Shown here: positions 1 through 64,000 of the stretch, in pieces
Numbering within the stretch: position 1 is the first letter of the stretch
Layout of the letters: each line of letters begins with the position of its first letter
Sequence record: NC_105512.1
DNA from: Escherichia phage JLBYU43
Length of the DNA: 64,000 nt
Strand: one strand, 5' to 3'
The notes under the pieces: generated by a model
What the model was told of the DNA's origin: nothing
Databases searched by the model: none
The model's input: the letters and a program-made list of their open reading frames with translations, nothing else
Made by a program: the position numbers and the translations under genes

Positions 1-388
1 CCAATTTTTCTACTAATAATTTAAAAGCATCTAGTACAGGTACTTCAAACCATTCTCCAGATACTATATAATCTTTAAGAAGATTATGTAATTCTTTCTC
101 TGTACGTCTTTTATCCGACGAAAATCTGAAATGGTATAGCTTGTAGTCTCTATTAGGTGAATAAGTTTGATAACTTGCTAACCTCTCATTCACATCTATA
201 GTCATACCTATTTTATACATGCCTGGCCATGCTGGATTACCAATTACATATACAAAACCTTCCGTTATAGGTATTTTATGCTCCCTTTTATACTTTAAGA
301 GATTTAAGGCTGCCATTCGATAACAGAATCTAAACTCTGAAGTTTTTAACTTACCTTCTTTACCTGAAATTTCGTTATATTTGCTCAT
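1..388 (-). pseudogene. T5orf172-domain (GIY-YIG-like) protein with two frame disruptions; 3' end lies beyond window start
   Basis: Minus-strand ATG at 386-388 gives ...EGFVYVIGNPAWPGMYKIGMTIDVNER, then stops at 152-154 and 149-151. LASYQTYSPNRDYKLYHFRF is encoded only in a second frame (180 to 121). SSDKRRTEKELHNLLKDYIVSGEWFEVPVLDAFKLLVEKL resumes in the first frame (119 to 1). Motifs YKIG.T, E..LH and GEWF fit the T5orf172 family. Confidence 0.5.
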
Positions 389-456
389 ATAAGCTCTTAT
401 GAGCTTATCATCTATAATGAAGTTATCAGGAAGGTTTAAGGCAGATAAAACTTTAT

Positions 457-610
457 TAATTAGCATAGACTTCCTTAATAGAATAAACTTTTAAGTAAGG
501 GTGATTAATACCAAATTCCGCCATCACTTCGTTTTCATCTTTACCGTAATGGGCTAGTGGATACTTCTTACGATCTTTGCTAGAACGCAGATCACTTACT
601 TTTAAACGAA
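457..610 (-). CDS. hypothetical small protein (50 aa)
   Basis: Short minus-strand ORF (MKLFRLKVSDLRSSKDRKKYPLAHYGKDENEVMAEFG...) below the ORF-track size cutoff; no homology recognised. Confidence 0.25.
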
Positions 611-644
611 ATAATTTCATTTCGAAATCCTTCTATTAAATTGG

Positions 645-719
645 AAGCGGGTGTAGGAATCGAACCTACCTCTTTCTAGCTTATGAGACTAGCGATCTCT
701 ACCAGAGATCTAACCCGCA
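645..719 (-). tRNA. tRNA with CAT anticodon (Met or Ile2)
   Basis: Minus-strand cloverleaf: T-arm GTAGG-TTCGATT-CCTAC, anticodon loop CTCATAA, D-stem GATC/GATC, CCA encoded at 642-644. Position 1-72 is a T-T mismatch. Confidence 0.6.
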
Positions 720-728
720 ATTGTTTGG

Positions 729-803
729 TCTCCGTGGGAGGATTTGAACCCCCGACCCTACCGCCCCAAACGGAACGCTCTGGCCAAACTGAGCTACACG
801 GAG
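729..803 (-). tRNA. tRNA-Pro (TGG)
   Basis: Acceptor CTCCGTG/CACGGAG, anticodon loop TTTGGGG, T-loop TTCAAAT, CCA encoded at 726-728. Confidence 0.7.
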
Positions 804-835
804 AATATTCTTTGTTAACTCACTTTATAAGATAT

Positions 836-864
836 ATTATACAGAGAATTAAGTGAAATAGCAA
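836..864 (-). promoter_or_regulatory. sigma70-type promoter (TTGCTA-17-TATAAT)
   Basis: Reverse complement reads TTGCTA, 17-nt spacer, TATAAT; directs minus-strand transcription into tRNA-Pro and the CAT tRNA. Confidence 0.55.
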
Positions 865-1121
865 ATGAATTTTTAATAAATTTACTTATTGCGTAGGCCA
901 CCTGGAGGGTTCAAGCCCCACGGCTGACAAAGAAGTTTGCGAGACTTCTCTTAAATGCCAGAATAGACCCGCCGATCTATCGGAACCTACATAATAAGTA
1001 AACTTTCGTTTACCTACACCTACCTGGTCGGGAGGATTTTCAGCGACTAGAACCGGCCGGAAACTCATCGCCTTGTTTACCCTGTAGTCCCACTATAAGT
1101 GACGCGACCTACAAAGATTTG

Positions 1122-1193
1122 GTGCGGTCGGAGGGAATCGAACCCTCAACTTCTGGTTGGCAACCAAAAATTATACCTTTTAACTACGAACGC
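1122..1193 (-). tRNA. tRNA-Gly (GCC)
   Basis: Acceptor GCGTTCG/CGACCGC with one mismatch, anticodon loop TTGCCAA, T-arm GAGGG-TTCGATT-CCCTC, CCA encoded at 1119-1121. Confidence 0.65.
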
Positions 1194-1409
1194 ATAATGA
1201 GTCAATCTAGGTAGGACTTGAACCTACTATCACTTGTGCGGATTTACGAGAACCATTCTTTCACTCGAATCGAACGAGCTTCTACCCTCGGCAAGCTGGT
1301 GTCCCCTCTCCACCACGCTAGAATGATAATTAATGCCTGCTCCTTTGAATCAAGAAGTCCACCCCGGACTTTGGGTCTTTGCAGTACATCACGCTGCTCT
1401 GATGTTTGG

Positions 1410-1483
1410 TACACCCACTAGGACTTGAACCTAGAACCCTCCGCTTAAGAGGCGGTAGCTCTAACCAATTGAGCTATGGATGT
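1410..1483 (-). tRNA. tRNA-Lys (CTT)
   Basis: Acceptor ACATCCA/TGGGTGT, D-arm GCTC-AATTGGTTA-GAGC, anticodon loop CTCTTAA, T-arm CTAGG-TTCAAGT-CCTAG, CCA encoded at 1407-1409. Confidence 0.6.
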
Positions 1484-1492
1484 ATAATTTGG

Positions 1493-1569
1493 CGGTACTA
1501 AGGGTAATCGAAACCCTACCTCTCCCGTGACAGGGGAGTACCATTACCAAGCCAGCCCCGATCGCATAA
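1493..1569 (-). tRNA. tRNA-Asp (GTC)-like element with degenerate D-arm
   Basis: Clean anticodon hairpin CTCCC-CTGTCAC-GGGAG and T-arm AGGGT-TTCGATT-ACCCT, 3' acceptor TAGTACC, discriminator G, encoded CCA. No canonical D-stem; only a weak 5' acceptor (GGGGCTG or GGTACTC) can be paired. Confidence 0.35.
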
Positions 1570-1574
1570 TTTAT

Positions 1575-1760
1575 TTACTCAGCTTTGAGTTTTTCGATAG
1601 CTTCCTCAACCTCTTTTAGAGCTTCACGACGCTCTACTTGACCTTGAAGTTCTTCAAGAAGTTCAGCTTTCAGAGCCTTAATAATATTACCACGAACCTT
1701 AATATTATTAATCATATTATCACGATCAGCTTCTAGTCGAGCAATTGCACGAGTTGTCAT
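1575..1760 (-). CDS. hypothetical small coiled-coil protein (61 aa)
   Basis: ORF-track ORF embedded between tRNAs; charged heptad-like sequence (ALKAELLEELQGQVERREALKEVEEAIEKLKAE). Confidence 0.4.
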   Translation of the reverse strand: MTTRAIARLEADRDNMINNIKVRGNIIKALKAELLEELQGQVERREALKEVEEAIEKLKAE

Positions 1761-1790
1761 ATCTATTTCCTCAGTTGTTAGTGAAATTGG

Positions 1791-1873
1791 CGGGCCGTGT
1801 AGGAGTTGAACCTACTTTATCCTTGCGGATACGGATTAACAGTCCGGCGCTTAAACCGTTCAGCCAACGACCC
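1791..1873 (-). tRNA. tRNA-Asn (GTT) with enlarged variable region
   Basis: Anticodon arm CGGACTGTTAATCCG matches the E. coli tRNA-Asn arm as recalled; acceptor GGGTCGT/ACGGCCC; T-arm GTAGG-TTCAACT-CCTAC; CCA at 1788-1790. About 15 nt (ATCCGCAAGGATAAA, itself a small hairpin) lie between anticodon stem and T-stem. Confidence 0.55.
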
Positions 1874-2029
1874 TAAATTTATATTGCTGACTAGGATTTT
1901 CACCTAGACGGAGTTAGCACCGTAGCGTGTAGCGGCATACCTCTCCAAACCGTGCCTCATCTTTCAATTACTGAGGCAGTGTTCCTACGCGTGCCTGAAC
2001 TGTTTTAACAATTCTTTCAGCAAATTGGA

Positions 2030-2102
2030 CGACCGCATGAGATTCGAACTCACATAAAAAGGATTTGCAATCCTTCGCCTAAGCCATTCAGCCAACAGTC
2101 GA
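2030..2102 (-). tRNA. tRNA-Cys (GCA)
   Basis: Acceptor CGACTGT/GCGGTCG with G-T wobbles, anticodon arm AAGGA-TTGCAAA-TCCTT, T-arm GTGAG-TTCGAAT-CTCAT, CCA at 2027-2029. Confidence 0.6.
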
Positions 2103-2285
2103 TTTATCTTGTTTTTCGAGATCTTCAAATTCTAGATTTATAGAATGTCCTATGGACCTAGCATAATAGCTATCTCCAGCATCAGTATCTCTTTCAATTT
2201 GGTACAACCTGTACGCAACGATCGTACCTCTTCTCCTTTTCAGGGAGATACTAATCCTTCTCAGTTAAAGTTGCATATTATCTGG

Positions 2286-2353
2286 CAGGGGTAAAGGTAT
2301 TCGAAACCTTTTCATGGGTTTTGGAGGCCCACTAGCAACCTATGCGTACCCCA
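2286..2353 (-). tRNA. tRNA-Trp (CCA), short D region
   Basis: Anticodon arm TGGGC-CTCCAAA-ACCCA and 3' end TACCCCTGCCA resemble the E. coli tRNA-Trp as recalled; T-arm AAGGT-TTCGAAT-ACCTT; only about 67 nt with a reduced D-arm. Confidence 0.5.
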
Positions 2354-2365
2354 ATTATTAATTGG

Positions 2366-2437
2366 CACACCCACGGAGAATTGAACTCCGATTCTCAGAT
2401 TGAAATCCTGATGTCCTAACCATTAGACGATAGGTGC
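2366..2437 (-). tRNA. tRNA-Glu (TTC)
   Basis: Acceptor GCACCTA/TGGGTGT, D-arm GTCT-AATGGTTA-GGAC, anticodon arm TCAGG-ATTTCAA-TCTGA, T-arm CGGAG-TTCAATT-CTCCG, CCA at 2363-2365. Confidence 0.65.
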
Positions 2438-2448
2438 ATTAATTTTGG

Positions 2449-2526
2449 TGGGGGATGGAGGACTCGAACCTCCGCGTGGTATACCCGGTCTACAGCCAGG
2501 CGCCGTCGCCACTGAGCCAATCCCCC
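2449..2526 (-). tRNA. tRNA-Tyr (GTA)
   Basis: Perfect acceptor GGGGGAT/ATCCCCC, anticodon arm CCTGG-CTGTAGA-CCGGG, 10-nt variable region, T-arm GGAGG-TTCGAGT-CCTCC, CCA at 2446-2448. Confidence 0.65.
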
Positions 2527-2650
2527 ATATTTGAATGAAAAGTAAGTCGGTTAAACTCAAAGTGGAATATTTCAGGAAATCCTGACTTTACCCCTAAAAG
2601 CAACTCGCTTAATTACTTCTCATTCAGATATGTTTCCAAAGTAGATAACT

Positions 2651-2679
2651 ATTATATCAAGTTTTATGGCACTGAGCAA
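2651..2679 (-). promoter_or_regulatory. sigma70-type promoter (TTGCTC-17-TATAAT)
   Basis: Reverse complement gives TTGCTC, 17 nt, TATAAT; the -35 element lies inside the left arm of the 13-bp inverted repeat. Confidence 0.45.
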
Positions 2680-2707
2680 GTCAGATTTTAAAGAACTTGC
2701 TCAGTGC
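2669..2707. repeat. perfect 13-bp inverted repeat (hairpin with 13-nt loop)
   Basis: GCACTGAGCAAGT at 2669-2681 and ACTTGCTCAGTGC at 2695-2707 are exact reverse complements; sits just downstream of the minus-strand CDS ending at 2716. Confidence 0.6.
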
Positions 2708-2715
2708 TATATCAG

Positions 2716-2991
2716 TTAATCAAATGAAGGAGTGACTTTCAAAGTGAATGGAAGTTCGAATACCTCTTCACCTTCATCAGTAACAGTGACTACTCGACCC
2801 TCTAGATTATTCATGCTGATTTCAACATCAGCCGTAGCATCAGGAGCCATACCAGCCTCAATACATTGAGCTTTGATCTCTGGAAGAAGTTCTACATTGT
2901 AGAAATAAAGCCACTCGATCTCACCTTCCCAACCACCCCAGGATTTACATACTGAGCTTTCAATACCAGTTGCTGTAACACGTTTTGACAT
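2716..2991 (-). CDS. hypothetical protein (91 aa)
   Basis: ORF-track ORF; start moved to the ATG at 2989-2991, preceded by GAGAGG RBS and the promoter at 3021-3050. Confidence 0.5.
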   Translation of the reverse strand: MSKRVTATGIESSVCKSWGGWEGEIEWLYFYNVELLPEIKAQCIEAGMAPDATADVEISMNNLEGRVVTVTDEGEEVFELPFTLKVTPSFD

Positions 2992-3020
2992 TCTGATTCC
3001 TCTCATCAATTTATATAACT

Positions 3021-3050
3021 ATTATATCAGAAATTTAAGGCAAAAGGCAA
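3021..3050 (-). promoter_or_regulatory. sigma70-type promoter (TTGCCT-18-TATAAT)
   Basis: Reverse complement: TTGCCT, TAAATTTCTGA..., TATAAT, then the conserved leader ATAAATTGATGAGAGG. Confidence 0.55.
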
Positions 3051-3080
3051 GTACATTTTTAAAAATTCTGTTTGGAGGAG

Positions 3081-3287
3081 TTAAAGACCGGATTCATCAG
3101 CCAGATCTAGACCAATAAGGGTGATTGCCATGATTGCAGCAGCCTGTTCTTTTTCACTCACATCTTTAGCAGACGCGATAATCTTTTCAAATTGTGATTT
3201 AAAATCTGCTACTTCAGCTTCTAAACCAGCTTCAGCAATAATGCCTTTCACCATAATACGCTGCGTCATAATTTCAGGATTTGCCAT
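3081..3287 (-). CDS. hypothetical protein (68 aa)
   Basis: ORF-track ORF; a 55-aa ORF (3284-3448) overlaps its start with ATG/TGA overlap. Confidence 0.45.
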   Translation of the reverse strand: MANPEIMTQRIMVKGIIAEAGLEAEVADFKSQFEKIIASAKDVSEKEQAAAIMAITLIGLDLADESGL

Positions 3288-3465
3288 TTGTTTTCTCCAG
3301 TTTCATTTTTAGTATTTTGCAAACAAAGTCAATATCTTCATCCGTGCCTAGATCTCTATCTTCAAGGGTTGCCTTGAAATTTTTTGTTAGTTCCATAAGA
3401 ATAACTTCCCTGGAACGACGTGTTGGCGGAGGTGGATGTCTATACATCTTAATTCCTTAATTTGG

Positions 3466-3537
3466 TGGGTCGGAGGAGAATCTAACTCCTACTCGTTAGC
3501 TTATGAGGCCACCGCTTTAACTTTAAGCTACCGACCC
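3466..3537 (-). tRNA. tRNA with CAT anticodon (Met, fMet or Ile2)
   Basis: Perfect acceptor GGGTCGG/CCGACCC, anticodon loop CTCATAA on an imperfect stem, T-arm AGGAG-TTAGATT-CTCCT, CCA at 3463-3465. Confidence 0.55.
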
Positions 3538-3546
3538 TATGTTTGG

Positions 3547-3632
3547 AGGAAGAAGTGGGAATCGAACCCACAAGGCTATATTTCAAACTGACAGATTAGC
3601 AATCTGCTGCAATACCGTTATGCTATTCTTCC
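3547..3632 (-). tRNA. tRNA-Ser (GCT), type II
   Basis: Perfect acceptor GGAAGAA/TTCTTCC, anticodon arm GCAGA-TTGCTAA-TCTGT, long variable arm, T-arm GTGGG-TTCGATT-CCCAC, CCA at 3544-3546. Confidence 0.6.
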
Positions 3633-3647
3633 GAATTTATAAGATAT

Positions 3648-3676
3648 ATTATATTAGAAATTTAGCTTCATAGCAA
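3648..3676 (-). promoter_or_regulatory. sigma70-type promoter (TTGCTA-17-TATAAT)
   Basis: Reverse complement: TTGCTA, 17 nt, TATAAT; overlaps the 3' end of CDS 3654-4172 and precedes the Ser and CAT tRNAs. Confidence 0.55.
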
Positions 3677-4172
3677 GAAAATTTTTCAAGTTTTCGGTAG
3701 ACATCTCATCCACATCTACAGGAGAAACAAATCCATTTAATTGTTTAGCAAATTTTTCACCTGCAGGATCATTATCCCCAACAGCTACCAATTTAAAAGG
3801 TAGTAATTTCAATTGCTTTAACAACGCTTTTCCAGGGGAAGAACCCAACATTGCTAGGGCTGGATAACCAGCATTATGTAATGCAACTGCCTTAAATACA
3901 GATTCAGCAATCAATACTACTTTTTCATCTCCATTGAGAGTTTCTAGTCCCCATACACACTGGGTAGTAGAATAAGTAAAATATTTAGCTTCAAAGGGAC
4001 ACTTACCATGACCTTTTGGAGCAGAAGGATTATAAGTTTGATAGCCCCTCAACATCCCAGAGAAATCATATAACGGGACTGTTAGCCATCCTTCCGGACT
4101 TAACCAGCAATGATATTTTTCTGTATCAAATCCCCTAGATAGAAGGTGCTGTGTTAGCTCATCAACACTCAT
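3654..4172 (-). CDS. hypothetical protein, possible Toprim-like fold (172 aa)
   Basis: ORF-track ORF with AGGAG RBS upstream; LVAVGDNDPAGEKFAKQL resembles a Toprim acidic motif. Weak assignment. Confidence 0.5.
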   Translation of the reverse strand: MSVDELTQHLLSRGFDTEKYHCWLSPEGWLTVPLYDFSGMLRGYQTYNPSAPKGHGKCPFEAKYFTYSTTQCVWGLETLNGDEKVVLIAESVFKAVALHNAGYPALAMLGSSPGKALLKQLKLLPFKLVAVGDNDPAGEKFAKQLNGFVSPVDVDEMSTENLKNFLAMKLNF

Positions 4173-4213
4173 ATTTGATCTCCTAGTTAGTTTTATAAAT
4201 ACATTATATAGAA

Positions 4214-4244
4214 AAGCCCGCGCTCTCGGAGGAAACGCGGGCTT
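4214..4244 (-). terminator. intrinsic terminator hairpin
   Basis: AAGCCCGCG/CGCGGGCTT 9-bp GC-rich stem with 13-nt loop, followed on the minus strand by TTCTAT; immediately 3' of CDS 4268-5284. Confidence 0.55.
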
Positions 4245-4267
4245 GTTTCGAAGATTACGTGTAACTA

Positions 4268-5284
4268 TTACTTATTACGCATATCCATAATCATCTGGCC
4301 ATCATAACCAGTACCTACAACAGTCTGAGGAACGCCACCCTGATATTTTTCAGCGCGTTTCATATCAACTTCCAGCTGCTTCCAACGAATCATTTCAGGA
4401 GTAATGGTACGTTGCAGAGCGGCGTTAGCTTCAGCTTCTTTCTTAGCTGCGTACAGTTTAGCATCTGCGTCACGTTCGTTAGCTACTGCCATATTTTCAC
4501 GAGCAGAACGATCAGCTTCAGCTTGCTTAACTTTCTGCTGTGCTTCTTGTTCAACACGAGCTAGTTCAGCTTTTGCAGCGTTAACTTGTTCTTCACGAAC
4601 TTTTGTGTTTTGTACCTGTTCCATGATTACCGGTGGCAGAGTAATATCCTGAAGGAATACTTGCTTAACGGTGTAACCATAAGGACGCGCGTACTCTTCT
4701 ACTTCTTGCTGAATAGCGGTTTGCAGTTGAGCCTGAATCTTAGCGTCGAACAGATCTTGTGCTTTTGGTACAGACTTACCAAACTCACGAATCGTAGACA
4801 GCATCTTCTCTTCAACGTACTTGTTCAGAGCTTGATCCTGAGTACCTGCGTTAATACGGTTAATCGGTGCCTTAGAACCATCAAACTGCAACATAACAGT
4901 CAAGTCAACAGTGGATTTAAACTTATCCTGGCTAGGAACCTGAAGTTTATCTAATTTTACAGCAATATCTTTTGTACTAAAAGTATCGAAAGATGCAAAC
5001 GGGTTTACAAGATGGAAACCAGGCAATACTGGATTAGGATCTACTTTACCCAGAAATGTTTGGGTTTTAACCGTACCATCAGAAACAATAGTATATGAAT
5101 TAAAAGCTAGAATCAAGCCTGCTAAACCAACTACAGCACCAATACCCCAACGTTTAATAGTATATGAATTAAAAGCTAGAATCAAGCCTGCTAAACCAAC
5201 TACAGCACCAATACCCCAACGTTTAATAGTACGAATTACTTTCTGCTCAGAAGTCAGTTCTTTCATATTTTTAGTATTAAACAT
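4268..5284 (-). CDS. SPFH/band-7 (HflC/prohibitin-like) membrane protein with duplicated N-terminal TM segment
   Basis: N-terminal hydrophobic helix, SPFH-like core and a long coiled-coil C-terminus rich in E/A/Q/K; AAGGAAA RBS before the ATG at 5282-5284. Confidence 0.65.
   Translation of the reverse strand: MFNTKNMKELTSEQKVIRTIKRWGIGAVVGLAGLILAFNSYTIKRWGIGAVVGLAGLILAFNSYTIVSDGTVKTQTFLGKVDPNPVLPGFHLVNPFASFDTFSTKDIAVKLDKLQVPSQDKFKSTVDLTVMLQFDGSKAPINRINAGTQDQALNKYVEEKMLSTIREFGKSVPKAQDLFDAKIQAQLQTAIQQEVEEYARPYGYTVKQVFLQDITLPPVIMEQVQNTKVREEQVNAAKAELARVEQEAQQKVKQAEADRSARENMAVANERDADAKLYAAKKEAEANAALQRTITPEMIRWKQLEVDMKRAEKYQGGVPQTVVGTGYDGQMIMDMRNK
5092..5229. repeat. perfect direct tandem duplication, 2 x 69 bp, in-frame within CDS 4268-5284
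   Basis: 5092-5160 and 5161-5229 are identical (TATATGAATTAAAAGCTAGAATCAAGCCTGCTAAACCAACTACAGCACCAATACCCCAACGTTTAATAG); encodes KRWGIGAVVGLAGLILAFNSYTI twice. Confidence 0.9.
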
Positions 5285-5321
5285 ATGTTTCCTTTGTTTT
5301 AGTTACAGTTAATAAAATTGG

Positions 5322-5393
5322 CCGAGGTGACAGGATTCGAACCTGCATAAAGGAATTTAGAAGACTCCTGCCTATCCCTTAGACTACACCCCG
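5322..5393 (-). tRNA. tRNA-Arg (TCT)
   Basis: Acceptor CGGGGTG/CACCTCG, anticodon arm GGAGT-CTTCTAA-ATTCC, T-arm GCAGG-TTCGAAT-CCTGT, CCA at 5319-5321. Confidence 0.65.
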
Positions 5394-5884
5394 TTTAGGT
5401 ATTTTTAAGAACTCTCGTAAAAGTCCTTAAAGATACCCAACGGTAGGTAGGGTCAGCCCCCTCAGATTAAGCTCTGCAGCCCTTCCGTCAGACAATATCT
5501 TCCAGTTTAAGTCAAGGTGACTTTGTGGTTATGTTCTCCGTATGTGAAGAACTCGGTTAGGCTTAGGTCATGACTCCCAGCCTACTGCTGCCGCTCAACA
5601 GGAATTATCGCGAATTACCTGTACTATTGGGCACCATTAGTGACATCTCTCATGTCAGCATTTCCCACTTTGTGGATAGCTTGAAAAACTACTCCGATAT
5701 GGAGAAAGAACTTCACTATCCTAGAAATACCTTCTAAAGTTCTTCTTTAGCCTGGACATAGTTAAATCGTAATAAAACTATTCAGCAGACTAGTTGGTTA
5801 GCCTGGAACCAACTACCGCGTGGTTTAGGCAGTGCGTAACTAACCTAGGAAGCTTTTACGTTAAAAGCATCAGTTATCCAGTTC

Positions 5885-5958
5885 TTACCGACCGTAGGAT
5901 TCGAACCTACATCTTCCACCAGTTACGGCTTGATAATACCAATTATACTAGGACGGCA
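5885..5958 (-). tRNA. tRNA-like element, anticodon arm not resolvable
   Basis: Good T-arm (GTAGG-TTCGAAT-CCTAC) and D-loop-like AATTGGTA; acceptor GCCGTCC/GGTCGGT pairs with one mismatch. No 5-bp anticodon stem could be folded. Confidence 0.3.
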
Positions 5959-5995
5959 GTGTTACTACATAAGTGATTTCCACACACCACTATTA

Positions 5996-6478
5996 CTAAC
6001 CAAAGTTAGTAAATTCTTTATGTAAGGATTCTCTTAATATCTTAGAGGCCTCGAAAGCCTCTTCCGCAGTTTTAAACCCTCTTTTACTGTAATTTTTTCC
6101 TTCATGTCTTACTTGGTATCTCCAGGAAGAGCCTTCCCAACTTACTCCTTTGTACCCAGAAGTATTATTGCATTGTTGGTTTCTATTCGCATTGTTTTGC
6201 GATCTAGAGGCGTCCCTTAGATTATTTTTCCTATTATTTCTAGGATTAGTATCCTTATGATCTACTTCTTCAGGCCTATATCCATAGTACATAATAAACA
6301 ATAAGACATGCAGTTGATAGGTGTCGCCCTGAAATCCCACATCTGGGTGTGATTTCTTATTATTGGCACAACACTCTTTCAAACCTTTCTTTGTTTTCCT
6401 ATATAGTACCCCATTATCAGGATCAGCTACAAAATATTTTTCAAGTATTTCTTTAGTAGGGTATTCTTTCCTTTTCAT
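5996..6478 (-). CDS. HNH homing endonuclease with AP2-like DNA-binding domain
   Basis: HNH motifs (HHKD.N..NN..NLR) followed by SGYKGVSWEGSSWRYQVRHEGKNYSKRGFKTAEEA; paralog of CDS 46900-47409. Confidence 0.75.
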   Translation of the reverse strand: MKRKEYPTKEILEKYFVADPDNGVLYRKTKKGLKECCANNKKSHPDVGFQGDTYQLHVLLFIMYYGYRPEEVDHKDTNPRNNRKNNLRDASRSQNNANRNQQCNNTSGYKGVSWEGSSWRYQVRHEGKNYSKRGFKTAEEAFEASKILRESLHKEFTNFG

Positions 6479-6521
6479 GAAACTATTATATCAACTTTTT
6501 CGATGTTAAGCAAATCAATTT

Positions 6522-6965
6522 TTAATTAAATTCGCCAGCAACCTGAGCAGCAATGCCACCGTCGTAACGACCAGGAAACTCTTCCTTAATCGCTTTCATC
6601 AGCATACCTTTTGTAATCCCAGGATTCAACTTAACTAATTCTGCAAAGTATTTGCGAATCTCAGAATCAGATAACTGAGGCGGCAGATACTGCTGTAACC
6701 ATTTGTTCAGTATATATTCATACTGAGCAGACTGCAAGCTATAATTATCAAGGTCTTGACCGTGAAGTTTAGCTTTCGTCTGATTAATGCTTTTCAGTTG
6801 AGCTTTTAGATAAGATACAAACTGTTCAGAAGTAATGAAGTCTTTATCAACACGCTGAAGATCTCCGATTATGGTCTGGTAGCTTTTAGCTACTTCTTTA
6901 TCAGAACCATTAAACTTGGATTCCTGCAAAGCCCTACGCAAAACATCTAGAATATTCTCTTCCAT
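6522..6965 (-). CDS. hypothetical protein (147 aa)
   Basis: ORF-track ORF, protein-like composition; no confident family assignment. Confidence 0.55.
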   Translation of the reverse strand: MEENILDVLRRALQESKFNGSDKEVAKSYQTIIGDLQRVDKDFITSEQFVSYLKAQLKSINQTKAKLHGQDLDNYSLQSAQYEYILNKWLQQYLPPQLSDSEIRKYFAELVKLNPGITKGMLMKAIKEEFPGRYDGGIAAQVAGEFN

Positions 6966-7135
6966 TATTTAATTCCCAGTGCTTGGTTAAAAGATTGTTC
7001 TGTCATAACTGCTGAGACTTTGGCGAAATCAAACTTCTTAGGATTTGTAGTAATTTCAGCAACGTTAGTAGTTTTAACTGTTTTCGTAGTACGAATACCG
7101 TGAGTGTTAACACCAATAATTACTAAGGTTTTCAT
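6965..7135 (-). CDS. hypothetical small protein (56 aa)
   Basis: Start moved to the internal ATG (MKTLVIIG...) preceded by GAGAGGAAAG RBS and the promoter at 7169-7197. Confidence 0.45.
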   Translation of the reverse strand: MKTLVIIGVNTHGIRTTKTVKTTNVAEITTNPKKFDFAKVSAVMTEQSFNQALGIK

Positions 7136-7168
7136 TGTTCGCTTTCCTCTCATCAATTTATACAGTTA

Positions 7169-7197
7169 TTATACAGAATTTTAAGGCTTAAAGCAAT
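7169..7197 (-). promoter_or_regulatory. sigma70-type promoter (TTGCTT-17-TATAAT)
   Basis: Reverse complement: TTGCTT, TAAGCCTTAAAATTCTG, TATAAT, then conserved leader ATAAATTGATGAGAGG. Confidence 0.6.
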
Positions 7198-7204
7198 TGA
7201 ATTT

Positions 7205-7651
7205 TTAAATTTTCTTAGTCACAGGCTTATAGAACGTGTGGCCTTGAATTTTAGTTGTTTTCTTGAACGTTTTCGTCCAGTACGGCTTTTCTTTACCACT
7301 ATGGAAGTATAACGCTCCATATGTTGGATCATGTGGTAAATCAACGTAGTATATCACTCTAGCTACATTCTTAGCAGTTTGCCAAGCCGCATCGGTTTTA
7401 TCAACTTTTGGTCTCTTAGATACCCAAGAGAACTGGTTAGACTGATATACTACTTTACAGTAAGAATCCGGGAATGTGCCAGAGTTAACACGGTTTTTAG
7501 TGACCTGTGCAACTGCAACCATTCCCTTCGTGCCCTCACCTCGGCTCTCAAAATAGACATTTTTTGCAATGCAATCAATCTGTTTAGCGTCGTAGGTAGC
7601 ATGACTCTGAAAGCTAAAGGTTAGGGCAGCCATTAGTAAGACTGCCTTCAT
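7205..7651 (-). CDS. secreted cell-wall hydrolase, SleB/CwlJ-like
   Basis: N-terminal signal peptide (MKAVLLMAALTFSFQSHA) then motifs typical of Hydrolase_2 family (NVYFESRGEG, AVAQVTKNRV). Confidence 0.55.
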   Translation of the reverse strand: MKAVLLMAALTFSFQSHATYDAKQIDCIAKNVYFESRGEGTKGMVAVAQVTKNRVNSGTFPDSYCKVVYQSNQFSWVSKRPKVDKTDAAWQTAKNVARVIYYVDLPHDPTYGALYFHSGKEKPYWTKTFKKTTKIQGHTFYKPVTKKI

Positions 7652-7663
7652 TCTTTTTACTCC

Positions 7664-8485
7664 TTAAAATAGATCATATTCTAATCTATTGGGATTTTCT
7701 CGGTATCCATAAGACGTAAGGGTTCCTCTCATGTACTCTGCGTCAACAGGATTAGATGTTACTAGAACCACTTTTAGTGGTCTTTGACCTAAAAATAGTA
7801 TATGATCTAATAAATCTTTTCCTTGTACCTCTGGATCCCCTAAATCTGAGTCCATAAATAAATAGGATCCTGTGAAACTAAACATATCTGATAGTTCCAG
7901 CGCACCTATAACTGTACGACAAATAATGGACATTTCAGGTAGATCTCTAACATCGTCTATTAGAATATTGGTCTGCTTCCCAATTTCTGCATTACATAAA
8001 CCATTTACTAGTTTTTCTCTTTCCCCTTTAGCTTGTTCGAAAGTGGTGAAGCCAGGAGATACGAAAAACTTTCCACCTAATGTAATGCTATACGCAAAAC
8101 CCTCGGAGAGGAGTTCTACACCTACGGTTTTATCAGTATTAATCCTATTTAACTTAAAATTTGTCTCTCTTAGATTAAGAATTCTGTTATCCCACGGTAT
8201 GGTATTTATATGGTCGATCATATCAGGTGGCTCTTCACCATAATGGAGCAACCACGCTATTCGGTGCCCATAAATAATTGTGGGTTTATTACCTAAGAGC
8301 AAGCTAACTCTGATGTACCCATTAGAGTTCTTACTACATATTTCTCTCCCAGCATATAGGGTGTGCCAAGTTTTATTCTTGTATTTATTAGGCTTATAAA
8401 ATAATTTACCTGTATAAGGATTATATTCTATAATTTCTCGAATATAATCTATATATGATAGTATTTGTTTTTGTAATTTACCCAT
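7664..8485 (-). CDS. HNH endonuclease with C-terminal domain of unknown function
   Basis: N-terminal HNH_3-like region (NGYIRVSL..HRIAWLLHYG..DHIN..DNR..NLR); the C-terminal 150 aa are unassigned. Confidence 0.65.
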   Translation of the reverse strand: MGKLQKQILSYIDYIREIIEYNPYTGKLFYKPNKYKNKTWHTLYAGREICSKNSNGYIRVSLLLGNKPTIIYGHRIAWLLHYGEEPPDMIDHINTIPWDNRILNLRETNFKLNRINTDKTVGVELLSEGFAYSITLGGKFFVSPGFTTFEQAKGEREKLVNGLCNAEIGKQTNILIDDVRDLPEMSIICRTVIGALELSDMFSFTGSYLFMDSDLGDPEVQGKDLLDHILFLGQRPLKVVLVTSNPVDAEYMRGTLTSYGYRENPNRLEYDLF

Positions 8486-8515
8486 AATAGCCTCGTCTCA
8501 TCAATTTAAAAATAT

Positions 8516-8544
8516 ATTATATAGAAAACTAAACTAATTAGCAA
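8516..8544 (-). promoter_or_regulatory. sigma70-type promoter (TTGCTA-17-TATAAT)
   Basis: Reverse complement: TTGCTA, 17 nt, TATAAT, leader AAATTGATGAGACGAGG, then ATG of CDS 7664-8485. Confidence 0.6.
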
Positions 8545-8936
8545 ATACATTTTTAAATTGAGAGACTAGTAAACCGATAAACAGCCTAGAGGCGCCACAG
8601 GCCATATCTTATGAGCCATGTACCTTTGATCTAGGGTTTGAATCATCAACGAATACTTTGCATCTTTTAGCTTTAGAAGGTTAGAAGTTTGAGTGCTTTT
8701 AACTTTTCAGCTTTCATACTTGAGCGTTGATCTTTGAAGTTGTGTTGGTACTACCAACGACGTCTTGTTTTATTTTGACAGATGCAACATCTGCCGAAAA
8801 ATAAATTAAGATAATCTCCAATAGATTATACTGTATCTAGTATGGTCAGCGGTCTTATTTAACCTCGTATTTCAACCGCTGCTGCGAGGTAAGATGCTTG
8901 GGCTTTCGTCTACCGATTTACTAGTCTTTTAAATTA

Positions 8937-9575
8937 TTACTCTACTTCGATAAAAGTAGAGGCGTTGGACTCAGACAGAACAAAGTCAACGTTGGTTGCA
9001 AAGTCCTGGTATTCTTCGTCGTGTTGCTTGATCAGCTTTTCCAGCTCCAGCGGATCGATCAGGAACGGAGTGTTCTTGAGTTCCAGCAGGTTAAGCTGCA
9101 TCTTAACTTCATCCTCGGAAGTCTTCTTGTCGCGGGTAGCCATGGTATCCTGCAAACGCTCATACTTAGCATCAAACTGAGCTTTCTGAGTGTTAAACTT
9201 AACAGTAGCAGCATGGAACTGCTTACGCATGTTAGCCAGCAACTGAGCTTTGAGTTCCATAGAACGCTTAGCTTCGATTGCTTCCGCAACAGTCATAGAG
9301 CGCGAACCGATCTCTACAACAGTTTCAGCATTGCTCTTGATCAGCGCAGCTTTCAGACGATCACGCTGGGACATCATATCCAGCAGAGACTGGAAATCAG
9401 TCTTAATACGGGTAGACAGATCGTCTACTTCGATTGCAGCGCCAACTACAACCTGGTTCTTGTCCTTACCTTCACCAACAGCGATCAAAAGCTGTTGTTC
9501 AGTAGCTTTACGGATTTTAGCTTCCAGAGACTTGATAGTTGCCAGAGCACGAGTTTTAGAGATACGAGTAGTCAT
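8937..9575 (-). CDS. hypothetical protein, host-like codon usage (212 aa)
   Basis: ORF-track ORF; codon choice (CTG, CGT, GGT) resembles highly expressed E. coli genes. Confidence 0.6.
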   Translation of the reverse strand: MTTRISKTRALATIKSLEAKIRKATEQQLLIAVGEGKDKNQVVVGAAIEVDDLSTRIKTDFQSLLDMMSQRDRLKAALIKSNAETVVEIGSRSMTVAEAIEAKRSMELKAQLLANMRKQFHAATVKFNTQKAQFDAKYERLQDTMATRDKKTSEDEVKMQLNLLELKNTPFLIDPLELEKLIKQHDEEYQDFATNVDFVLSESNASTFIEVE

Positions 9576-9628
9576 TATTTGCTTCCTTATATGAAGTTTG
9601 AGATTTGAATTTGTTTAAATTTGGTCTA

Positions 9629-9811
9629 TTACAGACCAATTGCCAGCAGAGTGCGCAGAACAGTATCGTTACTGTTATCAATTTTAGGATTAGCACGATT
9701 TAGCAGATCAAAGATTTTCTGGATACCTGATTGACGTTCAGCCATACGACGGATACCCAGATTACGAGTAGCTTTCTTACCATTTTTACGAACATTTTTA
9801 GATACTGGCAT
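9629..9811 (-). CDS. hypothetical small basic protein (60 aa)
   Basis: ORF-track ORF directly downstream of the promoter at 9852-9880 with AGGAAAACAAAT leader. Confidence 0.45.
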   Translation of the reverse strand: MPVSKNVRKNGKKATRNLGIRRMAERQSGIQKIFDLLNRANPKIDNSNDTVLRTLLAIGL

Positions 9812-9851
9812 ATTTGTTTTCCTTTTATTGTTTTCTCAAATTTATGAATAT

Positions 9852-9880
9852 ATTATACAGAATTTTGGAGCCGGAAGCAA
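9852..9880 (-). promoter_or_regulatory. sigma70-type promoter (TTGCTT-17-TATAAT)
   Basis: Reverse complement: TTGCTT, CCGGCTCCAAAATTCTG, TATAAT. Confidence 0.6.
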
Positions 9881-9881
9881 A

Positions 9882-10583
9882 TCAAATTTTCATTTTTTCG
9901 ATCATAGCTGCAACACAATAGCTCTCAACTAGGGCATCGAATGCTGGGTCGTGCTTAACCGGATAGATCCCATAACGAATGGTGTCCATCTTCTCCATTT
10001 TAGCTATTGCCCAGCTAATACCTTCGGTTTCTAGAGCTTTATAACTATAGCCAGTTTGCATCCAGAGATTACGAAGAGATCTAACATTACCCAAGTTCCA
10101 GAATTTCCACGGAACTATTTCTTCATTGGTTCCAGCATGGAAAGTGTTTGCAGAGTAGATAGTCATATCAAACTCTGGGCCATTGCCATAATACAAAGCA
10201 TTTTCGCCTAGAGCCAACTCCATAATATTTTGAGCCATAGAGAAGGCAGCATGGTTAGAGCCAAGTTTATTAGTGCAATGATGTTTACCATTTTGGAAGG
10301 CAACCAGTTTTGGATTAGGCTCATTCATAGCTTCCATAATGTGGATAGCAGACGGGCTATGTTTAGCCTGATCCATCCAGAATGCTAGAGTAGATGCTGT
10401 AACTTTGGCACCAGAATTAAGTTGATCTTGTACATCTAAAGTAACAAATACTAGATCAGGGTCTTTATCAATTCCATGCATAGCCACAAAAGCGAATGAA
10501 GGCATTGCGATATGGGTAGTACCACAATCTCCTGGAGTTCCTAGAGATTCAATATCTAGCATACCAAATGGTTTTACTTTCAT
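9882..10583 (-). CDS. DEDD-family 3'-5' exonuclease (DnaQ/RNase T-like)
   Basis: Exo I-like motif MLDIESLG near the N-terminus and Exo III-like H..AFDA near the C-terminus. Confidence 0.55.
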   Translation of the reverse strand: MKVKPFGMLDIESLGTPGDCGTTHIAMPSFAFVAMHGIDKDPDLVFVTLDVQDQLNSGAKVTASTLAFWMDQAKHSPSAIHIMEAMNEPNPKLVAFQNGKHHCTNKLGSNHAAFSMAQNIMELALGENALYYGNGPEFDMTIYSANTFHAGTNEEIVPWKFWNLGNVRSLRNLWMQTGYSYKALETEGISWAIAKMEKMDTIRYGIYPVKHDPAFDALVESYCVAAMIEKMKI

Positions 10584-10611
10584 AACTTATCCTTTATTGT
10601 GTAGAAAACTA

Positions 10612-10833
10612 TTAAAGAGCTGTCTCTTTAATAGACTCCCACTTCTTGGGGTCTTTAAAACCAGGAAGCATATCCTCACTGACATCCCAGTTCTCTTCCA
10701 TATAGAGATCATCTAAGTCTAGCTCATCCACTGCTAAATCCATTATCTCATGACTAGAAAGTCGTGTATAATCTCTAGCGGACTTATGAGTGCTAGCACG
10801 GTTAAAATCATTCTTTGCTACAAAATTACGCAT
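10612..10833 (-). CDS. hypothetical protein (73 aa)
   Basis: ORF-track ORF; acidic C-terminal half. Confidence 0.4.
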   Translation of the reverse strand: MRNFVAKNDFNRASTHKSARDYTRLSSHEIMDLAVDELDLDDLYMEENWDVSEDMLPGFKDPKKWESIKETAL

Positions 10834-10874
10834 AGTTTCTCCGATTAAGAGGGGCTTTCGCCCCTATTTATCTA

Positions 10875-11390
10875 TTACTTCGCTTTACGCTTGCGAGCTG
10901 GTTTAGCAGATTTACGAGCAGAATCACCCGTGAACTTAATGCCTACACCGTAACACAGAGCACGAACGTTATCTTTACTATACTCTACGCCAAAGATATT
11001 TGGCTTAACAGAACCAAACTGCCCGCGAGTATCACGCAATACATCTGCCGTTGGTTTACGCTTCTGGTTAACTGCCTTCTCATAGTCTTTCATAGACATA
11101 CCATTACGAGAGAACAATTCAGCCCCAGCGTTGAAGCTCAGGGAAACTGGGACAGATTTGTGGCCGTAATTTTCTACATACATAACCATTTTGTAGGATT
11201 TACGGGTGGCATTTTTAGCTTTAGGCTTCTGACGAATCGGAGCCGGATTATTCAGTGCTTGCGCAGCCTGAGCATCGGTGGGATGCTTACGCAGGTGGCG
11301 TTCCAGACGAGCCTTGCGATTAGCCTCAGTCTTCGGGAAAGTTTTAACTGCCGGAGCTGCTTGAGTTTTTGCGTTTTTCTGCTTAGCCAT
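10875..11390 (-). CDS. hypothetical lysine/arginine-rich protein (171 aa)
   Basis: ORF-track ORF with strongly basic termini; nucleic-acid binding is a guess. Confidence 0.55.
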   Translation of the reverse strand: MAKQKNAKTQAAPAVKTFPKTEANRKARLERHLRKHPTDAQAAQALNNPAPIRQKPKAKNATRKSYKMVMYVENYGHKSVPVSLSFNAGAELFSRNGMSMKDYEKAVNQKRKPTADVLRDTRGQFGSVKPNIFGVEYSKDNVRALCYGVGIKFTGDSARKSAKPARKRKAK

Positions 11391-11428
11391 TATTTGTTTT
11401 CCTTTTTGTTTATCAATTTATGAAGTAT

Positions 11429-11457
11429 ATTATACGAGAATTTGAAGCGTTTAGCAA
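11429..11457 (-). promoter_or_regulatory. sigma70-type promoter (TTGCTA-17-TATAAT)
   Basis: Reverse complement: TTGCTA, AACGCTTCAAATTCTCG, TATAAT. Confidence 0.6.
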
Positions 11458-11473
11458 ATGAATTTTTTAAAAA

Positions 11474-11752
11474 TTATCTACCAACCATCTTAGCTTGTTC
11501 GGCATCTGAGACATATTGATACGCCCCTTTATTATACGCCGGAGCAGTACACATTTTCTTACGCTCAATCTCTTCCTGAGCTTTTCTTTCACGTTCAGCT
11601 AATTCTTCATCCAGATAAACTAAACGTTGCTCTGGAGGAGGTGGAAGACGTGTTTCTGGCTCACCAATATTAGCCTTTCTTATTTGACGAGGTGATTGTG
11701 CACGTTTTCTCAATGGTTTAAATCCTAATGAATTTGAGTTATAAATTCGCAT
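11474..11752 (-). CDS. hypothetical protein (92 aa)
   Basis: ORF-track ORF with GAGGAGGG RBS before the ATG, downstream of the promoter at 11780-11808. Confidence 0.45.
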   Translation of the reverse strand: MRIYNSNSLGFKPLRKRAQSPRQIRKANIGEPETRLPPPPEQRLVYLDEELAERERKAQEEIERKKMCTAPAYNKGAYQYVSDAEQAKMVGR

Positions 11753-11779
11753 AAAGCCCTCCTCACTTTCAATACGAAT

Positions 11780-11808
11780 ATTATACTAAATTAGAGGGCT
11801 TTAAGCAA
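11780..11808 (-). promoter_or_regulatory. sigma70-type promoter (TTGCTT-17-TATAAT)
   Basis: Reverse complement: TTGCTT, AAAGCCCTCTAATTTAG, TATAAT. Confidence 0.6.
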
Positions 11809-11828
11809 GAAAATTTTTAATTTATTTA

Positions 11829-12305
11829 TCACATCTCAGCCATTTCAGCTTCAGTAATAACTGTGTTGCACAATGCATCTACAGCTTCATTACCACTAAT
11901 ACCAGAATGCCCTTTAACCTTAATAAAGGTAGGATTAGTATTATGAAAGTTGATATACTGCTGTGTTAATTTAAATGCTTCCTGCCAAAGTTCTAGATTA
12001 AGAGGAACTTCACCATCTGCTTTCTTCCAGCCTTTCCTTTGCCAAGAAAACATCCAACTTTCCATACCATTTTTGCAATAAGCAGAATCAGTATAGATAG
12101 CAATTGGTCTATTATCTTTTTTAACAGACCAACGTAGAGCTTCTACAATAGCTGTGAGTTCCATCTCATTATTTGTAGTTTTAGGATTATAACCAGATTT
12201 AGAACCTAAACGATCGTCGTTATCATCATAGACAATAAAACCCCAAGCACCTGGACCTGGGTTAGACTTACAAGCACCATCTGTGTAAATGTGGAAAACG
12301 CTCAC
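11829..12305 (-). CDS. rnhA: ribonuclease H (RNase HI)
   Basis: Protein begins ...IYTDGAC..NPGPGAWG and continues with ...AIYTDS.Y and ...KVKGHSG...NE.VD, the conserved RNase HI catalytic motifs. Confidence 0.8.
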   Translation of the reverse strand: MSVFHIYTDGACKSNPGPGAWGFIVYDDNDDRLGSKSGYNPKTTNNEMELTAIVEALRWSVKKDNRPIAIYTDSAYCKNGMESWMFSWQRKGWKKADGEVPLNLELWQEAFKLTQQYINFHNTNPTFIKVKGHSGISGNEAVDALCNTVITEAEMAEM

Positions 12306-12850
12306 TTATTAAGTTCCTCTATTGGTGGGTAATAGTTGGTATAGAAATCTTCTATAACTGCTTCGCTACCATGAAGTGTTTTTCTTAGTTCATTAGCCTT
12401 TATGACCGCACTTTCTAGGTCTAAGTAGTCAAAAACACACCCGTAAATATTTTTACCATTATTATCAATCACCTGTACTTGCCATTTCTGTAGTTGTTTG
12501 TTCCAGTGTACGCCTAGATATCCAGATTTACTCGATGCGGTACAATTTCTGTTATTAGACTGGCTTGTAGCTTCTCTTAGATTTATCCACCTATTATCTG
12601 ACCTAATTCTATTTTTGTGGTCTATTAAATCAGGTATTGATCCTGTCATGTATAGAAAGGCTAACCTATGAGCTAAATAATCTATTTTATCTATCTTAAT
12701 AGTTATATAGCCATCTTTTCTTAGGTATCCAGCGGGCGAACCTGCTTTTCCTCCCCTACCACGACTTATCTTATTAGTAAATATACCGGTATCTGGGTCA
12801 TAGATTAGTATTTCTTTTAATCTTTCTTGGCTAGGTAACTTTTTACTCAT
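12302..12850 (-). CDS. HNH homing endonuclease
   Basis: HNH motifs (HRLAFLYM..IDHKNRIRSDNRWINLR); C-terminal half closely resembles CDS 36521-37054; start and stop overlap both neighbours. Confidence 0.7.
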   Translation of the reverse strand: MSKKLPSQERLKEILIYDPDTGIFTNKISRGRGGKAGSPAGYLRKDGYITIKIDKIDYLAHRLAFLYMTGSIPDLIDHKNRIRSDNRWINLREATSQSNNRNCTASSKSGYLGVHWNKQLQKWQVQVIDNNGKNIYGCVFDYLDLESAVIKANELRKTLHGSEAVIEDFYTNYYPPIEELNK

Positions 12851-13226
12851 CTAACCATCCTATGTCTATACTAAGTAATGCTTTTATTCCTGTAATACCT
12901 GTACCATAAGTATTATATCGAATAGCACTTCTGCTCTTTACTTCAAGTATATTTTCATACTCTGTATTTTCTAGAATTTCTGTAGATATACCTAAATATC
13001 CTAATTGATCTTCCTCGTCCCAACCCATATCTTCTAGAAGATTTAGACGTAACTCTACCTTCTCATCTCCATTGCCTACAGAGTGGTAGTCTTCTAAAGT
13101 CCTGAATTTAGAAGTGATAGAGTCTAGTATTAATAATACCTGTTCCTTAGTAATAGTTTCTTTATCACTCTGCAAGTAATTGGAGTAATTCAGAAGGGCT
13201 TGTTCTAATTCAATTTCTTTACTCAT
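12843..13226 (-). CDS. hypothetical acidic protein (127 aa)
   Basis: ORF-track ORF downstream of the promoter at 13256-13285. Confidence 0.5.
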   Translation of the reverse strand: MSKEIELEQALLNYSNYLQSDKETITKEQVLLILDSITSKFRTLEDYHSVGNGDEKVELRLNLLEDMGWDEEDQLGYLGISTEILENTEYENILEVKSRSAIRYNTYGTGITGIKALLSIDIGWLDE

Positions 13227-13255
13227 TTTATTATCCTTTTGTACTTATTGAGTAT

Positions 13256-13285
13256 ATTATATTTGAAATTGTACTTAATAAGCAA
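13256..13285 (-). promoter_or_regulatory. sigma70-type promoter (TTGCTT-17-TATAAT)
   Basis: Reverse complement: TTGCTT, ATTAAGTACAATTTCAA, TATAAT. Confidence 0.55.
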
Positions 13286-13303
13286 ATACAATTTCAAATA
13301 TAA

Positions 13304-13319
13304 TAGTCCCGAAGGACTA
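13304..13319 (-). terminator. intrinsic terminator (tetraloop hairpin)
   Basis: TAGTCC/GGACTA stem with TTCG loop on the minus strand, followed by TTATATTTG; just 3' of thyA. Confidence 0.6.
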
Positions 13320-13325
13320 TTTAAG

Positions 13326-14165
13326 TTAAGAAGACATTTTAGCTTTAAGAGCTGGATGCGGATCATATCCTTCCAGCTTGAAAGACCAAGCCGCAGTATT
13401 ATTCTCTAATAAATCATAGAGATCTACAAATTCTGGCATTACTAGAGTTGGCAAGGGACGTGGTTTACGTTTCAATTGCTCCTCTACTTGCTCTATATGA
13501 TCACTGTAAATATGTGTATCTCCACCACTAAAGATGAGATAACGGGGTTTTAATCCAGTCAGTTTTGCCAGGATATGTGTTAATAAAGCATAACTAGCAA
13601 TATTGAAAGGTAGGCCTAGAAAACAGTCTACAGAACGTTGTGTCCATTTAAGATCTAAGTATCCATCATTACTTACGTAACATTGGAAACCATAGTGACA
13701 TGGTGGTAATGCCATCTTATCCAGTTCAGCTACATTCCATGCAGATACTAGGTGTCTACGACCATGTGGATTATTCTTGAGACCCTCAATGAGTTCTAGA
13801 ATCTGATCTCGTCCACCAAAGTTACGCCATTGTTTGCCATATACTGGCCCTAGATTACCCTTGTCATATCCCATACTTATGGCTTGGTCTTCATAATTTG
13901 GAGTCCAGATGGTCCACTGTCCTTCGTCACGCCCAAATGTGAATACTCGTAGATCATGGAGATTTGTAGATCCAGATAAAAACCATAAGAGTTCTCCAAC
14001 TACCGATTTCCAAGCTAGACGTTTAGTAGTTACAGCTGGGAATCCCTCACGTAAATCGAACTTAGCATAGGAATCAAAAATTGAAACTGTGCCTGTTCCT
14101 GTACGATCGTTACGTGGTTCACCTAGTAGAATTACATCTGTTAGAATTTTTAAATATTGTTGCAT
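13326..14165 (-). CDS. thyA: thymidylate synthase
   Basis: Full-length ThyA with conserved motifs (LAWKSVVGELLWFLSG, RSVDCFLGLPFNIASYALL). Confidence 0.9.
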   Translation of the reverse strand: MQQYLKILTDVILLGEPRNDRTGTGTVSIFDSYAKFDLREGFPAVTTKRLAWKSVVGELLWFLSGSTNLHDLRVFTFGRDEGQWTIWTPNYEDQAISMGYDKGNLGPVYGKQWRNFGGRDQILELIEGLKNNPHGRRHLVSAWNVAELDKMALPPCHYGFQCYVSNDGYLDLKWTQRSVDCFLGLPFNIASYALLTHILAKLTGLKPRYLIFSGGDTHIYSDHIEQVEEQLKRKPRPLPTLVMPEFVDLYDLLENNTAAWSFKLEGYDPHPALKAKMSS

Positions 14166-14698
14166 TAATAAGTAACCAATTCCTGTACAAATCGCAGGCT
14201 GTTATCACTGTTTGCGCCAGTTGCGTAAACTAAACGAGTAGATTCATAGTTGTAATCTAGAATCATATTATCCAGATGTACATCTGCATCTAGTTTTTGA
14301 TTACTAAAGATTGTTGATACAAAAGCACTTTCAATATGTCCATGAATATACATTTCGTATAGTAATGTTGCGCCACCTAAAACCACTGTCTGTTGATCTT
14401 TTAAGAATGTAGGTAATGTATCCCCAATCTTAGAAATTGGAGTGTAAATACCATGTTTAATATCATCAGGCAGAGGACGATCCGCACGAATAAAGAGGTC
14501 AGATTCTCCAATCATACGTTGCCGAACAACTTCTGGAAGTGCTAAATAAGTACCCACACCAATGATGATGTTATCTGGGTTCAACACGTCCAGTTGAGAG
14601 TAGAAAGCATCTAGTTCTTCTTTGAAGGAACCCCAGGGGAGTTTACCTCGGAGGCCGAACTCCCCATTCGGCCCAACTGCATATAATGCCGTTATCAT
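14165..14698 (-). CDS. folA: dihydrofolate reductase
   Basis: MITALYAVGPNGEFGLRGKLPW and GGATLL motifs; start set at the ATG overlapping the nrdB stop (ATGA). The ORF-track N-terminal extension is judged spurious. Confidence 0.85.
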   Translation of the reverse strand: MITALYAVGPNGEFGLRGKLPWGSFKEELDAFYSQLDVLNPDNIIIGVGTYLALPEVVRQRMIGESDLFIRADRPLPDDIKHGIYTPISKIGDTLPTFLKDQQTVVLGGATLLYEMYIHGHIESAFVSTIFSNQKLDADVHLDNMILDYNYESTRLVYATGANSDNSLRFVQELVTY

Positions 14699-15840
14699 AA
14701 GAAATCTCCAAATTCGTTGCCAAGATCTTTCAGAGTATCCATAGATGTTTCTGTGACTTGACCTACACGATATGCTGCGCCAATCTGAATCTCTTGCGGA
14801 GCAGGTTGTAAAGATGTAGTATCCAACCAGTTCATGATCCACGGAATAGGGTTTTTGGTGATTACTGGTAAATGACTAGGCCATTCTACACCAATGTGCA
14901 TAAACGCATTACGCCCCACAAAATATAGGTACTCTTCTAGAAGTTCTGCATTCAAGCCAATCAGACTACGACCTTTGAAAATGAAATGACCCCATTCAAT
15001 TTCAGTTTTCAGAGTTTTCAGGAGCTGTGCTGGTGCTTTAGCCACTGCTTCATCCACCAGATCTTTGTCAAACTGCTGGAACATAATCTGGATGATTGCT
15101 TTGGACATCTGAGTATGCAGAGCTTCATCTTTAGCGATTAATTGCAGATTTTTAGCAATACCCTGCAGAATATCATTCTCTGCTAATGCAAAGGTACATG
15201 CAAAGGATGCGTAAAACTGCATTGCTTCCAGACCGTAGATCGCAAAGTAAGCGTCTAATAGCTTAGCCTGAGTTTCACGTTTAACTTCAGGGAACTCAGT
15301 TTCTGGATATGTATTGTCGCCACGATGATCGCGTACTGCGATGAAATACTGACCTAACTGGTACAGTTCATCGAATAGTTCAACAGAATCAGCGATGCGT
15401 GCGAATGCTTCTTGGTTTTTGGTTACAGAATCAATAAATTCTGCTGGATCAGTTAGCACATTACGAATAATATTGCTATAAGCACGACTATGCAGATCTT
15501 CGAAGTAGCTCCACTGTTTGAGCATACCTTCTAGTTCTGGACGACTTACAAGCGGCATAATAGCTGCTTCAGGAGCACGACTGATAAAAGAATCTGTTTG
15601 AGTCTGCCATGCTAAGTTCAGGAGTGTAATTTCCTGAATTTCACGTGGGAGATTAGGCCATTGTTTCTTATCTGCTTCCAGACTGATTTCAGTTTCAGTC
15701 CAAAATTGAGAGCGTTGCAAAAGTGCCAGACGTTCTAGTTCTGGGTGTGCTACACGTACATAATCTGCGATACCGAGAGAATCGCCCAGGAAAAGGTCAG
15801 CGTTAGTATGGTCCCAATTCAGGTTTAGTAAAGTAGTCAT
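14695..15840 (-). CDS. nrdB: ribonucleotide reductase class Ia beta subunit
   Basis: 381-aa NrdB-like protein with the ferritin-like diiron ligand pattern (E...H and ...EALH) and a C-terminal tail. Confidence 0.9.
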   Translation of the reverse strand: MTTLLNLNWDHTNADLFLGDSLGIADYVRVAHPELERLALLQRSQFWTETEISLEADKKQWPNLPREIQEITLLNLAWQTQTDSFISRAPEAAIMPLVSRPELEGMLKQWSYFEDLHSRAYSNIIRNVLTDPAEFIDSVTKNQEAFARIADSVELFDELYQLGQYFIAVRDHRGDNTYPETEFPEVKRETQAKLLDAYFAIYGLEAMQFYASFACTFALAENDILQGIAKNLQLIAKDEALHTQMSKAIIQIMFQQFDKDLVDEAVAKAPAQLLKTLKTEIEWGHFIFKGRSLIGLNAELLEEYLYFVGRNAFMHIGVEWPSHLPVITKNPIPWIMNWLDTTSLQPAPQEIQIGAAYRVGQVTETSMDTLKDLGNEFGDFL

Positions 15841-15871
15841 TGATTTTCCTCTTTCTCACTATTTCAGGAAT

Positions 15872-15900
15872 ATTATAGCAAATCTGGTAGCGATTAGCAA
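15872..15900 (-). promoter_or_regulatory. sigma70-type promoter (TTGCTA-17-TATAAT)
   Basis: Reverse complement: TTGCTA, ATCGCTACCAGATTTGC, TATAAT; precedes nrdB. Confidence 0.6.
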
Positions 15901-15946
15901 GTAAAATTTCAAAGAAAAAGGAGACCCGAAGATCTCCTTGTTTTTA

Positions 15947-18277
15947 TTAAATAGTACAACCACCGGATGCACAACCGGCTGCTTCTTCTCCAGCACCTCC
16001 ACCATTTGCGGTATTGAAGTTTGCATAGTAGAAAGTTTTCCACCCATACTTAACAGCAGTCATGAAATCACGAACTACTACTGGGCCAGGAATGATTTCA
16101 TTCTCAAACTTGGTGTAGTCATAGTACATATTCGTACTGATAGACTGACTGAAGAATTTCTGCATAGTTGCTACCCATTTGATCCACTCGATACGATCTA
16201 CATCATAAGCCAGTTTATAGCTCATTAACGTTTCCCAATCAGTTGCACCTGGAGCAATTGCAATTACTTTATTAACTGCACTACCCTTGATAGATACAAT
16301 CTTACGAGGTGGTTCGATAGAGTTAGTAACACCTAACAGAACAGAAGAACTTTCTCCCGGCATCTGAGCAGTCAGAACAGAGTTACGCATACCATATTTC
16401 AGAATATCTGCACGCAGAGACTCCCAATCCATTTCTAGACCTACAGATACCAGTTCATCAACAGTTTTCTTGTACGTGTCGATTACCAGAATTCCTTTAG
16501 ACGGTTTAGTACGATCAAACCACTCACATGCACCCTGTTCTTTAGCTAGGCGTACAGAGGCTTTATGCAGGAAGTAAGACAGTTTTTCAGCCTCACGGTG
16601 GATCCAGTTACGGGCTTCAATACCTTCATAAGCCAGACCTTCTGCTGCCATTGCACCTGCTGCGTTCATTAGGCCAATACCAACATTACGACGTTTCTTA
16701 GCCGTATATTCCATAGTTGGGAACGGATAATCCTGAATTTCAATAATTGTATCAACGAATTTCAGGAGGATGTAGCAAGTTTTTTCCCACTCAGCCAGAG
16801 ATTCCATGCGTCCAAGTACAACACCACCTAAGTTACACAGAGATACTTCACCAATATCCTCCGGCTTCATTTGATCAAGCTGCTCTTTTGTCTTATACAG
16901 TTCTGTGATATGATGGAACGGGCGTGTAGGCTGAGTAATTTCAACACAAAGGTTTGTCATACGGATCGGATCAAGGAAGTTACCATGACGATTAGATTCC
17001 CCGATGTGATGAGCATACATACGTCCTGTTTCCATTCGGATACGTAGCCAAGTATCTAGGATTTCTTTTGCGGAAACTTTAGGAGCTGCTGGAACTGTTT
17101 TTCCTTCATGATCGATCTTTGTAAGAGATGCCACACGTTTCTCCGCTGCCACGTAGATTTCTTCAAATTTAGCCTCGTCATCACTATAAAACGCTTCATG
17201 AACTTCTGGAGCATAGAAGTATGACATTAGCGTAATATCTTCGTTTTTAAGATAACGTTTTAACAAAAGATTGTTAAAGCTCAGAGAATAATCCATCTTA
17301 TCGATTTTATTCTCATCTGTAGCACGTTGTTGCTTAACCTGCATCAATTGAATGATTTCAGGGTCGAAGTATGGATAAGACACTGTGGCAGAACCACCAC
17401 GAGTTTGCTGAGTATTGGCCTTTACTGAGCGGTCAATGTGTCGATAATATGGCAGTTTTCCGGAATGCGGGAATGCCCCATTTCGCACCGGATCAGCAAT
17501 TGATCGGCTTTCAAGATGATACCCGATTCCCGCTCTGGCTGCGACCATTTTGAAGACGATGTGCTCGGCGGTGTCGATTGAATCCAACGTGTCAGTGGAA
17601 TCCACGAGGCAGCAACTAGCAAATCCACGGTCACTAGAGCGCAGACCAACCAGTGGCGGCGTAGGAACGTTGATTTTGTGGAGTGACATTGCGTTGTAGA
17701 GGTCGATTGCATCTAGAATTGTCCAGTTAGGTTGAGATAGCATCGCCATTGCCATACCCATGTAGGCAAACTGCGGAGTTTCGTAAATTTCACCAGTGGC
17801 TATGTTGCGACGGGAATACTTATCAAAGAACTGCTTCAGTCCACCACTAGTAAAAAGACGATCACGATCATGGTCGATAACCTGATTCAGAGCTTCAAAT
17901 TGCTCATCGGTAATCCATGCACTCATGTCTTCCCATGCACCTACGCTAACCATATGGTCATGGAAGAAGCGTAGAGAAGGTGGTTCGAAAGAGTCATAGA
18001 GGCGCTTACGCATTTGCGCAAGACGTAATTCCTTTGCTGGCACATCGTATGCTGGGTTATCTTTAATAAGACTTTCAGCAGCTTTAATTAATGCATCCAT
18101 CAGAGTGTCGGAATCTACAACCCCTTTAGGCAGAGTTTTTTGAGCAGCCATAGTAATGGCTGACCAACTTACATCAACTGTTTTGCAACCATACTCTGCC
18201 CAACCATTGATTTTTTCAGGAGCAAAGTCTTCTACAGTACCGTCACGTTTAATTACTTTTTCAATGCGATGGCTCAT
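15947..18277 (-). CDS. nrdA: ribonucleotide reductase class Ia alpha subunit
   Basis: NrdA-like throughout, with active-site region NLCVEI and C-terminal CxxC tail. Start set at MSHRIEKVIKRDGT with AAAGGAAAG RBS; the 35-codon ORF-track extension is judged spurious. Confidence 0.9.
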   Translation of the reverse strand: MSHRIEKVIKRDGTVEDFAPEKINGWAEYGCKTVDVSWSAITMAAQKTLPKGVVDSDTLMDALIKAAESLIKDNPAYDVPAKELRLAQMRKRLYDSFEPPSLRFFHDHMVSVGAWEDMSAWITDEQFEALNQVIDHDRDRLFTSGGLKQFFDKYSRRNIATGEIYETPQFAYMGMAMAMLSQPNWTILDAIDLYNAMSLHKINVPTPPLVGLRSSDRGFASCCLVDSTDTLDSIDTAEHIVFKMVAARAGIGYHLESRSIADPVRNGAFPHSGKLPYYRHIDRSVKANTQQTRGGSATVSYPYFDPEIIQLMQVKQQRATDENKIDKMDYSLSFNNLLLKRYLKNEDITLMSYFYAPEVHEAFYSDDEAKFEEIYVAAEKRVASLTKIDHEGKTVPAAPKVSAKEILDTWLRIRMETGRMYAHHIGESNRHGNFLDPIRMTNLCVEITQPTRPFHHITELYKTKEQLDQMKPEDIGEVSLCNLGGVVLGRMESLAEWEKTCYILLKFVDTIIEIQDYPFPTMEYTAKKRRNVGIGLMNAAGAMAAEGLAYEGIEARNWIHREAEKLSYFLHKASVRLAKEQGACEWFDRTKPSKGILVIDTYKKTVDELVSVGLEMDWESLRADILKYGMRNSVLTAQMPGESSSVLLGVTNSIEPPRKIVSIKGSAVNKVIAIAPGATDWETLMSYKLAYDVDRIEWIKWVATMQKFFSQSISTNMYYDYTKFENEIIPGPVVVRDFMTAVKYGWKTFYYANFNTANGGGAGEEAAGCASGGCTI

Positions 18278-18315
18278 TTGGCTTTCCTTTTTATAGTTAT
18301 CAGGATTTAAGGAAT

Positions 18316-18344
18316 ATTCTACTTTATTATCGGTCATTAGGCAA
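18316..18344 (-). promoter_or_regulatory. possible sigma70-type promoter (TTGCCT-17-TAGAAT)
   Basis: Reverse complement: TTGCCT, 17 nt, TAGAAT, upstream of the nrdA RBS. Confidence 0.4.
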
Positions 18345-18419
18345 ATAAAATTTTCTGATAGAAAAGGCCCGAGTATTTTCATACCCAGGCCCTGTGTATT
18401 ACCAGTCTAGCTTTTTAGC

Positions 18420-18641
18420 TTATTCAATTACTTTAGCTCTAGCTACTTCTTTTAATAGAATATCTATGGAGGTGCTCAGCTCGTTATAATTGAATGGTTT
18501 ATTTGGATTTGAGGTTACAATTTTCCACGCTAGGGTTGTCTTAGGACTTTCTTCCCCTTCCTTACGTGTAATAATATTAGCAGCACTCAGTGAAGTACGA
18601 TGTATTTTAGTTTTACGGCTCAGATGAACGACGTTTCCCAT
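18420..18641 (-). CDS. hypothetical small protein (73 aa)
   Basis: Start moved to the ATG (MGNVVHLSRK...) one nt after the phoH stop. Confidence 0.4.
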   Translation of the reverse strand: MGNVVHLSRKTKIHRTSLSAANIITRKEGEESPKTTLAWKIVTSNPNKPFNYNELSTSIDILLKEVARAKVIE

Positions 18642-18642
18642 A

Positions 18643-19404
18643 TTACACCTTCCCCATGTCTTTAAAAATACCATAGAATGCTTTAGACTCAACAGAACGA
18701 ACGTTATCAATCAATTCGATCATTGAGAATGGGGCATTTTCATATTTCTCATAGACTTCCATAAGGAGTGCTAGACCTGAGTCACCTTTAATGTCTTTCT
18801 GAGCTATATCTCCGCAGATAATTAAACGGCAGTCTTGTCCTACACGAGTTAGGAGACAAATCATTGCCTCAACGGAAATATTCTGAGCTTCATCGACAAT
18901 TACATAGGAGTTGTTGAAAGTTCTGCCACGAGCATGTTCGATAGCCAAAAATTTAATTTTCTGACGTTCGACATATCCCTTATATGCATGATCTCCGATG
19001 GCCCATTTCATACCATCAGCTATTGGCTCCAACCAAGGCTCTAGCTTTTCCGCTAGATCACCAGGAAGCATACCAAGAGACTTACCTAGAGGTTCATTAG
19101 GACGTACGAGGATCACTTGCTCAATATCTGAGTGAATGTCTACGAGTTCCTGAGCTGCAAGAACGGACGGAATAAAGGTTTTACCAGTACCTGGCTCACC
19201 GATACCCACAGTCACTGTGTTGTTCTTGATCATATTGATATATGATTTTTGCTCGCGGTTTTTACCTACTAGGGATTTAGCAACTGGGTTAGCGTAATCA
19301 TTAGAAAAATCAGCCTGAATTACGTTATTCTCATATTTGTTGCCACGCTTTCTTGAACCATTGCGGTTCTCTCTTTTTTGACGTGCTTTTCCCATAAATA
19401 ACAC
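18643..19404 (-). CDS. phoH: PhoH-like ATPase
   Basis: Walker A GEPGTGKT and Walker B VIVDEAQN in a PhoH-like arrangement. Confidence 0.85.
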   Translation of the reverse strand: MLFMGKARQKRENRNGSRKRGNKYENNVIQADFSNDYANPVAKSLVGKNREQKSYINMIKNNTVTVGIGEPGTGKTFIPSVLAAQELVDIHSDIEQVILVRPNEPLGKSLGMLPGDLAEKLEPWLEPIADGMKWAIGDHAYKGYVERQKIKFLAIEHARGRTFNNSYVIVDEAQNISVEAMICLLTRVGQDCRLIICGDIAQKDIKGDSGLALLMEVYEKYENAPFSMIELIDNVRSVESKAFYGIFKDMGKV

Positions 19405-19471
19405 TCCTATAGTGTACTTCGCTTCTAACAGAGGATCAACAAAAAGATCTTGTTTATCAACTTACAAATAT

Positions 19472-19500
19472 ATTATACCAATATATGTGGGAGAAAGCAA
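19472..19500 (-). promoter_or_regulatory. sigma70-type promoter (TTGCTT-17-TATAAT)
   Basis: Reverse complement: TTGCTT, TCTCCCACATATATTGG, TATAAT; precedes phoH. Confidence 0.6.
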
Positions 19501-19637
19501 CTACAATTTTAAATAAGCATATGATATTGCATTTAAATAAAAAATTTGCTTGCTTATAGAGGCAGAAATATGATACTAGATAATCATTTATTTATACGCA
19601 AAATATTACAGTATTAGATGACGAAAGAAAATTTTAA

Positions 19638-19666
19638 TTGACATAGTGGATAATGTTTAGTATAAT
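19638..19666 (+). promoter_or_regulatory. consensus sigma70 promoter (TTGACA-17-TATAAT)
   Basis: TTGACA at 19638-19643, 17-nt spacer, TATAAT at 19661-19666; first plus-strand promoter, divergent from the phoH promoter. Confidence 0.65.
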
Positions 19667-19693
19667 AGGTGTAAAAATTCTGTGGAGAAGGGG

Positions 19694-20558
19694 AATGCCG
19701 AAAAAATTAACTCAAGAAGAAGTAGATAAATGCCTAGCCGAACGTGGTTTTACTATGGTGGATAAGCCTTACCAAAATTCTAGGTATAGGCATACGTATC
19801 AGTGTGAATATGGTCATCAATGGACATCTAAATTTGATGCTATTAGGAATGGAAAGACCAATTGTCCTACTTGTTCTATTAATAGCCGTAAACTAGATAT
19901 CGATAAAATTAATACTGTATTACAGGGTAGGGGTATTACATTGTTGGAGGGCTATAAAAATAGTGCCGATATAAATACTAAATTTAGGTGTGTTTGTGGT
20001 CATGAGTGGGCTACTACACTTAATAGTATAATTAATAGAGGTAGTGGCTGCCCCTCTTGTGCTATTAATAAACAAAAACTTAGTATTAATACTATAAACG
20101 ATCGTCTTACTGCTAGGAATATTAGAATAGTAGGTGAATATAGTAATGCGAATATTAAGACCACCTTTCTCTGTGGTGCAGGGCATCAGTGGGAAGCTAC
20201 TCCAGGATCCGTGTTAGGAGGAAATGGTTGTCCTTACTGTAAGTATAGGGATTTAGAAAATACTAAGGTATATATTATGCATAGCCCTTCACATGGTGTT
20301 AAAATAGGAAGGTCTAACAATCCAGAGCGCAGACTTTTACATATTAAATCTAGTAGTCACCTTACTGATCTGGAAGTAATTAAAGTATTTGAAATTGGAG
20401 AATATAGTGATGCTGTTCAAATCGAAAAATTAGCTCATAATTACTTTAAAGAACAGAATTGCCAATACAAAGATTTTGATGGTGCTACGGAATTCTTCAA
20501 TATTGAGCCAGAAGTAGCTATAAAATTTATCGAGGAAATAATCAATGACAGAAAATGA
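19694..20558 (+). CDS. T5orf172-domain (GIY-YIG-like) protein with three N-terminal zinc-ribbon repeats
   Basis: Three tandem repeats each ending C..GH.W...(G)CP.C(S/A/K), then KIGRSNNPERRL...GATEFF. Start set at the ATG at 19694 after GGAGAAGGGG RBS. Confidence 0.7.
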
Positions 20559-22371
20559 ACTAATTGAAAATTGCAAAGGTTTACTTACTCTAACTGCTGA
20601 CAAAGACTTGCAGCATAATAATGCTAATAAACCTAGCGAGATGTTTCATACACAGAGGGACTTACTAGCTGGAGAAATCAACAAGTATTTAGTAGCACAA
20701 GAATTACCTAAACATTTATTAGACGCCCATAATCTAGGTAAAATACACATCCATGATATGGATTATAGAGCACAGGGGTACACTAACTGTTGTTTAGTAG
20801 ACCTAGGTGGTATGTTGAAAAATGGTACTAAAATTGGTAATGCGAATATTGAAACTCCTAAATCTATAACTACTGCATGTGCGATTACTGCTCAGATTAT
20901 TGCTCAGGTATCAGGCGCTCAGTATGGGGGTACTTCTATTGATCGTATTGATGAAGTTCTAGCTCCGTATGTTAGGAAGTCCTACAATAAACATCTGGGG
21001 CGTGGCCTACGTTGGCTTAAGGATGAGAGAAAAGCTGCTGTATATGCTACTGAACTTACTGAAAAAGAATGTTATGATGCATTCCAAGCTCTAGAGTATG
21101 AAACTAATTCATTATTTAACTCTAATGGGCAGACTCCTTTTATTACGCTGGGCTTTGGATTAGGGCAGGAGTGGGAGGAAAGGATGATTCAGAAAGCCAT
21201 CCTCCAAAATCGTATTAAAGGTTTAGGTGCTGCTGAGTCAACTCCTATCTTCCCTAAACTAGTATTCTCAGTTAAAGAAGGGTTAAATAAAAATCCAGGT
21301 GATCCTAACTATGATATAAAACAACTAGCACTTGAGTGTTCTGCTACTCGTATGTACCCAGACTATTTAAGTTACGAGAAAGTTGTAGCTGTTACTGGTG
21401 ATTTTAAAGCCCCTATGGGTTGTCGTAGTTTTTTATCTGCCATCCCCTCTGGAGAAATTGCAGGACGTAATAATTTAGGTGTTGTGTCTATCAATCTACC
21501 TATGGTTGCTGCTGAGGCAGATGGAGTTTTTGAAGATTTCTGGGATATTCTAGACAAATATGTGGATGAGGCTTTTGAAGCACATGACTTCTTCTTAAAC
21601 AGACTGAAGAAAGTTAAGGCTAAACAAGCCCCTATTCTTTATATGCACGGTGGTTTTGGTGTACGTTTAGAAGGAGAAGAATATGTATGGCCTATTTTTG
21701 AGGGTAGATCTTCTGTATCTCTTGGGTATATTGGGGTCTATGAGATGTGCCAAATAATGTTTAGTTTACCACAGACTCATAGGGACTGTATTGAATTTAC
21801 AGAGGAAGTTCTCACTCACCTAAAAAATCGTTGCGAAGTTAAAGCTACTGAAACTAATCTTGGGTTTAGCTTGTATGCTACTCCTAGTGAGTCTCTGTGT
21901 AATCGCTTTAATAAACTACTGGAGCGTAGATTCCCAGAGTATTCTTGGTTAGCAGATAAAGGTTATCTTACTAATAGCCATCATTTGGACGTGAGGGAGA
22001 AGGTAGCTCCAGATACTAAATTTGAGTATGAGGCTCATTTTACTAAAATAGCTAATGGTGGTAATATATCATTTGTGGAACTACCTCAAATGAAAAAGTT
22101 CCACAAAGCTCTTGAGTATGTGGTGGATAAGGGGCTAGAATGTAGTCATTATATTGGTGTTAATATACCAATTGATGAGTGCTTCAATTGTGGGTATATG
22201 GGTGAATCTATTGCTTCTGAGCGTGGGTTTGTATGTCCAAGTTGTGGGTCTGAAGAAATAGAGGTTACACGTAGGGTTTGCGGGTACCTGGGATCCCCTG
22301 GCAGTAGGCCTTTCAATTCTGGGAAACAAAAAGAAGTTCTTGGTAGAGTAAAACACTTAAATTTCAAGTAA
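20545..22371 (+). CDS. nrdD: anaerobic ribonucleoside-triphosphate reductase (class III)
   Basis: C-terminal zinc ribbon CFNCGYMG...CPSCGS followed by glycyl-radical motif RRVCGYLG. Confidence 0.85.
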   Translation: MTENELIENCKGLLTLTADKDLQHNNANKPSEMFHTQRDLLAGEINKYLVAQELPKHLLDAHNLGKIHIHDMDYRAQGYTNCCLVDLGGMLKNGTKIGNANIETPKSITTACAITAQIIAQVSGAQYGGTSIDRIDEVLAPYVRKSYNKHLGRGLRWLKDERKAAVYATELTEKECYDAFQALEYETNSLFNSNGQTPFITLGFGLGQEWEERMIQKAILQNRIKGLGAAESTPIFPKLVFSVKEGLNKNPGDPNYDIKQLALECSATRMYPDYLSYEKVVAVTGDFKAPMGCRSFLSAIPSGEIAGRNNLGVVSINLPMVAAEADGVFEDFWDILDKYVDEAFEAHDFFLNRLKKVKAKQAPILYMHGGFGVRLEGEEYVWPIFEGRSSVSLGYIGVYEMCQIMFSLPQTHRDCIEFTEEVLTHLKNRCEVKATETNLGFSLYATPSESLCNRFNKLLERRFPEYSWLADKGYLTNSHHLDVREKVAPDTKFEYEAHFTKIANGGNISFVELPQMKKFHKALEYVVDKGLECSHYIGVNIPIDECFNCGYMGESIASERGFVCPSCGSEEIEVTRRVCGYLGSPGSRPFNSGKQKEVLGRVKHLNFK

Positions 22372-22378
22372 GCTAATC

Positions 22379-22410
22379 AGCCAGGTTGCTAGTCGACCTG
22401 GCTTTTATTT
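22379..22410 (+). terminator. intrinsic terminator
   Basis: AGCCAGGT/ACCTGGCT 8-bp stem with 9-nt loop followed by TTTTATTTT, directly 3' of nrdD. Confidence 0.7.
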
Positions 22411-22413
22411 TAT

Positions 22414-22442
22414 TTGCTTTCAGCTAAAAATTTATGTATAAT
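22414..22442 (+). promoter_or_regulatory. sigma70-type promoter (TTGCTT-17-TATAAT)
   Basis: TTGCTT, TCAGCTAAAAATTTATG, TATAAT, then leader AGATTTATAAATTTAAGAGGAGGG. Confidence 0.65.
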
Positions 22443-22469
22443 AGATTTATAAATTTAAGAGGAGGGTAT

Positions 22470-22829
22470 ATGAAATTAAAACCATTTATTGTTGTATCTA
22501 AACTAGGGCATTATCACGTAGGAGTAGATACAATTCAGGAAGCTATTTTTGCTGCTACAGGTGATTACTCATTACTAGAAGGTATTGGGTATCCTACACT
22601 ACTAGGCGACTTCGTAGAGCAAGAACTAGATATTACTGTCTATAATCCTATATATGAAGAACCTGAATACTTAAAAGAGACTCTAGAATTTGTATATTGG
22701 AACCACTTACAAGTATTTAATGTTACCTCTAATGGCACAGAGGATTTCTCTTCTGTTATTAAATGCCATATTAAACAAGTTTACTACGATTATTTCTACG
22801 AGGATATTGGAGCGGAGCTAAAAGTATGA
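22470..22829 (+). CDS. hypothetical protein (119 aa)
   Basis: Start set at the ATG after GAGGAGGG RBS (MKLKPFIVV...); the ORF-track start lies inside the promoter. Confidence 0.55.
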   Translation: MKLKPFIVVSKLGHYHVGVDTIQEAIFAATGDYSLLEGIGYPTLLGDFVEQELDITVYNPIYEEPEYLKETLEFVYWNHLQVFNVTSNGTEDFSSVIKCHIKQVYYDYFYEDIGAELKV

Positions 22830-23029
22830 AAAACGTAAAACATCTTAAATATCGCTTAATTTACAACGGACGTATGGAAACAGAAGATCTAGCACAGCTA
22901 GCGATCAATTCAGATGAAGTTACAGTTCGTGCTTTGTCCATTGAGAAGCTGCGTGCTTCTTACGAAAATCGTATTATGGAATTAGAGGAGAAACTTTATG
23001 GCATTCTCGAGTCAGAAGCTACCAAGTGA
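22826..23029 (+). CDS. hypothetical protein (67 aa)
   Basis: ORF-track ORF, ATGA overlap with the upstream gene. Confidence 0.45.
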   Translation: MKNVKHLKYRLIYNGRMETEDLAQLAINSDEVTVRALSIEKLRASYENRIMELEEKLYGILESEATK

Positions 23030-23243
23030 AAATGTTAGTCTTATTGACCTGAGTAAACTCAATGTAGAGTTTCAGGGGGTTTTAATGAAGCACTGGGAAA
23101 CTGGCTATAAGGATGGTGTTGAATCCTGTGCTACTATGCTAGAATTTATTGCTAATACCTTAGTGGAGAAAGGCAATAAAGAATTAGCTGAGCTGTTAGA
23201 CAGTATTGGGCAAAACTTCAGAGAGCAGGTGAAAAATGCGTAG
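22998..23243 (+). CDS. hypothetical protein (81 aa)
   Basis: ORF-track ORF with GGAG RBS; overlaps both neighbours. Confidence 0.45.
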   Translation: MAFSSQKLPSENVSLIDLSKLNVEFQGVLMKHWETGYKDGVESCATMLEFIANTLVEKGNKELAELLDSIGQNFREQVKNA

Positions 23244-24012
23244 ACTAATCATTGTTAGTGGTGCTGGTTTAAGTGTTGATAGTGGTATCCGTGCATTCCG
23301 TACAGATACTGCTAGTGGTAAAGCAATGTGGGACGAGTACGATCTAGAAGAGGTGTGTGATATTCATGCTTTTCGTGGCCAGTTCTACTGGAAAACCCAC
23401 GAGTTCTACAACAAGCGTCGTCAGGAGTTGCGGACTGTTGAACCTAACATTGCGCACCTTCGTATTGGGGAATGGTTCCAGCGGTATCCAGAAGCGGTAC
23501 TAAACATTACTACTAACGTAGATGACTTGCTGGAAAGAGCTGGTGTGCCGAAAAGTGAGGTTCTCCACGTTCATGGCTATTTACCGGAAGTTCGTATTAA
23601 GGAATTGCCAGACCGAAAAGAGTACATCCTAGATGTGGGCTATACTGCTATTGATCCTGATGAATTTTATTGGGCAAAGCCTAACGTTGTATTCTTTGGT
23701 GAAGCAGCCCCCGAATATGCTCTGATGCATGCCACTTTTGATAGTCTTACAGCTAACGATATGGTTATCGTGGTTGGGTGTAGTAACCAAGTTATCAACT
23801 TCAACTGGGAACTTTTTCCTGCACTAGCTCGTGGTACTAAGATGATGGTTGTTAACCCAACTATTAACTACTTGGAACAATCCCTGTACGAAGAGCGTGG
23901 TGTTACTGTATGGCGTGCTGGGGCTGCCGAAGTTTTCGGTAACAAACACTTTATTGGCCAGGTAGAAGCTTTTATGGAAGGAACTATTTATGCCCCAGAA
24001 AAGCATGTGTGA
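23236..24012 (+). CDS. Sir2-family (sirtuin-like) NAD-binding protein
   Basis: N-terminal GAGLSVDSGIRAFR matches the sirtuin NAD-binding signature GAG(I/L)S..SGIP.FR; 258 aa is compatible with a single Sir2 domain. Confidence 0.6.
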   Translation: MRRLIIVSGAGLSVDSGIRAFRTDTASGKAMWDEYDLEEVCDIHAFRGQFYWKTHEFYNKRRQELRTVEPNIAHLRIGEWFQRYPEAVLNITTNVDDLLERAGVPKSEVLHVHGYLPEVRIKELPDRKEYILDVGYTAIDPDEFYWAKPNVVFFGEAAPEYALMHATFDSLTANDMVIVVGCSNQVINFNWELFPALARGTKMMVVNPTINYLEQSLYEERGVTVWRAGAAEVFGNKHFIGQVEAFMEGTIYAPEKHV

Positions 24013-24152
24013 TCTTTTAGTATGGCCGGACGGTAGTTGGTGCTACCGTTTCGAATTTGCTACCGATGACTTCTCATGGAAAAGTGATGATTTCTGCGTT
24101 ATCTAAGAGGATACAGCAGAATGGAAAGAGTTCCTTATTAAGGAGGGAGAGT

Positions 24153-24338
24153 ATGGTGAAGAAGATTTTTAAGGGTATCTGGAAGGGTCTATTATGGTTT
24201 GTCAACCTAATCGGTATGATTACCATTTATTCTCTGTTCCTATCTGTTATGTGGGGTAAAGGTGAACTGAAGGTTCCAGTTCCTTTTACTGATGAAGTTA
24301 AAGTCTGGACGTGGGATGCTACTGGTGGAAATAAGTAA
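24153..24338 (+). CDS. small membrane protein (61 aa)
   Basis: Start set at the ATG after AAGGAGGGAGAG RBS; hydrophobic segment GLLWFVNLIGMITIYSLFLSVMW. Confidence 0.45.
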   Translation: MVKKIFKGIWKGLLWFVNLIGMITIYSLFLSVMWGKGELKVPVPFTDEVKVWTWDATGGNK

Positions 24339-24528
24339 TACTCCTGTGATTTTCCTGGATATTGATGGGGTGCTCAATTCGAGCATCTCTCACCATCATG
24401 CTCGAGATAATGAAAAGCTGTTCTTTGGCAGTGATTGGGTTTATAAGCCATTACTCCAGGCTTTTCAGAACTTCCTCAAACCTTCTCCAATAATGATTGT
24501 TGGGGTATCTTCATGGTTTTCTGTATGA
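24316..24528 (+). CDS. HAD-like phosphatase, N-terminal part (ends at in-frame TGA)
   Basis: Contains FLDIDGVLN, resembling HAD motif I (DxDG); ORF ends at TGA 24526-24528, in the same frame as the next ORF. Confidence 0.4.
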   Translation: MLLVEISNTPVIFLDIDGVLNSSISHHHARDNEKLFFGSDWVYKPLLQAFQNFLKPSPIMIVGVSSWFSV

Positions 24529-24534
24529 AATGAA

Positions 24535-24831
24535 ATGGAGAACGTTCAGATTATGACCGGACTCGGTTTGATCGATCGTTTTCTTGGTACAACAGATTTT
24601 ACTGGAGGTGGTTTATCTAGGGGTAATTCTGTTTTACGTTTTGTCGAAAAATATAAGCTCAAACATTGGTGTGTGCTGGATGATGCCGGTGCTATGATGT
24701 ATCAGTATCCAACGGTTATAGTCAATGGTAGAACTGGGATAAATCTTCAAGATTTAAGAGCTGTTAGCTATATGTTAGAATTTAGTCCAGATCTTGAAAT
24801 GTGTAAAGCCCTACAGCAATTTAAGGTGTAA
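24535..24831 (+). CDS. HAD-like phosphatase, C-terminal part
   Basis: Begins 6 nt after the TGA in the same frame; KYKLKHWCVLDDAG resembles HAD motifs III/IV. Confidence 0.4.
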   Translation: MENVQIMTGLGLIDRFLGTTDFTGGGLSRGNSVLRFVEKYKLKHWCVLDDAGAMMYQYPTVIVNGRTGINLQDLRAVSYMLEFSPDLEMCKALQQFKV

Positions 24832-24833
24832 AT

Positions 24834-25262
24834 ATGTTTAATAATGTATTCTCTAAAGAAGCTAACCCAATTTTGGTTAACTTTTGGCGTACTCTCCCAG
24901 CTAGCCTGTATAATGAGGCTATTAACTCTTTGAAAATATGGTGTGAGAATAACGAAATCTCCTTTGCTTTTAAAGATGATATTGATGAGGCCCCTTGTAT
25001 TGGTTTAATTGTTCAGGTAGAGGAGGGTCTTGAAGAGATTGTCGGCTGGAAAGAGTTAGATGAAATGGGCTTAGTTTTTGCATTAAATTATAAGCTGTTT
25101 ATGCCTGCTAAGCATCGCCTCGTTGTTAACTATAAAACTAGTGAGTCTCCTGGTTTTCAGGTTAATGAACGTGAGGGCTGGTCATATTCGCCCGAGGAAG
25201 TAAATGAAGGGATTCAGAAACTTCGTCGTTTCGGGTATATGATCCCAGGTTTAACTGCTTAA
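24834..25262 (+). CDS. hypothetical protein, paralog A (142 aa)
   Basis: ORF-track ORF; C-terminal 80 aa align with CDS 25272-25667 (W.EL..MGL..A.N...F.P......ESP..QV......Y.......G...R.G...PGL). Confidence 0.55.
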   Translation: MFNNVFSKEANPILVNFWRTLPASLYNEAINSLKIWCENNEISFAFKDDIDEAPCIGLIVQVEEGLEEIVGWKELDEMGLVFALNYKLFMPAKHRLVVNYKTSESPGFQVNEREGWSYSPEEVNEGIQKLRRFGYMIPGLTA

Positions 25263-25271
25263 GGAGGCAGA

Positions 25272-25667
25272 ATGGAACAAGTATTTTGGCGTCAGATAGA
25301 TCCTAGTTTGGTAGAGCGTGCTGAGGGGCTCCTTGCACATTGGTTGGGGGTTGACAAGGTTAGTGTAACATTTCCGTTTACTTCTGTAACAGACCCTAGT
25401 GTAGGTGTATTTGTGGACGAAGATGAAGATGATGGTTGGGAAGCTGACTGGAATGAATTGTCCAGCATGGGCTTGATTGTTGCCATCAACTTCTCTATAT
25501 TCCATCCACGTGGCTTAGCCATTACACGTGACCCCGAAACTGGTGAATCCCCTTATCTTTTGCAAGTAGAAGATGATATTTGGGAGTACACCGAAGATAT
25601 TCTCGAAGAAGCTAAAGGTCAATTAAATCGCATTGGGATCTATGTTCCAGGCCTAAATGATGATTGA
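25272..25667 (+). CDS. hypothetical protein, paralog B (131 aa)
   Basis: ORF-track ORF with AAGGAGG RBS; paralogous to CDS 24834-25262. Confidence 0.55.
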   Translation: MEQVFWRQIDPSLVERAEGLLAHWLGVDKVSVTFPFTSVTDPSVGVFVDEDEDDGWEADWNELSSMGLIVAINFSIFHPRGLAITRDPETGESPYLLQVEDDIWEYTEDILEEAKGQLNRIGIYVPGLNDD

Positions 25668-25758
25668 TTTTCATTAGCCCAATCCTGATTACCGAGTCAT
25701 TTTGGCTCGGTTTTCTCTGTGCTCAAAGACACTGATAGCACCTTCGTAAAAAATTTTG

Positions 25759-25787
25759 TTGCACGATGCTCAAAATCTTGGTATAAT
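25759..25787 (+). promoter_or_regulatory. sigma70-type promoter (TTGCAC-17-TATAAT)
   Basis: TTGCAC at 25759-25764, 17-nt spacer, TATAAT at 25782-25787; followed by about 590 nt without a credible ORF. Confidence 0.55.
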
Positions 25788-26380
25788 ATTTATATTGAAT
25801 TGAGAGACATTAGTAAAAATTGATTTTGCTAATTTTTCTTAGTGAAGCTGACAATGGATTTACGGCGAGAGTGGTCGATGACCCGTAAATAGCTGCATAA
25901 GGTACGTTGCTAGAGCTTTATGAAAAAGTTTTTCTTGTTTACAATCCGCGATACGGAACAGTTAGGCTGCCCCATTAAGGGTTGTTTTAACTATTACTAG
26001 TGTTTATATTGCATTAGTTAATCTTCAATTAAGTGATCTGTGTACCCTGAATTCGGAAAGGTAAATCCAAACCGTGCATATTTAGCTCGTTATATAGGCA
26101 GAGCTTTATATGGGGGTGCGAACGAAAAGAGCAGCGAATGGCGGCACGTACAGTAGTCACCTACCAATAGGATAGCGAGGACAAATAGAATCGGCTTAGC
26201 GGCCAATGACCTAGGTTCTATTCTGTATATGAGCGAAGAGAGCACAGCACTGAGATATGATAACTTATTCATATTGTTTGATGATAATTGATGTTTACGT
26301 AAATAGTAGTAATAGTTGTTCTATTCTTTCTGAATAGTCCTAAAGAAAAGATTTCGATTAATCAACACAGGAGTATTGTT

Positions 26381-29170
26381 GTGTTTTCTATCCTCCAAGG
26401 TCACGCCGGGTTTTCTCGTGATTTAGCAACAGGTATTTGGCGAGAAATCAAAGCGGAAGATTATACCTTTGCCAAACGATTCTCGAAAGAGCATCCAGAA
26501 GGTAAACCAGCTTCTATGCCCTTCAAATTTGATGTAATAGAAGAGCACGACCCACAAAGCCTTGCTGAAATGTTACCACTTATGAGACGTTTAACGTCTG
26601 ACCCTCATATCGTTGTGGTACGAGGTCGATGTCTTGCACCTAAAAATAATGTGCGACGTAAGAAAGGTAACTTTAATGTATCCAACCCTAGCAATATTAT
26701 TGCTATGGACGTGGATGGTATCCTGGATACCGGTGGGTACGACAAGTTTAATCTTGTAGGTATGGCCCGTCACATTATTAAGATGTTGAATAGTATTAGT
26801 GAGGACATGTTTCCTCTTGATGCAGGGTTTATTGCTCATGCATCGTCTTCGGCTGGCCTAAAACCAGGTATCCGAATGCACTTAATGCTAGAATCTAACG
26901 TCAAGGTAACTCAAGGTCAGTTAAAGTTCTTATTTACGTCTATCAATGATAGTAGTAAGCAAAAATTCGGTTTTGATATTGCCGACTTAGCTTATTATTC
27001 ATCTGTCCAGCTTCACTATTTTGCCGACCCTTTATTTAGCGATGGTATTGTTGATCCGTTTAAAGCGGAGAGTAAGCCACGTCTGGTGTATGTTAAAGGT
27101 TCGAAAGTAAATTTGCCTAATAATCTGGTTGACTATGAAACAACTAGAGGGGAGTTTAAGGAAGAGTTTTATTCTTTACTTGATCAAATTAAAGGCAAAA
27201 AGATTGCTTCTGATAAAGTAGAAGAAACCATCAGCGAATTGGAAGAAGCTGAGGATGGGGTGTACTTGCGTATTATCCCCAAACTATACCATAGAGCATT
27301 AGAGGATGGTGTTGATTTCGCATGGCTAGAACGTGAGATTAAACCCGCTTTATCTGAATATATTGCAACTAAAGATAACAGTCGTAATATTCAAGATTAC
27401 TTTAATAACGGTCGTAAGCAGGCTCTCAAAGCGTTTGTTAATAATTCTAAACGCGAGATTCCATTAAATCTGAAAGGTGTTCCTCTTAAGAAATTAGAAG
27501 TGGATTCTCCACCAGAAGTTCCATACCTGAAGATTAACATTGTGCCCCCAAAAGGGCATATAACATTTGTTAAGGCAAGTCTTGGTACTGGCAAAACTAC
27601 GGCAGTAACTAAATGGCTGGACGCAGGTGTTCTTCCTGGCAACTTTTTAGCAGTTACAAATACTAGAGCGCTGGTATCTTCAAACGCTAAGAAATTTAGC
27701 GCAGGACAATATGATAAGTCTGTAGATATGCTCAACTTTAAACGTGGAGCTATTGATCGTATGTCCACAACTATTCACTCTTTGCATAAGTTCAAGAGTT
27801 TTATTGGTCAAATTGATGCAATCTTTATCGATGAATGTGATGCTGTAATGAATGACCTATTATTCGCCCCGGTTGTTAAACAGCGTCGTGAATGTATTCA
27901 AGTTCTACGTGACATCCTCATGACAGCTAAAACTGTAATTCTATCAGATGGTGATATTAGTGCCGAAACTATTGAAGCATATGGTTCTCTAATTGATTTT
28001 GATAAACCAGTAGCATTTTATAATCATCACCGTAAAATGCTGTCAAAAGCTCATGCTTATGAGTTCCCTGACGAATCCAGTATTTGGGTTGCACTTCAAA
28101 CATCTCTAGAGATGGGTGAGAAGTCAATCCTAGTATCTGACTGTGGACCTGATGAATTAAATGAAAAGGGAATGGCATTACGTCGTAATACCGGTGCGTT
28201 AGTTAAAGAAATTCACTCAAACTCTACGTCTGATGTAGATATCCGACGTATTCTGGATTATACAACTAATGAGCTAATTGATCAACAGATTGATTGTTTG
28301 TTATGTAGTCCATCTGTAACGAGTGGTGTTGACTTTAACTATTTTGATAACGTATTCGTAATCACTAGAACCTCAAACCAAGCGCCAAACATGCGTTTCC
28401 AAGCAATCAGGCGCGACCGTGGTGCTCAGAACATTTATTATTTTATTGATAAATCTACGAGTGGATTTTCTGCAGGTTCCGAGCAATATAATATTGACGA
28501 GGGTTGGATTGAGTTAGCCCAACAACTGTACGCACGTCGTCGTGAGCTGGAATCTAGAAACTATACCAGTACTTTGCGTTATTATCTTCTCGATCAAGGT
28601 GCAACTATTGATATCTTCAGTGAAAGCTGGGGGACTATCGAAGGTGCAGGCAAAGAGTATACAGAAGAGCGAATCAAAGCCATTTTGTATTCAACTCCTG
28701 ATTATTGTGCTCCACGCCATGCAGATGCGTATGAAGCTAAACTACTTCTTGTTCGCTATTATCATCTTGAGTCTATTAAAGATGTAACAGTTGAGCATGT
28801 TGAGCAATATATCAAGGATAAACCTAATGATCGAGCTGCATTCTTCCATAAAATGCACGAGATGTTCTGGGAAGATATTAAGAAGTGTTCAAATGTCACT
28901 ATCAAACCATTCATAGAAGCTCTGAAAGGTAAGAAGAAAGATTTCTTCCTTAAAACAGGTCAGAGTGCTAACCCAAAATACGCCAGAATGTATCTTGGTA
29001 TGATGGGTATTGGTAAGGATATGAACACGGAGAATATTGTAGACTGGTACAGAACCTATTGTAAAATCGAATGTATGCCAATCCCGTATAAGTTTATGAC
29101 TGATGAGGAGAAACATATGCATGATGAAGCAATGGCAGAGCTAGGCGCTAGAAATGACAGTGAAGAATAA
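26381..29170 (+). CDS. P-loop NTPase, putative replication initiation or helicase-like protein (929 aa, GTG start)
   Basis: Walker A SLGTGKTTAV and DExD-like Walker B IFIDECDAV in the central region; ACAGGAG RBS before the GTG start. Confidence 0.7.
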   Translation: MFSILQGHAGFSRDLATGIWREIKAEDYTFAKRFSKEHPEGKPASMPFKFDVIEEHDPQSLAEMLPLMRRLTSDPHIVVVRGRCLAPKNNVRRKKGNFNVSNPSNIIAMDVDGILDTGGYDKFNLVGMARHIIKMLNSISEDMFPLDAGFIAHASSSAGLKPGIRMHLMLESNVKVTQGQLKFLFTSINDSSKQKFGFDIADLAYYSSVQLHYFADPLFSDGIVDPFKAESKPRLVYVKGSKVNLPNNLVDYETTRGEFKEEFYSLLDQIKGKKIASDKVEETISELEEAEDGVYLRIIPKLYHRALEDGVDFAWLEREIKPALSEYIATKDNSRNIQDYFNNGRKQALKAFVNNSKREIPLNLKGVPLKKLEVDSPPEVPYLKINIVPPKGHITFVKASLGTGKTTAVTKWLDAGVLPGNFLAVTNTRALVSSNAKKFSAGQYDKSVDMLNFKRGAIDRMSTTIHSLHKFKSFIGQIDAIFIDECDAVMNDLLFAPVVKQRRECIQVLRDILMTAKTVILSDGDISAETIEAYGSLIDFDKPVAFYNHHRKMLSKAHAYEFPDESSIWVALQTSLEMGEKSILVSDCGPDELNEKGMALRRNTGALVKEIHSNSTSDVDIRRILDYTTNELIDQQIDCLLCSPSVTSGVDFNYFDNVFVITRTSNQAPNMRFQAIRRDRGAQNIYYFIDKSTSGFSAGSEQYNIDEGWIELAQQLYARRRELESRNYTSTLRYYLLDQGATIDIFSESWGTIEGAGKEYTEERIKAILYSTPDYCAPRHADAYEAKLLLVRYYHLESIKDVTVEHVEQYIKDKPNDRAAFFHKMHEMFWEDIKKCSNVTIKPFIEALKGKKKDFFLKTGQSANPKYARMYLGMMGIGKDMNTENIVDWYRTYCKIECMPIPYKFMTDEEKHMHDEAMAELGARNDSEE

Positions 29171-29387
29171 AAAATGGGAAACAAGGAAGTTTCCAGTAAA
29201 AGAGCGTAAAGTTCCTGTTTACGACACTTCGGAAAAGCTATGTAGGGTGGTACCACACAGATTAGCTGGCATCCCTAACATATCCGAGTGGTTACTTAAA
29301 CAACGGAAAACTAACGTGTCTCTTCGCATCGGCTTTGAGTTAGATAAAGTCTATGCTGAACTTGCTTCTTTGCTCAAGGAACAATAA
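29154..29387 (+). CDS. hypothetical protein (77 aa)
   Basis: ORF-track ORF overlapping the end of the 929-aa gene; stop overlaps the next start. Confidence 0.4.
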   Translation: MTVKNKKWETRKFPVKERKVPVYDTSEKLCRVVPHRLAGIPNISEWLLKQRKTNVSLRIGFELDKVYAELASLLKEQ

Positions 29388-29959
29388 TGTTTATAAGAAT
29401 TCCCGAATTTCCTGACTATGCAGTGAATGAAAATGGAGATGTATACTCTTTTCTCTCCAACAAATTTCTTGCTCCAGGTCAAAATACTGCGGGGTACTTA
29501 CAAGTTAACTTAATGAAAGATGGCTCCCCTATAAATGTGAGAGTGCATAGGCTAGTGGCTTATTGTTTTGGTCTACTTCCTGAGTTAGAATCAGAGTTGG
29601 TAGTAGACCATATAAATGATAATAAGTTAGATCCTAGATTAGTTAACCTACAGGTATTAACCCACAAAGCTAATGCAATAAAATTCCATAATAAAAACTG
29701 GAGAGAACATCCAGATTTCTTAGCAGAGATTAAGAAATTAGAAAGTATGGGTATAACTAAAGCAGCTGCATCTTATAGGTGTAGGGCTATGTTTAAATAT
29801 AATGTGGTTATTCCTTCCGGTGATACTCTAACCTTAGAGTTAATAGAATCTACATATCAGAAAACCAATTCTTGGAGAAAAACCGCGAGAGTACTTGGAT
29901 TTAAAAGCGCTCCTGCCATTCTTTATAGATATAACAAGCTGAAAGCAGCTTCTTTATAA
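29387..29959 (+). CDS. HNH homing endonuclease
   Basis: HNH_3-like motifs (GYLQVNL..HRLVAYCF...VDHINDNKLDPRLVNLQVLTHKAN). Confidence 0.7.
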   Translation: MFIRIPEFPDYAVNENGDVYSFLSNKFLAPGQNTAGYLQVNLMKDGSPINVRVHRLVAYCFGLLPELESELVVDHINDNKLDPRLVNLQVLTHKANAIKFHNKNWREHPDFLAEIKKLESMGITKAAASYRCRAMFKYNVVIPSGDTLTLELIESTYQKTNSWRKTARVLGFKSAPAILYRYNKLKAASL

Positions 29960-29965
29960 ATTTAT

Positions 29966-29994
29966 TTGCTTTCAGGAAAAAATTTCTGTATAAT
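29966..29994 (+). promoter_or_regulatory. sigma70-type promoter, T5 PN25-like
   Basis: TTGCTTTCAGGAAAAAATTTCTGTATAATAGATTCATAAATTTGAGAGAGGAG, near-identical to the T5 PN25 promoter as recalled. Confidence 0.75.
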
Positions 29995-30025
29995 AGATTC
30001 ATAAATTTGAGAGAGGAGTTTAAAT

Positions 30026-30730
30026 ATGGCTGGTTCTCGTAGAAAGAAACACATTCATGAAATCCCGGATGAAGTCTTTAAAAAGGTTATAGAGCATCTG
30101 GAGAACGGCGGTACTAAGAAAGCAGCATGTGAAATGCTCGGCGTATCATCCAATCCAACTATGGAAAGGATGATTGAGGAATGGCAAGACCGCCAAATTC
30201 AAGTTGCCGAGATGAAGAAAAAGAAACGTGGCACACTCATTGAAGGCATTGAGTTAGCTAACGTTATTGAGCAGTATTTATCTGGTGATTCTTTTGAAGA
30301 AATTGCCGATCGTAATTATCGTTCTGTAGCAATGGTTAAATCTGTTTTGGAACGCTATGGTGCTCTGCTTCGTTTGAACGATATTGTAGATCCATTGAAT
30401 CCTCCAATTATTCCTGATGATGCTGTAGCAGAAGAATTTGAGGTTGGAGAACTAGTTTGGGTTCCTGGATACCAGTGTATTGGTGAAATCAAAAAAGCAA
30501 TGGATAATCCTGTTGGTTGTTACCGTGTATGGCTTCTATCAGAAGGCAAACAACAGAACGTCCATTATATGAATTACGAGCTGGCTTCTGTTAAACATCT
30601 GGAAAAGCTAGGGGTTGATGTAAAATCTCTAGGGTATAAATGGACTCGTGAAGAAATTATTACGTTGATTAATGAAGCTGTTAAGGCTGCCCTGAAACTT
30701 GATAAAGAAAAAGGAAAACGCCGTGAGTAA
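30026..30730 (+). CDS. putative HTH DNA-binding protein (234 aa)
   Basis: N-terminal helix-turn-helix-like segment (GGTKKAACEMLGVSSN); first gene after the PN25-like promoter. Confidence 0.55.
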   Translation: MAGSRRKKHIHEIPDEVFKKVIEHLENGGTKKAACEMLGVSSNPTMERMIEEWQDRQIQVAEMKKKKRGTLIEGIELANVIEQYLSGDSFEEIADRNYRSVAMVKSVLERYGALLRLNDIVDPLNPPIIPDDAVAEEFEVGELVWVPGYQCIGEIKKAMDNPVGCYRVWLLSEGKQQNVHYMNYELASVKHLEKLGVDVKSLGYKWTREEIITLINEAVKAALKLDKEKGKRRE

Positions 30731-30959
30731 GCTAACTGATTTGCTTAAAGATGGGGATGTAAAATATCTTCAACGGGATAGCTGGGAGAATAATAAAGAG
30801 TATACTGTACTGTTAAAATTTGACGTAGACAGCAATACTGTACGTCAATACGTGTGGATGCCTCCAGATACTACGCTGCTGCCTAGTGATGAAGAGGTTG
30901 AATTAACCCTAGACGAAGCTCTAGCGGATGATTGGGAGATTGTTGAGCTAGATGTGTAG
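30723..30959 (+). CDS. hypothetical acidic protein (78 aa, GTG start proposed)
   Basis: ORF-track ORF 30699-30959; in-frame GTG at 30723 preceded by AAAAGGAAAA is a likelier start. Confidence 0.4.
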   Translation: MSKLTDLLKDGDVKYLQRDSWENNKEYTVLLKFDVDSNTVRQYVWMPPDTTLLPSDEEVELTLDEALADDWEIVELDV

Positions 30960-30979
30960 CAATTACCGAAAAATTTCAG

Positions 30980-31008
30980 TTGCTTAATCCTATAATTCTT
31001 GATATAAT
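30980..31008 (+). promoter_or_regulatory. sigma70-type promoter, T5 PD/E20-like
   Basis: TTGCTTAATCCTATAATTCTTGATATAATATTCTCATAGTTTGAA, near-identical to the T5 D/E20 promoter as recalled. Confidence 0.7.
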
Positions 31009-31065
31009 ATTCTCATAGTTTGAAAGAACTATTCTGTTTAATTCTTAATTAAGGAAATATAAAAT

Positions 31066-31476
31066 ATGACTACTCCAACTCAGTGGACTGATGAACTGTT
31101 CGAAAAAATGTCTTCCGAATACGTTGCTCGTATGGAGCAATTCCCAGAGGATGAACGTCCGGGTGTTAGCATGGAAATTGTTAGCGAAATTGCCCAGGAA
31201 AATGGTGTAACTCCGAACGGTTTTCGTATGAAGCTGACTAAAGCAGGTTTGTATATCAAGAAAGCTGCTGGCTCTGCTTCTAAATCTAGTGCATCTACTG
31301 GAGAAAAAGCTTCTGGTGGTTCTCGCACTTCTAAAGCTCAAGCCCATGCCGACCTTCGTTCAGCATTCTCTGATGCTGGCCTAGCACCAGATTTTCTGGA
31401 TGATGCAATTATTGACAAACTGACCGGTAAAGCGGCTGCTCATCTGGCAGAAGCAATCCGAGCTATCACTAAGTAA
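31066..31476 (+). CDS. hypothetical protein, host-like codon usage (136 aa)
   Basis: ORF-track ORF with E. coli-optimal codons and an Ala/Ser/Lys-rich central region. Confidence 0.6.
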   Translation: MTTPTQWTDELFEKMSSEYVARMEQFPEDERPGVSMEIVSEIAQENGVTPNGFRMKLTKAGLYIKKAAGSASKSSASTGEKASGGSRTSKAQAHADLRSAFSDAGLAPDFLDDAIIDKLTGKAAAHLAEAIRAITK

Positions 31477-31512
31477 TTTTTAGATAAATCCACCAACAAA
31501 AGGAACACAGTT

Positions 31513-31809
31513 ATGACCAAAGCTGAAATTATCGCACAATGTGAAAAATTTGGTGAGTTTTATCTTCATTACGAGAAACTTCGTCAGAAAGGAACCACGT
31601 ACCTTCAGGGTACGATGGAATTTGATCCAGCCCAAGATAAATATCTGGCTGAGCGTATTAAACGTGAACGTATTCGTAAAGCGAAAGATGATGAGATCCT
31701 TGTCTTCTCTCGTACTAATGATAGCTTCCGTTTTATTCCTGTCGAGAAAGTCCGTCGTGTGACTAGCCTCCAATCAGAGTTAGATCGTGCTTCTCCAGTA
31801 GGCCGATAA
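31513..31809 (+). CDS. hypothetical protein (98 aa)
   Basis: ORF-track ORF with AAAGGAACA leader. Confidence 0.5.
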   Translation: MTKAEIIAQCEKFGEFYLHYEKLRQKGTTYLQGTMEFDPAQDKYLAERIKRERIRKAKDDEILVFSRTNDSFRFIPVEKVRRVTSLQSELDRASPVGR

Positions 31810-31859
31810 GAAACCAATTAGCCCCTATATGGGGCTTTTTGTGTATTTGGGATATGTAA

Positions 31860-32168
31860 ATGAGCGAACAGGTAAATCAAAACTATGAAGGACACGTTGA
31901 TGACCAGTCCATCATACTTTGGGAGAAGGAGGGAGAACAAGTAAGATTAACAGTATCTGAATTTCGTGGGAATCTATACATGGGTATTCGTTACTGGCTT
32001 CTTGATATTAATGATGAATGGTTTCCAACGAAATCTGGCTTCTCTTTTCCTTACACCCTAGAAACAACATCACAGCTTTTCTATGCGTTTACACAGATTC
32101 TTAGTGAATCTGAGGTTTTACATGAAGTACAGAAACGAGCTGAAGAACTCAAAGCCAAGAATGCCTAG
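31860..32168 (+). CDS. hypothetical protein (102 aa)
   Basis: ORF-track ORF. Confidence 0.5.
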   Translation: MSEQVNQNYEGHVDDQSIILWEKEGEQVRLTVSEFRGNLYMGIRYWLLDINDEWFPTKSGFSFPYTLETTSQLFYAFTQILSESEVLHEVQKRAEELKAKNA

Positions 32169-32195
32169 TTCTTGGCTTTTTCTTTATAAATGTAT

Positions 32196-32224
32196 TTGCT
32201 TTCAACTCAGTTTTATTATATAAT
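32196..32224 (+). promoter_or_regulatory. sigma70-type promoter (TTGCTT-17-TATAAT)
   Basis: TTGCTT, TCAACTCAGTTTTATTA, TATAAT, leader ATAAATTGATGAGAG. Confidence 0.65.
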
Positions 32225-32255
32225 ATTTATATAAATTGATGAGAGATATAAATAA

Positions 32256-33227
32256 ATGACTAATGTAAAAGACTTTATTAAACGTTGCCAAGAAGCGTAT
32301 TACCAGGGAATGTCTTTAATCTCTGACGAAGAATATGATCGTCTGATTAAAAGATTTCCGTTAGAAGAAGAGATCGGGCCTAAGGGCGATATTCCACATC
32401 TGTATCGTATGTATTCTTTACAGAAAGTTTACTTTGATCGTGGTGATAAAGCTCCGTTTACTACCCTTGATGATGTAGAAACTGATAAGTTAGATGGTTG
32501 TGCAATTTCTCTACTGTATATCGACGGAACGTTTGTTCAAGCATTAACTCGTGGTAATGGTATTCTAGGAAATGATGTCACAAGCAACGTTAGATTGCTG
32601 AACATCCCGAAAAAGATTTCCCAAAAAGTACCAACTCAAATCACTGGTGAAGTTCTTATCACTAAAGAAGTAGAAAACAAACGTAACTACGCTTCCGGTG
32701 CTATTAACTTAAAAGAAGAAGATGACTTCATCGAACGTATTGCAGAAGGTGGCTTGATTTTTGTAGCGTACGGTATTCAGTGTTCAGAGGATTCTGTAGG
32801 TATTACAGGTTCTTACTTAGATGATATGTCTTGGTTGGCTAACGAAGATTTTATCACTGTAATGAACATTAAAAACTACTTTAATTGGTATCCAACGGAT
32901 GGTAAAGTAGTTCGTATTAATGACAACAACAAATTCTTCCGTGAAGGTTGGACAAATAAACATCCTCGTGGTGCTTATGCAATCAAACAAGATGAAGAAG
33001 GCGAAATTACAACTCTTCTCAAAGTTGAATGGCAGGTAGGGGCTTCTGGTAAAGTAACTCCAGTTGGTTATTTCGAACCGGTAATTATTGATGATGCTAC
33101 AATTGTTAAGGCGACTCTTAATAACGTTGATTATATTAACTCTCTTGATCTAGAGATCGGTTGCCAGATTCGAGTAATTCGTGCTGGTGGTGTAATCCCG
33201 TGTATAGTAGAGCGAGTATACGATTAA
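32256..33227 (+). CDS. ligA: NAD-dependent DNA ligase, N-terminal half (adenylation and OB domains)
   Basis: SDEEYDRL (domain Ia), KLDGCAISLLY (KxDG adenylation lysine), TRGNGILGNDVTSNVR and IRAGGVIP match LigA motifs. Confidence 0.8.
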   Translation: MTNVKDFIKRCQEAYYQGMSLISDEEYDRLIKRFPLEEEIGPKGDIPHLYRMYSLQKVYFDRGDKAPFTTLDDVETDKLDGCAISLLYIDGTFVQALTRGNGILGNDVTSNVRLLNIPKKISQKVPTQITGEVLITKEVENKRNYASGAINLKEEDDFIERIAEGGLIFVAYGIQCSEDSVGITGSYLDDMSWLANEDFITVMNIKNYFNWYPTDGKVVRINDNNKFFREGWTNKHPRGAYAIKQDEEGEITTLLKVEWQVGASGKVTPVGYFEPVIIDDATIVKATLNNVDYINSLDLEIGCQIRVIRAGGVIPCIVERVYD

Positions 33228-33277
33228 TACATAACCCTTTGCTACCCATCTACCATATCGGAATTATAAAGTGGTTA

Positions 33278-33306
33278 TTGACATTTTCGCCGCTTAGGTA
33301 TATACT
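33278..33306 (+). promoter_or_regulatory. sigma70-type promoter (TTGACA-17-TATACT)
   Basis: TTGACA, 17 nt, TATACT inside the 200-bp gap between the two ligase ORFs. Confidence 0.5.
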
Positions 33307-33370
33307 ATTATCATTCAGTTGAGGGATAGAAAGTTATGGCGAGGGTAAGCAAAGTTAGTTAAAATTGTAG

Positions 33371-33399
33371 TTGCTAAATGCTTAAATACTTGCTATAAT
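33371..33399 (+). promoter_or_regulatory. sigma70-type promoter (TTGCTA-17-TATAAT)
   Basis: TTGCTA, AATGCTTAAATACTTGC, TATAAT, leader ATAAATTGATAAGGAAG. Confidence 0.65.
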
Positions 33400-33429
33400 A
33401 TTTATATAAATTGATAAGGAAGAAATTTG

Positions 33430-34209
33430 ATGAAAATCGAAATTCCAACACAATGTCCCTCTTGTGGTTCTAAGCTAGATCTTGTCAACGGACAATTATT
33501 CTGTCGGAATAAGTCCAACTGTCCAGCGCAATCAAGTAAGTTAATTGAGAACTTCTGTACAAAAATGAAGTTAAAGGGCTTTGGTCCAAAAACTATTGAG
33601 AAGCTGGAGCTGACGAAGATTTCAGAACTATTTTACCTAACCGAAGAAGATTTGGTTAGAGCCGTGGGTAGCAAGGTTGCCGCTAAGTTAATTAGCGAAT
33701 TAAATACTAAAGTTCGCGGAGACATTGACTTTGGTTCAGTTCTCGGTTCTTTAGGAATCCCTCTAATCGGAGAGGTTGCAGCAAAGAAATTATCCCAAAA
33801 TTGCACTAGCTTCCACGATGTGAAGGCTGACGGCAAGGCTGGAGAAAATTATAAAGCCTGGCTAAATTCCCCACAAGGCAAGGATGTTATCGAATTACCG
33901 TGGAAATTTTCAACTGGTATTAGGGGCACTAAAGCTAATATCATCATTACAGATGAATTAGTTGCCCAGCCAAATGGAATCGCGGTATGTATTACCGGAT
34001 CTTTGCAAGATTTTGCAAATCGAACGGATGCAACAAACTATTTAGAAAGTCTAGGGTATACGGTTAAGAAATCAGTTACTAAAGACGTCAAATACCTAAT
34101 CTGTGAGGATGAATCAAAACGTTCTTCCTCATCTTATAAGAAAGCCGAAACGAATGGGATAGAAATCCTGTCGATTAAAGAACTATTGGAGAAAAATAAT
34201 AATGTCTAA
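33430..34209 (+). CDS. ligA: NAD-dependent DNA ligase, C-terminal half (Zn finger, HhH, BRCT)
   Basis: Zinc-finger CPSCGS...C..C, helix-hairpin-helix region and BRCT-like IAVCITGSL; ATG at 33430 preferred over the TTG at 33427. Confidence 0.75.
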   Translation: MKIEIPTQCPSCGSKLDLVNGQLFCRNKSNCPAQSSKLIENFCTKMKLKGFGPKTIEKLELTKISELFYLTEEDLVRAVGSKVAAKLISELNTKVRGDIDFGSVLGSLGIPLIGEVAAKKLSQNCTSFHDVKADGKAGENYKAWLNSPQGKDVIELPWKFSTGIRGTKANIIITDELVAQPNGIAVCITGSLQDFANRTDATNYLESLGYTVKKSVTKDVKYLICEDESKRSSSSYKKAETNGIEILSIKELLEKNNNV

Positions 34210-34969
34210 ACTGAACTGGAACGTAGAAGGTGTAACCGAGTCTCTGAAAGCAAAAGCCACTGCTCTGGGTGTTGCTGTAATCTCTCAAGAACAAGTAGCT
34301 GCTATCGCTGCTGAACTGGCCGCTGAAACTGGCAAAGATGTTACCGCTCGCTCTGTTGGCTCTAAACTGCGTAAAGAAGGTTTTGAAGTACAGAAAGCTA
34401 ATGAAGTACAGAAATCTCCGTGGACTCCTGAGCAGGAAGCTGAACTGGTTGATTTCCTGAACGCTCATGCTGGTCAGTATACCTATGCTGAAATCGCTGC
34501 TGCTGTAGCTGGTGGTCAGTTCGGTGCTAAGCAGGTACAGGGTAAGATTCTGAGCCTGGAAATGACCGCTTCTGTTAAGCCAACCGAAAAAGCTGCCGCT
34601 GTTCGTTCCTTCACTCCGGATGAAGAAACTGATTTTGTTAATCAGGTTGTTGCTGGTGCTACTATTGAAGCTATCGCTGCTCACTTCGGTCGTAATATCA
34701 AGCAGATCCGTGGTAAAGCTCTGAGCCTGCTTCGTGAAGGTCGTATCGCTGCTATGCCGGTACAGGAAACCTCAAGTGCTAAAACTCGTGAAGATCTGTT
34801 AGAAGGTCTGGATTTGGTTAACATGACTGTTGCTGAGATCGCCGAGAAAACTGGTAAGTCTGAGCGCGGTGTTAAATCTATGCTGTCTCGTCGTGGTCTG
34901 GTTGCTAAGGACTATGATGGTGCCGCTAAGCGTGCTAAACTGGATGCAAAAGCTGCGGCTGCTGAATAA
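34202..34969 (+). CDS. repeat-containing protein with four HTH-like repeats, host-like codon usage (possible T5 D5-like DNA-binding protein)
   Basis: Four tandem units sharing the pattern [hydrophobic]AEIAxxxG....R.VKS.LSRRGL; Ala-rich; E. coli-optimal codons. D5 identity is a guess from size and position. Confidence 0.6.
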   Translation: MSKLNWNVEGVTESLKAKATALGVAVISQEQVAAIAAELAAETGKDVTARSVGSKLRKEGFEVQKANEVQKSPWTPEQEAELVDFLNAHAGQYTYAEIAAAVAGGQFGAKQVQGKILSLEMTASVKPTEKAAAVRSFTPDEETDFVNQVVAGATIEAIAAHFGRNIKQIRGKALSLLREGRIAAMPVQETSSAKTREDLLEGLDLVNMTVAEIAEKTGKSERGVKSMLSRRGLVAKDYDGAAKRAKLDAKAAAAE

Positions 34970-34986
34970 TCTGGTAAATTAAACCT

Positions 34987-35018
34987 AAGGGGAGGGGGCT
35001 ATGCTCCTTCCCCTTTTT
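34987..35018 (+). terminator. intrinsic terminator
   Basis: AAGGGGAGG/CCTTCCCCTT stem followed by TTTTT, directly 3' of CDS 34202-34969. Confidence 0.65.
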
Positions 35019-35051
35019 GCATTTAGAAGGCACGAAAGCGTGCAAAGGAGA

Positions 35052-36524
35052 ATGACCTTGTTTAACGTGCAAGCTGTAGTGTTGAAGATGCTTCTAGCTT
35101 CTGAACAGAAGCAAATAGCATTGGAAACATTCTCAAAACTGCATAAAGATCATTTTAATGACGCTTTCTCCTCAATTTACCAAGCCGTCCAGAATTATTA
35201 TAAAAAATATAACACAATGCCGTCCATTGACGCACTGATGCTTGAGGCTAATAGGAACGCCCGTCTTTCTCAAGCTCTAGTCGTCTTAGCTAACACTCAA
35301 ATTCCAGAAGTGAGCATGGAACAGGCACTTGAAGTCCTAGAAGCAGAATATACACAGGATTTATTCCTGAAGCTTCTAGAAACAGACGTGCTTCAAGATT
35401 TAACAATGCTGGATCAGGGAGAAATTCTCAACCGAGTTGCCTCCCTTCACTTAAAATTAGAAGAGAAAGTAACGAATACTGGAAAAGTATTCAACGCAGA
35501 TAACATGCGTATTTTCCAGAGAGAAGAAGATACCAAACTGAACTTAATCGCTCTTGGTATTTGTAATGAGTTCGACGCTCAAATTGGTTTAGCTCGCACA
35601 GAAACGTTACTGCTTGGTGGTTGGCGTGGTACTGGTAAATCCATTATCTGTTCAAACATACAGGTTCAGCAATATTTGAATGGAGATATTGCTCCATACT
35701 TCTCAATTGAGATGAAAGAACATGAAGTATTTAGACGTAATCTAGCCATGTTAGCTGGTGTATCAGCATTAGCAATGCGTAATAACACTCTTGAAGGTGC
35801 TGCTCTGTTGAGATTAGCCAGAACTAGGGCTAGGATGTTTAATGGTGGTGAAGAGCTTTTCGATAACTTCGTTAAGCAATACACTATGGCTAAAATGAGT
35901 GACTTCTATGATATGGAAAGTAAACTCCTTGAAGGCTATGAGCTTCACACTCCTATGATCATCGTTTACGATCCTGAACTGTCTATTACGACTGTTGACG
36001 TAGAATTAAATAAACTAGTTGCTAAATATGGTGATAAGGTTACTGTAGCTCTTCTAGACTATATTAACCAAACAAGACTTCCAGATTCAAAGACCATTGA
36101 CATGTATGACTGGAAAGAACAGATGGTCGTTAGTTCATCTTTCAAATCTATCTGCCAGAAACATAACGTGGCTGGTGTAGCTCCTTACCAGATCGATCAA
36201 GATGGTAGAACACGTATGTCAAAGGGGATTCTTGATTCCGCAGACATGGCTGCTAATCTTAATGCTGCAAAAGCTGATAATGGTCAAGGTGCTATTATGT
36301 TTGACTTCGTTAAGACTCGTTCTTCTGATAGCGTGAAGTTTATGCCTAAAATGAACTGGGAAACTCTGCGAATGGATAACACTACCAACCTAGCAATGGA
36401 AGATATATCTCAAATGGAAGCTGAGTTCGTTATCCCTATTGAGAAGGATAAGCCGGCTCAACCTAAACGTGCTAAGAAAGACAAAACTGAAAATTCAACA
36501 GGTGAACAGGCCAGCGATATATGA
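35052..36524 (+). CDS. DnaB-like replicative helicase
   Basis: RecA-like core with Walker A GGWRGTGKS; start set at the ATG after AAAGGAGA RBS (MTLFNVQ...). The ORF-track start lies inside the terminator. Confidence 0.7.
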   Translation: MTLFNVQAVVLKMLLASEQKQIALETFSKLHKDHFNDAFSSIYQAVQNYYKKYNTMPSIDALMLEANRNARLSQALVVLANTQIPEVSMEQALEVLEAEYTQDLFLKLLETDVLQDLTMLDQGEILNRVASLHLKLEEKVTNTGKVFNADNMRIFQREEDTKLNLIALGICNEFDAQIGLARTETLLLGGWRGTGKSIICSNIQVQQYLNGDIAPYFSIEMKEHEVFRRNLAMLAGVSALAMRNNTLEGAALLRLARTRARMFNGGEELFDNFVKQYTMAKMSDFYDMESKLLEGYELHTPMIIVYDPELSITTVDVELNKLVAKYGDKVTVALLDYINQTRLPDSKTIDMYDWKEQMVVSSSFKSICQKHNVAGVAPYQIDQDGRTRMSKGILDSADMAANLNAAKADNGQGAIMFDFVKTRSSDSVKFMPKMNWETLRMDNTTNLAMEDISQMEAEFVIPIEKDKPAQPKRAKKDKTENSTGEQASDI

Positions 36525-37054
36525 TAACACAGGAAAGGCTAAAAGAGTTATTTGATTACTCCCCAGAAACTGGGGAGTTTACTAGAAAAGTATCTAGAGG
36601 CAATCAGAAAGCTGGGAGTATAGTAAATAGAAAAGACTCTAATGGCTATATAATTATTGGCATAGATGGCAAGGATTACAAAGCTCATCGTATGGCTTTT
36701 CTATTTATGGAGAATACACTGCCTGAAAAAGTAGACCATGTAAACAGAATACCATTCGATAACAGATGGTGTAATCTAAGAGATGCCACAGCCCAGGAAA
36801 ATAGTAGAAATAAAACAGCATGTAGTAAATCTGGATACTTAGGAGTTGCTTGGGATAAGAAAAATCAAAAATGGGAAGTTAGAGTCAGGGATTATTTAGG
36901 AAATAAAAAATATTTCGGAAGATTTAACTATCTGGATTTACAATCAGCTGTTGAGATAGCTAATAAGGCCAGACTACAGTTACACGGAGAACGTGCTGTT
37001 ATAGAGATTTTTGATATATATAATTATCCTGCACTAGAGGAGCTAAACTCATGA
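36521..37054 (+). CDS. HNH homing endonuclease
   Basis: HNH motifs (HRMAFLFM..VDHVNRIPFDNRWCNLR); paralog of CDS 12302-12850; wedged between helicase and primase with overlapping start and stop. Confidence 0.75.
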   Translation: MITQERLKELFDYSPETGEFTRKVSRGNQKAGSIVNRKDSNGYIIIGIDGKDYKAHRMAFLFMENTLPEKVDHVNRIPFDNRWCNLRDATAQENSRNKTACSKSGYLGVAWDKKNQKWEVRVRDYLGNKKYFGRFNYLDLQSAVEIANKARLQLHGERAVIEIFDIYNYPALEELNS

Positions 37055-37941
37055 GTAGAATAACAGAACTACTTGATCTGAAAGGCATCGAATATAAAGA
37101 TACAGGTGGTGATATTCTTATATGCTGTCTCAATCCAGATCACGATGATAAACACCCAAGTTTGCGTATTGATCCTGAAACAGGCATTATGCACTGCTTG
37201 AGTTGTGGCTTCGGTAAAGGTATACCGAGCATTTACCATTATTTTAATGAGACTCAGTACCGACAGTCTCCAAGACTATCGCAGGTACGTAAAAAGATTT
37301 CAGAGATTAGGAATGGATCTACGAATCTTGCAATTCCTGAATCTGCTTACCTTTTCGAAGGTGATTTCCGAGGTATAAGTTCTAAGACCTTGAAGAAATA
37401 TTTTGCTTTCCAACACCAAGCAGACTGGGAAGGCAGAATTGTATTTCCAATCACAGATGCTGTTGGACGTAATATCCTATTTTTGGGTCGTTCTATAAAC
37501 AGTTCTGCCCCTCCTAAATACTTAGTAAAACCAAAACAAGTTTCACCACCGATTTTCCCTGTACGATATAATACTCCAGTTCTTATCTTAGTTGAGGGTA
37601 TCTTTGATATGCTGAACCTAGAGGATAATGGTATAGACTATGCTTCTTGCTGCTTTGGTACACATCAGTTCACTTCAGATAACATTGCAGATAAGTTCAG
37701 TCCTTATATTATTGCTGGTGTAAAAGTTGTTGTTATCTTACTAGATAATGATGCTTCTGGTAATAAAGCTGCACAAGCGTTGGCCAAGTTAATTCGTACA
37801 AAAACGCGTTTAACACCTGTAATTGCTAACTTTCTCCTACCTGAAGGCAAAGATCCAGGTGATTTAAACAAAGATGAAATTGATATGTTAGCAAAACGTA
37901 TTGAAATTTTAGTTGCTGAATCGCTTAAAGATTTGGTATAA
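37051..37941 (+). CDS. DNA primase (zinc-binding plus Toprim)
   Basis: Zinc-binding CCLNPDHDDKHPSLRID...HCLSCG and Toprim-like LVEGIFDMLNL ... LLDNDASGNKA. Confidence 0.75.
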   Translation: MSRITELLDLKGIEYKDTGGDILICCLNPDHDDKHPSLRIDPETGIMHCLSCGFGKGIPSIYHYFNETQYRQSPRLSQVRKKISEIRNGSTNLAIPESAYLFEGDFRGISSKTLKKYFAFQHQADWEGRIVFPITDAVGRNILFLGRSINSSAPPKYLVKPKQVSPPIFPVRYNTPVLILVEGIFDMLNLEDNGIDYASCCFGTHQFTSDNIADKFSPYIIAGVKVVVILLDNDASGNKAAQALAKLIRTKTRLTPVIANFLLPEGKDPGDLNKDEIDMLAKRIEILVAESLKDLV

Positions 37942-37967
37942 TAGTCCTAAATAACTGAGGAGCTACT

Positions 37968-38297
37968 ATGGAATATGTATATATTTATGAGGATGTTCCA
38001 GTGTATGATAGTATAACACGCAAAGAGGTTAAACTAGAGCGGTTTACAACACTGGAGTCCCTTAACAAACGAAAGAATTTCCATTTATTTGGTGATCCTA
38101 AATTACCTGCATCTTATATTTACTTTAAAGTAAAAGATACAGGTCAAGAGGTATACCTAACATATGATTGGGCTGTTGTAGAAAATACTGAGCAATCTAT
38201 GAAAGCGCTAGATGCTTTTCTGCGTATAGATGAAGAATTTCGGGTACTAGAAAAGCATCGCAATGAAATGCGTAAATTACTTCACACCTATAAATAG
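37968..38297 (+). CDS. hypothetical protein (109 aa)
   Basis: ORF-track ORF with GAGGAG RBS. Confidence 0.5.
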   Translation: MEYVYIYEDVPVYDSITRKEVKLERFTTLESLNKRKNFHLFGDPKLPASYIYFKVKDTGQEVYLTYDWAVVENTEQSMKALDAFLRIDEEFRVLEKHRNEMRKLLHTYK

Positions 38298-38300
38298 TAT

Positions 38301-38329
38301 TTGCTATTATCCCAATATTTTGATATAAT
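38301..38329 (+). promoter_or_regulatory. sigma70-type promoter (TTGCTA-17-TATAAT)
   Basis: TTGCTA, TTATCCCAATATTTTGA, TATAAT upstream of the polymerase gene. Confidence 0.65.
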
Positions 38330-38390
38330 ATATTGGTAAGTTAGAGAAGAAACACTGAAGTTATACTTACTTACCAAGAGGAGATTAAAT

Positions 38391-40958
38391 TTGAAAATCG
38401 CAGTAGTTGATAAAGCTCTAAATAACACTCGTTATGATAAACATTTCCAGCTATACGGCGAGGAAGTTGATGTATTCCATATGTGTAACGAGAAGTTATC
38501 TGGTCGTTTGCTTAAAAAGCACATTACTATTGGAACACCAGAAAACCCATTTGATCCGAATGATTATGATTTTGTTATACTAGTAGGTGCTGAACCTTTC
38601 CTGTATTTCGCAGGTAAGAAAGGCATTGGTGACTATACTGGTAAACGTGTAGAGTATAATGGATATGCTAACTGGATTGCGAGTATCAGCCCAGCCCAGT
38701 TACACTTTAAGCCCGAAATGAAACCAGTTTTTGATGCAACAGTAGATAATATCCACGATATTATCAATGGTCGTGAGAAGATTGCAAAAGCTGGTGATTA
38801 CCGCCCTATTACTGACCCTGATGAGGCAGAAGAATATATCAAGATGGTGTATAATATGGTTATCGGACCTGTAGCATTCGACTCCGAAACCTCAGCACTA
38901 TACTGTCGAGATGGTTATCTGCTTGGTGTTTCTATGTCTCACCAAGAGTATCAGGGTGTGTATATCGATTCTGATTGTCTCACAGAGGTTGCAGTATATT
39001 ATCTCCAGAAAATTCTGGATAGTGAAAACCACACTATTGTTTTTCACAACCTGAAGTTTGATATGCACTTTTATAAGTACCATCTGGGACTTACTTTTGA
39101 TAAAGCACATAAAGAACGCAGGCTTCATGATACTATGTTGCAGCATTATGTTCTAGATGAGCGTCGTGGTACTCATGGCTTGAAATCTCTAGCAATGAAG
39201 TATACCGATATGGGTGACTATGACTTTGAACTAGATAAGTTCAAGGAGGATTACTACAAAGCACATAAAATCAAGAAAGAAGATTTCACTTATGATTTAA
39301 TTCCGTTTGATATTATGTGGCCTTACGCTGCAAAAGATACCGATGCCACCATACGTTTGCACAACTTCTTCTTACCAAAAATTGAGAAGAATGAAAAACT
39401 TTGCAGTCTGTATTATGATGTTCTAATGCCTGGTTGTGTATTCCTCCAGCGTGTTGAGGATCGTGGTGTACCAATTTCTATTGATCGCCTGAAAGAAGCA
39501 CAGTACCAGTTAACTCATAATCTGAATAAAGCTCGTGAAAAGCTGTATACTTACCCAGAAGTCGTTCAGCTAGAGAAAGATCAGAACGAAGCGTTTAACC
39601 CAAACTCTGTTAAACAACTCCGTGTTCTTCTGTTTGATTATGTTGGGTTAACTCCAACAGGTAAATTGACAGATACTGGAGCGGACTCTACAGATGCAGA
39701 AGCTCTGAACGAACTGTCTACGCAGCATCCAATTGCTAAAACTCTGCTAGAGATTCGTAAGCTGACTAAGCTGATCTCTACTTACGTTGAGAAGATTCTT
39801 CTGAGCATTGATGCTGATGGTTGCATTCGTACTGGCTTCCACGAACACATGACTACTTCTGGTCGTCTGAGTTCTTCTGGTAAACTGAACCTGCAACAGT
39901 TACCTCGTGATGAATCTATTATCAAGGGTTGTGTAGTAGCTCCTCCCGGGTATCGTGTAATCGCATGGGACTTAACAACTGCGGAAGTTTATTATGCTGC
40001 TGTTCTATCTGGTGATAGAAATATGCAACAAGTATTTATCAACATGAGAAATGAACCAGATAAATACCCTGACTTCCACTCTAACATCGCACACATGGTA
40101 TTTAAGCTCCAATGCGAACCTCGTGATGTTAAAAAGTTATTCCCAGCCCTGCGTCAAGCAGCTAAAGCAATCACTTTTGGTATTTTGTATGGTTCTGGCC
40201 CGGCTAAAGTAGCTCATTCTGTTAATGAGGCTCTTTTGGAACAAGCTGCTAAGACAGGCGAACCGTTTGTAGAGTGTACTGTTGCAGATGCTAAAGAGTA
40301 CATTGAAACTTACTTCGGCCAGTTCCCGCAGCTTAAGCGTTGGATTGATAAGTGCCACGATCAGATCAAGAATCATGGATTTATCTATAGTCACTTTGGT
40401 CGTAAACGTCGTCTGCATAATATCCACTCTGAAGACCGTGGTGTTCAGGGTGAAGAAATCCGTTCTGGATTTAACGCAATCATTCAGTCTGCTTCTTCTG
40501 ATAGTCTCCTTTTAGGTGCTGTAGATGCAGATAATGAGATCATTTCTCTTGGCCTAGAACAAGAGATGAAGATTGTTATGCTGGTTCACGACTCAGTAGT
40601 TGCTATTGTTCGTGAGGATTTGATCGACCAATACAATGAAATCCTGATTCGTAATATCCAAAAAGACCGTGGTATCAGTATTCCTGGCTGTCCGATTGGT
40701 ATTGATTCTGATTCTGAAGCTGGAGGTTCTCGTGACTACTCTTGTGGTAAGATGAAGAAGCAGCACCCATCAATCGCTTGTATTGATGATGATGAATATA
40801 CTCGTTATGTCAAGGGTGTATTACTTGATGCAGAATTCGAGTATAAGAAATTAGCTGCAATGGATAAAGAGCATCCAGATCATAGCAAATACAAGGATGA
40901 TAAGTTTATTGCTGTATGTAAAGATTTGGATAATGTGAGAAGGATTCTCGGTGCTTGA
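38391..40958 (+). CDS. family A DNA polymerase with 3'-5' exonuclease (T5-type, TTG start)
   Basis: 855 aa; exonuclease motif VAFDSETSAL; Pol A motifs (RQAAKAITFGILYG, HDS). N-terminus MKIAVVDKALNN matches the T5 polymerase as recalled; AGAGGAGA RBS before the TTG. Confidence 0.9.
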   Translation: MKIAVVDKALNNTRYDKHFQLYGEEVDVFHMCNEKLSGRLLKKHITIGTPENPFDPNDYDFVILVGAEPFLYFAGKKGIGDYTGKRVEYNGYANWIASISPAQLHFKPEMKPVFDATVDNIHDIINGREKIAKAGDYRPITDPDEAEEYIKMVYNMVIGPVAFDSETSALYCRDGYLLGVSMSHQEYQGVYIDSDCLTEVAVYYLQKILDSENHTIVFHNLKFDMHFYKYHLGLTFDKAHKERRLHDTMLQHYVLDERRGTHGLKSLAMKYTDMGDYDFELDKFKEDYYKAHKIKKEDFTYDLIPFDIMWPYAAKDTDATIRLHNFFLPKIEKNEKLCSLYYDVLMPGCVFLQRVEDRGVPISIDRLKEAQYQLTHNLNKAREKLYTYPEVVQLEKDQNEAFNPNSVKQLRVLLFDYVGLTPTGKLTDTGADSTDAEALNELSTQHPIAKTLLEIRKLTKLISTYVEKILLSIDADGCIRTGFHEHMTTSGRLSSSGKLNLQQLPRDESIIKGCVVAPPGYRVIAWDLTTAEVYYAAVLSGDRNMQQVFINMRNEPDKYPDFHSNIAHMVFKLQCEPRDVKKLFPALRQAAKAITFGILYGSGPAKVAHSVNEALLEQAAKTGEPFVECTVADAKEYIETYFGQFPQLKRWIDKCHDQIKNHGFIYSHFGRKRRLHNIHSEDRGVQGEEIRSGFNAIIQSASSDSLLLGAVDADNEIISLGLEQEMKIVMLVHDSVVAIVREDLIDQYNEILIRNIQKDRGISIPGCPIGIDSDSEAGGSRDYSCGKMKKQHPSIACIDDDEYTRYVKGVLLDAEFEYKKLAAMDKEHPDHSKYKDDKFIAVCKDLDNVRRILGA

Positions 40959-41448
40959 TTTCAAATTGCCCGTATATGCTTTACGGGCATTTGTATCAAT
41001 TGAGCAAGAAGGTGATTATTCCGTAATTACAACAAGATATAATAAATATGTGCTAGATAACAGGAAGTTGCCTGGTACGTTTTCTCAACGTAGGCTTATT
41101 CTATTTGAGAAACGGAAAGAATTACCATACAAGCTCTATCCTATTAGAGGTAGAATATCAATGTTGTCTCAATTAGTTGGGTCAAAGCGTAGCCAATTTA
41201 TAGATTCTGATGGAAATCTTATTAACTGGAAGAAAACTACGTTCTATGATGTTGTCACCTCTAAAGTTTTACATTCAGCTAGAATTTATAACGGAAAATA
41301 CCAATGCTATGTAGCTAAAGTTCCATACCCATTTGTATTATCCTATGTTCCAGCTTATATAAGCTATATTCTGGTAAATAATAGCCCTGTTATTTATCAA
41401 GCCCATCAAGAGGAGCCTGAAATTCCTAGACTTAGAATAAAATTATGA
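40951..41448 (+). CDS. hypothetical protein (165 aa)
   Basis: ORF-track ORF overlapping its neighbours by a few nt. Confidence 0.5.
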   Translation: MLDFKLPVYALRAFVSIEQEGDYSVITTRYNKYVLDNRKLPGTFSQRRLILFEKRKELPYKLYPIRGRISMLSQLVGSKRSQFIDSDGNLINWKKTTFYDVVTSKVLHSARIYNGKYQCYVAKVPYPFVLSYVPAYISYILVNNSPVIYQAHQEEPEIPRLRIKL

Positions 41449-42797
41449 AGGTTGTTATATCTAATAAAGCCTATTTCAAGCCCGATGATGAACTTTGGGA
41501 TTATTGTAGTAAGCAAACCACTTATCACATTGAGACAATGACTAGTAAATACCCTATTATGTATAAGAATAGTGGTGTTGTTGCCAAAGAGATTAAGTGG
41601 ATTCCTATCACGCGTCTGGATTTATTAGATGCTAAAGGAGTAAAATACGAATTAGTTGATAAACGCACACTAGCTCCGGTAGATATACCAAAACCTAAGT
41701 TCAAACTGCGTGAAGAAGACCAGCTCCCAATATATGAAGAGTGTGATGATACCTGTATTATTAATGGTAAGCCTGGATTCGGTAAAACTATCCTAGCCCT
41801 TGCACTTGCATATAAATTTGGCCAGAAAACTTTGGTAATTTGTACTAACACATCTATTCGTGAAATGTGGGCGGCAGAAGTTCGTAAATGGTTTGGGTTT
41901 GAACCGGGTATCATAGGTTCTGGGAAATACAATATTGATCCACCAATTGTGGTCAGTAATATTCAAACAGTGAATAAACATGCGAATAATCTTTCTAAAG
42001 TATTCGGTACTGTTATAGTTGATGAAGTTCACCATTGTGTGGCTACAACTTTCACTAACTTCCTAGAAATATCATGTGCTCGCTATAAGATTGGACTATC
42101 TGGAACATTAAAACGTAAAGATGGTCTACAAGTTATGTTCAAAGATTTCTTTGGATATAAGATCTTTAGCCCACCGGTTAATAATACTGTTGCACCTACA
42201 ATCCATAGGTACTCCGTGCCTGTTGAGTTATCGGGAAACCAAAACGTACCATGGGCATTACGTGCTAATGATGTGTACAACCATCCTGAATATCGAGAGA
42301 CTATTATAAATCTAGCACATTTATATGTGAATATGGGGCATAAGGTACTCATTGTAAGTGACAGAACAGAGTTAATCCAAACAGTACTAGAAGCTCTTGC
42401 ACAGCGTGGTGTTACAACATACGAAATTATAGGGGCAACCCACTTGGATGACCGATTAAAAATTCAGGAAGATATAGCAAAAGGTGGACCTTGTGTACTT
42501 GCAGCAGCTCAAAGTATCTTCTCTGAAGGTATTTCTCTTAATGAGTTGTCTTGTTTAATAATGGGAAGTCTCATTAATAATGAATCTCTCATTGAACAGC
42601 TTGCAGGTCGTGTTCAACGTATTGTTGAGGGTAAACTCGACCCGATTGTTGTAGATCTAATTATGAAAGGTGGCACTGGACTAAGGCAGGCTTCTGGACG
42701 TATGGCAGTATATCGTAACAACGGGTGGAAAACTATTACCATGACTCCGGAGAAAGCAGTTCAATTAGCTAAAATTGCATTTGGCAACAGCTCATAA
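41445..42797 (+). CDS. SF2 DNA helicase (DEAH-type)
   Basis: Walker A NGKPGFGKT and motif II VIVDEVHH. Confidence 0.75.
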   Translation: MKVVISNKAYFKPDDELWDYCSKQTTYHIETMTSKYPIMYKNSGVVAKEIKWIPITRLDLLDAKGVKYELVDKRTLAPVDIPKPKFKLREEDQLPIYEECDDTCIINGKPGFGKTILALALAYKFGQKTLVICTNTSIREMWAAEVRKWFGFEPGIIGSGKYNIDPPIVVSNIQTVNKHANNLSKVFGTVIVDEVHHCVATTFTNFLEISCARYKIGLSGTLKRKDGLQVMFKDFFGYKIFSPPVNNTVAPTIHRYSVPVELSGNQNVPWALRANDVYNHPEYRETIINLAHLYVNMGHKVLIVSDRTELIQTVLEALAQRGVTTYEIIGATHLDDRLKIQEDIAKGGPCVLAAAQSIFSEGISLNELSCLIMGSLINNESLIEQLAGRVQRIVEGKLDPIVVDLIMKGGTGLRQASGRMAVYRNNGWKTITMTPEKAVQLAKIAFGNSS

Positions 42798-42809
42798 ATG
42801 ATGTATAAT
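42781..42809 (+). promoter_or_regulatory. sigma70-type promoter (TTGGCA-17-TATAAT)
   Basis: TTGGCA, 17 nt, TATAAT overlapping the helicase 3' end. Confidence 0.5.
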
Positions 42810-42882
42810 ATATACATAAATTTGAGAGAGAGAAAGTTTCGGATTGATAAGAAAGTCCGAAGCAGAAAAATAAAAATTTTAG

Positions 42883-42912
42883 TTGCTAAATTCTCTCGAA
42901 ATCTAGTATAAT
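42883..42912 (+). promoter_or_regulatory. sigma70-type promoter (TTGCTA-18-TATAAT)
   Basis: TTGCTA, AATTCTCTCGAAATCTAG, TATAAT, leader ATACATAAATTCGAGGAG. Confidence 0.6.
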
Positions 42913-43019
42913 ATATACATAAATTCGAGGAGAAAACAAAAATTAAATTCTTCGATTATGAAAAGCTATACTTACTAGCTAGAGGAAATTCCGACCTAAT
43001 TATTAAGCTATTCAAAAGA

Positions 43020-43304
43020 ATGCTTACAGAGCCTGATGCTCACCAATTATTGGTCGGTCCCTCATTCATTTTGAATGAATCAACAATAGTTGATAATCCA
43101 AATAAATTGTCTAATAGACAACTGGCAGAATATCTAGGAATTTTAAGTCTACGAAATTATGCCGAATACAAGTTTACAAACGATCCTAGTCTGGACATGC
43201 AATATGTTCCAGTATGGATACCACGTTTAGTAATCGACACTAACCCACTAATCGCAATTAACAAATCGAAATTAATCTTTAAAGAGGAAATAAAATATGG
43301 CTAA
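43020..43304 (+). CDS. hypothetical protein (94 aa)
   Basis: ORF-track ORF; first sizeable ORF after the tandem promoters. Confidence 0.5.
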   Translation: MLTEPDAHQLLVGPSFILNESTIVDNPNKLSNRQLAEYLGILSLRNYAEYKFTNDPSLDMQYVPVWIPRLVIDTNPLIAINKSKLIFKEEIKYG

Positions 43305-44070
43305 GTCTTGGGGCGAAACTACTGGTGGTTCTAACGATAAAATCGAATTCCTGAAGTTCAACAACGGTATCACTCGTGTTCGTATCGTTTCTGGTGTTCT
43401 TCCACGTTATGTTTATTGGCTGACTAATAAAGATGGTAACGCAGCTCCTTTCGAATGTCTCCGTTTTAACCGTGACAAAGAGAGTTTTGTTCGTGGTAAA
43501 GCTGATCCGGTTCATGAGATGGGCTTCTTCGAGAAAGAGCTGGATAAAGATGGTAATCGTGTTCCGCTGAAACCGAAGAAAAACTATATCGCTTTTGTTA
43601 TTGACCGTTCTGATAACAAACTGAAAGTAATGGAAGTTAAGGCTACTATTCTGAAAGGCATTCAGTCTATCATGAAGCAGTTGAGTCTGGCAACTCCGTT
43701 TGATATTGATATTTCTATCGAGAAAAAAGGTAAAGGTTTCGATACTGAGTATGATGTACAGCAGATTGCTGCTATGCAGTTCCAGATTAAGCTGCAAGAT
43801 CCTAACAGTGCGGAATCTAAGCAATATGCTGCGGATGTCGATCTGATCGGTGAAGCTATGTGTGATGAAGATGGCGACATCATTAAGTTCGAAAAAGTTC
43901 CTTCTCTGGAACAAACCTATCCGGTTCCTACCTATGAAGAGCAGAAAGAAGCAATTCTAGCCTTCATGGAGGGTCGTGAGAATAAAGATGATGATGCCAA
44001 ATCTGGTAATAGCAATGCAGGTTCCCAGAAAGGTATTGACTCAGAAGCTGCAAGCGATCTGGACGACTAA
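43297..44070 (+). CDS. putative single-stranded DNA-binding protein (acidic C-terminal tail), host-like codon usage
   Basis: E. coli-optimal codons; acidic C-terminus ending DSEAASDLDD as in phage SSBs; AAAGAGGAAA RBS. Function inferred from composition and position. Confidence 0.55.
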   Translation: MAKSWGETTGGSNDKIEFLKFNNGITRVRIVSGVLPRYVYWLTNKDGNAAPFECLRFNRDKESFVRGKADPVHEMGFFEKELDKDGNRVPLKPKKNYIAFVIDRSDNKLKVMEVKATILKGIQSIMKQLSLATPFDIDISIEKKGKGFDTEYDVQQIAAMQFQIKLQDPNSAESKQYAADVDLIGEAMCDEDGDIIKFEKVPSLEQTYPVPTYEEQKEAILAFMEGRENKDDDAKSGNSNAGSQKGIDSEAASDLDD

Positions 44071-44106
44071 TAAATAGAGGGGCTTCGGCCCCTTTCTTTT
44101 TAACCA

Positions 44107-45084
44107 ATGAGAATATTATTTAGTGCTGATCATCATATCAAACTAGGACAAGATAAAGTTCCAAAGGAATGGCAGAAGCGTCGCTTTCTGATGCTAGGAG
44201 AACGGTTAAATGATATATTCCATAATCATAACTGTGATCTTCATATTGCTGGTGGTGATATACTTGATGTTGCCGACCCGTCGTCAGAAGAAATAGAACT
44301 GCTTGAACAGTTCATGTCAAGACTTGACCATCCAGGCAAAATCTTTACTGGAAATCATGAAATGTTAACTAAAACCATTTCATGTCTATATCATTATGCA
44401 GGAGTTATTAATAAAGTAACAAGTGGTAAGTGGGAAGTAATTACCAAACCATATCGTTCCCCTGAATTTGATATTGTTCCGTACGATGAAATCCATAAAT
44501 CTAAGTGGAAACCATCTGAATCAAAACTATGTTTCACGCATGTTCGTGGTGAAATCCCTCCACATGTAAAACCAGAAATTGATCTAACTAAGTACAACTG
44601 TTATGATACTGTAATTGCTGGAGATTTACATTCTTATACTAATAGCCAGACTATCGGGTCTACTAGACTCCTCTACCCAGGGTCTCCATTAACTACATCG
44701 TTCCATAGAGAACGCACAAAAGGTACAAATGGTTGCTTTATCGTTGATACCGACACATTAAAAGTAGAATGGATTGAACTCGGTGATTTACCACAACTGA
44801 TTCGTAAAACAATTGGAGCTGGTGAAGAGATGGAACCTAGTGATTATGATCGTGTAGTCTATGAAGTTACTGGTGACGTTGTTCAATTAAAGTCTATTAA
44901 AGACTCTGATTTATTAGATAAGAAGATTAACCATCGAGTTACTAAAGATGCTAAGTTAAATCTTGTTGATCTTGATATGTTAGGTGAACTTGAACTTTAC
45001 TTCCGTGAAGTCGAGAAGCTATCTCAAGGCGACATTGATAGAATCTTGGCTAGAGCTGCGAAATATGTCAAAGATTACAATTAA
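44107..45084 (+). CDS. Mre11/SbcD-like nuclease
   Basis: Calcineurin-like phosphoesterase motifs (ILFSADHH, GGD, GNHE, GDLH). Confidence 0.75.
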   Translation: MRILFSADHHIKLGQDKVPKEWQKRRFLMLGERLNDIFHNHNCDLHIAGGDILDVADPSSEEIELLEQFMSRLDHPGKIFTGNHEMLTKTISCLYHYAGVINKVTSGKWEVITKPYRSPEFDIVPYDEIHKSKWKPSESKLCFTHVRGEIPPHVKPEIDLTKYNCYDTVIAGDLHSYTNSQTIGSTRLLYPGSPLTTSFHRERTKGTNGCFIVDTDTLKVEWIELGDLPQLIRKTIGAGEEMEPSDYDRVVYEVTGDVVQLKSIKDSDLLDKKINHRVTKDAKLNLVDLDMLGELELYFREVEKLSQGDIDRILARAAKYVKDYN

Positions 45085-46903
45085 GACACTAAAATTTAGT
45101 AACGTTATGTCTTACGGTAAGGACATCGTAATTCATTTCGATAAGAATCCAGTTACTCAACTAATTGGCGGCAATGGACTAGGGAAATCTACAATTGCCA
45201 CTGTTATTGAAGAACTCTTTTATAATAAGAACTCACGCGGTATTAAGAAGGATGCTCTGTTCTCCTGGTCTTCTCCGAAAAAAGAATACGATATGCACGC
45301 TTACTTCTCGAAAGATGAAGATGAATACGAACTGCATAAAGTAGTTAAGTCAACTGCCAAAGTAACTCTTATTAAGAACGGAGAAGATATTAGTGGACAC
45401 ACGGCAACTCAAACGTACAAGATGGTTGAAGAGATTATGGGAGGTGACTTCCAAACATTCACCAAACTAATTTATCAATCAGTGGGTTCCAATCTAGACT
45501 TTCTAAAAGCAACAGATGCAACACGTAAGGCTTTTCTTGTTAACTTGTTCAATCAAGAACAGTACAAAGAAATGTCAGAAACTATTAAGGCTGACCGTAA
45601 AGAAATAGCAAATACCTTAAATAATTTGCAGGGCCAAATGGCTGTAATTACGAAAATCCTTAATGGGAAGAATAATCTGGGAACTTTGCAGGAACCGGTA
45701 GAAGTACCAGAGTTTGATGAAGAGCCATTAGCACAAGAACTTACTGAATCGAAAATTAAGGCGGCATTAGCCAAGTCTCAAGAGGCTAATATTACTAAAT
45801 TGCGTAATTTGGACAAAGCTGTACAAGTTGCCGAACAATCTTTCGAGCCTTTCAAAAATTTGCCTGCGCCCATTGACCAAAATGAAGAGATCTCAAGTGT
45901 TACGCGTGACCTAACGATTGTGACCTCACGTGCGGGCGAAGTCAAGAAACGTTATCAGAAGTTCAAGCAAGAAGCTTCAAATACTGAATGTCCTACTTGT
46001 GGTACTCATCTGGATACAACTGCTGCTCAAAAAGCAATGGATATGGCTAGAACAGAATATGATCCTCTGTTCAAAGAGAAGCAATCTCTTGAAACCAAGC
46101 TAGAACAACTGAAGAAAGAACAACTTGAGTACGTTGCATATACTAGAGCAAAGGATGCTTTGGATAAAGCAGTGGTAGCTAGAGACGAGTTCAAAAATTC
46201 AATGAGTGATGCTTCTTTTGAAGAACTCAATGTGCAAATCCTACAGGTGCAAATCCGACAATTAGAACAGGAAATCGCTGATGGCCGTTCTAAGGTTGCA
46301 ATTGCCAAAGAGCATAATGCAAATGTTGAATTAGCCAATGCAAAATATAAAGCGAAACTAGAACAGATTGAGAAAGCTGAGGCAGAAATGTCTGAGATTA
46401 CTTCCAAACTGGATGGAGTATCAGAAGCTGTTGCTGATCTCGATATTCTGATCGCCGCATTGAAAAATCTGGTAGGGTATAAACTAGAACATAGTGTGAA
46501 AGTATTTGAAGAGCTTATTAATAAATACCTTTCTATTATGACTGGTGGTAAATTCGCACTTGGATTTGAACTTGATGAAACAAAATTACAAGTAGTAATC
46601 TTCAATGATGGAAACCGCACCAGTATGGAGAACTGCTCTACAGGTCAGCAGAGTAGAATTAACCTAGCAACTCTGTTAGCTATTCGAATGCTGTTAACAT
46701 CTATTAGTAAAGTTAATATTAATCTTCTGTTCCTTGACGAAGTTATTAGCTTTATTGATACGAAAGGACTTGATACTCTCGTTGAATTATTAAATGAAGA
46801 AGATAGTCTGAATTCTATCATTGTTTCTCATGGGCACTCTCACCCGCTGGCCCATAAGATTACAGTTAAAAAAGATGCAGAAGGATTCTCCTATTTAGAA
46901 TGA
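45065..46903 (+). CDS. Rad50/SbcC-like ATPase
   Basis: Walker A GGNGLGKST, long central coiled coil with CxxC zinc hook (CPTCGT), C-terminal signature and Walker B (LLFLDEV). Start set at MSKITIKTLKF inside the 3' end of the nuclease gene. Confidence 0.75.
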   Translation: MSKITIKTLKFSNVMSYGKDIVIHFDKNPVTQLIGGNGLGKSTIATVIEELFYNKNSRGIKKDALFSWSSPKKEYDMHAYFSKDEDEYELHKVVKSTAKVTLIKNGEDISGHTATQTYKMVEEIMGGDFQTFTKLIYQSVGSNLDFLKATDATRKAFLVNLFNQEQYKEMSETIKADRKEIANTLNNLQGQMAVITKILNGKNNLGTLQEPVEVPEFDEEPLAQELTESKIKAALAKSQEANITKLRNLDKAVQVAEQSFEPFKNLPAPIDQNEEISSVTRDLTIVTSRAGEVKKRYQKFKQEASNTECPTCGTHLDTTAAQKAMDMARTEYDPLFKEKQSLETKLEQLKKEQLEYVAYTRAKDALDKAVVARDEFKNSMSDASFEELNVQILQVQIRQLEQEIADGRSKVAIAKEHNANVELANAKYKAKLEQIEKAEAEMSEITSKLDGVSEAVADLDILIAALKNLVGYKLEHSVKVFEELINKYLSIMTGGKFALGFELDETKLQVVIFNDGNRTSMENCSTGQQSRINLATLLAIRMLLTSISKVNINLLFLDEVISFIDTKGLDTLVELLNEEDSLNSIIVSHGHSHPLAHKITVKKDAEGFSYLE

Positions 46904-47409
46904 AAAAGCAAGATATAACTGTAGAGTTCCTACAGGATAGGTATGAAATTAGAGACGGTACTCTATTTCATAGAAAATCAGTAGGATCAGCTAAGAAAGG
47001 ATCTAGAGTCGGATCCCTGTCTAAAGATGGGTATTATAGAACAAGTATTAAAGGGACAGAATACAGAGTATACGATTTAATTTACTTTATGGCCAACGGT
47101 ACCTGGGCAGACTCAGTGGATCATAAAGATAGAAATAGGCAAAATGATATTCCAGATAACTTACGTAATGCTTCTAAGTCTCAGCAAGCTCAAAATAGAT
47201 CTTCTAGGTCTAAGGCTACTAAGTATAAAGGTTTAGATTTCCCTAACGGTAGAGATGGTAAACCCAGGGCTAGAATTAAGAACCCTAATACTGGTATTAG
47301 AGAAAACTTAGGATCTTTTAATACTCTAGAGGAGGCCGCCAGAGCCTATGATATTAAAGCAAAAGAATACTTCGGAGATTTCGCAGTATTAAATTTCCCA
47401 GAGGAATAA
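46900..47409 (+). CDS. HNH homing endonuclease with AP2-like domain
   Basis: HNH (VDHKDRNRQNDIPDNLR) then YKGLDFPNGRDGKPRARIKNP...EEAARAY; paralog of CDS 5996-6478. Confidence 0.75.
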   Translation: MKKQDITVEFLQDRYEIRDGTLFHRKSVGSAKKGSRVGSLSKDGYYRTSIKGTEYRVYDLIYFMANGTWADSVDHKDRNRQNDIPDNLRNASKSQQAQNRSSRSKATKYKGLDFPNGRDGKPRARIKNPNTGIRENLGSFNTLEEAARAYDIKAKEYFGDFAVLNFPEE

Positions 47410-47891
47410 TGGCAATTGATAGTAGAGAAAAAGGAAAGAGAGCAGAGTATCAAGTTAGGGATATTTTAAGAGAGCGTACAGGTCTTGAGTGGGAGCGTGT
47501 ACCTGGCTCAGGTGCTTTCGGTCAAAGTCATGGGTTGAAAGGTGACATCTATCTCCCGCCCCAAACAGGTAAAATCAGCAAGTATTGTTTTGAAGTAAAA
47601 CATTACAAAGATGACGCATTATCAAGTAATTTATTTAATGTTGGTGAATCCACTTTAGAGAAGTGGTGGCAGCAGTGCTCACGTGAAGGTGAGCAGATGA
47701 ACTCCAAACCTGCATTAATATTCAAAAAAGACAGAGGACAGTGGTTAATAGCTTTGGATAGCTCAGACCCGATGGTTGACAACTTAATGAGTCGTACCCA
47801 TATGGTGTTAAATAAGAAAGACATGGAAATCGTAATTGGTTTATTTGAGCCGTGGCTACATCATGCATCTGTTGAGGACTTAATTAAATAA
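47409..47891 (+). CDS. hypothetical protein, possible PD-(D/E)xK nuclease
   Basis: GDIY...FEVKH arrangement resembles a PD-(D/E)xK catalytic core. Weak. Confidence 0.45.
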   Translation: MAIDSREKGKRAEYQVRDILRERTGLEWERVPGSGAFGQSHGLKGDIYLPPQTGKISKYCFEVKHYKDDALSSNLFNVGESTLEKWWQQCSREGEQMNSKPALIFKKDRGQWLIALDSSDPMVDNLMSRTHMVLNKKDMEIVIGLFEPWLHHASVEDLIK

Positions 47892-48766
47892 TGAGTAAAT
47901 CCTGGGGAAAATTTATTGAAGAAGAGGAAGCTGAAATGGCTTCCCGTCGTAACCTAATGATTGTCGATGGAACTAACTTAGGCTTTCGCTTCAAACATAA
48001 CAATAGTAAAAAACCATTTGCCTCAAGTTATGTTTCCACTATTCAGTCTCTTGCAAAATCTTATTCTGCTAGAACTACAATAGTTTTAGGAGATAAAGGG
48101 AAGTCTGCATTCCGCCTAGAGCATCTCCCCGAGTATAAAGGGAACCGAGATGAGAAGTACTCGCAGCGTACGGAGGAGGAGAAAGCGTTAGATGAGCAGT
48201 TCTTCGAGTATTTGAAAGATGCTTTCGAATTATGTGAAACTACATTCCCAACTTTCACTATTCGGGGCGTAGAAGCAGACGACATGGCAGCTTATATTGT
48301 TAAGCTCATCGGGCATCTATATGATCACGTTTGGTTGATTTCTACTGACGGTGACTGGGATACTTTATTAACTGATAAAGTTTCTCGCTTCTCTTTCACA
48401 ACACGTCGTGAATATCATCTTCGTGATATGTATGAGCATCATAATGTTGACGATGTAGAGCAGTTTATCTCCCTGAAAGCAATTATGGGTGATTTAGGGG
48501 ATAATATCCGAGGTGTTGAAGGTATTGGGGCAAAGCGTGGGTATAATATTATTCGTGAATTTGGTAACGTTCTGGATATTATTGATCAGCTCCCACTACC
48601 TGGAAAACAGAAATATATACAGAATTTAAATGCTTCAGAAGAATTGCTTTATCGAAACCTAATTCTGGTTGATTTACCTACCTACTGTGTGGATGCTATT
48701 GCTGCTGTAGGTCAAGATGTATTAGATAAGTTTACAAAAGATATTTTGGAGATTGCAGAACAATGA
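47891..48766 (+). CDS. flap endonuclease / 5'-3' exonuclease
   Basis: N-terminus MSKSWGKFIEEEEAEMASRRNLMIVDGTNLGFRF and downstream acidic clusters match the T5 D15 5'-exonuclease as recalled. Confidence 0.85.
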   Translation: MSKSWGKFIEEEEAEMASRRNLMIVDGTNLGFRFKHNNSKKPFASSYVSTIQSLAKSYSARTTIVLGDKGKSAFRLEHLPEYKGNRDEKYSQRTEEEKALDEQFFEYLKDAFELCETTFPTFTIRGVEADDMAAYIVKLIGHLYDHVWLISTDGDWDTLLTDKVSRFSFTTRREYHLRDMYEHHNVDDVEQFISLKAIMGDLGDNIRGVEGIGAKRGYNIIREFGNVLDIIDQLPLPGKQKYIQNLNASEELLYRNLILVDLPTYCVDAIAAVGQDVLDKFTKDILEIAEQ

Positions 48767-49209
48767 TTAAAATTAAATTAACTCATCCAGATTGTATGCC
48801 TAAGATTGGTTCCGAAGATGCCGCAGGTATGGATTTGCGAGCGTTCTTTGGTACTAATCCTGCCGCAGATTTACGTGCTATTGCACCAGGCAAATCCTTA
48901 ATGATTGACACCGGTGTCGCGGTAGAAATTCCGCGAGGTTGGTTCGGTTTGGTAGTTCCTCGCAGCTCTTTAGGTAAGCGTAAACTAATGATCGCAAATA
49001 CCGCAGGAGTGATCGACTCAGACTACCGTGGTACTATTAAGATGAACCTGTTTAACTACGGTTCTGAAATGCAAACTCTGGAGAATTTCGAGAGACTTTG
49101 TCAGCTAGTGGTACTACCACACTACTCAACCCATCATTTTGAAATCGTTGACGAACTAGAGGAGACTGATCGTGGAGAAGGTGGCTTTGGAAGTTCAGGA
49201 AGCAAATAA
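48763..49209 (+). CDS. dut: dUTP diphosphatase
   Basis: dUTPase motifs (AAGMDLRA, PRSS, ANTAGVIDSDYRG). Confidence 0.85.
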   Translation: MIKIKLTHPDCMPKIGSEDAAGMDLRAFFGTNPAADLRAIAPGKSLMIDTGVAVEIPRGWFGLVVPRSSLGKRKLMIANTAGVIDSDYRGTIKMNLFNYGSEMQTLENFERLCQLVVLPHYSTHHFEIVDELEETDRGEGGFGSSGSK

Positions 49210-49435
49210 TTTTACTGATCCTAATACGGTAGGTGTTGATACTAATACATTAACTTACCAGAGTAAAACTACTGAACCAGAAACGTTTGTGCTAAAAACA
49301 GATAAAGAGGGTAATGTTACCTTCTGGGATCCTGAAGGTTTTGTAGAGCTTTGTACTAATACAGATAATGAGCAGTTAAAATTACTACTAACTATTTATA
49401 ATCTTGGTATTATAGAAGGTTGTAGAAGCGAATAA
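49172..49435 (+). CDS. hypothetical protein (87 aa)
   Basis: ORF-track ORF overlapping the dut 3' end; last plus-strand ORF before the bidirectional terminator. Confidence 0.4.
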   Translation: MEKVALEVQEANNFTDPNTVGVDTNTLTYQSKTTEPETFVLKTDKEGNVTFWDPEGFVELCTNTDNEQLKLLLTIYNLGIIEGCRSE

Positions 49436-49443
49436 TAGAAAAA

Positions 49444-49468
49444 CCCCAGTGGATTTTGTCCACTGGGG
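49444..49468. terminator. bidirectional intrinsic terminator between convergent genes
   Basis: CCCCAGTGGA/TCCACTGGGG 10-bp stem with 5-nt loop; T-runs on both strands (TTTCTCTTTT on plus, TTTTTCT on minus). Confidence 0.75.
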
Positions 49469-49476
49469 TTTCTCTT

Positions 49477-52400
49477 TTATTGTGCCTTATTTGCTAGTAG
49501 AGAATTAACTACTAACGTTAGGTCTGCAATTTGCTTTTTAAGATCAGATACTTCTGATTCTAGGGCTGTGATTCTGCTATCAGATTCTCTGCCTGCTTGT
49601 ACTAACAGACCTGTTATAGCCGCATAGTCAACAGAATAGAAACGTTCCTCGCCAACTAGTTGCTCACCAGTAAGTGTAGGCCCTTCAAGATCTGTATATT
49701 TTGTAAATCCACTTACAGCCTCCGGTAGCGCTTCCATCACTTCCTGAGCTATAACACCAGCGTAAGGCATCCCATTTTTCTTAAGGGTATAAGTATAGCC
49801 TTTCATTTTGCGCAATGATTCAGTGGCGTTTTGGATTTCCTCAATATTATCCTTCAGATCTCTATCGGATGACTGAGTAATGTTTGTTACTTCAACGCTT
49901 CCATTAACATTAAAAACACGGGATCCATCAGTGCTTTGCTGAGCATAGAACAAATAACCATCTGGTAGCTTGCATTCAACAACAGATGGCCTAGTAGTAC
50001 TACCCCATAGCAGGATAGAAGCATTTTTTGCTGCCGTCATGGTATTCTCATATTTGAATTCACGACCATTACTTCTTCTAACGGAAATACCACTACCATC
50101 AGCAAATATTCCACCGTTATAGCTAGGAGTTCTTAATGTGATATCATCACTTACAGTTAGAGTACTGCCGTTCATATCGTTATGTAGGATAACATCCTTA
50201 GCAGCCCCACCTTTTCCCACGTACCACAGTCTAGCAGAATCTGTTCTACATGCTAAATAACCAACTTGAGACGTATCGGTTCCGGTAAGTCTTATTGATA
50301 AGGCCTCACCAGCTTTAGCTATCGAAACAGGCACACCAAAATCAGCAAATTTATCTGTAATTAATCTGTTCCATGTTCCAATAGTACCGCCCTCAATACT
50401 TCTAGCCCAAAACTTGGAGTTACGGCCAGCAAATTGGGTAGCATAATTACCACTAAACCCTACATGAACTCCACCATATACAACATTATTTTCCGGAGTA
50501 TTAACTTGACCCGCAATACCATAAAACTTATTGACAGTGTTATGTTGTGTATTCCAATCTACACCAGTGGAGGATAAAATACCGGAAGGAGCTGAAAAGG
50601 TCCCCTCTTTATTGAAATTAAAGAATTGGTGGTTAGTACCGGTGGGGTCTCTAACAACAACTTGACCCGCATTTTCACTAGCTCTAAACTCCGCACCATA
50701 TACCGTATTTCCTACTCTATACCTAGAATAGAAGGTGGCATTAGATACAGATATACCGTCAGCAATAACACCATTACCCGCCCCTATAGTACCGCTAAAA
50801 CTAATCTTAGGAGCATATAAAGACAGTTCATCTCCCACGTTCATACCATTAGAAAGAACTATACGCTCACCATTTCCTATATAGTAGTTTCCTTCCGTTG
50901 TTGCTTGATAGAAACCTATACGGTTTAAAGAAAAATCAAACATAGTAAGAACATCAGTTGAATCTGTTGCAGGATTAGCGGTCCCCCATGCGTAAGTTGT
51001 ATTTTTATACGTAAAGTTTGACGTTGGTACAGTTACCTCACAGAATGCAGGAACACGTAACTGGACAGGAAAACCACGGGCCTCAATATAAATTGCAACA
51101 TATCTTTCAGCATCTTTGGAGGAAGAAAGAATACATTTCATTGCAATCTCATTTCTCGCATAGTTATTGAAGTATCCGTACCCACCATCTTTACTATCAC
51201 TCCAACCCCCACATCTAATAAAACCATTGAAACTACAACAGTTCATAGGGTCACTGCCTATAGAGGATCGTGTTTTTACATCAATAAAAGCTCCAGATGC
51301 ATATAGTGAGCTATAAGCAAGGTCAATAATAACAGGGTAGTATTTACCCTCCTCAACACCCGCAGGTGCATTAAGTGTTAACCATTCACCACCGCCTATA
51401 GATGGTATCTGAAGATTTGTTTTGGCTTCAGATATAGATAAGCCTCCAGTACCCCCCTGAGTTATAGGTAGGGCTATAAGTCTTTTTAATTCTTTATCAT
51501 AAGCCCCCCAATTTTTATTATCTGTAATAAAAATTTGAGCTGTACCGGCATGGTTTACTACATGTGTTTCACCTGTAGCCTGTACGAACCTATTTACCTG
51601 TAGGTTTACTTTAGAAGTGGCTACATCTGACAAGCTTATAGCATTACCAATAAAATTACCGTTTATCTGGAAATTACCGTCAATACTTAAGCCAGCATAT
51701 TTATTGGTATTAGCATCAGATTGTAGGTGTAGTGTCAACCAAGCTTTGTTATCCCCACGTATTTCTGAGTAAATCCTACTACGAGCTCTCTGTACTCCAG
51801 AAGTATCCCGTAAGAACTGACTAAGTATTCCAGAAGAAGCTTGTGCAGAGTCATTTTCAACAAGAAGCTGTAAATGCGCAAACGTTGGAGAACTGCTACG
51901 TCCTAATCCTAGATTTGTACGAGCGTCATCGGTGGTAACTCCTCCCGTACCACCCTGAGCTACGGCGAGGGGTTGCCATCTACTAGCTTTAGGGTTAAAC
52001 GCACCCCACTGACCATCAGCATCAACCTGTAAGTAACAGCCGTCCTTCTGAACGTCAGTGGACAAAATGATAGTTCTTGTATCACTAGAACGCTGAAAAC
52101 GGTTTATCTGTAGGTTATTTCTTGCTTCCGCAGCTGATCTACCTCCAGTACCTCCTTGTCCTACTGCAAGAGGTATATATGCTCTATTCTCTATATCATA
52201 AGCTCCCCAAAGTTTACCACTAGTAATAACGATTTTAGCATTATTGCCCGGGTTTAACAACTGGGTCTCAGAGCTAAGCTGTACAAGCCTGTTTACATCA
52301 TCTATTCTAGCATTTTTAGTCCATAAGGGTCCACTCTCCGGTCTCCAGCGATATGAGTATATTGCTCTAGTAGATGAACCTACAAAGAGACCAGCAAAGG

Positions 52401-53226
52401 AAGGTACACCATCAGTACCTGAAATAAATCCGGTAAGAACTGTTTCACCTACTGCTATACTAGGAAAACCTGTAGCCGTTTCGTATATTCTTAGAAACCC
52501 CAGAAAATTGGAAGGATTACCAGAAATATCCGGACAATCTCTTGGGGATTCCCCAAGACCTATAGAGGCTTTCATACCAGAAGCTACATTTTCAGCTTTA
52601 GTAGCAGATGCCGCCGCATTAGTTTCTGATGTTTTAGCATTGGTTTCTGATTCTTTAGCAGCACTAGCACTGTTAGCAGCAGCAGTTTTACTACTATTAG
52701 CGTTAGTTTCAGAGGTTTTGGCCGCAGAAGCAGATGCTGCAGCATTAGTTTCTGAAGTTTTAGCAGCTGATGCAGAAGCAGCCGCAGCAGTTTTGCTACT
52801 ATTAGCATTGGTCTCAGAAGTTTTAGCCGCTGTTTCACTAGCTTTTGCGTTAGTTTCTGAAGTTTTTGCAGCCGTCTCACTAGCTTTTGCATTGGTCTCA
52901 GAAGTCTTAGCAGCTTTAGCACTATTAGCAGAAGCAGTAGCAGAAGAAGCAGACTGAGTTGCAGATTGCTGGGAAGATGCCGCAGAAATTTCTGCTTCAT
53001 TTTCAGAATCTTTGGCATTTAGTTCCGACTGTTTAGCATTAATCTCTGATTGTTTGGCTGCTGCAGCAGATGCTTTAGAGGACTCTATAGCAGAGGTTAG
53101 CTCCGCAGCAGTAATAGAGCTAATTGTATTTCCCAGAACTATAGTATATTTAGGATACTTACTTGCAGTTACACTATTTTGGTCCATAGTGACCATTTGC
53201 TGTAGAATTATTTTAGTTATAGCCAT
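49477..53226 (-). CDS. ltf: L-shaped tail fibre protein with C-terminal intramolecular chaperone domain
   Basis: 1249 aa; N-terminal low-complexity repeat array (SETNAKASETAAKT...), long beta-rich body, C-terminal S74-type chaperone region (SDRDLKDNIEEIQNATESLRKMKGYTYTLK...AGVIAQEV). Confidence 0.8.
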   Translation of the reverse strand: MAITKIILQQMVTMDQNSVTASKYPKYTIVLGNTISSITAAELTSAIESSKASAAAAKQSEINAKQSELNAKDSENEAEISAASSQQSATQSASSATASANSAKAAKTSETNAKASETAAKTSETNAKASETAAKTSETNANSSKTAAAASASAAKTSETNAAASASAAKTSETNANSSKTAAANSASAAKESETNAKTSETNAAASATKAENVASGMKASIGLGESPRDCPDISGNPSNFLGFLRIYETATGFPSIAVGETVLTGFISGTDGVPSFAGLFVGSSTRAIYSYRWRPESGPLWTKNARIDDVNRLVQLSSETQLLNPGNNAKIVITSGKLWGAYDIENRAYIPLAVGQGGTGGRSAAEARNNLQINRFQRSSDTRTIILSTDVQKDGCYLQVDADGQWGAFNPKASRWQPLAVAQGGTGGVTTDDARTNLGLGRSSSPTFAHLQLLVENDSAQASSGILSQFLRDTSGVQRARSRIYSEIRGDNKAWLTLHLQSDANTNKYAGLSIDGNFQINGNFIGNAISLSDVATSKVNLQVNRFVQATGETHVVNHAGTAQIFITDNKNWGAYDKELKRLIALPITQGGTGGLSISEAKTNLQIPSIGGGEWLTLNAPAGVEEGKYYPVIIDLAYSSLYASGAFIDVKTRSSIGSDPMNCCSFNGFIRCGGWSDSKDGGYGYFNNYARNEIAMKCILSSSKDAERYVAIYIEARGFPVQLRVPAFCEVTVPTSNFTYKNTTYAWGTANPATDSTDVLTMFDFSLNRIGFYQATTEGNYYIGNGERIVLSNGMNVGDELSLYAPKISFSGTIGAGNGVIADGISVSNATFYSRYRVGNTVYGAEFRASENAGQVVVRDPTGTNHQFFNFNKEGTFSAPSGILSSTGVDWNTQHNTVNKFYGIAGQVNTPENNVVYGGVHVGFSGNYATQFAGRNSKFWARSIEGGTIGTWNRLITDKFADFGVPVSIAKAGEALSIRLTGTDTSQVGYLACRTDSARLWYVGKGGAAKDVILHNDMNGSTLTVSDDITLRTPSYNGGIFADGSGISVRRSNGREFKYENTMTAAKNASILLWGSTTRPSVVECKLPDGYLFYAQQSTDGSRVFNVNGSVEVTNITQSSDRDLKDNIEEIQNATESLRKMKGYTYTLKKNGMPYAGVIAQEVMEALPEAVSGFTKYTDLEGPTLTGEQLVGEERFYSVDYAAITGLLVQAGRESDSRITALESEVSDLKKQIADLTLVVNSLLANKAQ

Positions 53227-53648
53227 TATTGAGTTACCCCATCACTAATATAAACCTTGCCTTCCATAATACGGAAAGAACTAGCAGCACTACCAACAGC
53301 TGTTCTAGTAATAATTACATCATAGTACCCAGCTAATCTCTGTCGAGGGTTATATCTATCTCTTTCTTTAGATGCTTTGGAAGCAATAGTAGTTACGGCA
53401 TTAACAGGTAGACTTATAGATGCTACTCCTTGATTCGCATCAATAATAGATGTAGTAAAAGATGCTAAAGTTTCAGCTCCATCTTCTAAGCTACTTTTAA
53501 TACTTCCCCTAAGAGAGAAGCCAGTAAGATCTACTGGCTTAGATGTAGCAGGATAAACACTATCATCTACATCCATAAATTGCATAAGTAAACCATAAGG
53601 TACGTTCTCATCTACTACTAAATCAATAACTCTATTTTCTGTACTCAT
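53226..53648 (-). CDS. tail protein (T5 p132-like, by size and position)
   Basis: 140-aa ORF between the tail fibre and baseplate genes; assignment by synteny only. Confidence 0.45.
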
Positions 53649-53652
53649 TATT

Positions 53653-55725
53653 TTACCTTATATGGATATACCCGTTTTGCAGGTCTATCTTCATTTTGTA
53701 AGATCCCTCTGGATTAGAGGATAGTGCTGCTGCACGATCATATATAATATTTACACCAATTTGTGATAAGAAAGCGTTATTAGCAACAATCTTACTAGCA
53801 GTTACTGTACCATTAACTATCATATCACCATGTAAAATCATTGCAGGGCTAGCCCATGCTGAACCATTCCATTGTCTAGTAAATGCTGTTTGCGGAGCAT
53901 TACTATTAAACTCAGTTAATACATCGTATTTAACAGGTGGGGAACCAAAATTACTTTGGAAGAAGGAGTTAGCACGACTATCGTCCCATCCTCCTAACCC
54001 GGCCACTCCAAGAGAATACATGCCCGGACCTCTCTGGCCATCCGCACCAATAGTACCTTCAGTACCACTCCACTGAACCACATCAGACCAGCTAGTACCT
54101 TCAAGAAGTTTGTTAGTAACTGGGTCAAGTGTACCCGTAGTAGCATAGATATTTTGTGTCATATCTGTACGATTAGGTGGAGTTTTTGACCAACCAGGGG
54201 GTGGATAATCTTGTTCTAGCGGTTTAGCTGGTAGAGATGTTGCTAACTTATAAACAAATACTGTTTGTTTACCCTGTAATCCAGTACCAATATCTACGTC
54301 ACCATTTGGTGTTCCAATTACTACACCACTAGAAATACGTAGGGTGGTACCATCATAACGTATCCATTGTGTAGCATTACCAATATCTAATTTAGCTTTG
54401 GCAGAGGTATTATCCACGCCCATCCAAATACCAGAGTTATTATCTCCCCAAGTTTTACCTTGAGTATAGATTGCTGGGTTATCTTGGCCAGTTAGATTAG
54501 TCATTACAAAGTTAGCAGCATTGATAGTTTTGGTTATAACACTACCATCAACGTTAACTATCTTTTTAATAGGATCGAAAGATATTGGTGCTTTTCCTTT
54601 TGCATCCAGAAGACCTATATTAATAGCACCAGTAGCGGCATCAATTAAAAATGTTTGCTTCCACGTAGAGCCATCTTTAATCTTACCTTTAATATACGCA
54701 TAGTTTACTTCGATACCAGTTTCATTAACAAAACTATTATCAAGAGGAGTATCCTCATTTAGTATAAAAGTCTGTACTGCAGAATCTGTTACATCTTTAG
54801 CATCTGGCCCCCACGCTATAGAGGAGACTTTAAATTTATGCTCAATTTTCCACGGAAACGATATAATAGTTGCCGCTTGTGCAGCACCTACGTTAATTTT
54901 TTGGGCCTTAGTCCATCCAGTTCTTGCAAATTCTGCGGAGTCTATATAAGAAACGACAAATTCACGAACATTGGCTCCAGACCCCCTATTCCAATCCCAT
55001 TGCACACGTAAATCATAACGTTCTTTACCATCTGCAATTCTTGCAGCCTTGAAGGTAATATTGCTAGGAGCAGTGGGAGGTACAAAGTTATACTCTACAA
55101 CAAGAACTTTAGAAAACTCAAAGTATCCAGAGGAGTCTACAGTTACACCATCAGGCATAGTAACTTGCCCTGATATACGTACTTTATAATCCCCAATAGG
55201 AACACCACCAAATCTAATAGTTGGGGATAGTGGGCCTATATAATACTTTACCCACGGGCTATTTGAAGGTTGAGTACTTTTTAACTCAATAGTACAATAA
55301 CTAGCTTCTCCTGTAGTTTCTATAACTACTATAGGAGCACCTACGCCCACATCTACTGGATCAGCTTCTGATCTAGCGGCAGTAATAGTAGGTTTTCTCT
55401 TAGTACTAAAGGTAGTTTTATTGGATAAGTTTATACCAATTTTAGCCTCTAGTAATTCAGAATCTATAATAGAATCATAAAAAGCCCCTTGAACTTCATA
55501 AGAGGTTGAAGGGGTTAGATTATTAATCATTACGAAGAAAGTATCTATACCAGTATAATCACGTCTATCTATACTTTCTCCTATCTTTAACCAAAATGAT
55601 CTACCAATAACGTCATAGTCAGTATATATAGAGTGCTGGACATACGCCATTGTATATCCAGTCATTATACTATTTAAGACCATTTTGGCTGGTGCATTAT
55701 TCGAAATCATTAAATGGATGCCCAC
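53653..55725 (-). CDS. baseplate / tail tip protein (T5 pb4-like, by size and position)
   Basis: 690-aa beta-rich protein in the tail module; assignment by synteny and length. Confidence 0.5.
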
Positions 55726-58559
55726 TCCACAGACTGTTCTCCATCATCTCCTTCTGCTCTAATACGAAAATATAGTTTTCTATTGATCCCTAGAGCACCA
55801 CTGTTATGAAGAGCAAAATCTGCCTTATTATACATTAATAAATAGTCATAAGTATATTGATTTTCAATGCGTACACTTCTTAGCATTCTATTCTGAGAAT
55901 CATAGATCTCCAGAGTGTAGAATATACTTTCTATTATATCTTCTTCCGGTATCCTATCCCAAGCTAGTTTTACATCCGGGCCGACAAACTCAGTTACATC
56001 TCCAGAGGCCGTATTAGTTACTCTAAAATTAGATACTACGCTTAGGTTTTTAGCAGAGTTAAGTTCTATAGATAATGTTACTGGAGAACTTCTTCTACCG
56101 TTTATATCCACAGCTCTTATTTCAAATATTGCTAAACCTGCAGGCTCTCCAATTATCTCTTGGATCATGCGTTCATTGGGATTTGTTTCTAGTTGCTGCA
56201 CAATATAAGGCTCAGCATGACCGGAATGCACAATAGAGTAATAAACTACGTTATTAGTTAAACTTGGAAGCCAAGATAGCTCACCATTTTTTCCTATAGA
56301 GCCAACTAAACCACCGGGTGTAGGAGTATATTTAAAATCTCTAGGAGGAAGAACATTGTTACTAATATCTGGTATATCATTACCACTATTATCTACTTGA
56401 TCAGAGTTGATAAATACATCTTCTCCATACTCCTGTAGGGTGACGTTTATCTTTCCTTCTCTAGAGTTTTCTACTTCATCTACTAAAAAGTATTTCTTAT
56501 CCCATCCATAACGGTCATATGTAAATGCAATAGCATCATTAGGCTCAATACCAATGAATTGATATGGCAAAGAAAATGAGAGGGTTCTAGAATATCTAGA
56601 TTTTTTAAGCTCTCTGTCTGCAAAACTTCTAGCAGTATAGTAGTTAGTTATATTTGCAAAAGATAACTGTAATTTTTTGTCTAGATTTTTATCTTGCTCT
56701 TTATATTTAGAGTTGTAAAAGGTAATAGCATTAGTTTTCCAGCTAAGAGCAGGATCTACGATAGATGCTTGAACTGAGTTGAATTTATTTCTACCAGTAG
56801 TATCTGATAGCTCTAAATCACCATAAGTATCCAGAAAATTAATCTCTAATGGAGTATTAGAGTATTTTTCTACAGTAATCCTATACTGGCCAGATAAGTT
56901 GTTAATAGCCCCACCGTAGGACTCTAGCAAACCTTGCACGTTTTTAAATACTGATTCAGACGTATCTAGAATAGTATTCATCTGTACTATTTGTCTATTT
57001 TCTGCTAATGGATCAGTCCACCCAACATATCTCCAGTATGGCTGCCAGGATACTTGGTAAGATTCATCTATAATATCTAAGATAGCAGCTTCTTGTACCA
57101 ATTGTTGGAGAGGGAACTGATCAATAGCAATGTTTGCACCATACCTATCTGAAGTTAAGTAGTCAAGTGTTTGCCAAATACCGTTTAAACTAGTATTATT
57201 AGCAGTTACTCTACCATCAGAATGATAGATTTTTATCTTCTTACCCTGAATCTCAGCACTAACTTCTGGAATCTCAGTTCTATTTTCATTAATAGTAAAG
57301 CGTACTACCGCGTATGCAGTATCTAATAGTTTATATCTAGCATCCCAGTACTCAGGCCCATTACCGTTCATATTTTGGAGGTAGAACCCACGTTCCTTCG
57401 CTATATTTACTAATACTTCAGAAGCCGTTTGATCAGCTTTTCCATGATAAGTCCAAATCCTTATATCACCATTACCATCATTATACTTATATTCCTGACC
57501 ATGCACAGAATGACTACTAGAAGATATTCCTGACGCTATTCTTTGCATGGTGTCTCCGGCTACTTTTTTAACACCGAAGCAGGTTCTAGCAGAGCTATCA
57601 TTAGAATCCATACAAATCATGGGATTATCACCAAAGGAAAAGTCAAGAAAACCGTCTATCTCTCCTTCAGCAAAAGCATATACTACATAAACTATATTAG
57701 GATTGTGTAATTCCGTATCCGCAAAAATAGGTATTCCCGGTATTTTCTGTACACCATAAACTACTGGTATATACTTAGCAGCAAGGTTAAAATCTATATC
57801 TACTTCTTTAGTAACAGTCTCGTAATACTTTTTAAGACTATAACTTCTAGATAGTCCAAATAGCTTTTTCTTAGACTTTAGCTTGTATCTTTCTTCCTGT
57901 ACCTGATACTTTGCTAGAATAGAGATACTTTTATTGGCGTGAAAGAAACCGTAGTCTTCTTGGTACTCAAGTCTTTTAGCCCCATTAGATGGAACTAATT
58001 GCCCTGCTACAACCTCAAGCCCCCTATGAGAAGCATCATCAGTAAATCTACCGTTAACCCTATCAAAATCATAGAATTGGTTAGAACAATTCCAAGTAAT
58101 TGTAGAGGTTCCAACCCCAGAAGTACTAATATTGTCCTTAATACCTCCACCAGTAATTCTCCCTCTAAAGTATAATAAAGGGCCATTTGTGTCTGGGTCT
58201 ACAGGTAAAATAGAACCATCCTCTGTAATAATTGCTTGGTGGATTGATACTAGTCTATCTAAAAAGGATACACCATTCTGCACTAATTTCAGTACTTCAT
58301 CCTGTGCTGTACCTGTAATAGTAAAAGATAGGCTGCCAATAGATAAATCTCTATTTTGTTTATGTGTGCTAATAGACTTAACTTTACCGGCCTGGTACAA
58401 AATACCATTATATAGTACATCTCTAAAATAGTCAGTTAAGTAAATAAAAGCAGTACTAGTACCAGTAGAGCCGGGTAATTCTAGAGAAATTAGACTAGCA
58501 GTTTTTATTCTGCTATTATTTTTTAAGTAGTTTCTAGCACTATCTAATATTTTTTTCAT
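55710..58559 (-). CDS. baseplate hub protein (T5 pb3-like, by size and position)
   Basis: 949-aa protein immediately after the Dit-like gene; assignment by synteny and length. Confidence 0.55.
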   Translation of the reverse strand: MKKILDSARNYLKNNSRIKTASLISLELPGSTGTSTAFIYLTDYFRDVLYNGILYQAGKVKSISTHKQNRDLSIGSLSFTITGTAQDEVLKLVQNGVSFLDRLVSIHQAIITEDGSILPVDPDTNGPLLYFRGRITGGGIKDNISTSGVGTSTITWNCSNQFYDFDRVNGRFTDDASHRGLEVVAGQLVPSNGAKRLEYQEDYGFFHANKSISILAKYQVQEERYKLKSKKKLFGLSRSYSLKKYYETVTKEVDIDFNLAAKYIPVVYGVQKIPGIPIFADTELHNPNIVYVVYAFAEGEIDGFLDFSFGDNPMICMDSNDSSARTCFGVKKVAGDTMQRIASGISSSSHSVHGQEYKYNDGNGDIRIWTYHGKADQTASEVLVNIAKERGFYLQNMNGNGPEYWDARYKLLDTAYAVVRFTINENRTEIPEVSAEIQGKKIKIYHSDGRVTANNTSLNGIWQTLDYLTSDRYGANIAIDQFPLQQLVQEAAILDIIDESYQVSWQPYWRYVGWTDPLAENRQIVQMNTILDTSESVFKNVQGLLESYGGAINNLSGQYRITVEKYSNTPLEINFLDTYGDLELSDTTGRNKFNSVQASIVDPALSWKTNAITFYNSKYKEQDKNLDKKLQLSFANITNYYTARSFADRELKKSRYSRTLSFSLPYQFIGIEPNDAIAFTYDRYGWDKKYFLVDEVENSREGKINVTLQEYGEDVFINSDQVDNSGNDIPDISNNVLPPRDFKYTPTPGGLVGSIGKNGELSWLPSLTNNVVYYSIVHSGHAEPYIVQQLETNPNERMIQEIIGEPAGLAIFEIRAVDINGRRSSPVTLSIELNSAKNLSVVSNFRVTNTASGDVTEFVGPDVKLAWDRIPEEDIIESIFYTLEIYDSQNRMLRSVRIENQYTYDYLLMYNKADFALHNSGALGINRKLYFRIRAEGDDGEQSVEWASI

Positions 58560-59170
58560 AGACTTTCCCGTAAATTTAATGAGATGTTGGAGTATGTTCC
58601 GTTATTATTTAGTGTAGATCCAAAAGCATCACCATTCATGAGTTTTGTTCTAAATAGTATTCCATTAAATACTGGCTTCTCCGCTCCAGTAGTAGTTATA
58701 AATAAATCAGGATATAAGTTTATGTACCATGTATTACCTGATTTGCTGAATGATGTTATTTTATATACTTTTGGGTGGCTAGACAGTTTAAATAAATCCC
58801 CAGGTTTTGGAGTACCTGTGAGAAGTCCCTTTGTATCCATGGTTATATTAGAACCTTTCTGTCCAGCAGGTATATTTACTAGATTAGTATTACCTCTAAC
58901 TCTGAAAGCTTCGTATTGAGGTAGTATAACATCTATATAACCACCAGTCCTTTTGTACTCTAGAATAAAAGCATCTAGAACACTATATTCATCTGGAAAT
59001 AATTCTGGATAAGAAATATTTATACCCCAGTATTGAGCAGATACCTTAACTTCGTTAACTTTACCATTTGGTAACTCATCACGAATTACTGGGTCATTAT
59101 CAATCAGGTTAACACTTTCGAATCCTAATCCTGAAAGTTCTGGATTCGTGTATGGGTCTGGTAATCTCAT
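58556..59170 (-). CDS. distal tail protein Dit (T5 pb9-like)
   Basis: 204-aa ORF directly downstream of the tape measure gene, the conserved Dit position. Confidence 0.6.
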   Translation of the reverse strand: MRLPDPYTNPELSGLGFESVNLIDNDPVIRDELPNGKVNEVKVSAQYWGINISYPELFPDEYSVLDAFILEYKRTGGYIDVILPQYEAFRVRGNTNLVNIPAGQKGSNITMDTKGLLTGTPKPGDLFKLSSHPKVYKITSFSKSGNTWYINLYPDLFITTTGAEKPVFNGILFRTKLMNGDAFGSTLNNNGTYSNISLNLRESL

Positions 59171-59253
59171 AGTTAATTTCTCCTCTTTAATAACAATATT
59201 ATAATAGTATTAGAAAATTTTATCAAGAAATTTTTATTTTTCCATAAAGAAAA

Positions 59254-59272
59254 GGAGGACTCAAAGTCCTCC
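59254..59272 (-). terminator. intrinsic terminator 3' of the tape measure gene
   Basis: GGAGGACT/AGTCCTCC 8-bp stem with 3-nt loop followed on the minus strand by TTTTCTTTAT. Confidence 0.65.
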
Positions 59273-59279
59273 TCCAGTT

Positions 59280-62200
59280 TTAAGAATTCCCTAATGTTTT
59301 CAGACTAGCACCGTTCTCATTCAGAGCTAATTCTACTGCGTCTCTTAGAGCACCACTATTACTAGAAGCAAACTCTCTAAAACTTGCAGCATCCATAGCA
59401 CTAATATTCAAGATGATAGGTCTTCCTGAAGTTGAGTTAGATGAGGTTTTTAGCTCATCATTAGGTGTAGCTTTCATAGGAACCATAGGTGTAACTACTT
59501 CTGTACCATGCTCACCCATTTGATAGCTAACCCCAGGGTACATATTACCGCCCTCAGCACGAGGAACGAAAGAGTTAGCACCACCTATACCTTTATCGCC
59601 TCTGATATAAGATAATTCACCAGCATTAGCAGACATAGACACATCTATATTCTTCTGACGTTCTCCTAAGGTTAGGTAACTAGTTGTATCCGCTCCAGAA
59701 TCAGCAATACTTGACATACTAGAAGCAGAAGATGCTTGAGCAAGAGCTAAGGCACCCGCCAAACCTGCCGCAACCATTAGTGGAATAGAGAACGGATATG
59801 GAACAGCGGTGGCCGCCTGCATTACAGCTACTGCAGTTTGGATAATAATCTGCTTCTTAGCTGCGTCTTGTTGAATCTTCAACTTTTCAGCTTCTAGTTT
59901 CTTCAACTTAGCTTTAGATGCTTCTGATTTACCATCACGTTTCTGCTCTGCTGCAATAGCCTGATCAATTGCACTAACCTGTTGACTAGTACTATATTGA
60001 ATCATAGAGGCCACAGTCTGCATACCTGCTGCGATAGTGGAAGTAGTGTCTAAAGACCCCATAGAGAACTGAATCATAGCATTGGTTAAATTACCAATGC
60101 TTTGAGCTACAGCAGTTGCTTCGGAATTTAACTCAGATAGTTTAGAAATTGCCTGATCATAAGAAGCCATTCTATTTCCCATATCAGCAAAATCTTTATC
60201 TTCTCCAGATAGTCCAGTTGTAGGGGTGTACACAGCACCTAAAGAAGATCCAACAGAAGCTTGCATCTCCGCATTTCTCTGTGCCCTTAAACCTGCTAGT
60301 TGTGCCCTAGTTTCAGCTATCTTTTTATTATATTCCGCTTGTGCCGCAGCATTACCTAATGTTTTCTGCTTTAAGTCTTCATATAATTTTAGCTGTTCCT
60401 GTAAGCGCTCCGCATTTCCCATTAATGGTTTAGCAGTAAATTGTCTTTGCTGTTCTTCCTCTCTACCAGCAGCCATTGAAGCAATCTGATCTTGGCGGAA
60501 TTTCCAGATTTCACGTTCAATTTGGGCTTGAGCACGTCTAGACTGCTCCATCTTAGCTTGGCCATTTTCTTGTTTAGAATATAGCTCAGTTTTTTCCCTC
60601 TCTAACTGTAGCTCTAGGTTTAGCTGTGCTAAACGATACTGAGTATCAGTCATAGTACGGTTATTTAAAAGGGCTATTTCTCTATCAACGCCAAGAATTT
60701 TATCTGTCTGATCTTTAACTTTCTTAGCATTCTCGAATCCCTGGGCTTTAGTATTAAGAATTTCTGTCTCTATCTTAGCCACCTGTTTTAATGCCTCAGG
60801 ATCATTAGGGTTAATGGCTAGCAACGCTTTTGCTGCCGTAAGCTGTTCTTGTTGTTGACGTAATAATACTTCTCTAGCTGCTGCCTCAGCCTTAGCCTTA
60901 TCCTTAGTCTGGGCGTAAACCTCATCCTTACGTTTAGCTACCTCTAGTGCATTCTGCTCAGTTTTATCCATAGCAGCTGCATACTCTGCTAGACCTTTCT
61001 GAGTAGTCTTCATTTGGTCTAGATTTTGAAAACCTAGATTTAGATTCTTAACTAAAGTATCTGTACTTTGTCCAGTTACTTTAGCAGTATCTTCTACTGC
61101 TTTTATAGAACTAGCTAAGTCACCGGCAGCTTTTTTAGCGTTAGTAATATTACCTGCCGCCATTTTTATATTATTTGCAGTATCACTAGAGCTTTTCTTT
61201 AGTTGGTCATAGTTCTTCTGTATCTCTGCAACAGCTTTGAGATTCTTAGGATCAACTTCGAATACTCCTGTTTCTCCCGGAATAGCAGTGGCAGCATACT
61301 TCATATTAGCTCCTAACTGCTTAGCTAGATTGCCATTACGTAGCAACGCCTCTCCAGTATCCTGCACTGCTTGTTTTAGAATCTTCTCAGTTTGAGCGCG
61401 TTCTTCTATTTCTTGGTTTTGACGAGCCAATTCATTAGTAAGTTGTACTACTAACTTATTACTTTCATCACCACCAATACCAAAAGCAGTCAATGCGTTG
61501 GCGAAAGGAGCAGTAGCCGCTTGTTTTGCTTTAAGATCATCTAACTGCTGTTTAATCTCCTGAGCTTTCTTAATACGAGCGTCACTTTCCTTAAGGTATG
61601 TATCTAGATCTTCTTGAGCCCCTACAGCATTCTCTATGAGAGCCGTAACATTTTCAGTAGGAGTGGTTTTAGCAGATGCACTACGTGCCATCGCAGAAAC
61701 CCTCATCTGGGAAGATTTAGTTTGGTACAAGAAAGTATTGATAGTATCAATAACTGGAGTTAAGTATGTTGCAGCACTTTGCTGTAGGCTTCTTAGGGCA
61801 GAGTTGGCGTTAGTAGCAAATTGTTCCCAAGAAGTTGCTCTAAGAGCATCATCTAGGTATCCAAATCTACGAGTAGACTCTGCAATAACTTCATTTGCGT
61901 ACGCCTGTTGTCTCTGATATGTAGTTAAGCTATCCACAGTATATTTAATACCTGTACTAGTAGCATTTAACTGTTTAACGTAGTTTGCATACGCATCGTT
62001 AAGACGAATAGTAACACCAAGTTCATCCAGAAGTTCAATTTCTTGTTTTGATACACCCTTAATTACACGGTTAAGTGCATCAGTCATATCAACACCAAGA
62101 ACAGCGGCAGCACGACGAGCTACTAAACCAAACTGCTCTAATTGCTCACTGTCAAATCCGTAGGCTGAAGCAGTAGATGCTTGACGCATAGCTTCTTCAA

Positions 62201-62939
62201 AGGATACAGCACCATTAGTAGCATTTTGTAGTGCTAGAGCTAGTGTCTGTACTGGTGTACCTGTCATAGAGCCAACAATAGTACCAAACTGTTCCAATCT
62301 GTTTAGCTGATCACCTACTTTTAGATTATCAAGAGCAGACTGAAGAACGAATATATTAGAAGCAAAAGCTGCGTATAATATAGGTAAACCACCACCTACT
62401 TTAGCCATTGCTGCGAAGTCACGAGTAGCTCCGCGTGCTGAACCAGAAGTATTACCAATAGCTCTAGAAGCTCTACTTGCGGCACCTGCTGTGTTATTAA
62501 ATCCTTTAGCAGTACCACCTAAAACCCTGTTAGTATCGTATAATCTATCATAGACTTTTTCTGTTGCAGCTGCAACATCATTACCCATTGCTTTAACAGA
62601 CCTAGATACTCCATTAAATCCAACTTCTAGTTTGTCTGCTACTTCAATCATTGTAATAGCTAAGTCATCCAGCTTAGCACCTATATCATTAATAGATTTA
62701 GTAACGCTAAGCATACCTCTACTAGCTTGCATTTTAGTAAGACTTTTTGCTGCTCTATCCGCTGCCCTCTCAATGGAGTAAAGGGTTTTGGGCATTTTAC
62801 CTAACTGCTCATTTGTCAGTTCGGAAGCAGCAGCAGCATTTTCCAACGCATCAGATACGTTTTCAATAGACTTTGCAGTACGAGTTGCCCCCTTCTGTTT
62901 AACGTCTATTAGTAATTCTCGTATTAGCTTATCAGTCAT
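59280..62939 (-). CDS. tail tape measure protein (T5 pb2-like)
   Basis: 1219 aa, largely alpha-helical/coiled-coil and Ala/Gln/Lys-rich with a hydrophobic segment near the C-terminus; length equals T5 pb2 as recalled. Confidence 0.8.
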   Translation of the reverse strand: MTDKLIRELLIDVKQKGATRTAKSIENVSDALENAAAASELTNEQLGKMPKTLYSIERAADRAAKSLTKMQASRGMLSVTKSINDIGAKLDDLAITMIEVADKLEVGFNGVSRSVKAMGNDVAAATEKVYDRLYDTNRVLGGTAKGFNNTAGAASRASRAIGNTSGSARGATRDFAAMAKVGGGLPILYAAFASNIFVLQSALDNLKVGDQLNRLEQFGTIVGSMTGTPVQTLALALQNATNGAVSFEEAMRQASTASAYGFDSEQLEQFGLVARRAAAVLGVDMTDALNRVIKGVSKQEIELLDELGVTIRLNDAYANYVKQLNATSTGIKYTVDSLTTYQRQQAYANEVIAESTRRFGYLDDALRATSWEQFATNANSALRSLQQSAATYLTPVIDTINTFLYQTKSSQMRVSAMARSASAKTTPTENVTALIENAVGAQEDLDTYLKESDARIKKAQEIKQQLDDLKAKQAATAPFANALTAFGIGGDESNKLVVQLTNELARQNQEIEERAQTEKILKQAVQDTGEALLRNGNLAKQLGANMKYAATAIPGETGVFEVDPKNLKAVAEIQKNYDQLKKSSSDTANNIKMAAGNITNAKKAAGDLASSIKAVEDTAKVTGQSTDTLVKNLNLGFQNLDQMKTTQKGLAEYAAAMDKTEQNALEVAKRKDEVYAQTKDKAKAEAAAREVLLRQQQEQLTAAKALLAINPNDPEALKQVAKIETEILNTKAQGFENAKKVKDQTDKILGVDREIALLNNRTMTDTQYRLAQLNLELQLEREKTELYSKQENGQAKMEQSRRAQAQIEREIWKFRQDQIASMAAGREEEQQRQFTAKPLMGNAERLQEQLKLYEDLKQKTLGNAAAQAEYNKKIAETRAQLAGLRAQRNAEMQASVGSSLGAVYTPTTGLSGEDKDFADMGNRMASYDQAISKLSELNSEATAVAQSIGNLTNAMIQFSMGSLDTTSTIAAGMQTVASMIQYSTSQQVSAIDQAIAAEQKRDGKSEASKAKLKKLEAEKLKIQQDAAKKQIIIQTAVAVMQAATAVPYPFSIPLMVAAGLAGALALAQASSASSMSSIADSGADTTSYLTLGERQKNIDVSMSANAGELSYIRGDKGIGGANSFVPRAEGGNMYPGVSYQMGEHGTEVVTPMVPMKATPNDELKTSSNSTSGRPIILNISAMDAASFREFASSNSGALRDAVELALNENGASLKTLGNS

Positions 62940-63022
62940 GTTTTATTTTTCCCAATAAAAAAGGCTCTGGGCAAATCACCCAGAGCCAAGCCTCATCGTG
63001 GAACGCCCATTGGAGGAAACTT

Positions 63023-63391
63023 TTACCGTGCACGAGATCTAGCATGTGGCTTAACGTTAGGAATCCTTCCGTTTTGCGGTTTATGCTTCTCAGCACGTTT
63101 ACGTGCAGCATCTACAGCTTTAGCATCAAATATATTGATAATGTGTAGAACAAATTCTTTTTCTATAGGATCAGTAATCCCATAAATATCAAATAAAACA
63201 CCTAGAGCAGCTTTGTCTTTACCTATAAAGATAGGGAAGTCACCAGGTATGAAACAGTCAATTAGACTATTATAAATATTCATACTAGTAGCTACAATAG
63301 GTGGAAAGTCTTCAAGTTCAACAGGCATGGCCTTAGGATCAGGCTCTATACCCATTGATTCACAAAGTATTAAATATTGTTGTTTAGTCAT
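63023..63391 (-). CDS. putative tail assembly protein (122 aa)
   Basis: ORF-track ORF between the chaperone-like gene and the tape measure gene; its frame is open upstream to 63478, overlapping the preceding ORF. Confidence 0.45.
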   Translation of the reverse strand: MTKQQYLILCESMGIEPDPKAMPVELEDFPPIVATSMNIYNSLIDCFIPGDFPIFIGKDKAALGVLFDIYGITDPIEKEFVLHIINIFDAKAVDAARKRAEKHKPQNGRIPNVKPHARSRAR

Positions 63392-63452
63392 TTTAGATGC
63401 TGAGCTTTTAATACACTTATCTGCAAAATCAGCAACAGCATCTAGTAATTCT

Positions 63453-63857
63453 TTACGCTTTTGAGCTACGAAAAGTATCTAAGTGGAACACTGTCTGGTT
63501 GATCCAAGAATCAAACGCAGCAGAGTTCTGCATAAGCATTACAGCATTATCACGACTAAATGGAACTTCAGTAGCAGGATCGGCATCTGTTTCGATCAGC
63601 ATCAGTTTTTCAACGTCACCTACGGTCAAACCAGTCCAACCTTTAATCGCAGCATCAACGAAGGCTTCAATGAACTTATCATCATCCTGTACCTGAATCA
63701 AAGTACCATTAACCCACTCATCACGCTTAGCAGAAGTGATAACTCGTTTAGAAGTAGCACGAGACATATAATTAAGCTCTAGCTTAAAGTTCGGCATACC
63801 TGGGTATGAAAGAGTGACAGTACGAGTTTCAAGGGTAATATCTTTTAAATTGATCAT
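63453..63857 (-). CDS. putative tail assembly chaperone (134 aa)
   Basis: Small acidic ORF upstream of the tape measure gene; start overlaps the stop of the upstream tail gene (ATGA). Confidence 0.5.
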   Translation of the reverse strand: MINLKDITLETRTVTLSYPGMPNFKLELNYMSRATSKRVITSAKRDEWVNGTLIQVQDDDKFIEAFVDAAIKGWTGLTVGDVEKLMLIETDADPATEVPFSRDNAVMLMQNSAAFDSWINQTVFHLDTFRSSKA

Positions 63858-64000
63858 TTCTTTATTTCTCCAAAGAAGTCGATTCTTACCGGATCAGAGT
63901 CTGCAGTAGGGATTACATCCCATTCAACTCTGTATATATCCGAGAATTGTAGGCGTTTTGTTATACGTGCTGAAGGGAAGTCAATCGAAATATGTTCATT
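63854..64000 (-). CDS. tail structural protein, C-terminal fragment (possibly major tail tube); 5' end beyond window
   Basis: Frame open from the window end to TGA at 63854-63856 (...NEHISIDFPSARITKRLQFSDIYRVEWDVIPTADSDPVRIDFFGEIKK*). Confidence 0.45.
   Translation of the reverse strand, partial: NEHISIDFPSARITKRLQFSDIYRVEWDVIPTADSDPVRIDFFGEIKK

What the first reader, a model, noticed from the sequence alone, without database searches (positions are those of the whole stretch)
32256..34209. NAD-dependent DNA ligase split into two ORFs with promoters in the gap
The N-terminal ORF has the adenylation and OB motifs, the C-terminal ORF has the zinc finger, HhH and BRCT regions, and they are separated by 200 bp containing two promoter-like elements (TTGACA-17-TATACT and TTGCTA-17-TATAAT). 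The break is exactly at a domain boundary. The ligase may act as a two-subunit enzyme, or the gap may be the scar of an excised mobile element.
Basis: partly seen in the sequence, partly recalled or inferred. Interest (0 to 1): 0.45.

Follow-up and report, generated by a model that had tools for sequence, protein, structure and literature searches.

The report
Phage T5's known two-piece DNA ligase
This is the two-gene NAD-dependent DNA ligase (ligA/ligB) of a T5-like phage with the two mapped T5 early promoters between the halves; it is real and conserved across the whole phage family, but it has been on record since the T5 genome paper of 2005.

Summary
ORF 32256-33227 (323 aa) carries domain Ia, the adenylation domain and the OB fold. 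ORF 33430-34209 (259 aa) carries the Cys4 zinc finger, HhH and BRCT. They lie 202 bp apart, and the break falls in the OB/zinc-finger linker.

The window is a Tequintavirus, about 92% identical to T5. The ORFs are T5 ligA (T5.116) and ligB (T5.117). The two promoter-like sites are the T5 record's annotated promoters P-K28b and P-K28a.

[quoted passage not shown] PDB entries 9HU3/9I5I hold both chains of the Providencia phage PR1 homologue.

Findings added here:
- Every relative with at least 43% identity is split.
- Compact fused relatives of 555-586 aa sit at the same syntenic locus in uncultured T5-like phages.
- Every split relative examined has a promoter directly upstream of ligB.
- The gap is more conserved than the coding DNA (98.2% against 90% and 96%).
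- In some relatives the gap holds GIY-YIG or T5orf172 endonuclease genes or other cargo.

Best explanation: a heterodimeric ligase whose second gene opens the ligB-D5-helicase transcription unit. The origin of the split is unresolved. Verdict: already known, low interest.

The parts
32151..32179 (+). Terminator-like hairpin followed by a T-run. It ends the upstream transcription unit (T5.115 homologue).
   Evidence: 12-pair stem and T tail. The T5 record annotates its rho-independent terminator one gene further upstream, before T5.115.
32196..32224 (+). ligA promoter, TTGCTT-17-TATAAT, of the stereotyped T5 early class.
   Evidence: It corresponds to the unnamed promoter feature of the T5 record, L001 1577-1651 = window 32176-32250. 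The consensus scanner misses it because TTGCTT matches TTGACA at only 3 of 6 positions.
32256..33227 (+). ligA: ligase subunit A, 323 aa. Holds the domain Ia motif (YY..ISDEEYDRL), the adenylation domain with K78 in KLDG, and the OB fold.
   Evidence: phrog_3359, E 3e-168. It is the homologue of T5.116 ligA.
33228..33429 (+). 202-bp intergenic gap, 31% G+C, with stops in all three forward frames. It is the most conserved stretch of the locus.
   Evidence: mean pairwise identity 0.982, against 0.902 for ligA and 0.957 for ligB; identical to T5.
33278..33306 (+). Upstream promoter, TTGACA-17-TATACT. This is T5 promoter P-K 28b.
   Evidence: The T5 feature L001 2659-2733 maps to window 33258-33332. 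It is conserved as 'P1' in 11 lineages.
33333..33399 (+). Imperfect inverted repeat or hairpin (GTTATGGCGAG..TAAGCA..TTAGT / GCTAA..TGCTTA..CTTGCTATAAT). It is centred on the A-rich stretch upstream of P-K28a's -35 element, and its 3' arm runs through P-K28a's -35 and -10 elements.
   Evidence: -30.7 kcal/mol, z = -4.73 for 33313-33445; z = -2.57 for the 87-nt core. It is not conserved in register in other genera.
33371..33399 (+). Downstream promoter, TTGCTA-17-(TG)TATAAT. This is T5 promoter P-K 28a.
   Evidence: The T5 feature L001 2752-2826 maps to window 33351-33425. It is conserved as 'P2' with an extended -10 in 11 lineages.
33394..33418 (+). 25-nt copy of the -10 element plus start-of-transcript module, TATAATATTTATATAAATTGATAAG. 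The other copy is at 32219-32243, in front of ligA.
   Evidence: 24 of 25 identical; 5 copies in the window with up to 3 mismatches, 0 expected.
33416..33422 (+). Shine-Dalgarno sequence AAGGAAG, 7 nt before the ligB ATG.
   Evidence: Read from the sequence. An RBS is annotated at the equivalent place in phage Stitch.
33430..34209 (+). ligB: ligase subunit B, 259 aa. Holds the Cys4 zinc finger (C9, C12, C25, C31), HhH repeats and BRCT.
   Evidence: phrog_3498, E 2e-137. It is the homologue of T5.117 ligB.
34202..34969 (+). D5 gene. Its ATG overlaps the end of ligB by 8 nt (ATGTCTAA), so ligB and D5 are read from one transcript.
   Evidence: D5 homologues follow the ligase in fused relatives too.

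Best explanation
[quoted passage not shown] It carries out self-adenylylation and the chemistry of nick sealing.

**Subunit B (ligB)** holds the zinc finger, the HhH domain and BRCT. In single-chain LigA these parts clamp the enzyme round nicked DNA. The two proteins associate non-covalently to rebuild a LigA-like enzyme.

**The gap** between the genes is a regulatory region, not debris. It holds two tandem sigma-70 early promoters, T5's P-K28b and P-K28a. These start a transcription unit whose first cistron is ligB, followed by D5, which overlaps ligB's end, and by the DnaB-like helicase gene.

**What is shown and what is inferred.**
- Shown here: the anatomy, the colinearity of the halves with LigA, the conservation, and the distribution among relatives.
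- Shown elsewhere for a homologue 53-56% identical: both chains present in one solved structure.
- Inferred: that this phage's subunits assemble and seal nicks with NAD+, and that transcription starts near 33313 and 33406.
For: **Identity with T5.**
- The region is about 92% identical in DNA to T5. T5 annotates ligA, ligB and the promoters P-K28b and P-K28a at the equivalent positions.
- The split is named in papers.

**Colinearity.**
- Domain content is given.
- The halves are colinear with E. coli LigA, with phrog_3869 and TIGR00575, and with 12 fused relatives in which only 1-15 residues lie between the two matches.

**Catalytic and structural residues.**
- These residues are invariant across 7 genera: K78, D80, G81, R99, E132, K244, the Ia residues Y15, S23, E25, Y27 and D28, and the four zinc-finger cysteines.

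**Selection.**
- Both halves are under purifying selection. Identity at codon positions 1/2/3 is 0.95/0.97/0.78 in ligA and 0.97/0.99/0.91 in ligB.

**Structure.**
- PDB 9HU3/9I5I contain both chains of the PR1 homologue.

**Distribution and expression signals.**
- Every one of about 70 relatives with at least 43% identity whose contig reaches ligB is split in the same order and on the same strand.
- Every distinct ligB upstream region examined has a promoter-like site directly upstream of ligB.
- The tandem promoter spacing is conserved in 11 lineages.
- The gap is 98.2% conserved.
- ligB has its own Shine-Dalgarno sequence and overlaps D5.
Against: - No experiment on this phage's or T5's ligase was found in the searchable literature, and no paper for 9HU3 was found.
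- Each half alone scores far below the NCBIfam LigA equivalog cut-off: 174.5 and 106.1 bits against 444.
- HHH_2 is just under its Pfam cut-off.
- The promoter calls rest on the T5 record's annotation and on conservation, not on transcript data seen here.
- No terminator separates ligA from the promoters in this window, so read-through from the ligA promoter may also feed ligB.
Confidence: 0.9

Rival explanations
1. The split was made by a mobile element. A free-standing homing endonuclease gene, or another cassette carrying its own promoter, inserted into the OB/zinc-finger linker of a fused ligase gene. The element was later lost, leaving its promoter and ribosome site behind. The present gap would be that scar, since put to regulatory use. 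This concerns origin and is compatible with the two-subunit function.
For: - Fused relatives of 555-586 aa exist at the same syntenic locus, so fission or fusion did happen in this lineage.
- GIY-YIG or T5orf172 genes occupy the gap in four lineages: SP3, Kpn24-P3, L106 and L108.
- In SP3 the endonuclease gene starts inside the end of ligA. There the flanking ligA DNA is only 78% identical, while the promoters and ligB are 99% identical. That pattern fits homing.
- The upstream promoter P1 is followed by a Shine-Dalgarno-like GAGGGA and only an 8-codon reading frame, as if a gene had been lost.
- There is a precedent in the Aeh1 nrdA gene split by mobE (PMC3045599, PMC2988022).
Against: - The endonuclease genes are rare: 2 distinct phages among about 440 T5-like records.
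- They are of different families and sit upstream of the conserved promoter pair. They therefore look like later arrivals in an existing gap.
- The shortest gaps (64 nt, marine contigs) hold nothing but one promoter and a ribosome site.
- No endonuclease remnant is detectable in the window's gap.
Confidence: 0.25
2. The split followed from an internal promoter. The downstream D5-helicase-primase genes need their own early promoter, and this promoter first lay inside the fused ligase gene near the domain boundary. Breaking the reading frame at the flexible linker freed the promoter from coding constraint. Endonucleases and other cargo came later.
For: - Every distinct ligB upstream region examined has a promoter directly before ligB, whatever the gap length.
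- In fused relatives there is no intergenic space between the ligase gene and D5.
- All four independent fused genes have a promoter-like site of at least 10/12 within 180 nt of the OB/zinc-finger junction. That is 4 of the 6 such sites, in 21% of gene length, binomial p about 0.02.
- The L121 site (aaaatttaattcTTGACA-17-TGcCATAAT) resembles the gap promoters of the marine split relatives.
Against: - The statistic is post hoc and rests on four genes.
- The sites are at different positions (-48, +28, +175 and +177 nt from the first zinc-finger codon), so they are not homologous.
- Consensus matches are common in AT-rich phage DNA.
- There are no transcript data.
Confidence: 0.2
3. The split is a gene in decay, or an artefact. 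On this reading a sequencing or assembly error, or a recent inactivating mutation, broke a normal ligase gene, and one or both halves are not functional.
For: - Half-size ligase ORFs are often pseudogenes.
- Each half fails the LigA equivalog cut-off.
- In phage EPS7 the ligB annotation is shortened to 129 aa.
Against: - The same split is present in 428 phage records covering the region and in 56 protein clusters at 50% identity.
- Third-codon positions vary far more than first and second in both halves.
- The catalytic and zinc-binding residues are invariant.
- ligB has its own start codon, ribosome site and promoters.
- A homologue has been solved as a two-chain enzyme.
Confidence: 0.01
4. 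The two halves are joined after transcription or translation to give one polypeptide, by an intron, an intein, a frameshift or ribosomal bypassing.
For: - T4-type phages contain group I introns, and T4 gene 60 has a translational bypass (literature listed).
- ligB is in the +1 frame relative to ligA.
Against: - No Rfam family matches 32100-34400 at E up to 1.
- The halves carry no extra residues that could be intein fragments: only 1-15 linker residues separate them in fused relatives.
- All three frames have several stops in the gap.
- Gap length varies from 61 to 3836 bp among relatives.
- The PDB entry has two separate chains.
Confidence: 0.01

Closest known systems
Bacteriophage T5 ligA (T5.116) / ligB (T5.117) with promoters P-K28b and P-K28a (NC_005859; Wang et al. 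2005, cited in PMC1684257)
   Same: - The gene pair, order, lengths (323 and 259 aa) and 202-bp gap are the same.
- The gap sequence is 100% identical.
- The flanking genes are the same: the T5.115 regulator upstream, D5 and the D6 helicase downstream.
   Different: Only allelic divergence. ligA is 85% and ligB 96% identical in DNA to T5. The window is closest to Salmonella phage PK7, at 98.8%.
Two-chain NAD+ ligase of Providencia phage vB_PreS_PR1 (PDB 9HU3, 9I5I)
   Same: - The split architecture and the position of the split are the same.
- Chain A matches ORF1 at E 6e-102, and chain B matches ORF2 at E 5.7e-81.
- The PR1 gap also holds a tandem promoter pair.
   Different: - Identity is 53-56%.
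- PR1 has an annotated terminator right after ligA, which this window lacks.
- No paper describing the structure was found.
Single-chain bacterial LigA (E. coli 2OWO, Thermus filiformis 1V9P/1DGS)
   Same: - The domain order is the same: Ia, adenylation, OB, zinc finger, HhH, BRCT.
- The KxDG lysine and the Cys4 finger are present.
- The halves are colinear with LigA over residues of about 13-390 and 402-666.
   Different: - It is two polypeptides instead of one.
- It is more compact: 582 aa in all against 671.
- It is divergent, at 25-40% identity in the matched blocks.
- It scores below the NCBIfam equivalog cut-offs.
Compact fused ligases (555-586 aa) of uncultured T5-like phages (P0039, P0042, P0054, P0057; loci L121-L125)
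   Same: - They are 36-41% identical to ORF1 and 29-37% to ORF2, colinear with both.
- They lie in the same replication-module synteny, with a D5 homologue after the ligase in all and DnaB and primase after that where the contig reaches.
   Different: - They are one reading frame, with a 1-15-residue linker where T5 has the gap.
- There is no intergenic promoter region.
- They are known only from metagenomes. None was found among 50,697 phage records.
Aeromonas phage Aeh1 nrdA split by the homing endonuclease gene mobE ('genes in pieces'; PMC3045599, PMC2988022)
   Same: An essential DNA-metabolism enzyme of a lytic phage is divided into two genes whose products reassemble. Endonuclease genes occupy the split site in some relatives.
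   Different: - In this window and in most relatives the split site holds promoters and no endonuclease.
- The ligase halves carry no added interaction tails.
- Whether an endonuclease caused the split is unknown.

Membership tests
NAD+-dependent DNA ligase (LigA family) | Adenylation (nucleotidyltransferase) domain with the motif I lysine, KxDG | tested here: met
   PF01653 scores 82.5 bits against a cut-off of 27. K78, D80 and G81 in KLDG are invariant in 7 genera.
NAD+-dependent DNA ligase (LigA family) | N-terminal domain Ia with the NMN-binding motif (YH..D..YD in E. coli, recalled from memory), which marks NAD+ rather than ATP use | tested here: inconclusive
   The sequence AYYQGMSLISDEEYDRL aligns with T. 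filiformis residues 13-52, including ISDAEYDRL, but at only 3 bits. Y15, S23, E25, Y27 and D28 are invariant. Cofactor use was not measured.
NAD+-dependent DNA ligase (LigA family) | OB-fold domain following the adenylation domain | tested here: met
   PF03120 scores 78.7 bits against a cut-off of 32.9, over residues 252-321.
NAD+-dependent DNA ligase (LigA family) | Cys4 zinc finger, HhH domain and BRCT domain C-terminal to the OB fold | tested here: met
   C9, C12, C25 and C31 are invariant. ORF2 residues 3-122 align with 2owo 402-529, and 169-253 with 585-666. BRCT scores 33.3 bits against 21.3. HHH_2 scores 24.5 bits, just below its cut-off of 27.
NAD+-dependent DNA ligase (LigA family) | All domains in one polypeptide that reaches the curated equivalog score (TIGR00575, cut-off 444 bits) | tested here: not met
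   There are two ORFs. They score 174.5 and 106.1 bits.
NAD+-dependent DNA ligase (LigA family) | NAD+-dependent sealing of nicks in duplex DNA | not testable with these tools
   This needs purified proteins.
T5-type two-subunit ligase (ligA/ligB of Demerecviridae) | N-terminal half is a full-length member of the stand-alone half family | tested here: met
   phrog_3359 matches at E 3e-168, residues 1-323 on profile positions 1-325 of 325. ORF1 is 89% identical to T5 LigA.
T5-type two-subunit ligase (ligA/ligB of Demerecviridae) | C-terminal half is a full-length member of the stand-alone half family | tested here: met
   phrog_3498 matches at E 2.1e-137, residues 1-258 on profile positions 1-255 of 256. 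ORF2 is 97% identical to T5 LigB.
T5-type two-subunit ligase (ligA/ligB of Demerecviridae) | The halves are adjacent, on the same strand, in the order A then B, between the T5.115-type regulator gene and D5/DnaB | tested here: met
   The same holds in all relatives with at least 43% identity whose contig reaches ligB, about 70 loci.
T5-type two-subunit ligase (ligA/ligB of Demerecviridae) | The two products form one enzyme complex | not testable with these tools
   This is supported only by analogy. PDB 9HU3/9I5I contain both chains of the PR1 homologue.
T5 early promoters P-K28b / P-K28a | Sequence identity with the promoter features of the T5 record, and -35/-10 hexamers 17 bp apart | tested here: met
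   The gap is 100% identical to T5's. The hexamers are given. The T5 features map to window 33258-33332 and 33351-33425.
T5 early promoters P-K28b / P-K28a | Transcription initiation by host RNA polymerase at these sites | not testable with these tools
   This rests on the T5 record's annotation. The original mapping papers were not in the searchable library.
Gene split by a free-standing homing endonuclease ('genes in pieces') | An endonuclease gene lies between the two halves | tested here: not met
   The window's gap holds no ORF of 30 aa or more. The feature is met only in some relatives: SP3 with GIY-YIG (26 bits against 22.6), and Kpn24-P3, L106 and L108 with T5orf172.
Intron- or intein-interrupted gene | A self-splicing RNA fold, or intein blocks, at the interruption | tested here: not met
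   Rfam gives no match at E up to 1. The halves abut with no extra residues.

The most novel reading that the evidence does not exclude
The gap may be an ancient, self-contained regulatory island, and the ligase may be split because of it. On this reading:
- A promoter needed for the D5-helicase-primase genes first lay inside a fused ligase gene.
- The frame then broke at the flexible OB/zinc-finger linker.
- The resulting non-coding site became a recurrent landing place for endonuclease genes and other cargo (NADAR, DprA-like and carbamoyltransferase genes).

Within Tequintavirus the island is conserved beyond what two promoters need. It carries an inverted repeat centred on the A-rich stretch upstream of P-K28a's -35 element, with its 3' arm running through the -35 and -10 elements. 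That repeat could be an operator or a leader hairpin that sets the ligA:ligB ratio or times the ligB-D5 unit.
Probability: 0.2. Interest if true: 0.35.

Novelty: already known. Interest (0 to 1): 0.12.

Why it matters
**For the scan.** This finding needs no follow-up as a discovery. The split ligase and the promoters are in the T5 GenBank record, in papers from 2005 onward, and now in the PDB.

**For the biology.** The locus is a clean natural example of an enzyme cut at a domain linker that still works. It bears on how multi-domain DNA enzymes tolerate fission, and on the design of split ligases.

**What the comparative picture here adds.**
- Fused and split versions occur at one syntenic locus.
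- There is always a promoter in front of ligB.
- The gap is used repeatedly by mobile endonuclease genes.

Together these give a testable account of why the split persists. That account is an extension of known facts, not a new kind of system.

Tried and rejected
1. **Rfam** on 32100-34400 at permissive E-values gave nothing, so there is no intron or known RNA.
2. **A conserved RNA hairpin in the P-K28b leader.**
   - The signal is strong in the window (z = -4.73) and in Providencia (z = -3.76).
   - Z-scores in nine other lineages run from +0.14 to -1.55.
   - RNAalifold finds no consensus pair.
   - I rejected it as a family-wide structure and kept it only as a local inverted repeat.
3. **A protein encoded in the gap.** There is only an 8-codon frame (MARVSKVS) after a Shine-Dalgarno-like GAGGGA. 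It is not conserved in Klebsiella, Providencia or Vibrio phages.
4. **Promoter count as statistical evidence.** The count is not above chance. The case rests on annotation and conservation instead.
5. **Literature.**
   - Searches for 9HU3, 'split ligase', 'T5 ligase' and K28a/K28b found no primary paper on the enzyme, the structure or the promoter mapping.
   - The attribution of P-K28a/b to the Bujard laboratory's T5 promoter work is from memory only.
6. **IMG/VR scans** with the fused proteins P0039 and P0042 found no loci. Their contigs were reached through the exact-sequence look-up instead.
7. **A neighbour-joining tree of 112 N-terminal regions** mixes fused and split forms on long unresolved branches. 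It cannot say how many fission or fusion events there were.
8. **Length differences among close relatives** (2470-2766 bp against 2301) turned out to be small ORFs inserted upstream of ligA, not in the gap.
Full report
**What is in the sequence.**

Two same-strand ORFs lie at 32256-33227 (323 aa) and 33430-34209 (259 aa from the ATG; an in-frame TTG lies one codon upstream). The first matches the NAD-ligase adenylation domain (82.5 bits) and the ligase OB fold (78.7 bits). The second matches BRCT (33.3 bits) and, just under threshold, HhH (24.5 bits against 27). The second ORF also has four cysteines in a CxxC...CxxxxxC pattern that are invariant in seven genera.

The 202-bp gap is AT-rich (31% G+C) and has stop codons in all three forward frames. 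It contains TTGACA-17-TATACT at 33278-33306 and TTGCTA-17-TATAAT at 33371-33399. An AAGGAAG ribosome site lies 7 nt before the ligB ATG.

**The break is at a domain boundary and nothing is missing.**

- Against solved E. coli LigA, ORF1 residue 320 pairs with residue 390 and ORF2 residue 3 with residue 402.
- On the fused phage profile phrog_3869 the halves cover positions 9-381 and 388-654.
- On TIGR00575, ORF1's best stretch ends at position 378 and ORF2 covers 388-651.
- In twelve fused relatives the two ORFs align colinearly with 1-15 residues between them. The window's ...IPCIVERVYD* // MKIEIPTQCPSC corresponds to ...IPKIINVLSSGTGRIIAPTECPSC in P0042.
- There is no room for intein fragments, and Rfam finds no intron or other RNA family.

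**It is already known.**

The window is a T5-like phage, 98.8% identical to Salmonella phage PK7 and about 92% to T5 over this region. 428 phage records cover at least 80% of the region. The T5 reference record annotates ligA (T5.116), ligB (T5.117), and three promoter features. Many relatives label the genes 'subunit A' and 'subunit B'.

[quoted passage not shown] PHROGs holds separate families for each half: phrog_3359 at E 3e-168 and phrog_3498 at E 2e-137.

The Protein Data Bank holds two entries, 9HU3 and 9I5I, with a 339-aa 'DNA ligase (NAD(+))' chain and a 248-aa 'DNA ligase subunit B' chain. The A chain is 100% identical to LigA of Providencia phage vB_PreS_PR1. I found no paper for these entries.

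**How it most likely works.**

Subunit A has what is needed for the first step of the reaction:
- a domain Ia-like motif (AYYQGMSLISDEEYDRL, aligned with the T. filiformis Ia region);
- the KLDG lysine K78, and the other nucleotidyltransferase residues R99, E132 and K244;
- the OB fold.

All of these residues are invariant across genera. A C-terminally truncated archaeal LigN with the same domain content still adenylylates itself (PMC1684257). Subunit B supplies the zinc finger, HhH and BRCT. From established knowledge of LigA, these are the DNA-clamping parts. That both chains are deposited together for the PR1 enzyme supports a non-covalent heterodimer.

Both genes are under purifying selection. 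Identity at codon positions 1/2/3 is 0.95/0.97/0.78 in ligA and 0.97/0.99/0.91 in ligB. The assembly and activity of this particular phage's proteins are inferred, not shown.

**The gap is a regulatory region, not debris.**

Among eight Tequintavirus and Epseptimavirus sequences the gap has 98.2% mean pairwise identity and 96% invariant columns. The figures for ligA and ligB are 90.2% and 95.7% identity. The window's gap is identical to T5's, although its ligA is only 85% identical.

The -10 element and the first 19 transcribed bases of P-K28a (TATAATATTTATATAAATTGATAAG) recur in front of ligA at 32219. They belong to a stereotyped class of about twenty early promoters in the window, of the form aAAAAtt..TTGCTw-17-TATAAT..ATAAATTGA.

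A terminator-like hairpin (32151-32179) and a promoter precede ligA, and no terminator follows it. ligB overlaps the D5 start by 8 nt. So ligA has its own unit, and ligB opens the ligB-D5-helicase unit.

**Comparative survey.**

In 79 IMG/VR loci and 6 GenBank loci, every relative with at least 43% identity to ORF1 whose contig reaches ligB is split in the same way. The seven relatives at 32% identity or less, from other kinds of phage, are fused. Gap length varies:
- 202 bp in nearly all Tequintavirus and Epseptimavirus phages;
- 199 bp in Klebsiella phages;
- 192 bp in Providencia phage PR1;
- 178 bp in Aeromonas phage AhSzq-1;
- 61-73 bp in marine contigs;
- up to 3.8 kb where genes are inserted.

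Every distinct ligB upstream region examined has a promoter-like site directly upstream of ligB. In the marine contigs a single TTGACT-17-TATAAT fills the 64-nt gap. Eleven lineages of enterobacterial, Vibrio and Aeromonas phages have the tandem pair, with 57-68 bp between the first -10 and the second -35, and 27-31 nt from the second -10 to the ATG.

A search of 1.84 billion cluster representatives puts 56 clusters of stand-alone N-terminal halves (304-339 aa) at the top. From rank 39 onward there are compact fused ligases of 555-586 aa. Four of these were traced to contigs with the T5 gene order: a D5 homologue (E 1e-46 to 1e-51) follows the ligase in all, and DnaB and primase follow where the contig reaches. 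So intact versions exist in uncultured T5-like phages. None was found among 50,697 deposited phage genomes.

A neighbour-joining tree does not resolve how often fission or fusion happened.

**Mobile elements in the gap.**

- Salmonella phage SP3 (= L063) has a 218-aa GIY-YIG gene (26 bits against 22.6). It begins inside the end of ligA and ends upstream of P-K28b. The ligA DNA beside it is only 78% identical to the window, while the promoters and ligB are 99% identical.
- Only two distinct phages carry that gene.
- Klebsiella phage vB_Kpn24-P3 has a 232-aa protein with treble-clef zinc fingers and a T5orf172 domain in the gap. Its relative Roth50 has an empty 199-bp gap.
- Two marine contigs have T5orf172 genes there.
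- Other gaps hold a NADAR-domain gene (L073), DprA-like genes (Vibrio phages), or a 3.8-kb block with 2OG-Fe(II) oxygenase and carbamoyltransferase genes (L106).

The sporadic and mixed contents, always upstream of the conserved promoter or promoters, look like later settlement of an existing non-coding site. This does not exclude that an element of this kind made the first cut, as mobE did in Aeh1 nrdA (PMC3045599).

**A lead on why the split exists.**

In the fused relatives there is no space for a promoter between the ligase gene and D5. All four independent fused genes carry a promoter-like site of at least 10/12 within 180 nt of the OB/zinc-finger junction. That is 4 of the 6 such sites in 21% of the gene length, p about 0.02, a post hoc figure. 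The L121 site resembles the marine gap promoters. This fits an internal promoter that preceded the split, but the evidence is thin.

**What did not hold up.**

The leader from P-K28b folds unusually well in the window (z = -4.73). However, the signal is absent in most other genera and there is no consensus structure. What recurs is a local inverted repeat around the second promoter's -35 element. Its sequence and register differ between genera, and its meaning is open.

**Verdict.**

The feature is already known from annotation, literature and structure. Interest is low. The comparative details are modest additions.

Noticed in passing
window 33228-33429, compared with L001-L004 and L010-L012: The non-coding gap is more conserved than the genes on either side. 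It has 98.2% mean pairwise identity and 96% invariant columns. It is identical to T5's gap, although ligA is only 85% identical. Divergence changes sharply across the gap: ligA 85% against ligB 96% relative to T5. This suggests a recombination boundary.
   Followed up: partly
window 33333-33399; also window about 2730-2690 (minus strand) and loci L013, L073, L074, L008: Inverted repeats flank the A-rich upstream element of the second promoter and include its -35 hexamer. Examples: TAAGCA..TGCTTA here; CTTAGCAAG-N15-CTTGCTAAG in L074 (L073 has the 9-nt TTAGCAAGT / ACTTGCTAA); GACTGAGC..GCTTAGTC in Klebsiella phage. One other early promoter of the window has a perfect 12-bp version, GCACTGAGCAAG-N15-CTTGCTCAGTGC. 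It could be an operator or a leader hairpin; this is undecided.
   Followed up: partly
window, about 20 sites (for example 29966, 30980, 32196, 38301 and 42883 on +; 864, 3676, 8544, 11457 and 15900 on -): There is a stereotyped family of T5 early promoters: an A-tract, TTGCTw, a 17-bp spacer, TATAAT, then ATAAATTGA and a ribosome site. The copy at 29966 closely resembles what I recall of the classical T5 P-N25 promoter sequence.
   Followed up: partly
L002, L003, L004, L011, L012, between the T5.115 homologue and ligA: Relatives carry one or two extra small ORFs (64-90 aa, hypothetical) inserted just upstream of ligA. These account for the length differences of 170-465 bp. The window and T5 lack them. 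This is a second variable spot in the locus.
   Followed up: no
L073 5953-6609: A NADAR-domain protein (218 aa, 110 bits) is encoded in the ligA-ligB gap of one relative. It is an ADP-ribose-processing type of enzyme placed inside an NAD-consuming ligase locus.
   Followed up: no
L008 4127-4687, L080 6385-6948, L076 6093-6785: Vibrio-phage relatives carry a conserved gene of 186-230 aa in the gap. It has a faint DprA-like (DNA_processg_A) match, E about 0.008, below threshold.
   Followed up: no
L106 5927-9763: One marine relative has 3.8 kb between ligA and ligB. The block holds a T5orf172 gene, a 2OG-Fe(II) oxygenase, a 204-aa ORF that was not scanned, a carbamoyltransferase (172 and 140 bits) and one more ORF. 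It looks like a nucleotide- or DNA-modification cassette.
   Followed up: no
L121 6992-7020: The fused ligase gene of an uncultured T5-like phage contains TTGACA-17-TGcCATAAT (11 of 12), with an A-rich upstream stretch, inside the zinc-finger coding region 28 nt past the first cysteine codon. Other fused genes have sites of at least 10/12 within 180 nt of the junction.
   Followed up: partly
L010 2220-2609 (phage EPS7): ligB is annotated as only 129 aa in the EPS7 record, although its DNA aligns full-length at 95% identity. This is probably a frameshift or an annotation error in that record.
   Followed up: no
window 34202-34209: The D5 start codon overlaps the end of ligB (ATGTCTAA), which implies translational coupling. 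The same tight junction or overlap is seen in the fused relatives.
   Followed up: no
L013 1540-2064 (Klebsiella phage Roth50): A gene annotated 'zinc-binding loop region of homing endonuclease' lies upstream of ligA and overlaps the end of the T5.115-type regulator gene. This is another endonuclease-type gene in the same replication module.
   Followed up: no

What the first reader, a model, noticed from the sequence alone, without database searches (positions are those of the whole stretch)
34202..34969. Four-repeat HTH-like protein encoded with host-optimal codons
The 255-aa protein is built of four tandem units of about 55-60 aa with a shared AEIA...G...R.VKS.LSRRGL-type pattern. Its codon usage is strongly E. 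coli-optimal, unlike most neighbours, suggesting very high expression. It sits just upstream of the helicase-primase-polymerase genes and ends at a strong terminator, fitting an abundant DNA-binding early protein.
Basis: partly seen in the sequence, partly recalled or inferred. Interest (0 to 1): 0.4.

Follow-up and report, generated by a model that had tools for sequence, protein, structure and literature searches.

The report
Phage T5 D5 DNA-binding protein gene

Summary
Window 34202-34969 (+) encodes a 255-aa protein that matches bacteriophage T5 D5 (T5.118) at 254 of 255 residues. D5 is annotated as a DNA-binding protein needed for replication and late transcription. The window is a Tequintavirus replication module: ligA, ligB, D5, D6 helicase, HNH, primase, polymerase.

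All three observations hold.
- **Repeats.** An AlphaFold2 model (pLDDT 93.6) shows four small helix-turn-helix modules plus a C-terminal helix. By sequence only modules 2 and 3 are clearly duplicates (hhalign 96%, E 3e-9). Modules 1 and 4 are divergent, and module 4 lacks the first helix. Relatives with five modules, and more distant arrays with about nine, show the module count varies.
- **Codons.** CAI is 0.766 against E. coli ribosomal-protein genes. That is the highest of 73 ORFs (median about 0.35) and z = 13.5 against synonymous resampling. Strong bias recurs in Klebsiella, Proteus and Vibrio phage orthologues.
- **Expression signals.** The gene follows promoters identical to T5 P-K28b and P-K28a and ends at a 13-bp-stem terminator.

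Best reading: a flexible chain of HTH modules, made in large amounts, that coats duplex DNA. The closest fold is the GcrA DNA-binding domain, but D5 is not a member of that family. The gene is already known. The module architecture and the conserved codon bias are modest additions.

The parts
33278..33306 (+). Sigma-70 promoter (TTGACA-17-TATACT), the same sequence as T5 promoter P-K28b. It is the first of two tandem promoters driving ligB-D5.
   Evidence: Promoter scan, 11 of 12 matches. The spacer is 100% identical to the T5 region annotated P-K28b/P-K28a.
33371..33399 (+). Sigma-70 promoter (TTGCTA-17-TATAAT, with an extended -10 TG), the same sequence as T5 promoter P-K28a.
   Evidence: The core elements are conserved in Proteus phage PM135.
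33430..34209 (+). ligB (NAD-dependent DNA ligase subunit B). It is the upstream gene of the same transcription unit and its stop codon overlaps the D5 start (ATGTCTAA). CAI is only 0.306.
34188..34191 (+). Shine-Dalgarno GGAG, 10 nt upstream of the D5 ATG in an A/T-rich spacer.
   Evidence: Read directly from the sequence.
34202..34969 (+). D5 coding sequence: 255 aa, 27.0 kDa, pI 6.8, 17.6% Ala.
34217..34390 (+). HTH module 1 (aa 6-63; helices 11-22, 29-43, 49-58). The third helix is basic: R50, K55 and R57 are invariant.
34421..34576 (+). HTH module 2 (aa 74-125; helices 76-88, 95-101, 109-118). Q113, G114 and K115 are invariant.
34610..34759 (+). HTH module 3 (aa 137-186; helices 139-150, 155-162, 166-178). 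G171 and K172 are invariant. It is a clear duplicate of module 2.
34784..34909 (+). HTH module 4 (aa 195-236; helices 210-217 and 221-231 only). It matches Pfam Sigma70_r4_2 above the gathering score.
   Evidence: 28.7 bits against a cutoff of 25.7. 44 of 46 family members hit this model. Helices.
34919..34963 (+). Conserved C-terminal helix (aa 240-254, within the family-wide motif DYDGAAKRAKLD). Its role is unknown; it is a candidate protein-protein contact.
   Evidence: The proposed role is inference only.
34987..35025 (+). Intrinsic terminator: a 13-bp stem with a 3-nt loop, followed by a T-rich tail.
   Evidence: RNA fold of the surrounding 101 nt gives -34.7 kcal/mol, z -3.2. A near-identical hairpin follows D5 in Proteus phage PM135, and a terminator is annotated after D5 in Klebsiella phage Sugarland.

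Best explanation
The gene is the orthologue of bacteriophage T5 early gene D5.

The product is a 27-kDa chain of four small helix-turn-helix modules. Three are three-helix modules and one is a shortened sigma-region-4-like HTH. They are joined by conserved linkers of 15-30 residues and followed by a conserved C-terminal helix. Each module carries a basic third ('recognition') helix.

Inferred mechanism: one monomer places its modules in successive major grooves of duplex DNA. It binds with little sequence preference and in near-stoichiometric amounts, coating phage DNA.

Coating would explain the D5 phenotypes recorded in the T5 annotation and the classical literature: a requirement for continued replication, shut-off of early gene expression, and a requirement for late transcription.

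The large amount of protein needed comes from the layout of the locus. Two strong tandem early promoters (P-K28b and P-K28a) sit upstream of ligB-D5. D5 has its own Shine-Dalgarno site and host-optimal codons, which raise its output above that of the co-transcribed ligB. A strong terminator insulates the downstream helicase, primase and polymerase genes.

Shown here: gene identity, four-module architecture, codon adaptation, promoters and terminator, and conservation of all these. Inferred: binding geometry, lack of sequence specificity, and how coating produces the transcription switch.
For: Identity.
- 254 of 255 residues match T5.118.
- PHROG 323 'D5-like' matches at E 1.5e-71.
- 506 phage records match at DNA level and 901 at protein level, all T5-like.
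- The order ligB, D5, helicase, primase, polymerase is conserved in Klebsiella, Proteus and Vibrio phages and in a distant metagenomic contig.

DNA binding and function.
- The T5 RefSeq note describes a DNA-binding protein required for replication and late transcription.
- McCorquodale et al. [quoted passage not shown]
- The preprint 10.64898/2026.07.11.737809 reports purified D5 at 26 kDa by mass photometry. It also reports that D5 is toxic to E. coli and triggers retron-Kva2, and that AlphaFold3 modelling predicts its HTH binds the retron's DNA stem-loop.

Architecture.
- The AF2 model has pLDDT 93.6 but pTM only 0.54. That suggests confident modules whose relative orientation is uncertain.
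- The four third helices carry net charges of +3, +1, +4 and +4 in an otherwise neutral protein.
- Invariant residues cluster on those helices.
- The number of modules varies among relatives. P0121, P0186 and P0193 have five, and P0186 sits in the same genomic slot.

Expression.
- CAI 0.766, rank 1 of 73 ORFs.
- Effective number of codons (Nc) is 31.2 here, 35.0 in Klebsiella, 36.8 in Proteus and 30.7 in Vibrio phage orthologues. That is the lowest or second lowest of the replication genes examined in each phage.
- Promoters and terminator.
- The D5 homologue is abundant in a phage phiR2-01 preparation by mass spectrometry.

From memory, not checked here: Rice et al. 1979 (J Biol Chem) and Fujimura and Roop 1983 (J Virol) described D5 as an abundant protein that binds duplex DNA cooperatively and inhibits RNA polymerase and T5 polymerase on duplex templates. 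Gentz and Bujard 1985 ranked the P-K28 promoters among the strongest E. coli promoters.
Against: - No DNA-binding experiment or footprint was available to me. Binding-site size, cooperativity and lack of specificity rest on recalled literature and inference.
- Modules 1 and 4 are only marginally related to modules 2 and 3 by sequence. Four equivalent DNA contacts are therefore not established.
- Module 2's third helix has a net charge of only +1.
- Module 4 resembles sigma-70 region 4.2, and the best fold match is the domain of an RNA-polymerase-associated regulator, GcrA. Both leave room for a specific transcription-factor role.
- The preprint reports a viable T5 escaper carrying W74* in D5. 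That is hard to reconcile with an indispensable full-length coating protein.
- In a distant phage contig of about 30% GC, the D5-like gene shows no special codon bias: Nc 39.0 against 36-44 for its neighbours.
Confidence: 0.65

Rival explanations
1. D5 is mainly a sequence- or state-specific late-gene transcription factor. It would use its HTH modules to recognise late promoter DNA and contact host RNA polymerase, as GcrA does through sigma-70. It would not be a general DNA-coating protein.
For: - Several phage records annotate it as a 'late gene transcription factor' or 'transcription factor D5'.
- It is required for late transcription.
- The module-3 profile aligns to GcrA residues 2-48 at 81% probability.
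- Module 4 passes the Pfam Sigma70_r4_2 threshold.
- Two distant relatives fuse a GerE/sigma-region-4-type HTH to D5-like repeats.
Against: - A regulator needed at a few promoters would not need the highest codon adaptation in 64 kb plus two strong tandem promoters.
- D5 lacks any counterpart of the GcrA C-terminal sigma-interacting region. Pfam GcrA is not hit by this protein and only weakly by 14 of 46 relatives.
- The abundance seen by mass spectrometry and the toxicity in uninfected cells fit bulk DNA binding better.
- No RNA polymerase contact was tested.
Confidence: 0.25
2. D5 is mainly a replication accessory protein. By covering duplex DNA it would keep the strand-displacing T5 polymerase from starting at the natural nicks of T5 DNA and channel it to proper forks. 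The transcription effects would be secondary.
For: - The gene sits at the head of the helicase, primase and polymerase block in every relative examined.
- D5 is required for replication.
- T5 polymerase is annotated as strand-displacing from nicks, and the genome carries site-specific nicks.
- From memory only: Fujimura and Roop 1983 reported effects of D5 on T5 polymerase in vitro.
Against: - This overlaps the main explanation rather than excluding it.
- Nothing in the sequence points to a polymerase contact.
- The late-transcription and early shut-off phenotypes need more than a polymerase effect.
Confidence: 0.2
3. The 'repeats' are a by-product of an alanine-rich, low-complexity sequence, and the codon bias reflects recent acquisition from a host genome rather than selection for expression.
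For: - The protein is 17.6% alanine.
- Most module pairs are only weakly similar.
- Gene GC is 47.8% against about 39% in its neighbours.
Against: - Modules 2 and 3 align at z = 8 and E 3e-9.
- Four separate HTH folds are modelled at pLDDT above 90.
- Relatives differ by whole modules.
- GC3 is only 0.34, and the preferred codons are the T- and G-ending optimal codons of highly expressed E. coli genes (GCT, GGT, CGT, TCT, CTG), not average host usage.
- The gene is a vertically conserved core gene with the same bias in phages of four host genera.
Confidence: 0.02

Closest known systems
Bacteriophage T5 D5 protein (T5.118, YP_006946.1; PHROG 323)
   Same: 254 of 255 residues are identical, the length is the same, and so are the neighbours, promoters and terminator. 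This is the same gene in a sister Tequintavirus.
   Different: One substitution, D25A. The four-module description and the codon-adaptation figures were not found in the papers I could search. The 2026 retron preprint speaks only of 'a helix-turn-helix motif'.
GcrA DNA-binding domain (Caulobacter crescentus, PDB 5YIU; Pfam PF07750)
Myb/SANT repeat arrays (for example c-Myb R1-R2-R3) and other tandem homeodomain-like HTH arrays
   Different: D5 modules lack the three regularly spaced tryptophans of Myb repeats. Pfam Myb scores 17.6 bits against a cutoff of 24.4. Myb arrays bind specific sites, whereas D5 is thought to bind without sequence preference.
Sigma-70 region 4.2 HTH (Pfam PF08281)
   Same: Module 4 (aa 204-230) passes the gathering score at 28.7 bits against 25.7, and 44 of 46 relatives match.
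   Different: Only the two-helix HTH core (profile positions 23-49 of 54) is matched. There are no sigma regions 2 or 3, so this is a fold-level resemblance.
Abundant phage-encoded duplex-DNA-binding 'histone-like' proteins (phi29 p6, SPO1 TF1)
   Same: These are functional analogues as I recall them: early, very abundant proteins that coat phage DNA and affect both replication and the early-to-late transcription switch.
   Different: The folds are unrelated and there is no sequence similarity. This comparison rests on my own knowledge and was not tested here.

Membership tests
T5 D5 protein family (PHROG 323) | Full-length sequence similarity to T5 D5 | tested here: met
   99.6% identity over 255 aa. 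PHROG 323 matches at E 1.5e-71 over residues 1-253.
T5 D5 protein family (PHROG 323) | Position in the early replication module, between ligB and the D6 helicase | tested here: met
   The position is conserved in Sugarlandvirus, Novosibvirus and Thalassavirus.
T5 D5 protein family (PHROG 323) | Binds double-stranded DNA; required for replication and late transcription | not testable with these tools
   Taken from the T5 annotation, the title of McCorquodale 1979 and the 2026 preprint.
Helix-turn-helix clan (sigma-70 region 4.2 type, PF08281) | Pfam score above the gathering threshold | tested here: met
   28.7 bits against a cutoff of 25.7 at aa 204-230. 44 of 46 relatives match, best E 1.7e-10.
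Internal tandem-repeat protein (four homologous modules) | Statistically significant similarity between all modules | tested here: inconclusive
   Modules 2 and 3 are significant (z 8.0; hhalign 96%, E 3e-9). The other pairs score 4-66% probability. Module 1 lies just above and module 4 at the shuffled background with a module 2+3 HMM.
Internal tandem-repeat protein (four homologous modules) | The same fold repeated in tandem | tested here: met
   The AF2 model shows three three-helix HTH modules and one two-helix HTH at a period of about 60 aa. Each module hits HTH families separately. Module number varies in relatives.
GcrA family (PF07750) | Pfam GcrA model matched above threshold | tested here: not met
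   No hit for this protein at E up to 10. 14 of 46 relatives match, best E 0.0019, below the gathering score.
GcrA family (PF07750) | N-terminal DNA-binding-domain fold | tested here: met
GcrA family (PF07750) | C-terminal sigma-70-interacting domain | tested here: not met
   After module 4, D5 has only a 16-residue helix, and nothing matches the C-terminal part of the 155-position Pfam model.
Myb/SANT repeats (PF00249) | Pfam score above threshold | tested here: not met
   17.6 bits against a cutoff of 24.4.
Myb/SANT repeats (PF00249) | Three regularly spaced tryptophans per repeat (feature recalled from my own knowledge) | tested here: not met
   The sequence has one aromatic residue (W6, W74, F137) at the start of modules 1-3 and no spaced tryptophans.

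The most novel reading that the evidence does not exclude
D5 may be the founding example of a family of flexible multi-HTH DNA-coating proteins. The family would have arisen by internal duplication of a GcrA/Myb-like module. Module number would vary: four in T5, five in some Demerecviridae-like phages, and more in distant relatives. Under this reading D5 acts as phage 'chromatin'. Its stoichiometric loading on phage DNA would itself be the early-to-late switch, and it would also be the molecular pattern that type IX retrons have evolved to sense.
Probability: 0.3. Interest if true: 0.45.

Novelty: already known. Interest (0 to 1): 0.18.

Why it matters
The gene and its role as an abundant DNA-binding early protein have been known since the 1970s, so nothing here changes the picture of T5 biology.

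The analysis adds three small things.
- It gives an explicit four-module HTH architecture, with a clear duplication of modules 2 and 3 and a variable module count among relatives.
- It shows quantitatively that D5 is the most host-adapted gene in 64 kb, and that this bias is conserved in phages of four host genera.
- It describes a conserved expression cassette of tandem promoters, ligB, D5 and a terminator. In it, codon choice appears to set the output of D5 well above that of the co-transcribed ligB.

These points could help groups now studying D5 as a retron trigger to design truncations along module boundaries.

Tried and rejected
- **Solved structures by sequence.** Nothing informative turned up: the best profile hit was a designed homeodomain at E 9e-4, and single modules gave only noise.
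- **Whole-chain Foldseek against PDB.** No match reached E <= 0.001, so the overall architecture has no solved counterpart.
- **afdb50 fold library.** It was not available.
- **Rfam scan of 33200-35200.** No RNA family was found.
- **DRT4 trigger.** I checked whether D5 was the T5 'DNA binding protein' that triggers DRT4. It is not; that protein is ORF55.
- **GcrA membership.** Considered and rejected.
- **Horizontal acquisition as the cause of the codon bias.** Rejected on GC3, codon identities and conservation.
- **Antisense ORF 34175-34684 (169 aa).** Rejected as a by-product of the GCT/GGT-rich sense frame.
- **Codon bias in a distant T5-like contig of about 30% GC.** The test was uninformative, because Nc there is dominated by base composition.
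- **Classical papers.** McCorquodale 1979 (PMC353123) is not held in the library, so the old biochemistry is cited from a reference title and from memory.
Full report
**What is there.** Window 34202-34969 (+) is an ATG-to-TAA ORF of 255 aa. Its DNA matches 506 phage records, nearly all at 95-99% identity. They are T5-like phages of Salmonella, Escherichia, Klebsiella and Citrobacter, and the gene is annotated 'D5 protein', 'DNA-binding protein' or 'hypothetical protein'.

The protein matches bacteriophage T5 D5 (T5.118) at 254 of 255 residues; the one difference is D25A. It matches PHROG 323 'transcriptional regulator, D5-like' at E 1.5e-71 over its whole length. The T5 RefSeq note reads 'DNA-binding protein; required for DNA replication and late transcription; also is involved in shutoff of expression of ...'.

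The neighbourhood is the T5 early replication module. It runs ligA 32256-33227, ligB 33430-34209, D5, D6 helicase, the HNH gene hegJ 36521-37054, primase 37051-37941 and polymerase 38391-40958.

**Checking the repeats.** I aligned 46 homologues of 50-80% identity and used them for an AlphaFold2 model. Mean pLDDT is 93.6 but pTM is only 0.54. That suggests well-defined modules whose mutual arrangement is uncertain.

The secondary structure falls into four blocks:
- helices 11-22/29-43/49-58
- helices 76-88/95-101/109-118
- helices 139-150/155-162/166-178
- helices 210-217/221-231, followed by a helix at 240-254

Three blocks are three-helix HTH modules. The fourth has only the two HTH helices; residues 182-209 are modelled as coil.

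By sequence the picture is uneven. Modules 2 and 3 are unmistakable duplicates. Smith-Waterman gives z = 8.0 against shuffles, and profile-profile comparison gives 96% probability with E 3e-9. All other pairs align in the same register but weakly, at 4-66% probability.

An HMM built from modules 2+3 picks up module 1 in 45 of 46 homologues, at a median of 5.7 bits; the 99th percentile of shuffled sequences is 5.05. It picks up module 4 only at background level, with a median of 1.9 bits. Each module scanned alone gives weak hits to different HTH Pfam families. Module 4 passes the Sigma70_r4_2 gathering score at 28.7 bits against 25.7.

At DNA level the period leaves traces. There is a 30-nt direct repeat 171 nt apart, which encodes the third helices of modules 2 and 3, and an 'ATCGCTGCTG' motif recurs at intervals of 180-189 nt.

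Comparative data support a modular reading. A search of 1.84 billion cluster representatives found 616 clusters at E <= 1e-3 and 78 at E <= 1e-30. Among them are D5-like proteins with five modules (P0121, P0186, P0193). More distant proteins carry about nine modules or Myb-type arrays. The five-module protein P0186 occupies the same slot in a distant T5-like metagenomic contig: dUTPase, D5-like, small ORF, DnaB, primase, PolA.

Verdict on the repeats: four HTH modules in tandem is correct as architecture. 'Four sequence repeats' is proven only for the central pair.

**Checking the codon claim.** I built relative adaptiveness values from 30 E. coli K-12 ribosomal-protein, elongation-factor and rpoA genes. 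On that scale D5 scores CAI 0.766 and Fop 0.71, within the range of the reference genes themselves (0.54-0.84). It ranks first among 73 ORFs in the window. The flanking genes score 0.306 (ligB) and 0.361 (D6). The median for the 51 ORFs over 100 aa is 0.35.

I resampled the D5 protein 5000 times with the window's overall synonymous usage. That gave CAI 0.401 +/- 0.027 with a maximum of 0.504, which puts D5 at z = 13.5. The preferred codons are CTG 16 of 19, CGT 10 of 12, GGT 17 of 19, GCT 37 of 45, TCT 10 of 15, ATC 8 of 10 and CAG 10 of 12. These are the choices of highly expressed E. coli genes, not of an average host gene, and GC3 is only 0.34.

The effective number of codons (Nc) is 31.2 here. 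For the orthologues it is 35.0 in Klebsiella phage Sugarland, 36.8 in Proteus phage PM135 and 30.7 in Vibrio phage River4. In each phage that is the lowest or second lowest of the replication-module genes examined. The bias is therefore an old, selected property of the gene, not a sign of recent transfer. In one distant contig of about 30% GC the measure is uninformative.

**Expression signals.** The 200-nt spacer between ligA and ligB is 100% identical to the T5 spacer annotated with promoters P-K28b and P-K28a. The consensus scan finds them at 33278-33306 (TTGACA-17-TATACT) and 33371-33399 (TTGCTA-17-TATAAT, with TG). From memory, these are among the strongest known E. coli promoters (Gentz and Bujard 1985).

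The D5 ATG overlaps the ligB stop (ATGTCTAA) and follows a GGAG at 34188-34191. Eighteen bases after the D5 stop lies a 13-bp-stem hairpin with a T-rich tail, at 34987-35025. Proteus phage PM135 shares only about 55% protein identity. It still has the same two promoters, ligB, D5 and an almost identical terminator. Sugarland has an annotated terminator at the same place.

ligB and D5 thus share a transcript but differ 2.5-fold in CAI. This suggests that translation sets the much higher D5 output; that step is inference. Independent evidence for abundance comes from a mass-spectrometry study of the T5-like Yersinia phage phiR2-01. There the D5 homologue was among the seven proteins with the highest spectral counts in the virion preparation, even though it is not a known T5 virion component (PMC8624392).

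A July 2026 preprint (10.64898/2026.07.11.737809) adds experimental data. Purified D5 appears at 26 kDa by mass photometry. It is toxic when expressed alone in E. coli and triggers the type IX retron Kva2. AlphaFold3 modelling in that paper predicts that its HTH binds the retron's DNA stem-loop.

Combining these points with the classical description gives the best-supported reading. The classical description is a duplex-DNA-binding protein that affects replication and late expression (title; biochemical details from memory). One chain lays four HTH modules along successive major grooves. It coats phage DNA in bulk. That shuts off early transcription, restrains the strand-displacing polymerase on nicked duplex DNA and permits the late programme.

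The identity, architecture and expression design are shown here. The binding geometry, the lack of sequence preference and the causal link to the switch are inferred.

The main rival is a specific, RNA-polymerase-directed late activator. It is kept alive by the GcrA-like fold and the sigma-region-4-like module 4. It does not explain the extreme expression design.

Myb repeats and sigma region 4.2 are similar at fold level only. The whole-chain architecture has no significant match in the PDB.

**Verdict.** The feature is the already-known T5 D5 gene. The explicit module map, the variable module number among relatives and the conserved codon and expression design are modest additions. I did not find them in the papers I could search.

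Noticed in passing
window 35001-35054: The D6 helicase ORF opens at ATG 35001, as annotated in T5 RefSeq, but that codon lies in the loop of the D5 terminator hairpin. Orthologues in Klebsiella, Proteus and Vibrio phages begin at M-[Y/I]-NVQAVVLK, which corresponds to Met18 here (ATG 35052). That ATG is preceded by AAGGAG at 35045-35050. The annotated start is probably 17 codons too early.
   Followed up: yes
window 36521-37054: An HNH endonuclease gene (hegJ homologue, CAI 0.218) sits between the D6 helicase and the primase, overlapping both by 4 nt. It is absent from the Vibrio, Proteus and Klebsiella relatives, where the helicase abuts the primase. It looks like a mobile insertion.
   Followed up: partly
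window 8937-9575 (-), 10875-11390 (-), 31066-31476 (+), 43297-44070 (+): These are the other strongly host-adapted genes. The T5.085 homologue scores CAI 0.715 and is labelled 'tail fiber protein' although it lies in an early region. The T5.089 homologue behind promoter P-H207 scores 0.598. D3 (DNA-binding protein) scores 0.615 and the D11 single-strand-binding protein 0.662. High CAI seems to track the strong T5 early promoters.
   Followed up: partly
window 32256-34209; L008 4436-6226: The NAD-dependent DNA ligase is split into ligA and ligB by a 200-nt spacer that carries the two promoters. A distant metagenomic T5-like contig has an unsplit 596-aa ligase.
   Followed up: no
window 34175-34684 (-): A 169-aa antisense ORF lies inside D5. 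It is serine-rich and looks like a by-product of the GCT/GGT-rich sense codons, not a gene.
   Followed up: no
window 642-5393 (-): There are eleven tRNA genes: Met x2, Pro, Gly, Lys, Asn, Cys, Glu, Tyr, Ser and Arg-TCT. This is the end of the T5-type tRNA cluster.
   Followed up: no
proteins P0245 and P0252: Two distant proteins of 506-569 aa combine an N-terminal GerE/sigma-region-4-type HTH with four to five D5-like modules. P0256 (599 aa) is an array of about nine HTH modules. Their sources and genomic contexts were not examined.
   Followed up: partly
literature: bioRxiv 10.64898/2026.07.11.737809: A viable T5 escaper of retron-Kva2 is reported to carry D5 G53D, W74*, V149I and G232D. As I recall, D5 was defined by conditional-lethal mutants, so a stop at the start of module 2 is unexpected. 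G53 lies in the third helix of module 1, and G232 directly follows the third helix of module 4.
   Followed up: no
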